From the NCBI GenBank assembly GCA_041489155.1, contig JBGPQP010000014.1, positions 1 to 23,282 on the forward strand: a stretch of DNA of 23,282 nt, written 5' to 3'. The notes below the pieces were generated by a model. The model made no database searches and was not told where the DNA came from. It worked only from the letters and a program-made list of their open reading frames with translations. The DNA is from Candidatus Aenigmatarchaeota archaeon (GTDB taxonomy: Archaea > Aenigmatarchaeota > Aenigmatarchaeia > QMZP01 > QMZT01). The position numbers were made by a program, and so were the translations under genes. Below, in pieces: positions 1-23,282 of the stretch. The stretch's first letter is position 1. Every line of letters begins with the position of its first letter.

Positions 1-525
1 ATCGCCGTCGGTGTTCTGGTCGTTCTCCCCGGGCTCGTTTTCTGCGTCCGTTACTTTTCTCGCAGGATTCATGTATTGAGCCATCAGGGCATGGAGCAGC
101 GTGCCAATGTGACGAGCCGTTTTCAGGAGTCGCTGTCCTCGGTCTCTCTGATCAAGGCCTTCTCATCAGAAAGGAGGGCCTTAAACCGTCTTATGTCCGA
201 AATGAAAAACGCCTTTCAAATCTCCCTGGAACAATCGACCGTGGCTTCGGTGGCCAACCTGGCGATCAATTCCATGCCCAGCATCGCCCGGGCTGTTGTG
301 CTGGCGCTGGGGGGCTACTGGGTCATCAAAGGGGACTGGAGCCTCGGGTCTTTGCTTGCCTTTCAAGCCTACCTGGGATATGTGTTTGGTCCGGCGCAGT
401 TCCTGGCCTCAGCGAACCTTGATTTGCAGAATGCCTTAGCCTCCCTGGAAAGGGTTTCAGCCCTTTATGATATTTTCCCGGAAGAGAATATCAGGGCGGC
501 GGATCGCGGGCTCGCGGGCCTGTAG
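1..525 (+). pseudogene. Partial ABC exporter transmembrane domain (MsbA/Sav1866-like). It is open at the window start and ends before any nucleotide-binding domain.
   Basis: Frame 1 is open from base 1 (IAVGVLVVLPGLVFCVRYFSRR...). It shows typical TMD motifs: 'FQESLSSVSLIKAF', 'LGGYWVIKGDWSLGSLLAFQAYLGYVFGP', 'LQNALASLERV'. After 'YDIFPEENI' it runs into antisense tbp sequence and stops at 523-525, with no Walker A. Confidence 0.85.
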
Positions 526-680
526 ACGAGACCCGGGAACTGCTCCGGTTCGTACTCAGTGTTCTCGACTGTGTTGACGATCTTGTTAAGGGAAATTTTT
601 ATGTTCAGAGATGTAAAAGCGACAACGTTCTCGATTTTTATTGAGAATTTGCTTGGAGATTCAACCACATTTTTCGCCAT
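465..680 (-). pseudogene. tbp: TATA-box binding protein, N-terminal part only (first repeat), truncated
   Basis: MAKNVVESPSKFSIKIENVVAFTSL...TEYEPEQFPGLVYR...AALIFSSGKI matches archaeal TBP repeat 1 (IENVVA, YEPEQFPGLVYR, LIFSSGK). It stops immediately after GKI where 'VCTGAK' is expected. An SD-like GAGGGGTGG lies upstream of the ATG at 680. Confidence 0.92.
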
Positions 681-789
681 CCTGATGCCACCCCTCAATT
701 TTAATTTTGCAATAGAAATTTTTGAATTATAATATTATAAATTAAACGTATTTAAAGACATGGTTACCACAAAATTCTAAGCGAGCAAA

Positions 790-1197
790 TCATTTTTTTC
801 TGAGCTTGAAGGTCGATTCTATTATCCATAAAACTGAGCTGGCTATGAAGAACATGCCTATGTAAAACAGCATCTGCGCCTGCGCGAAATAGGGGTTGAG
901 ATAATATGATATGTAGGGTATGTTCACGCGGAAAAGGTAGGCTGCGAGTCCGGCTTCGAGCACGAGGTCAACTGCATTGTTGAGCAGCAGCAGAATTAAA
1001 ACAATGCGATGCGTTTTCAGTTCCTTGAACGTATGGCGGAGGTCGAAGATGGTGAAAAGCAGCGAGGCTACCATGACAGCGCCCCACACATACGTTCGGA
1101 ACGTGGGAAGCCTGAAGTACATGCCCGAAAGGCCTATGATAACTATCCCCACAAACAGGCCCACGATGCAATCCTCATACTCGTGGATGAACTTCAT
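790..1197 (-). CDS. Hypothetical integral membrane protein (about 4 TM helices)
   Basis: 135-aa ORF with four hydrophobic segments and a basic C-terminus. It is co-oriented with, and just downstream of, the pit gene. Confidence 0.7.
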   Translation of the reverse strand: MKFIHEYEDCIVGLFVGIVIIGLSGMYFRLPTFRTYVWGAVMVASLLFTIFDLRHTFKELKTHRIVLILLLLNNAVDLVLEAGLAAYLFRVNIPYISYYLNPYFAQAQMLFYIGMFFIASSVLWIIESTFKLRKK

Positions 1198-1234
1198 GAA
1201 AAATTATTGGTGATAGCAGAATAATAATCTTCAC

Positions 1235-2230
1235 CTATAAAAATGAGGTTATGATGATGTAAGAGCCCGCGGAAATGAGGGCCGTGGCGGGTATGGTAAG
1301 TATCCACACCCAGAGCATTTTTCGCGCTGTGACCCAGCGGACTTTCTTGAAGCTTTCCACTGCCCCGACGCCCATTATGGAGCCTGAAATGACATGAGTC
1401 GTGCTTACAGGAATGCCTAAGATGGACGAAAAGAACAGGACGACTCCGCCCGAGCTTTCTGCGCAGAAGCCTTCGAACGGATGAAGCTTCGTTATTTTCG
1501 TGCCCATTGTCTTCACTATCCTCCAGCCGCCAAGATACGTTCCGAGGGATATGGCCGCATGGCAGGAAAGGATGACCCAGACCGGCACGTGAAAAGTGCT
1601 CAGCATACCGGCGCTGAACAGCAGGACGGTGATGATACCCATGGTTTTCTGGGCGTCATTCGTTCCGTGCCCCACACTGTAAAAGAACGATGAAAACAAC
1701 TGTAGCCGTTTGAACAGGGCGGCGAGCTTCACAGGATGCTGCCTTCTGAAAATGTTCATTATAAGGATAGTGAAGAAGGTCGCTCCCACGAATCCGAGCA
1801 GGGGTGCAAAAAATATGAAGGCGAATATCGTCATTATGCCGGAAAGGTTTAGGAAGCTTGTGCCGCTTGTTATCAGAACGCTGCCTATGAGACCACCAAT
1901 GAGGCCGTGGCTGCTGGAAGCCGGAAGGCCGAGCAGCCACGTGATGATATTCCATGCTATCGCGCCGCAGATGGCTGAAAGTATTATGTAAACGTTGACC
2001 GCGCTGGGGTTGACAATGCCTTTGCCTATCGTTTCCGCGACTGCAACCGAGAACACGAACGCTCCCACGAAATTCGCAAGCGCCGCCATCAGGACCGCCT
2101 GGTGCGGCGTGAGGACCTTGGTCACAACAATCGTCGCTATCGCGTTCGCAGCGTCGTGAAAACCATTCAGAAAATCGAAAACGAGCGCGGTAGAAATCCC
2201 GATAAGAACAAGAATTTCAAGGCTAACCAT
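1235..2230 (-). CDS. pit: Inorganic phosphate transporter, PiT family
   Basis: PiT signature motifs NGFHDAANAIAT, GLPASSSHGLIGG, GHGTNDAQKTMGII, GIPVSTTH. The start overlaps the stop of the DUF47 gene. Confidence 0.95.
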   Translation of the reverse strand: MVSLEILVLIGISTALVFDFLNGFHDAANAIATIVVTKVLTPHQAVLMAALANFVGAFVFSVAVAETIGKGIVNPSAVNVYIILSAICGAIAWNIITWLLGLPASSSHGLIGGLIGSVLITSGTSFLNLSGIMTIFAFIFFAPLLGFVGATFFTILIMNIFRRQHPVKLAALFKRLQLFSSFFYSVGHGTNDAQKTMGIITVLLFSAGMLSTFHVPVWVILSCHAAISLGTYLGGWRIVKTMGTKITKLHPFEGFCAESSGGVVLFFSSILGIPVSTTHVISGSIMGVGAVESFKKVRWVTARKMLWVWILTIPATALISAGSYIIITSFL

Positions 2231-2867
2231 GCTTTATCACTATCGCTCCGAGTGTGTCGCCAACCTCGTCGCACATGTTGATCGCTTCTTCGACTGATTC
2301 GTAAATTTCCTTGAATTTTATGAGCTCCTTTGTGTCATGATTGTTCTCGAAAATTTCCTCCACGCAACTGAAAAAGAGCTTGTCCGCCTCGACCTCGATG
2401 TTATGCAGGCTTATTATAGCCTTCTTTATTTCGGCGTAATTTTTGAGATTATGCATAGAATTTTTGATGATGGTGCAGCATTCTAGAATATGCCTTGAGA
2501 ATTTAGTCATGTCGGCAGGCATCTGCCTTATTTTGTATACGGCTATTCTTGTTGCCGTGTGATGTATGAAATCCAGAATGTCATCCATTTTCTGGGTCAG
2601 GTCCAGGATGTCCTCCCTGTCGAACGGCGTTATGAAAGTTTCGTGAAGGCCATCGGAAATGCTCCTTGTTATATCGTCTCCCTTGTGTTCTATTTCCTTT
2701 ATCACGCTTCTCTTTTCGAGTATTTCCGCCTCTTTCAGTTTATCGAAATTAGTGACGAAATTGTTGAACTCGTCGGCACCCTGGTAAAGTATGTCTGACT
2801 GGGCCATGAGCATGTCTATGAACTTCCTTTCCCTGGGTAGCAGAAAATCCAGTATTCTCTTCATCAT
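2223..2867 (-). CDS. DUF47/PhoU-like phosphate transport regulator
   Basis: Motifs 'IKEIEHKGDDI', 'TFITPFDREDI', 'MDDILD', 'EVEADKL', 'KEIYESVEEAIN.C'. This is the classical partner directly upstream of pit. Confidence 0.92.
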   Translation of the reverse strand: MMKRILDFLLPRERKFIDMLMAQSDILYQGADEFNNFVTNFDKLKEAEILEKRSVIKEIEHKGDDITRSISDGLHETFITPFDREDILDLTQKMDDILDFIHHTATRIAVYKIRQMPADMTKFSRHILECCTIIKNSMHNLKNYAEIKKAIISLHNIEVEADKLFFSCVEEIFENNHDTKELIKFKEIYESVEEAINMCDEVGDTLGAIVIKHG

Positions 2868-2955
2868 GAACCCTTTGTCTTAAATGTTATTTCACTTCTT
2901 TTTATAGGCTAATATCCCTTTCCAGAAGTAAAATTTCAAGATCAAGGGTTGAAAG

Positions 2956-3531
2956 TCACCACCGGAGTATCTGCAGCTCCCTGCCGGTGATGTCGAAAAC
3001 CCTTGAAGATTCGCCTGAAAGCTCCCCGGCGTCTATCGCGTAATCCACTATCTGGGTCAATGCGGCTGGTATTTCCCTGACTGACGTCGTGGGCAGCGTT
3101 GTGGACAGGTTGACGGAAGTCGTTATGAAAGGCACGCCTTGCGAACGGATGAAGTCGCAGAACTCGTTGCGGGGGATGCGCACGCCCATAGTCCCTTCCT
3201 TTGAAACGACGTAAGGCATGCCCTTTTTCGCCTTTAAGATGACTGTGTAAGGGCCTGGCAGCAGGTTGTCTATGAACTTGACGTTTTCGCCCGTGATCCT
3301 CGAGTTTTCCGCTATCCATGCCTTGGAGGGCGCGATGACGGAAAAGGTTTTCGAAGGGTCGCGGCCTTTCGCAGTTATTATTTTCTCGATGCTGGCGGTT
3401 TTTTCCGCGTTGCAGCCGATGCCGTAGACAGTGTCTGTCGGGTAAACCAGTATGCTGCCTTCCCTTATCGCTTTCGCGATCACGACCCTCTCAAGGTCTT
3501 TCAGGGCTTCGCTGACCTTGATTATTTTCAT
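2956..3531 (-). CDS. tsaC: L-threonylcarbamoyladenylate synthase, single-domain TsaC/YrdC type
   Basis: YPTDTVYGIGC, KGR, LPGPYTVIL, GVRIP and TTSVNLS motifs. At 191 aa it lacks the Sua5 C-terminal domain. Confidence 0.9.
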   Translation of the reverse strand: MKIIKVSEALKDLERVVIAKAIREGSILVYPTDTVYGIGCNAEKTASIEKIITAKGRDPSKTFSVIAPSKAWIAENSRITGENVKFIDNLLPGPYTVILKAKKGMPYVVSKEGTMGVRIPRNEFCDFIRSQGVPFITTSVNLSTTLPTTSVREIPAALTQIVDYAIDAGELSGESSRVFDITGRELQILRW

Positions 3532-3561
3532 ATCAATAATAGAATTTGGGAATATTTGGTA

Positions 3562-3569
3562 TATATAAA
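3562..3569 (-). promoter_or_regulatory. Putative archaeal TATA box for tsaC, overlapping a T-run after the tes stop
   Basis: TTTATATA on the minus strand, 31-38 nt upstream of the tsaC ATG. TTTTTT immediately follows the tes stop codon and could act as an oligo-T terminator. Confidence 0.45.
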
Positions 3570-3572
3570 AAA

Positions 3573-5189
3573 TTATTCTTTAAGGAAGCCTTCATACGTC
3601 TTCCTGTAAAGCTCGGAGTTCTTCAGCACTTCGGCGTCGCGCTGATACATGTCGGATTTCATGGTCCTGCCAGTCGTCTTCTCCCAAGCTTCAAAAGAAA
3701 TGCCGTACTTGTTCTGCACGCTGTCCCTGTACCATTCAGGTATGACGTTGAAGGCGCAGAAGGGGATGATTGCTTCCGGCGTGAGGTAATGGATGCAGCA
3801 GCGCTTTACGCGCTCTATGTCATAATTATAGGTGTCCATGAAATGCATCATCCCGATGAACAGTGACTTGCGGTGGAACGCGCCCAGTGAACTGTAATCG
3901 TGTTTCATCAGGGCGTCATAGATTATTTTGCCCAGCGAGAAGCCTTTGGGTGCTTTCGACTTATCTATGAAAGAGTTGAGCTTGAAGAACATCTTGGCGC
4001 CGACGACGTATTTGCTCTTGCCTTTTTGCAGTTCTTCAGCCTGCTCCTCGACGTATTCGAAAAGGCCGCCGATGTCTATGAACCTGGTTATCGGCAGCAT
4101 TTTCCCGTTGTCCTCGAAAACGTAAGTCGCCATGCCACAGGCAAAATGAGTCGACAGCGAGTACTGCGGCTTCTTGACAAGCGATTCGACGAAATCAGTG
4201 ATGACCTTCATTGAGGGAACCGGGTAGAAATCGTCCTTGCTTATCGCGCCGCCAGTCTGCTCCTCTATCTTTTGTATTACGTCTGGAATTGTTATCCTGT
4301 GTTTGTCGCGTTCTTTCCTAGGCATTCGCCCGACGAGGGAGACTGGCTGATAGTTGACGCCGCGGACCACGTCCATGTTCCTGAAGCCGAAGCGCAGGAT
4401 GTCGCCGACTTCGCTGTCATTGACCCCTTTGATTATGGTAGGCACGAGCACAAGGCTGACCTCTGCCTTCCTCGAATTCTCAAGGACCTGCGGGATTTCG
4501 TAGTGATTCTTGGGATTCGTTTGCGGGGTCACGCCGTCGAACGAAAGGTAAACCGTGTTTATGCCGTTTTCCCTCAGCTTCGCCACGAACTCCGGGTCCT
4601 GGGAAAAACGTATGCCGTTGGTGTTGTACTGGACGTGCTCGACGCCTTCCTCCTTTGTCATCTTTATTATGTCAATTATGTCGTTCCTCAGCGAAGGCTC
4701 GCCTCCCGTTATCTGGAGCGCGTTGCCGGGAACCGGTTTTTCATCCCTCAGCAGTTTCACCGCCTTCCTCAGCTCTTCAAGCGACGGCTCGTAAACGTAT
4801 CCCGCCCTCTTGGCGAAGAAAAAGCAGTACCAGCAGTTGAGGTCGCAGCGGTTGGTGACGACGAGGTTCGCAAGCGCTGTGTGGGATTTGTGGAGCGAAC
4901 AGAGGCCGCAATCCTTCGGGCAGACAGGATTCGCTTTCGCCACGTTCGGGTTCTCAACGCCCCTGCCGTCGTAGGCAAAAGTCGAAGCTCTCTTGTACAT
5001 GTCGGCAGAACCCCAGTAAAGCTCCACGACTTCGCCGTGCTCGTCGCATTTCTTCTTTATCCAGATTTTGCCGTCCTCTTCGAATATCGTGGCAGCAATT
5101 ATCTTCAGGCACTCCGGGCATACGGAAGCCGTGACAAGAGGGAGTTTCACGGCTTCCACGCTGCCTTCCTTTTTCTTTTCCTGCGGCAT
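3573..5189 (-). CDS. tes: Tetraether lipid synthase (Tes / GDGT-MAS, MJ0619/Saci_0703 family radical SAM enzyme)
   Basis: N-terminal CPEC...CDEHG metal site, then CPKDCGLC..H, the radical SAM motif CDLNCWYC, GGEP, 'VRGVNYQPVS..GR', 'RITIPD...IEEQT', 'DFYPVP', 'H.ACG', and 'MHFMDTYNYDIERVKRCCIHY.TP..IIPFC'. These are colinear with MJ0619-family Tes as I recall it. SD GGAGTGG lies upstream. Confidence 0.9.
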   Translation of the reverse strand: MPQEKKKEGSVEAVKLPLVTASVCPECLKIIAATIFEEDGKIWIKKKCDEHGEVVELYWGSADMYKRASTFAYDGRGVENPNVAKANPVCPKDCGLCSLHKSHTALANLVVTNRCDLNCWYCFFFAKRAGYVYEPSLEELRKAVKLLRDEKPVPGNALQITGGEPSLRNDIIDIIKMTKEEGVEHVQYNTNGIRFSQDPEFVAKLRENGINTVYLSFDGVTPQTNPKNHYEIPQVLENSRKAEVSLVLVPTIIKGVNDSEVGDILRFGFRNMDVVRGVNYQPVSLVGRMPRKERDKHRITIPDVIQKIEEQTGGAISKDDFYPVPSMKVITDFVESLVKKPQYSLSTHFACGMATYVFEDNGKMLPITRFIDIGGLFEYVEEQAEELQKGKSKYVVGAKMFFKLNSFIDKSKAPKGFSLGKIIYDALMKHDYSSLGAFHRKSLFIGMMHFMDTYNYDIERVKRCCIHYLTPEAIIPFCAFNVIPEWYRDSVQNKYGISFEAWEKTTGRTMKSDMYQRDAEVLKNSELYRKTYEGFLKE

Positions 5190-5220
5190 CAGACCACTCC
5201 AAACAAGCCTCGGGGGCTTT

Positions 5221-5256
5221 AATTTGAAAGTTTTAAAAAGTTTTAAATGTTCAATT
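5221..5256. promoter_or_regulatory. Divergent tes/regulator promoter region with a candidate operator
   Basis: AT-rich spacer containing a tandem AAAGTTTTAA x2 (5227-5246), bracketed by the inverted pair TTGAA (5224-5228) and TTCAA (5250-5254). Confidence 0.35.
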
Positions 5257-5305
5257 AATAATTAGTATATTGCAGGAATTTATAAAATTAACTAGCGGAT
5301 GCAAA

Positions 5306-5788
5306 ATGACCGATGGCGAGATACGCGAAATAGAGAAGAAGATTTATGACACTTTCTCCGAGCTGGCAAAATCCATGGGCTTCTCCCCCATACACGGCAA
5401 CATCATAGCCGCGCTCATTGTCGGTGGCGGCTCGCTGCCCCTCCAGGAAATAGCGAAGAAAACGGGATATTCGATATCGATGGTCTCGCTCAGCATGGAC
5501 CTTCTCGAGATATTAGGAATAGTCAAGAAGGTCAAGAAATCGAGGGACAGGAAGCTGTACATAGAGCTGAGCGGTAACCTGCTCGAGTCGCTGAAAAGGA
5601 TATTCCTCATGCGGGTGAAGAAGGGGATATCGGAGTCGCTTCTCGAGTTCGAGCAGGGGAAGGGAAGACTGCAGAAACTACAGGGGAGAGACAAGGAAGA
5701 CGTGCTGAAGGCGATAGAAACCCTTGAGAATGAGATAAAGAGGCTGGAGAAATACGTTTCGCTTCTTTCAGAGATAAAGCTGCCCTGA
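5306..5788 (+). CDS. GbsR/MarR-family (COG1510-like) winged-helix transcriptional regulator
   Basis: 'SMGFSPIHGNIIAAL...LPLQEIAKKTGYSISMVSLSMDLLEILGIVKKVKKSRDRKLY' is a wHTH, followed by a coiled-coil C-terminus. I prefer the ATG at 5306 over the TTG at 5270. Confidence 0.8.
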   Translation: MTDGEIREIEKKIYDTFSELAKSMGFSPIHGNIIAALIVGGGSLPLQEIAKKTGYSISMVSLSMDLLEILGIVKKVKKSRDRKLYIELSGNLLESLKRIFLMRVKKGISESLLEFEQGKGRLQKLQGRDKEDVLKAIETLENEIKRLEKYVSLLSEIKLP

Positions 5789-5822
5789 TTTTCATTTGCC
5801 CTTATTTTAATCTAATCAGCAA

Positions 5823-5924
5823 TCAGCCGGGGCAGCTGGGGTATATTTCTGTTGTTGTCTCCTGGCATACGAAGGTCTTGAGCGTTACCTTGGCCTTTGA
5901 CATGGGTTTGGAATACATTCTCAT
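5823..5924 (-). pseudogene. 33-codon remnant homologous to the variable domain of the 7262-8611 protein
   Basis: It translates MRMYSKPMSKAKVTLKTFVCQETTTEIYPSCPG*. This aligns without gaps to VWAQKFTNMPVTLESFTCNSDVYSASQSCPG (9/31 identical, including VTL..F.C and SCPG). Confidence 0.6.
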
Positions 5925-5961
5925 ATAGCAATTTATTTTAACTCATATCCCTGCACTACCT

Positions 5962-7215
5962 CTAAATAGCAGGCACACAGTTGCCGTCGGGCGCACCCAT
6001 GCATATTTGGCCTTCGTCGCAGTAGCTGTCCTTGAAGCACCATCTGCAGTCCTTGCCTGAGGACTCGGGGCAGTTATCGTGATTTTCTCCGCGGTCGGGT
6101 TGACATACGCCGTCGCCGCAGCAGTCGTAGCATTTCAAATTCACACATGAACCGCTCTTGCATTCGCTGTCGGACGTGCATGCTTCTCCACACTCCTTGT
6201 TTGCTGGTGGTATTATCTGGCAGTTGCCGTTCCTGTTGATGTAAGAATTGGGGTTGGTGCGGTCGTAGCCGGAAGCACACCTGCACGGGAAGTCGAAGTT
6301 ATTCGGTCTGATATCCCATCCGCTGTCCCATTGGCACCAACCTGAAGGAATCACGAAATAATTGTCAACATCTTTAACTGTCCCGCCCTCGCAATGCGCC
6401 TTCAATTCGTCCTCTGCTTGCGCGGCGTCGAGGCTGTATTTGGCTGACCACTCATCATATTTCCATTCGACCCTTGTCTTGTACCACACAGGACAATAGT
6501 CAAGATTGCATTTGCCCGCAGCGCTGTCGTAGCAGCATAAAATGCCGGGATGGCATGAATAGTCGTTGCATTGAGACTCTTTCCCGTCCCATTGAGAGCA
6601 GGGATGATAAGGGTCTGACGGGTACTTCCAGTCGGTGCCCTCGTCTCTGAGGCCTCTGCATGGCACTGTACCGCTTCCCTTCCAGTAGCATACGCGCAGC
6701 TCGCAGTGCCATTGGTTATTTAGCTCTTCGCAGTTTTCCACAGTTCCGCAACCGGGACCGCCGTTCTGCCAACTGCACGCGGAATCCAGATTGCACGCAT
6801 AAACATTATCGCCGTATTGCTGGTTGCACAGGTCGGGCGGTATTACTATGCCGCCGGGCGGGCACAATGTGTCATCGGTTTTGCCGACTGTCTTGTCGTT
6901 TAGCGAAACCTCCGTGACCTCGTTGGTTTCGGGCTGGCCGTCATAATCGAAGTGGTTAGTTGTCACTTTTATCGTGCACTTGTAAGCAGCCGCCATCGGG
7001 GCGTTGAACTTCAGGGTGTATTGGTTGTTGTTCATAGGAAGGTAAGGCTGCGGCGAGCAGATACCGTAACTTCCCGTGGAACATCCATACCCGCCAAAGC
7101 CGCTGCCGCAGGAAAACGTCAGGTCCACTTTTGGCGGCATGGCGTCTGATGCGGCACTGACACAAAGCATAATACAAGTTGCAAAAAACGCTGAAAACAC
7201 AACGATTTTCTTCAT
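5962..7215 (-). CDS. Secreted Cys-rich protein, paralog 3 (conserved N-module, Cys/Trp-rich variable middle, CGDGxC C-module)
   Basis: Signal peptide MKKIVVFSAFFATCIMLCVSAAS, conserved MNNNQYTLKFNAP..AAYKCTI...NE..EVSLNDK.VG.TDD module, C-terminal CCGDGVCQPDRGENHDNCP. No TM anchor. SD GGAGGAGG. Confidence 0.85.
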   Translation of the reverse strand: MKKIVVFSAFFATCIMLCVSAASDAMPPKVDLTFSCGSGFGGYGCSTGSYGICSPQPYLPMNNNQYTLKFNAPMAAAYKCTIKVTTNHFDYDGQPETNEVTEVSLNDKTVGKTDDTLCPPGGIVIPPDLCNQQYGDNVYACNLDSACSWQNGGPGCGTVENCEELNNQWHCELRVCYWKGSGTVPCRGLRDEGTDWKYPSDPYHPCSQWDGKESQCNDYSCHPGILCCYDSAAGKCNLDYCPVWYKTRVEWKYDEWSAKYSLDAAQAEDELKAHCEGGTVKDVDNYFVIPSGWCQWDSGWDIRPNNFDFPCRCASGYDRTNPNSYINRNGNCQIIPPANKECGEACTSDSECKSGSCVNLKCYDCCGDGVCQPDRGENHDNCPESSGKDCRWCFKDSYCDEGQICMGAPDGNCVPAI

Positions 7216-7261
7216 TTTGCCTCCTCCCCCTTCTTTAAACTAAACGAATATCTCATAAACT

Positions 7262-8611
7262 CTAATAACATTTTATTTTTGACCTGCATCTACCGGAAAC
7301 GCACATTTCGCAATCATCACAGTCGTCGTCATTATCGCAATCCCTGTCGCTGCCGCAGTCCTTCCTGCAATTCGCCCCGGTCTCACCCCTGACTGTCTGG
7401 CACACTCCGTCGCCACAGCAGTTGTAGCATATGTAATTCGTGCAGGTGCCGCTCTGGCACTGGCTGTCGATTGTGCAGGAAGCGCCGCAGGCTTTCAATG
7501 TGCTTCCTCCGCCGCAGTTACCATTATAAACCACTCCGTTGGAGAAGCCGGGGCAGCTTTGCGATGCGCTGTAAACATCACTATTGCATGTGAAACTCTC
7601 AAGGGTTACGGGCATGTTGGTGAATTTCTGCGCCCAAACATTGTGCCACTGTGTTTTGCCTTGGCATTCGTTTCCCAAGCAGTAGGAATTGAACTCAAAG
7701 CTGAGAGGCATCGCTAGGACCAGGCATCTTTCGTCATCACCCTCCTTTTTGATGCAGATCGAATGAGCATCTGAGTTCCATGTTATCTTATACTTTTTAT
7801 TACCTTCCAACGTAGGGCTGTTCCCTCGGGTTATTCCTTCCCCACACCATCCGTCCCTGATGGCACCCTCAGAGCACGGGCAACACGAACATTCCTCGCA
7901 TGTGCCTACACCTGTTTTGACCACGTAATTGTCTATATCTGGGAAATATACAAAACTTACACCTGAATAAACCCTGCTCCTGGTGTTGCTCATGTCAAAA
8001 ATTACGTATCTCACATCCTCTCCCTCGCCGGCCCTGGCATCATTAAGTTCGTCCGGGATTAGGTTTCCTATTTTGAATTCGACAGAGCCGCTTTTGCAGA
8101 ATTTGCTGTCGCTATAGCCGCTGAAACACGTGGGATTCGAAAGGCCTCCCACGTCGCTGGGCACATTGTTTACGCATGGCGGATGCACGCATTCGCTCAC
8201 AGTATTGCAGTAGCTGTCATCAGTCGTGCCTACAACCTTGTCGTTCAGTATGACTTGCGTCTTTTCGTTGGGCTCCGCGACGCTGGGATTATACGGCGGA
8301 GAGCCGCAATTGAAGCTGAAATCGTTTGTGACGGCGGTTATCGTGCATTTGTAATCAGCCGCCCTCGGAGCGTTGAACTTCAGGGTGTACTGGTTGTTGT
8401 TCATATTAAGCCCATATTCGGCCATGCAGTCTTTCTTGTAGCAGCCGCCTGACGGGAAGCCGCTGGCGCACGTGAAAGTCGCGCTGAATGAGGCGTCAGT
8501 AGCAGCGGCCCTTGCTGTATCGGTCTGCATAAAACCAAGCATTATCATTGTTGCGAATAAGCAAACGACAGTGCCCAAGATGGCCATTTTACCTTTCATT
8601 CTATCCTTCAT
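7262..8611 (-). CDS. Secreted Cys-rich protein, paralog 2 (conserved N-module, beta-rich variable domain, CGDGxC C-module)
   Basis: Signal peptide, MNNNQYTLKFNAPRAADYKCTI...NEKTQVILNDKVVGTTDD, C-terminal CCGDGVCQTVRGETGANCRKDC. No TM anchor. The exact start Met is uncertain. Confidence 0.85.
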   Translation of the reverse strand: MKDRMKGKMAILGTVVCLFATMIMLGFMQTDTARAAATDASFSATFTCASGFPSGGCYKKDCMAEYGLNMNNNQYTLKFNAPRAADYKCTITAVTNDFSFNCGSPPYNPSVAEPNEKTQVILNDKVVGTTDDSYCNTVSECVHPPCVNNVPSDVGGLSNPTCFSGYSDSKFCKSGSVEFKIGNLIPDELNDARAGEGEDVRYVIFDMSNTRSRVYSGVSFVYFPDIDNYVVKTGVGTCEECSCCPCSEGAIRDGWCGEGITRGNSPTLEGNKKYKITWNSDAHSICIKKEGDDERCLVLAMPLSFEFNSYCLGNECQGKTQWHNVWAQKFTNMPVTLESFTCNSDVYSASQSCPGFSNGVVYNGNCGGGSTLKACGASCTIDSQCQSGTCTNYICYNCCGDGVCQTVRGETGANCRKDCGSDRDCDNDDDCDDCEMCVSGRCRSKIKCY

Positions 8612-8651
8612 ATTTGCTCTTGTCCGACTACGTTTTTCTCGTGCTTAATTA

Positions 8652-11600
8652 TCATTTCTTCATCCTGTCGAACAGCGACTTTGTCTCCTTCTTCCAGAAG
8701 GAGCTCAGGAATATCCCGAATACCGCTATTATCGCAGCGAGGACTGCGAACACCAGAATCCATGTGTTTATAGGGATAGGTGCAGCACATGCCGTCTTGC
8801 ACGAACCTCCGCAGTCAACTCCCTGCTCGTCGCCGTCTTTCATCATGTTATGGCAGTGGGCCGGTTCCTCTTCGCCCCCGAAGCCTTCATCTGTTATGCC
8901 ATCGCAGTCGTCATCGATGCCGTTGAATATCTCGTTCTGGGCGCCGGGAGCTGCGAACCTGTTGTAGCACGCGCATTTGGTTGAGCCTATGGAATTCCCT
9001 CTGTCCACGTCATCAATCACGCCGTTGCAGTCGTCGTCCTTGCCGTTGCAAGTTTCAGGCAAAGGCATAATGCCTCCGGCGCATTGTCCCCATTTTCCGT
9101 TGACGCACTTTTTGACGCCAGGAGTGCATTCTCCGACGTTGGAGCCGCACTGCATCTCCTCGCCTTCACTGCACCTGCAGTCTATGTCGTCGTCTATAAC
9201 CTGGTTGCAGTCATTGTCAATGCCGTCGCATTTTTCCACGGACGGGTTTCGGCCGTTGTAGCAGCCGCACTGCGTTTCCTCGACTGAGTAGCCGCCGTCC
9301 ACGTCGTCTATCACCCCGTTGCAGTCGTCGTCTTTCATGTTGCACACTTCGTCTGAAGAGCGTTTGCCTCCTGCGCAAGCGCCCCAAACGCCGCCAGTGC
9401 AGGACGCCCTGCCCAGCTCACATTCACCAATTGACGAGCCGCAGGGCTTGGTCTGGCCCTCGAAGCACACGCAAAAAAGACCCTCGTCTATCGTTCCATC
9501 ACAGTCGTCGTCAATCTTGTTGCAGGCTTCATCGCTTTTGGCTTTCCCTCCGTAGCAGCCGCATTTCGTGTCCTCTACTGACTGCATGCCCTTAATATCA
9601 TCAACAATCCCATTGCAGTCGTCATCGACGCCGTTGCATATCTCCAGCTGCTTCTTGTCCGTGGTGTTGCCCATGCCTCCCGAGGTTTCGGTTGAGCATA
9701 TTGTCGTGTTGCCGTTGGCCGCGCAGGTTATCACTCCACCGGCGCAGGCGCCGGTGCCGCATGTCTTGCCTAGCGTTGGCCATTTGTCGTCAACGACGCC
9801 GTTACAGTCGTCGTCTATGCCGTTGCACATCTCGGTGGATGCAGCGACAAGACCCTTGTTATAGCAGCGGCATTTGGTGGCGTCGACAGATTTGCCGCCT
9901 CCCACGTCGTCTATCACGCCGTTACAGTCGTCGTCTATGCCGTTGCAGGTTTCTGCCTTCGGGTCGCTGCTGTTGTAGCAGCCGCATTTCGTAGAAGCGA
10001 TGGAATTGCCGCCGTTCACGTTGTCCGTTATGTTGTCGCAGTTGTTGTCCTTGCCGTCGCACACTTCGGTTGAAGAATCCTTGGCCCCTATGCAGCCGCC
10101 CCACACACCTCCGGAAAGGCACTCCTGCCTTCCCTCTATGCATTCGCCATCATTCGAGCCGCAATATTTCCAGTCTCCAGGCGAGCAGATGCAGCCCTCA
10201 TCAACGCTGTTATCGCAGTCGTTGTCTATGTTGTCGCATGTCTCGTTCTGGGCAAGATTGTTGCTGCCGCCTATGGTTGAGCAGACGACGCCGTTTTTGG
10301 CTGCATTGCACTGCCAGTAGCCGCCCTCACATATGGTGCCTATGCCGCATTCGTTCGTATAATCAGGCCAGTCCCAGCCCAGGGTCTCCAGCCACGGGTC
10401 ATCTATCACCCCGTTGCAGTTGTCATCCTTGGAGTTGCAGCTTTCCGTCAGCTCGCCGGGCTCATGCGCTCCCCCGGCGCAGGCGCAGGTCGAGATGTCG
10501 TAAACGTCATCGATGCCCTCGTGAACGGATTCCTCATCGTTACAGTCGTCGTCTATGCCGTTGCATACTTCTTCTCTTGAAGCCGGCAGGCCCACGCCAT
10601 AGCATCTGCATTTCGTCGCTTCGACTGAAGTGCCTCCTCCGATGTTATCTATTACGCCATCGCAGTCGTCATCGATGCCGTTGCAGAGTTCAGGTTCTTT
10701 GTTTGCAAGGCTGCTGCACTGCGTCTTCGGGTTCTGCCATGCGCCATTAACGCAGCTTATCGTGCCGAAGCCGCATTTCGATATGTCGCTGTAGACATCG
10801 CAGAAATCGAAAAGCGGGGCATTGTAAAAGGTCCACTGGTTATCAACCAGACCGTCGCAGTCGTCGTCAAGGCCATTGCAGACCTCCTGGAAAGGCCCTG
10901 TCTGGTTTTCGCAGTAGTCCCAGAAGCCGTCAGCGCAGGTGGCGTTGCCTGGTTTGCACACGCCTATCGCTGCCGCGGTCGCGGCGCTGCCGTACTTCGT
11001 CTCATAATCATAGCCGTAGAAGCATAGCGTTTTTTCGCCGGGGTTGCATTGCAGCGTGTCTATGCAGAACTCGTTCGACGAGCTGTTCAGCTTCTGCGGA
11101 TATGTCTTGTCGAATACAAGAACCCTGAAGCAGTATTTGTTTTCGGGCTTCAGGTTTTGTATCCTGAGCCTGTTCTCAGAGCCTCCGTAAACCGGAGGGC
11201 CATAAGAGCCGTAATACGTCCCGGGCCCTGTCTTGAAGCCCTCTTGCGTCGAGTTGTAAAGCTCGTAATGATCAAAATCGTTCAACGGCGGATTCTGTGT
11301 CCATATGAGGTCAACATAATTGTCGCCAAGCTTTTCATACCACAAAGAAGGCGGGTATGGTGCATCCGTGTCCACGCAGAATTCCATTGGCTTCTTGGTG
11401 AAAGCAGGATTATCACCATTATCCTTAGCAGCAGCGCAGATGTACATGTGTTCTACCACTTCGTATTCCGGGCCAGAAGCGAAATAAGCGTTATAATCGG
11501 TCGGGCAGGTGGCCGGAAGCCCGGCCTTGTTGAGCCATACCTTTACCCTTTCGCTATACTCCGTGCACCCTGTTTCACCGTCGACACACTTTATGAGGGC

Positions 11601-12065
11601 ATTCACGATTTTCTGAATGTACTGGGTGCAGCCGGCGGCGGGGTCGGAGGGAAGAGCATCACTGATGCTGCTCTGCAGCGTAACGTTTGGAGGCGTCGTG
11701 TCTGCCGTGCATACGCCGTTCTGATTCTGCTGGTCGCAGTACATCCATGGGATGCCGCAATACCACTGCGTGCCTGGTAATTTGGTATAATCGTAGCAGC
11801 AGGGATCTCCCACCTTCCTGCCGCAGAGTATCTCGCATTCGATGGTGACCGACTTGAGGCCGTGGCTCTCGAAGCCCTTGAGGGTGATGGTGTTGTCCGT
11901 CGCCTTTAATTCCACTTCGCCTAGTATCGGCGTATTGGCGGGATCGAAGACTTTCGTCACGTCCTCGCATATCTCGCACACGTCCGCCCTGCCAATAGCA
12001 GGCACCACCAACGCAAAAACTGCCATCAAAGCACATGCAACCAAAAACGCAAATTTTTTATTCAT
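8652..12065 (-). CDS. Membrane-anchored Cys/Asp-rich repeat surface protein (~1137 aa): partial jelly-roll N-terminus, Ig-like and FN3-like domains, 14 putative metal-binding repeats, C-terminal TM
   Basis: SD GGAGGTG precedes the ATG at 12065, then signal peptide MNKKFAFLVACALMAVFALVVPAIGRA. FN3-like segment 'VDLIWT...FDHYELY...IQNLKPENKYCFRVLVFD' at ~11056-11360. ExCNGxDDDCNGxxD repeats (PF11617-like), a DCGGSC module, a TM helix and a basic tail. Confidence 0.9.
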   Translation of the reverse strand: MNKKFAFLVACALMAVFALVVPAIGRADVCEICEDVTKVFDPANTPILGEVELKATDNTITLKGFESHGLKSVTIECEILCGRKVGDPCCYDYTKLPGTQWYCGIPWMYCDQQNQNGVCTADTTPPNVTLQSSISDALPSDPAAGCTQYIQKIVNALIKCVDGETGCTEYSERVKVWLNKAGLPATCPTDYNAYFASGPEYEVVEHMYICAAAKDNGDNPAFTKKPMEFCVDTDAPYPPSLWYEKLGDNYVDLIWTQNPPLNDFDHYELYNSTQEGFKTGPGTYYGSYGPPVYGGSENRLRIQNLKPENKYCFRVLVFDKTYPQKLNSSSNEFCIDTLQCNPGEKTLCFYGYDYETKYGSAATAAAIGVCKPGNATCADGFWDYCENQTGPFQEVCNGLDDDCDGLVDNQWTFYNAPLFDFCDVYSDISKCGFGTISCVNGAWQNPKTQCSSLANKEPELCNGIDDDCDGVIDNIGGGTSVEATKCRCYGVGLPASREEVCNGIDDDCNDEESVHEGIDDVYDISTCACAGGAHEPGELTESCNSKDDNCNGVIDDPWLETLGWDWPDYTNECGIGTICEGGYWQCNAAKNGVVCSTIGGSNNLAQNETCDNIDNDCDNSVDEGCICSPGDWKYCGSNDGECIEGRQECLSGGVWGGCIGAKDSSTEVCDGKDNNCDNITDNVNGGNSIASTKCGCYNSSDPKAETCNGIDDDCNGVIDDVGGGKSVDATKCRCYNKGLVAASTEMCNGIDDDCNGVVDDKWPTLGKTCGTGACAGGVITCAANGNTTICSTETSGGMGNTTDKKQLEICNGVDDDCNGIVDDIKGMQSVEDTKCGCYGGKAKSDEACNKIDDDCDGTIDEGLFCVCFEGQTKPCGSSIGECELGRASCTGGVWGACAGGKRSSDEVCNMKDDDCNGVIDDVDGGYSVEETQCGCYNGRNPSVEKCDGIDNDCNQVIDDDIDCRCSEGEEMQCGSNVGECTPGVKKCVNGKWGQCAGGIMPLPETCNGKDDDCNGVIDDVDRGNSIGSTKCACYNRFAAPGAQNEIFNGIDDDCDGITDEGFGGEEEPAHCHNMMKDGDEQGVDCGGSCKTACAAPIPINTWILVFAVLAAIIAVFGIFLSSFWKKETKSLFDRMKK
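8889..10886 (-). repeat. Coding repeat array: 14 x ExC(N/D)xxD(D/N)(D/N)C(N/D)xxxD with interspersed Cys spacer modules
   Basis: Counted from the translation, EVCNGLDDDCDGLVD through EIFNGIDDDCDGITD. Confidence 0.9.
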
Positions 12066-12111
12066 CTCCAACACCTCCGAAAAACAATACCATAAACATC
12101 ATAATATCACA

Positions 12112-13290
12112 TCATGCGCAGTCTTCCGGGCAGGTCCATTGGTTTTCACCATACTCTGTATCGCAAGTGCCGTCGCCGCAATCCGTGCAGTAGTTATACC
12201 CTCCCGCCTTGAGGCATCGCAAGTCGGCGCAGCAGTCACCAAGGCTTATGCTGCATCTCTCGCCTATTTCCTTGCATTCGCCATCGCCGTCACCGTCGCC
12301 GCCGCAGTCAAAGACCTCGACCGTTCCCGCAGGCGCGAAAAAATATGCTCCGTGGAGCCAGCTGCAACCATCGCCAGGGCCGCAGTATTTGCCAAGGTTG
12401 AGCCCGCTGTAATATGCAAGCCTGTCGGCAGGAGTCGAAAGGGTTATGGTGCTGCCTGAAGTTTGATCTGAAAATGTCACAGTCTTACGGTCGGAACTCA
12501 CTTCCACTTTGTATGTGTGGTCCACTATTGCTGGGATCTCTTTTATGTTGCTTAAAAGTGTGCACCAGTCATAACATCCCTGGGGAACGCCGCAATCCAT
12601 GCAATAGCCTGCCCTCGGCTCGATGTTTCTTTCGCCTTCCCAGTTCCTGTACCTTATCTGTATGTAGTTCCTGTTTGTGGAACCGCCAACGCCCAGCACC
12701 TGGGCCTTGTCTTTCCCTTCGTCGAGGTCAAGCAGGGCCTGTTTAACCTTGAAGCATATCTTGCCGCTGAAAGCGTGCTGATTGCCGCCGCGCAGCACAT
12801 TGGGATCTCCGCCCATGTTGGTGGTGCACATGGGACAGACGCAGGGGCATCCAGAGCATATGCCGGCACACTGCGGCAGGCACGGGTTCTCACACACGCC
12901 ACCCGGCGGGCAGGCCGTGTCAAGCGTCCTTCCGACCGCCTTGTCGTTTAGCGCGATTTCAGTGACTTCGTTTGTCTCTTGCGGACCTCCGGCAGGGTAG
13001 TCGAAATGGTTCGCTACGGCTGTTATAGTGCATTTATAGGCAGCCACTTTCGGGGCGTTGAAGTTGAAGGTGTATTGGTTGTAGTTCATGGGAAGGTAAG
13101 GCTGGAAGGTCGAGCCACATATGCCGAGCGTTTCGCTCGAGCAGGAGAAGCCGCTGCTGCATGACCAGGTTTTGCTCACGTTTAACGGCGAGCTGCCCTG
13201 GGCAGACGCGGAAGGGAAGGCTGATATAAGCATGAATGCAAACGCGGCGAAAACTGCGGCGAAAAATAAGGACAAAATCTTGTTGTGCAT
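12112..13290 (-). CDS. Secreted Cys-rich protein, paralog 1 (conserved N-module, beta-rich variable domain, CGDGxC C-module)
   Basis: ATG at 13290, 2 nt after the pilin stop, with a GGAGG SD inside the pilin 3' end. Signal peptide MHNKILSLFFAAVFAAFAFMLISAFPSASA, then QPYLPMNYNQYTFNFNAPKVAAYKCTI...NEVTEIALNDKAVGRTLD. C-terminal CGDGTCDTEYGENQWTCPEDC. Confidence 0.85.
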   Translation of the reverse strand: MHNKILSLFFAAVFAAFAFMLISAFPSASAQGSSPLNVSKTWSCSSGFSCSSETLGICGSTFQPYLPMNYNQYTFNFNAPKVAAYKCTITAVANHFDYPAGGPQETNEVTEIALNDKAVGRTLDTACPPGGVCENPCLPQCAGICSGCPCVCPMCTTNMGGDPNVLRGGNQHAFSGKICFKVKQALLDLDEGKDKAQVLGVGGSTNRNYIQIRYRNWEGERNIEPRAGYCMDCGVPQGCYDWCTLLSNIKEIPAIVDHTYKVEVSSDRKTVTFSDQTSGSTITLSTPADRLAYYSGLNLGKYCGPGDGCSWLHGAYFFAPAGTVEVFDCGGDGDGDGECKEIGERCSISLGDCCADLRCLKAGGYNYCTDCGDGTCDTEYGENQWTCPEDCA

Positions 13291-13292
13291 TT

Positions 13293-13709
13293 TTACAGTC
13301 CCTCCACGTCGTATACAGACACCATGTCCTGTGCGTTCCTGCATTCTACTGACTGGACTACCATCGATTTGATGCCTGTTTCCTGTCTTACGGGGAAAAG
13401 CCCTATGTCATTCGCTTCAACTTTCTTCTTCAGGAAATCCTTGTTGGTTTTGGTCTCCTGCTCGGAAGAGATCAGCACAACGAAGCCTGTGAGGGGAACG
13501 GAACCCGTGTTGTAAACCACAAGGTTTATGTTGCCGCTTTCGGCGTTGTAGTAGGCCTTCTGCAGGATTATCTGGGCCTTCGAGCAGACCTGGAATTCCT
13601 CGCGCTCTGAATACGAGAACTGGGAAATCCATGCGTAGAAAATGCCTGAAACCACGAGAGAAAAGGCTATCAGCATTATGGTTGCTATCAGCGGTGAAAT
13701 GCCCCTCAT
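13293..13709 (-). CDS. Archaeal type IV pilin-like protein (class III signal peptide)
   Basis: MRG|ISPLIATIMLIAFSLVVSGIFYAW is a canonical archaeal prepilin N-terminus. It is followed by a short beta domain with 'VYNTGSVPL' and two Cys. Confidence 0.9.
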   Translation of the reverse strand: MRGISPLIATIMLIAFSLVVSGIFYAWISQFSYSEREEFQVCSKAQIILQKAYYNAESGNINLVVYNTGSVPLTGFVVLISSEQETKTNKDFLKKKVEANDIGLFPVRQETGIKSMVVQSVECRNAQDMVSVYDVEGL

Positions 13710-13734
13710 CTTATTTTCTACCCCCTTCTTTCCC

Positions 13735-16700
13735 TCAAGGCTTGACGAACACCAGCACTATGCCGACCGCGACTATCACCACTACCAGCGCGATGAAAAC
13801 TATCATCCATGTGCCGCTCTGGATTGGCTGCGTCGGACCGGCGCACGGGTTCGGGCAGGAGCCGCCGCAGTCGATGCCTTCCTCTTTGCCGTCTTGCATG
13901 CCGTTCTCGCAGCTGCCCACCTCCGCTCCTCCTAGGCAGCCCTCGTCTATCCTTCCGTCGCAGTTGTTATCCTTTTCGTCGCACACCTCGGTCGCAGGCT
14001 GGCCGCCGTTGCAGACGAGCGTCTTGCCGTCTTCCGAGCAGATGAAAACGCCAGCGCATATGCCGTCGCCGCAGGTCTGGCCTACGTTCGCCCAGTCTTC
14101 ATCCGTCGCTTCGTCACAGTCGTCGTCAATCTTGTTGCAGCTTTCGACGCCGGGGAGCGCGTCGTTGTAGCATGCGCATCTGGCCGCCTCGACTGAAGCA
14201 CCATCTCTGACGTTATCGATTACGCCATCACAGTCGTCGTCAATCATGTTGCAGGTCTCAGGCTTCGCGCCTTTCGCGTACGCGTTGTCGTAACAGCCGC
14301 ATTTTGTTTCATCGACCGAGTCCTTGCCGCCGATGTCGTCGACTATGCCGTTGCAGTCGTTGTCCACGCCATCGCAGGTTTCTGTTGTCTTGTCGGCGCC
14401 GCCGTAACAGCCGCATCCGCCTGCAGGCAGGTCGTCTATCACGTCGTTGCAGTTGTTGTCCTTGCGGTCGCATGTTTCAGGCACAGGCATTATGCCTCCT
14501 ATGCAGTTGCTCCATTTCTTGTCGGCGCAGGTCTGGATGCCTTCCCTGCATTCGCCCACATCGGCACTGCACTTCCTCTGCTCGCCGTCGACATCGCAGA
14601 TGCAGTTCTCGTCTATCACGCCGTTGCAGTCATTGTCTATGTTGTCTCCGCATTCCTCGTCGATTGCCTTGTCCTGCGAGCCGCCCTTTTCAGTCGAGCA
14701 AACCGCAGTTTCCTTGTTCTGGGAGCATTCGTAGACGCCGCCTGAGCAGGCGCCCATGCCGCATGCGCCTCCGAGTGTGGGCCAGTCCTCGTCTATCAGG
14801 CCATTGCAGTCGTTGTCGATACCGTCGCATATCTCCTGCAGCTCGCCTGACTTGTGGGTGCCGTTGTAGCATGCACACGCCGCCGTGTTGGCGACGTTGT
14901 CTATCCTGCCATCACAGTCGTCATCGATGCCGTTGCAGAATTCAGGCTTCGCCGCTGCGTTGCCTGCGAAACCGCCTGAGCAGAAGCATTTGCCTTCAAG
15001 CCCGTCATCTATAAGGCCGTTGCAGTCGTCATCAATATTATTGCATATCTCGCCCGACGCCTTCTTCGTACTTATCATCACGGCTAGCTGGTTCATGTTG
15101 TTCGCGTTCACTTCCATGTCAATGGAGCAGCCGCAGTCCGTCAGCCCGTCATCTATAAGGCCGTTGCAGTCGTCATCGATGCCGTTGCATGTCTCCTCTC
15201 CTCTCGGTACGCCGTTGTAGCACCTGCAGAACTTGTTGGATATGTCGCCCCAGACGTTGTCTATCTTGCCGTCGCAGTCGTCGTCAAGAGCGTTGCAGGT
15301 TTCGTTCATCCTTAGGTCGCTGCCGGCGATGCCCTCGTTTGACGTGGTGCTGCAGACAATGCCTGTGCCGTCTTTCGAGCAGACAAACATACCTCCGATG
15401 CATCTGCTGTTCAGCGGGCTGCACGAAGCGCCAAGGAACTCGAACTTGTTGACCGAGCTGCCGCCCTGCTGCCACGGGTCGTCTATGACGCCGCTGCAGT
15501 CGTTGTCAATATCATCGCACTTCTCGACTGATATTGCAGTGGCCCACGTGTTGTTGTAGGGGCCGAATACCGTCCCTGCGCAGGCGCATTTCTCCAGGTT
15601 CTCGTCTATCAGGCCGTTGCAGTTGTCATCGATACCGTTGCATGCGGTCTCGGTTTCGTTCGTTTTCTGTGTTATGTTCACGATCTGGTCGAAGCAACCG
15701 CAGTGCGTCGCTTCGATAGAAGCGCCTCCCTTGACGTCGTCAACGACGCCGTTGCAGTCGTCATCGATGCCGTTGCAGACCTCGATGCTAGGTTTGCCGC
15801 CGTTGGAACAGGCGCAGGTCTCGGGAACTGCGATGTCATCTATCTCTGCGTTGCAGTCATCATCCTTCATGTTGCATAGCTCGGTCTTCGGCATCATCGC
15901 AGTGCAATTGTTCCATTCGGTTCCTTCGCAGGCCTGTGTGCCGAAGGTGCATTCGCTCACCGAGCTTACCGGAAAGTCTGTTTTCTGGCAAATTCTTACC
16001 GAGTCGCAAAGGCCTAGGACAGTCGCCTTCTTTTCGCTGTCCTCTGACGTGATGTTTTCAAGCATGGAGGTGCATTTCTCATAAATGTCGACTTCCTCCT
16101 CGGCTATGGTCTCGTTTATGGTCTCCTCCTGGCCAAGACTTGAGTAAGGCTGGTAATAGCGCATCTTCTCCCTTATCGCCGCCTGGTCGAAAGCCTGCGA
16201 GTAGACTGCGAGCTCGTCTATCAGCGAATACGCCGTCTTCGAAGTCCCTTCGCCGCCTATGTAGACGTCGAGGCCTATGTCATTCGCTTCCCACGTGACG
16301 CTCTTGGTTGCCTTCTGGACGCCGTCGACGTAAAGCGAGATGCCTTTAAGGTTGTCCCACGTCGCCGCTATGTGATGCCACTCGAGATTAATGATGCCGG
16401 CATTAATGGTGTAGTTCTTGCCGGTCTTGTCAAAGACCTGGAATACCGTGCCGTTCTCGCTCAGGTAAAGGCTGAACTGGTTACCTCCGTTGAAGTCTTT
16501 TGAATAGAAAAGATAATGTTCTTCGGTTAGGTCGGTAGGCTTGACCCACATCATTATCGTGCCGCGGTTCTTGTTGAAGTTCTCGGACGTCGGGTAGAGC
16601 AGTTTGTCCACGCCGTCTATGTAAGCTCCTTGTACGGGGACGGTTTCTTCCATAAGGTCGCGGGTATCTTCAACAAAGGTCACCCCGTAAACGTTTTTGG

Positions 16701-19700
16701 GGTACATGTTGCCCTCGCATACCGTGGAGTTATCGAAGTGGCAGAGCAGGAACAAGCCTCTCGCATAATCCAGGCCCGTGACTTCGCTCAGGCTGACGGG
16801 TATGTACGTCGCCATAGGACTGCCATAATACAGGTAGAATTTCTTTTCCTGGTTGGGAGCGAGATCGGTCTTGAACCAGACCGTCGTCTTGGAGCGCTTG
16901 AAGGGCGTAGAATTGCTCCACGCCAGGTTCTTCTCTTCTCCTGCCGGGATTATCCTCAGGTCGCCGCCGTCGCTTCTCAGCTTGCCATTCTCTATGAGGA
17001 AGCCAGAGCCTATTGAAACATTAATCGGGTAGCCTTTAAGGTCAACGTTGTCATTGTTCTTGACGGTTATTATTCTCCTATATTTCACGTTCTCAGGCGC
17101 TTCCGCCCATGTAATCATCTTCTTCAGCTCGTCCACCACGTCAGCGCAGACGTCGTCCAACTGCTGTCTGCTCTTGTAGTATATGCCGCTCTCGTAGCCG
17201 CAGAGCTTTATCACCCCTTCGGGTGAACAGTAGCAGTCCTCGTCTATCGAGTAGTCGCAGTCGTTGTCGCGCAAGTCGCAGGTCTCGTCGTGCTTGAGCT
17301 TTATCGCCTTGCCGCTGAACGTCTCGTCGGGGTTGACGGTCGTGTTGCACACCGCCTCGTCGCCGTGGACGTTACACACGTAGTTGCCGCCGGCGCAGGC
17401 GCCGTAACCGCAGGTCTTGCCCACGTTCGGGAAGCTCTCGTCAGCTAGGCCATTGCAATCGTTGTCCATGCCGTCGCATTTTTCCTTGACGTTCCATTTG
17501 ATTTCGACGGACTCGTTCGGGCTTCTCCTCGCGCATGCGCAGTCCTTTGCTCCGTCGTCTATGACGCCGTTGCAGTCCGAGTCTATGCCGTCGCACGACG
17601 CATCGCCGCCGGCCTTGAGCCTGTGTATAATATCTGCATCGGTCAGCAGGGCGCAGCCGCAGGTCTCTATTGCCGGCACGTCGTCAACCCTGCCGTTGCA
17701 GTTGTCATCGATGCCGTTGCAGGCCTCTTCTGAAGGCGAGGAAGCGGTGCAGCTGCAGGTGTCGCTGAGGACCGTGAACTTCTTTTGTTCGAACCTGCAC
17801 GTGCTCGTGTTCTGGTAGTAATGGCTGCATTCGAGGTACGTGAGGTTCTCCCTTAATACGTAATTGTCATCGACGATGCTGATGTATTGGATGCGTCTTA
17901 TGTTCATGCATTGTCTTACCTTCTCGGTGCACGTGTTTAGAGTAACATTGCCCGAGACCGTCACCGGCGTTTCGGCCAGGTTGCATGATGAGGAGTTGTA
18001 AAGCTTCTTGCACCATTCGTAAGGACTGCCGTCCTTCATGCACTGCTGCACGGCGGCATCGCAGGTGTTTATCCACACCTTGCCCTGCGCGTCGTCAACG
18101 ACGCCGTTGCAGTCGTCGTCGATGCTATTGCATTTTTCAGGAGACGCAGGAGCTCCCATGAAGCAGCCGCACTGGGTGACCTGGTATGGATTCTTCTTGC
18201 CGCCGCTTACTATTATCTCGTTTATCATCAGGTCAAAGCTCATGACGTCGTCAACGATGCCATCGCAGTCGTCGTCTATGCCGTTGCATGCCTCGGGAGA
18301 CGGGTAAACGGGAAGGTCGTTGCTCGTCTCGTATTCCCATCGCAGGTACGTGTTGCTCAGATTCTTGCACGTCCTCAGGCCGGGCTTGCAGGCGCCCTTG
18401 CCTTTCGTTCCCGGATATGTGGCATCATCATAATAATACTGCTTTTCTCCTTCCCTCAGGCAGTCAACGACGCTGAACCCGTAATTCCGGATTTTGTTAT
18501 ACTGGATCGAGGTGTTGCCGGAGGTCATGTTGTAGGTCGCCGTAAGAACGAGCGTGTATTTCTTTCTCTCGCCGGGAACCCTGAAGCCGAAGTCATCGAA
18601 AAGGTTGAAGGGGATGGTGTAGTTTTTGTCCAGGATCTTGTCGGCGTTTTCGCCGAGTTTTGCAAGTATGTTCCAGCCGTCAATCTCGTTGCCTGTATAA
18701 TTGAGGTCGATCTTTGTAAGAGGTTCGGTACCCTTGAGCTTCAGCTTCACTCTCTTCAACTCCCAGAGCGGCCCTACCGTAGGGAAGGGCAGTGCGAAGG
18801 TCGAGGAGGCGCTCTGGTTGAGCTCGTTTATGCAGTCCAGCCTGCAGCCCCATCCGGGCCTGCAGTAGCAGCACTTGCCTGTCCCAGTTTTTATGTCGCA
18901 GAACTGGTTGGTGAAGTTCGACTGGTACAAAACGCCTTCCGTGTAATCCAGCGTGGCGCTGGATTTTACCAGGACGCAGAGCTTGTTTCCGCCCCTTGTA
19001 CTGTCATCAAAAGGCGGCAGGAAGTTTGCTATGTAAGAATAGCCGTAGCCCTTGTAGTCGTTTAGGGTAATTTTATCGTCACCTGTTGCGCCATCCGTGC
19101 TGACGCTGAACTTCATCAGGCAGCATCTCATCTCGTAGGCTCCCTTAATATAGCTGTATCTGTTGTCTGCAACGCAGTCGGTTTCCCATGAAGCCCAGTC
19201 ATCCGCCTTCTTGCACTCGTAAAGGCCACCCACCTTTTTTCTCTCGCCAAGCCATTCCCTCACATACAAATCCCTTTGGGTGTCGATGCTTTTCCGGTCG
19301 AAATTAACGTTGCTGTTGCCGGATTTAATGAAGCCTGTCTTCTTCGTCGGATCGCCTCCGACGTTGTCCCACTGGTCGGGGTTGAAGCCGAGGTGGGTTA
19401 TCCAGCCGTACTTGTTAGTCTTGATGCCCAGATATTCGTCATTACCGCAGGCCTCCCTAAGCGAACACCAAACCTCATCGTTGTCGCAGAGGTTATCTGA
19501 ACGGACATGATTCGTTGAAAAATAATAAAAGTTCCTTACCTCCTTCAGGCCTTGGTTCGCGAGCACGCTGGCCTTGCCCGTGATATGCAGACCGTTCGCG
19601 CCGGGCGCCTCGCTGCTCATGAAGGCTCCGTTGCCGAGGATGTCAAGGAGCGACGCGTCTTTCGCCTGCTCGCTCTCGACTCTCAGGCCGACAGGATTTT

Positions 19701-21066
19701 CACCCTCATCGCCAGTCTCGCCTTCCCCTCCGCCCGATGTCCTGCCGAACGGGTCGTTGTACAGGTAAAACTCAATCCTGTACCAGCTGTCGGGTTCAAG
19801 ACCCATGTCGAAGGGACAACCTATGCTCTGGAAGCCCCCTTTCTGTGCCAGCTCGCTGCGGCATGACCAGTTGAATTGCACATCCCACGAGCCGGTGCCT
19901 AAATTCTGCCTGTAAACATAAAACCTTGCGCCGTCGTCCGGATACATCCTGAACTGCACGGAGCCGAGAAGCCTTCTTACCGTGTGCACATAAGTCTCTA
20001 TTTTCCAGGAGTGCGCAGTGCCCCAGCCCAGGTCCCAGCTCTTGTCGACAACAGGGTCATTCGGGACATAATTGCTGTCGGTGAACTCGTAATAAAGAAT
20101 GGCGCCTTTCTGCATGGGGACGGTCTTCCAGTCTTTGCCGCCGAAGTCGTCCCAGGAGCTCCTGTCTATCTGGTAAGTGCGCTCATACTCGGTGCAGGTA
20201 CCCCCGAAGCAAACGTAGCCAACGCGTCCATGCTCTATGCAACAATCTTTATTACAAGTACAAGGAGCTTCATCTCCGACACAGTCGCCGTTCAGGCCTG
20301 ACCTGGTGCAGTTGTAAGTGGCTCCTCTGCATCCTGGAGCGGGCACACAAATCCCTGGAGAATAAGGGGAATCTAACCATCCATATGAGCAGCATTGCGT
20401 GTGCTGCGTGCAGGCAGTGCTTCCTACCTCAGGATATGTGTATTTGCCTTTCGTGCATTGCAGGAAGCCGACATGCCTGTTGCACAGAAAACCTGTAGGT
20501 TGGCTGTCGTCGAAGTCCCACGGGCCGGAGCAGTAATGGCCCTGGAAATCTGTTACCGGGATGCCCTGTACGACCCTGCCGTAGACCTTCCACCTGTTCT
20601 TGAAGTCGTTCTCGCCTTCCCACGGGTAGGGATCTCTCTGCTTTTGCTCTACGTCATAATTGAACTCTATCGGCGTGTATGTGTAATTCCTGCCCTCGAC
20701 CGTCGCGGAGAAGTTGAAGTATACGGGTCTGAAGACGTATAGGCCGTTGGTTAGGATGTTGTACTTCTCCAGATAGGGCTTTAGGTAAAGCATCTTTGAA
20801 GATATGCCTTCGCCGACCCTAAATATCTCGGCCGTTACTGTGGACTGGTTCCCTGTAACGTTGAAAGGGTAGTCGAAGGTGAGGTTAAAATCGAGGTCCA
20901 TGGGTTGATTCTTTACGAAGTTGCCCAGGTCATGGTCCTTGGCCGGCACCTGGAACTCGACGTACGGATGATAGACGTCGCTCATAGTTGACGCGGCCAA
21001 AAACAACGACAAAAATAAAACAAAAGGAATTAGATAGACTCTCCTATAGGAACCCCCACCCGACAT
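13735..21066 (-). CDS. Giant (2443 aa) membrane-anchored Cys-rich adhesin-like protein: PA14-like, DUF2341 and LamG/concanavalin-like domains, 21 putative metal-binding repeats, C-terminal TM
   Basis: N-terminal signal or anchor. PA14-like 'QFRMYPDDGARFYV...GLEPDSWYRIEFYLYN'. DUF2341 'YRRIITV...DGGDLRI...VWFK...FYLYYGSP'. LamG 'GTIMMWVKP...WHHIAATWD...LYVDG...IDELAVYSQA'. Also repeats, a DCGGSC module and a TM helix. Confidence 0.9.
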   Translation of the reverse strand: MSGGGSYRRVYLIPFVLFLSLFLAASTMSDVYHPYVEFQVPAKDHDLGNFVKNQPMDLDFNLTFDYPFNVTGNQSTVTAEIFRVGEGISSKMLYLKPYLEKYNILTNGLYVFRPVYFNFSATVEGRNYTYTPIEFNYDVEQKQRDPYPWEGENDFKNRWKVYGRVVQGIPVTDFQGHYCSGPWDFDDSQPTGFLCNRHVGFLQCTKGKYTYPEVGSTACTQHTQCCSYGWLDSPYSPGICVPAPGCRGATYNCTRSGLNGDCVGDEAPCTCNKDCCIEHGRVGYVCFGGTCTEYERTYQIDRSSWDDFGGKDWKTVPMQKGAILYYEFTDSNYVPNDPVVDKSWDLGWGTAHSWKIETYVHTVRRLLGSVQFRMYPDDGARFYVYRQNLGTGSWDVQFNWSCRSELAQKGGFQSIGCPFDMGLEPDSWYRIEFYLYNDPFGRTSGGGEGETGDEGENPVGLRVESEQAKDASLLDILGNGAFMSSEAPGANGLHITGKASVLANQGLKEVRNFYYFSTNHVRSDNLCDNDEVWCSLREACGNDEYLGIKTNKYGWITHLGFNPDQWDNVGGDPTKKTGFIKSGNSNVNFDRKSIDTQRDLYVREWLGERKKVGGLYECKKADDWASWETDCVADNRYSYIKGAYEMRCCLMKFSVSTDGATGDDKITLNDYKGYGYSYIANFLPPFDDSTRGGNKLCVLVKSSATLDYTEGVLYQSNFTNQFCDIKTGTGKCCYCRPGWGCRLDCINELNQSASSTFALPFPTVGPLWELKRVKLKLKGTEPLTKIDLNYTGNEIDGWNILAKLGENADKILDKNYTIPFNLFDDFGFRVPGERKKYTLVLTATYNMTSGNTSIQYNKIRNYGFSVVDCLREGEKQYYYDDATYPGTKGKGACKPGLRTCKNLSNTYLRWEYETSNDLPVYPSPEACNGIDDDCDGIVDDVMSFDLMINEIIVSGGKKNPYQVTQCGCFMGAPASPEKCNSIDDDCNGVVDDAQGKVWINTCDAAVQQCMKDGSPYEWCKKLYNSSSCNLAETPVTVSGNVTLNTCTEKVRQCMNIRRIQYISIVDDNYVLRENLTYLECSHYYQNTSTCRFEQKKFTVLSDTCSCTASSPSEEACNGIDDNCNGRVDDVPAIETCGCALLTDADIIHRLKAGGDASCDGIDSDCNGVIDDGAKDCACARRSPNESVEIKWNVKEKCDGMDNDCNGLADESFPNVGKTCGYGACAGGNYVCNVHGDEAVCNTTVNPDETFSGKAIKLKHDETCDLRDNDCDYSIDEDCYCSPEGVIKLCGYESGIYYKSRQQLDDVCADVVDELKKMITWAEAPENVKYRRIITVKNNDNVDLKGYPINVSIGSGFLIENGKLRSDGGDLRIIPAGEEKNLAWSNSTPFKRSKTTVWFKTDLAPNQEKKFYLYYGSPMATYIPVSLSEVTGLDYARGLFLLCHFDNSTVCEGNMYPKNVYGVTFVEDTRDLMEETVPVQGAYIDGVDKLLYPTSENFNKNRGTIMMWVKPTDLTEEHYLFYSKDFNGGNQFSLYLSENGTVFQVFDKTGKNYTINAGIINLEWHHIAATWDNLKGISLYVDGVQKATKSVTWEANDIGLDVYIGGEGTSKTAYSLIDELAVYSQAFDQAAIREKMRYYQPYSSLGQEETINETIAEEEVDIYEKCTSMLENITSEDSEKKATVLGLCDSVRICQKTDFPVSSVSECTFGTQACEGTEWNNCTAMMPKTELCNMKDDDCNAEIDDIAVPETCACSNGGKPSIEVCNGIDDDCNGVVDDVKGGASIEATHCGCFDQIVNITQKTNETETACNGIDDNCNGLIDENLEKCACAGTVFGPYNNTWATAISVEKCDDIDNDCSGVIDDPWQQGGSSVNKFEFLGASCSPLNSRCIGGMFVCSKDGTGIVCSTTSNEGIAGSDLRMNETCNALDDDCDGKIDNVWGDISNKFCRCYNGVPRGEETCNGIDDDCNGLIDDGLTDCGCSIDMEVNANNMNQLAVMISTKKASGEICNNIDDDCNGLIDDGLEGKCFCSGGFAGNAAAKPEFCNGIDDDCDGRIDNVANTAACACYNGTHKSGELQEICDGIDNDCNGLIDEDWPTLGGACGMGACSGGVYECSQNKETAVCSTEKGGSQDKAIDEECGDNIDNDCNGVIDENCICDVDGEQRKCSADVGECREGIQTCADKKWSNCIGGIMPVPETCDRKDNNCNDVIDDLPAGGCGCYGGADKTTETCDGVDNDCNGIVDDIGGKDSVDETKCGCYDNAYAKGAKPETCNMIDDDCDGVIDNVRDGASVEAARCACYNDALPGVESCNKIDDDCDEATDEDWANVGQTCGDGICAGVFICSEDGKTLVCNGGQPATEVCDEKDNNCDGRIDEGCLGGAEVGSCENGMQDGKEEGIDCGGSCPNPCAGPTQPIQSGTWMIVFIALVVVIVAVGIVLVFVKP
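13945..18294 (-). repeat. Coding repeat array: 21 x xxC(N/D)xxD(D/N)(D/N)C(N/D)xxxD (6 before and 15 after the DUF2341/LamG insert)
   Basis: Counted from the translation, EACNGIDDDCDGIVD through EVCDEKDNNCDGRID. Confidence 0.88.
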
Positions 21067-21088
21067 GTATTATTATTTTATTTACAAT

Positions 21089-21096
21089 TATATAAA
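21089..21096 (-). promoter_or_regulatory. Putative TATA box for the surface-protein operon (likely leaderless transcript)
   Basis: TTTATATA on the minus strand, 23-30 nt upstream of the ATG at 21066. There is no SD motif before this ATG, whereas most downstream genes have one. Confidence 0.55.
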
Positions 21097-21173
21097 TTAA
21101 TAGCCGCGGCGCGGTTTGCGGGTAATAAACGATTGGGTAAAAACATTTGGGCAGAACAAACTTGCCTGAGAAC

Positions 21174-21494
21174 TTATCCGAGGAATTTCTCGAGCCTCTG
21201 TTTTATCATGGCCTTCGGCAGCGCGCCAGTAAGGCGGTCGACCATCCTGCCGTTCTTGAACACCAGCATGGTGGGGATGGACATTATGCCGTATTTGCCG
21301 GCGCTTTCCGTGTTCTGGTCCACGTTCATCTTAGCAAAGGCGATGCCTTTCATCTCGCCGGCGAGCTCGTCTATCACGGGCTTGAGCGCCTGGCACGGAC
21401 CGCACCAGTCCGCATAGAAATCAATCAGCGCGAGCTTGTGCTTCTTCAGGAATTCGTTCAGGCATGCATCGTCAATAGCGTTAACCTTTGTCAT
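21174..21494 (-). CDS. trxA: Thioredoxin
   Basis: DFYADWCGPC active site, 'YGIMSIPTMLVFKNG', 106 aa. Confidence 0.95.
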   Translation of the reverse strand: MTKVNAIDDACLNEFLKKHKLALIDFYADWCGPCQALKPVIDELAGEMKGIAFAKMNVDQNTESAGKYGIMSIPTMLVFKNGRMVDRLTGALPKAMIKQRLEKFLG

Positions 21495-21518
21495 GGCAAT
21501 CGTCTTTCACTGAACCCG

Positions 21519-22760
21519 TCACAACCCTCTCCACTTCATCGTCTCTGCAACACGCTTGACCGAGAGGATATAAGCAGCGGTTCTCATGTCGACCTTGTAT
21601 TTTTCCTTTATGGCTGCGATGTCCCTGAAGGCCTTTGTCATGAGGCGGTCCAGCCTCTCGTTAACTTCCTCTTTGGACCAGTAATAATTCATGTTGTTCT
21701 GCACCCACTCGAAATACGAGACCGTCACGCCGCCTGCATTGGTCAGGATGTCGGGAACGACCATGACGCCTTTCCTGTTGAGGATTTCATCGGCTTCGGG
21801 CGTTGTAGGTCCGTTCGCTCCCTCGATGACGAAACGCGCCTTCACGCTGCCGGCGTTCTCCTTCGTAAGAACGTTTTCCAGAGCGCACGGGGCGAGAATG
21901 TCGCACTTCATCGCGAGCAGCTCCTCATTCGAAATTTTCTTCGCCCCTTTCAGGCCGACGACGCTGCCCGTCTTGTCCTTGTGGGCCATCACTTCGTTGG
22001 GGTTCAGGCCCTTCGGGTTGTAGATGCCGCCTTGCGAATCGGAGGCGGCGATGACCTTTATGCCCATCTTGTTGAAAAGCGCGGCAGCGACGTGGCCCAA
22101 GTTGCCGTAGCCCTGTATCACCGCGGTCATCCGCTTCGGATTGAGTTTCTTGTATTTTACCAGTTCCCTAGTGACGACGGCGAGGCCGTGGCCTGTCGCT
22201 TCATCCCTTCCCTCCGAGCCAAAGCAGTCGACGGGTTTGCCCGTTATCACGCTAGGCGCGTTGTAGCCCTTTCTCTTCGAGAACTCGTCCATCATCCATG
22301 CCATTATCTTGGGGTTCGTGTAAACATCAGGCGCAGGGATATCCTTCTTGGGGCCTATAAAATCTCCCATCGTGCGCACGTACCCCCGAGAAAGCCGCTC
22401 GAGTTCGCCTTCGCTCATCTCCTTCGGGTTGCACACTACGCCGCCCTTCGCGCCGCCGTAGGGGACTCCCACGACCGAGCATTTCCACGTCATCCAGGAG
22501 GCGAGCGCCTTTACCTCGTTGACGTTGACGTTCGGATGGAAGCGTATGCCGCCTTTGTACGGTCCGCGCGCGTTGTTGTGGTGGACGCGATAGCCCTTGA
22601 ATACGCGGATTTTTCCGTTGTCCATTCTTACGGGAATCGAGACCTCTAGATACTCGTTTACTTCTTTAAGCACTTCGTAAACATCATCCCCCATCTTGAG
22701 GACGTCTATCGCCTTTTTCAGCTGCTTCTGAGCGGATTCAAAAGGATTGACCTCTGCCAT
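21519..22760 (-). CDS. gdhA: Glutamate dehydrogenase (Glu/Leu/Phe/Val dehydrogenase family)
   Basis: RGPYKGGIRFHP, MTWKCS...YGGAKGG, DIPAPDV, ITGKP, QGYGNLG, EGANGP, PDILTNAGGVTVSYFEWVQN. SD GGGGTGA precedes the ATG at 22760. Confidence 0.96.
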   Translation of the reverse strand: MAEVNPFESAQKQLKKAIDVLKMGDDVYEVLKEVNEYLEVSIPVRMDNGKIRVFKGYRVHHNNARGPYKGGIRFHPNVNVNEVKALASWMTWKCSVVGVPYGGAKGGVVCNPKEMSEGELERLSRGYVRTMGDFIGPKKDIPAPDVYTNPKIMAWMMDEFSKRKGYNAPSVITGKPVDCFGSEGRDEATGHGLAVVTRELVKYKKLNPKRMTAVIQGYGNLGHVAAALFNKMGIKVIAASDSQGGIYNPKGLNPNEVMAHKDKTGSVVGLKGAKKISNEELLAMKCDILAPCALENVLTKENAGSVKARFVIEGANGPTTPEADEILNRKGVMVVPDILTNAGGVTVSYFEWVQNNMNYYWSKEEVNERLDRLMTKAFRDIAAIKEKYKVDMRTAAYILSVKRVAETMKWRGL

Positions 22761-22843
22761 CACCATCACCCCACACCAAGCCAAAGTCTGAAAATTAATG
22801 AGTAGTTATTTTATTGCATTCTATTATTTATTAGAGTTTTGCT

Positions 22844-23282
22844 TCATGCGCGTTTTCTGACGTACTTGTAAGCAGATCTTGCAGCGTTCGCTCCCTCGCC
22901 TGCCGCGATGATTATCTGCTCGAAGTCAGCGGAGCCGTTGGTGACGTCGCCGGCCGCGAAGACTCCCTTGACGTTCGTTGCCATGTCGCTTCCGACTTTT
23001 ATCTTCCCCGACCTGCCGTCGAGCGCTACGCCCAGCCTGTGCGCGAGCTCTGTCTGCGGTATAGAGCCAACCTCAACGAAAACGCCCTCGACCTTCAGCC
23101 TGAACTCCTTGTCCGCCTTGTCAAAAACCATCGCCTCGACAAACTCCTTGCCCTCGATTCTTTTCGGCGCAAGGGAGAAAAGCATCTTTATCTTCTTGTT
23201 CTGTTCGGCCGCCTTCACCCACGCGGGCATGGCGCGCATGTCGCACTTTTCCTTCCTGTACGCCAGGTAAATCTTTTTCGTG
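22844..23282 (-). CDS. trxB: Thioredoxin reductase-like FAD-dependent oxidoreductase, C-terminal part (5' end outside the window)
   Basis: The frame is open to the window edge (KKIYLAYRKEKCDMRAMP...). Motifs 'EGVFVEVGSIP', 'TNVKGVFAAGDVT', 'QIIIAAGEGANAA'. Confidence 0.85.
   Translation of the reverse strand, partial: TKKIYLAYRKEKCDMRAMPAWVKAAEQNKKIKMLFSLAPKRIEGKEFVEAMVFDKADKEFRLKVEGVFVEVGSIPQTELAHRLGVALDGRSGKIKVGSDMATNVKGVFAAGDVTNGSADFEQIIIAAGEGANAARSAYKYVRKRA

Follow-up and report, generated by a model that had tools for sequence, protein, structure and literature searches.

Organization of the Locus

The window, a stretch of 23,282 nucleotides from contig JBGPQP010000014.1 (assembly GCA_041489155.1), belongs to a small genome of 1.13 Mb from an archaeon of the Candidatus Aenigmatarchaeota. 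Four minus-strand ORFs (5962-7215, 7262-8611, 8652-12074, and 12112-13344) encode three putative secreted proteins, here called heads, and a membrane-anchored stalk, whose likely start is the ATG at 12065, preceded by GGAGGTG. They are part of a six-gene cluster in the order giant MopE/laminin-G protein, pilin-like protein, head B, stalk, head C, and head A (Table 1). On the basis of sequence and gene order, the three heads and the stalk constitute one conserved cluster of predicted surface-protein genes.

The giant protein matches the MopE-type profile PF11617 (E 1.1e-57, 192.3 bits; cut-off 27) and Laminin_G_3 (E 4.2e-20), and its homologs occupy the same position in genomes G349, G350, and G351. 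The pilin-like protein scores 21.7 bits against the class III signal peptide model TIGR02537 (cut-off 20) and is thereby assigned such a peptide; its match to an UpsA-like model (E 1.4e-9) lies under that model's cut-off. An ORF of 138 aa occurs at the matching place in G349. The stalk also matches PF11617 repeatedly (E 1.4e-46, 156.8 bits; cut-off 27), with 13 residues following its transmembrane (TM) segment, while the giant protein finishes with its TM segment.

Table 1. Coordinates of genes and sequence features of the cluster within the window
Feature	Coordinates	Strand	Description
Giant surface protein, 2443 aa	13735..21066	-	Opens the gene cluster; MopE-type Cys/Asp repeats and Laminin_G_3 between a signal-like N-terminus and a C-terminal TM
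Archaeal type IV pilin-like protein, 138 aa	13293..13709	-	Class III signal peptide MRGISPLIATIMLIAF
Head3, secreted, type B	12112..13290	-	Upstream head; likely start 13290
Head3 N-module	12898..13179	-	Five conserved Cys
Tract of 119 nt in head3	12902..13020	-	Identical to module of the GH5-bearing paralog on contig C8; coordinates derived from alignment
Stalk, ~1137 aa	8652..12065	-	Signal peptide, N-terminal segment, Cys knot, Ig-like region, Fn3-like domain, ~13 MopE-type repeats, TM, short basic tail
Stalk N-terminal segment, residues 31-80	11835..11984	-	CxxC...SHG...C; three invariant Cys
Six-Cys knot	11694..11834	-	Directly after the stalk segment
Stalk C-terminal TM, residues ~1094-1129	8688..8795	-	Followed by KKETKSLFDRMKK
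Head2, secreted, type C	7262..8611	-	40 nt downstream of the stalk stop codon
Head2 N-module	8207..8488	-	
Head1, secreted, type A	5962..7215	-	GGAGGAGG precedes the ATG
Head1 N-module	6850..7128	-	
Head1 C-terminal Cys-rich module	6061..6198	-	CGDGVC...GE...C; counterparts: head2 7337-7501, head3 12118-12264

The Head Module and Its Family

The original prediction described a module of about 90 aa, with a characteristic motif, shared by the three heads after their signal peptides. Our comparison confirmed it as a region of ~95 aa with E values from 1e-20 to 1e-34, and the similarity is far beyond chance: the predicted product of 6850-7128 is 68% identical to that of 12898-13173 (E 1.1e-33) and 60% identical to that of 8207-8482 (E 9.6e-20). 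The motif was recovered in the alignment of the heads, as were the Cys counts (five in the head1 and head3 modules, one extra in head2, and three in the stalk segment). The heads also lack TM anchors, their sole hydrophobic segment being N-terminal. Contigs C8 and C16 of this genome each carry a further copy of the module.

An exhaustive phmmer search returned 31 module clusters at E<=1e-3, two of which were removed as spurious bacterial repeat proteins, and the family had no match in Pfam, NCBIfam, or PDB sequences. The module displays five conserved Cys positions, conserved aromatic residues, an NHFD motif, and a beta-rich appearance. Its boundaries (W.C.SG ... D..CP) are constant in all 28 complete modules among 30 aligned rows; 24 of these sit directly after a signal peptide, and the remaining four are internal, two after a GH5 domain and two after a stalk. 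What the module precedes is highly varied, including GH5, PL11, Hint, PKD, and phosphatase domains, as well as Cys-rich domains of three types. The head module is therefore best read, from these alignments, as a self-contained domain that represents a small, so far undescribed family, rather than as half a domain.

The claim that similarity among the heads ends abruptly after this module did not hold, since all three have a C-terminal Cys-rich module in common (K.CG..C..D..C...C..CGDG.C....GE....C). In head1 and head2 this region is 58% identical over 50 aa (E 2.6e-16), and head2 and head3 can be aligned at full length (375 columns, 27% identity, E 5e-20). In the AlphaFold2 model of head1, only the C-terminal Cys-rich module reaches a pLDDT of ~80.

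Gene conversion also links copies of the module. A tract of 119 nt is fully identical between the modules of head3 and the C8 paralog, stops near the 3' boundary of the module, and lies in DNA that is otherwise ~85% identical, showing that module copies have been homogenised within the genome.

The Stalk and Its N-Terminal Segment

Stalk residues 31-80 read as quoted in the original prediction, and alignment of this segment reveals the invariant columns C6, C9, and C53. The segment is short, at 45-50 aa in G351 and genus g4. In G300 it is extended N-terminally by ~33 residues, which include two strand-like stretches missing from the genus of the window. The six-Cys knot that follows is found in five of eight aligned stalk N-domains and is missing from G351 and both G300 copies; two g4 stalks lack it as well. 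The closest named relative of the stalk belongs to a MAG that bears the label Candidatus Aenigmatarchaeota.

Linkage Between Heads and Stalk

Wherever the flanks of a stalk gene could be read, a head gene adjoins it or is fused with it (10/10 loci: window, L006, L028, L029, L030, L031, L052, L053, L054, and L056). In G349 and G350, the stalk stop and the head start overlap by 4 nt, and four single ORFs join stalk and head outright (P0019, G351, L056, and the C16 copy P0011 of the window's genome). Of the 91 genomes of the order, 7 match the stalk-segment profile, and these 7 are among the 11 that bear the module. A split-domain pair would require each piece to occur only with the other. This holds for the segment, which the profile finds in 0/80 genomes lacking the module, but four of the 11 (G352, G337, G347, and G302) carry a module without a detected segment. 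In G337, a stalk exists but is interrupted by the contig end. Counted per genus, the segment is present in 3/5 module-bearing genera vs 0/40 others (Fisher p 7e-4, with related genomes not being independent).

The idea that variable secreted heads are functionally tied to an anchored stalk thus stood: gene order, fusions, co-occurrence, and gene conversion together support it well, and the head module probably provides the tie. Co-occurrence of heads and stalk may also simply reflect the inheritance of one operon.

A Split Jelly Roll or an Autonomous Domain

The mechanism originally proposed for this tie was that the module and the stalk segment are the two halves of one CBM6/CBM35-like jelly roll, each chain completing the other's fold and a disulfide holding them together, with the heads competing for a single tip. 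The linkage of two conserved pieces agrees with such an arrangement as well as with our preferred explanation given below, and so do the odd numbers of conserved Cys (five and three), the very short stalk segment, and the additional N-terminal strand-like stretches in G300. By eye, the module shows ~6 strand-like stretches and the segment 3-4, which together would suit a jelly roll, a beta-fold of about 120-130 residues in CBM6 and CBM35. Neither piece folded confidently alone in AlphaFold2: the head1 model had a mean pLDDT of 55 (54-79 in the module), and that of stalk residues 1-345 had a mean of 48, with the segment below 50. These values count for little with only 30 and 6 aligned sequences, respectively. 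Foldseek searches at E<=1e-3 with these low-pLDDT models yielded no match.

The likeness to CBM6/CBM35 itself was reproduced by no profile search. When the stalk segment and the module of each head were scanned with hmmscan at E<=10, neither PF03422 nor PF16990 was listed; across the six frames of the genome, these families matched only contigs C25 (E 0.4) and C1 (E 0.007), leaving the window's contig, C14, unmatched. A PDB-sequence search with the head-family profile, which includes the module, was likewise empty at E<=10. Homologs with both halves fused were sought with HMMs of both pieces in all ORFs of 25 sources (window plus 24 loci), and none has the segment directly behind the module; both pieces share an ORF in five cases, 418 residues apart in L028 and ~830-1420 in the others.

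The module also keeps unchanged boundaries in many other contexts. It is present in G347, a 93% complete genome in which the segment profile finds nothing, and beside MopE proteins with other N-termini, places where half a domain should not persist. Moreover, the window's genome encodes five modules but two stalk segments. Consequently, the split-fold mechanism received no positive evidence; it is unsupported, although unrefuted, and we consider it very unlikely.

Proposed Role of the Module

The best explanation, which we hold tentatively and at a little less than even confidence, is that the autonomous five-Cys module would act as a common attachment domain coupling varied cargo to stalk-type surface proteins. 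The exchangeable extracellular cargo mounted in this way would range from the three types of Cys-rich domain to GH5, PL11 lyase, Hint, PKD, and phosphatase domains. The likeliest point of contact would be the conserved 45-aa three-Cys segment at the N-terminal tip of the stalk, in a logic resembling that of dockerin and cohesin with unrelated modules. Binding itself, the place of contact, and a possible disulfide lock are our inferences; the odd Cys counts of module and segment are compatible with one unpaired Cys apiece. A more specific version, in which module and stalk-tip segment form a dedicated docking pair, perhaps with beta-strand complementation and one inter-chain disulfide, that mounts GH5/PL11 enzymes and adhesin heads on a host-contacting stalk, seems unlikely.

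Several observations run against attachment to the stalk. Some heads are encoded remote from any stalk (the GH5::head gene on C8 of the window's genome, G352:C48, and G347, where the head lies among pilin-like genes), and others follow MopE proteins without a stalk segment (G302, and G335/G336 at contigs C18/C11). G237, a genome without a head, has a weak single-sequence match to the segment (E 5.8e-4). In addition, three of the four fusions have a TM, a basic loop, and a second hydrophobic segment at the junction, and the module begins ~20-40 residues past the latter. The fused module would thus adjoin the membrane, with ~1000 residues between it and the stalk tip, unless it is cut free by signal peptidase.

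This membrane-proximal placement, together with the heads adjoining MopE proteins that lack the segment, would also fit a module serving head-head oligomerisation or attachment to the pilin-like protein, the giant protein, or the MopE repeats, with the stalk tip left uncontacted. Clusters contain several heads, the upstream one is of type B in all five loci where that position is visible, and the pilin-like and giant genes are conserved in the cluster. However, MopE repeats occur in 75/91 genomes of the order (0/14 control genomes), and the module in 11 only, so these repeats are not a specific partner. Such a role appears quite unlikely.

The presence of GH5 and PL11 domains would also suit a new carbohydrate-binding module, which would target enzymes or lectin-like heads to a glycan of the host or of the cell's own surface, the stalk being only a co-regulated neighbour. 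Among 30 family members, the module is joined to GH5 in two, to RGL11_C (PL11-type lyases) in three, and to FG-GAP in four, and one module-bearing protein of 926 aa has GH5-like stretches. The beta-rich appearance, the conserved aromatics, the NHFD motif, and the existence of stand-alone heads without a stalk speak for this possibility. Nevertheless, the module is unlike both CBM families tested (CBM6 and CBM35), and its position is strongly fixed after the signal peptide (24/28), whereas CBMs are usually not position-fixed. The exclusive co-occurrence with the segment, the four fusions, and the overlapping stop and start codons would also be left unexplained. We regard a carbohydrate-binding role as rather doubtful.

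Comparison with Known Systems

Under the preferred reading as an attachment domain, the closest parallel is the cohesin-dockerin system, which assembles cellulosomes and amylosomes and has an archaeal pair in Archaeoglobus fulgidus. As in that system, one small non-catalytic module is carried by many secreted cargo proteins, including a GH5 and a polysaccharide lyase; its genes are clustered with an anchored scaffold (10/10 readable stalk loci), and its copies are homogenised within the genome. In contrast, this module is Cys-rich, ~95 aa long, and N-terminal in most cases, and in place of repeated cohesins the scaffold offers one candidate receptor segment for the proposed binding. Neither a dockerin nor a cohesin family turned up in Pfam searches with the heads, the stalk, and 30 family members.

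Donor-strand complementation, in which an incomplete beta-fold is completed by a strand from another chain, as in chaperone-usher pili and other split folds, is the type of mechanism proposed in the original prediction; unlike those folds, the head module persists without a detected partner and has no sign of incompleteness. CBM6 and CBM35 (PF03422 and PF16990) resemble the module in its apparent beta-richness and in the glycoside hydrolase or lyase domains of some members, but differ in that neither modules nor stalk segment match their profiles.

The SPEARE proteins of Nanohaloarchaeota, as described in PMC6642349, are DPANN proteins of great length that lie mostly outside the cytoplasm; they combine laminin-G and adhesion domains with a TM close to the C-terminus and, behind it, a cytoplasmic restriction-endonuclease region. 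The 2443-aa giant protein has the same layout; nonetheless, it and the stalk are built from MopE-type repeats and end a few to ~15 residues past the TM, with no cytoplasmic restriction-enzyme region, and SPEARE proteins are not described as having separate heads. The MopE "putative metal-binding motif" (PF11617) is matched by both proteins, but here it forms long repeat arrays in C-terminally anchored archaeal proteins, and metal binding is putative.

Conclusions and Perspectives

Contact with a host cell is essential for DPANN archaea, and few of the proteins that establish it are known. The region is best read as the core of a predicted, undescribed surface complex of a DPANN-type archaeon. 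It offers two unannotated, narrowly distributed modules, together with a testable docking-pair hypothesis in which a stalk would display diverse enzymes and binding domains. If the two do not bind, the module remains a candidate for a new family of carbohydrate-binding or attachment domains. If binding is true, the cluster would represent a new modular surface-display system in archaea and a possible small Cys-stabilised docking pair for protein engineering. A true docking pair would mean that DPANN-type archaea mount exchangeable enzymes and adhesin heads in a cellulosome-like manner.

The Surface Gene Cluster

The contig belongs to a genome of 1.13 Mb that is about 90% complete. The cluster is formed by six minus-strand genes with a spacing of 2 to 46 nt, and GGAGG-like boxes precede the stalk and head1. 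The Pfam model PF11617 identifies MopE-type repeats in the stalk with an E value of 1.4e-46. It does the same for the giant protein (E 1.1e-57), which combines about 18 of these repeats with a Laminin_G_3 domain and a C-terminal transmembrane (TM) segment. None of the three heads matched a Pfam model. Among named proteins, the closest relative of the stalk is the public protein P0039, from a MAG that carries the label Candidatus Aenigmatarchaeota; the N-terminus of P0039 is identical to that of the counterpart in G350, a genome of the same genus.

Features of the surface gene cluster and stalk::head fusions
Feature	Location	Strand	Length (aa)	Remarks
Giant protein	13735-21066	minus	2443	
Pilin-like protein	13293-13709	minus	138	Above TIGR02537 (archaeal pilin N-terminal model) cut-off; class III signal peptide
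head3	12112-13290	minus		Type B by middle domain
Stalk	8652-12065	minus		PF11617 repeats
head2	7262-8611	minus		Type C by middle domain
head1	5962-7215	minus		Type A by middle domain
Fusion P0011	L006:4778-8539		1253	Own genome, contig C16
Fusion P0019			1535	
Fusion G351	L029:4462-9744		1760	
Fusion L056	L056:7911-13865		1985	

Homologs of the giant protein of about 2500 aa occur in the related genus g4, directly followed by module::glycosidase and module::PL11 genes (loci L035 and L037), and genome G349 also has a pilin-like gene that separates the giant gene from the first head. The cluster is closely followed by two further ORFs, one for a radical SAM protein whose zinc ribbon is of the HMPTM type (3573-5189) and one small and MarR-like/winged-helix (5270-5788). 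G337 (L034) and G349 have a matching pair behind their heads, and G351 has the radical SAM gene. Across the order, 75 of the 91 genomes encode PF11617 repeats, frequently in proteins between 1000 and 9700 aa long; the 14 control genomes have none.

The Head Module Family

The N-terminal module that the original prediction assigned to all three heads is real: the head1 copy (6850-7128) matches those of head3 (E 1.1e-33) and head2 (E 9.6e-20), along with two further copies on contigs C8 and C16 of the same genome. The cysteine counts of the modules and of the stalk segment, the sequence quoted for stalk residues 31-80, and the lack of TM anchors in the heads, whose sole hydrophobic segment is N-terminal, were likewise confirmed. 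The claim that similarity ends abruptly behind the module requires partial correction, as a C-terminal Cys-rich module is common to all three heads. An alignment of head2 with head3 spans 375 columns at 27% identity (E 5e-20), while the middle domains define three head types. The C-termini (6061-6198, 7337-7501, and 12118-12264) have in common a short Cys-rich unit, CGDG.C...E...CP.DC, which gave no Pfam match. This unit also occurs in MopE proteins, including the giant protein of G336, where it is membrane-adjacent, and a 900-aa protein of G302.

An exhaustive phmmer search over 1.84 billion representative proteins returned only 31 matches at E<=1e-3, two of which were left out as bacterial repeat proteins covering a short part of the query. 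The module is complete in 28 of the 30 aligned rows, with a constant start (W.C.SG) and end (D..CP). In 24 of the complete cases, its start lies no more than about 60 residues from the N-terminus; the other four are internal, following GH5 in two proteins and a stalk in two. In the stretch cut from the alignment, 17 of the 28 modules have exactly five cysteines, eight have seven, one has eight, and two have nine; the additional cysteines mostly come in pairs, and the distant members P0023, P0033, and P0036 carry CCF(D/G) in place of the conserved NHF(D) motif. Cysteine parity of the whole proteins was mixed and uninformative. A search of PDB sequences with the head-family profile gave no matches at E<=10.

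The cargo downstream of the module is diverse, comprising PL11-type lyase parts (RGL11_C, n = 3; FG-GAP, n = 4), GH5 (n = 2), PKD (n = 4), Hint (n = 2), and MopE (n = 2, the fusions). The main rival explanation, that of a new carbohydrate-binding module, would be in keeping with the GH5 and PL11 cargo. The favoured reading is a predicted autonomous attachment domain, common to the exchangeable cargo carried by a surface apparatus built around the stalk.

Association of Heads and Stalk

G349 and G350, from the same genus, repeat the order giant, pilin-like, head, stalk, and head(s); in both, there is a 4-nt overlap between the stop codon of the stalk and the ATG of the following head. In genus g4, a stalk opening with the same CxxC...C segment is immediately preceded by a PL11-type gene. 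Over the part on the contig, which excludes its N-terminus, this gene has 54% identity to the module-bearing public protein P0034. The same neighbourhood was found in three metagenome loci (L052, L053, and L054). A narrower alignment of stalk-segment relatives (A5) yielded five metagenome loci, and word-index searches for other contexts of the stalk N-domain returned only three and two matches. All ten stalk loci whose flanks could be read have a head next to the stalk or fused to it. Type B occupies the upstream head position in 5/5 loci; on the downstream side, the first head belongs to type C in five loci, to type A in two, and to another type in one.

Co-occurrence agrees with this linkage. 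Of the 371 genomes in the phylum, 11 contain the module, and these belong to a single order; the stalk-segment profile matches seven of the 91 genomes of that order, all seven module-bearing, and none of the 80 others. By genus, the segment occurs in 3/5 module-bearing genera versus 0/40 (Fisher p 7e-4), a value that ignores kinship and overstates the evidence because related genomes are not independent. The four module genomes with no segment match include G337, whose stalk is cut by the contig end, and the fragmented G352. A single segment sequence gave a weak match in the head-less genome G237 (E 5.8e-4). Given how widespread MopE repeats are in the order, the module tracks something other than the repeats; general docking of heads on them was rejected as unspecific. 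The stalk N-terminal segment would be the most specific candidate partner of the module, and binding between the two, its contact site, and a disulfide lock are putative.

Four stalk::head fusions were identified. At the junction in P0011, P0019, and G351, the stalk TM is followed by KK..KSLFER and a basic loop, a second hydrophobic segment, and the module; in relatives, the stalk stop codon and the ATG of the next gene overlap at this place. Such a TM hairpin implies that both ectodomains would face outward. In G351, an A-x-A-like site (TAEA/QG) follows the second hydrophobic segment, so the fused head may be cut off. Docking of heads at the stalk tip is disfavoured by these fusions, which place the module next to the membrane, and by the existence of stand-alone heads. 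In genome G300, two modules share an ORF with a stalk segment in an 80-aa form, which lies 418 residues beyond the second module. Run-on ORFs of this genome (L028:1581-5651 and L041:7400-10429) join successive heads via TM hairpins (..FAWKFLIRKNLTYLYELFKMNAGK..), each next signal-like segment opening with an internal Met; masked stretches in these loci make the gene limits uncertain.

The Split Jelly-Roll Interpretation

The original prediction regarded module and segment as two halves of one CBM6/CBM35-like jelly roll. Its head–stalk association has support from gene order, fusions, and co-occurrence, whereas the split fold found neither a CBM match nor a contiguous homolog. CBM6 and CBM35 models matched neither the modules nor the stalk segment at E<=10, and their matches over the whole genome were confined to other contigs. 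HMMs of both pieces, run against every ORF of 24 loci and the window, placed no segment directly behind a module; in the five ORFs that contain both pieces, the distance between them ranges from 418 (L028) to about 1420 residues. Comparison of the segment profile with the head-family profile by hhalign gave a probability of 0.4%, indicating that the two are not homologous.

AlphaFold2 gave a poor head1 model (mean pLDDT 55; module 54-79, with three strands assigned). Stalk residues 1-345 reached a mean pLDDT of 48, with the segment below 50 and the Fn3-like part alone acceptable. Being built on only 30 and 6 aligned sequences, respectively, these models are mute on fold completeness either way. 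Foldseek with the weak head1 model found no PDB match at E<=1e-3, and the ESM Atlas gave no usable match for the module alone or for whole head1. In the 93%-complete genome G347, the segment profile has no match and the type-A head is isolated in a group of pilin-like genes; in G302 and in G335/G336 (contigs C18/C11) heads follow MopE proteins with other N-termini. A half domain unable to fold alone would not be expected in such genomes. A split-fold mechanism is possible, and none of these results lends it positive support.

Sequence Exchange Among Modules

Window positions 12902-13020 in head3 are perfectly identical over 119 nt to the module of a 718-aa GH5 protein on contig C8 (L007), while the surrounding DNA is about 85% identical. 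The tract covers the module's 3' half, stops near the boundary of the module, and marks a recent gene conversion. The public protein P0007 joins the N-terminus of head3 to a C8-type middle domain and would be a recombinant across the tract or else an assembly chimera. No RNA sequencing run was listed for the region. In contigs from four DNA runs over the region, most joints fall in MopE repeats. The two joints linking the head1 and head3 modules were read as paralog or repeat effects rather than head swapping.

Concluding Remarks

Searches of the literature on Aenigmarchaeota Cys-rich surface proteins, DPANN MopE, and PF11617 turned up nothing on this cluster. Cohesin–dockerin systems follow a similar logic, although neither family is among the Pfam matches here. 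SPEARE proteins resemble the giant protein in their long ectodomain, laminin-G domain, and C-terminal TM, and differ in having a cytoplasmic region, which the giant protein lacks (PMC6642349). The cluster would represent a form of modular surface display, resting on a predicted binding between heads and stalk.
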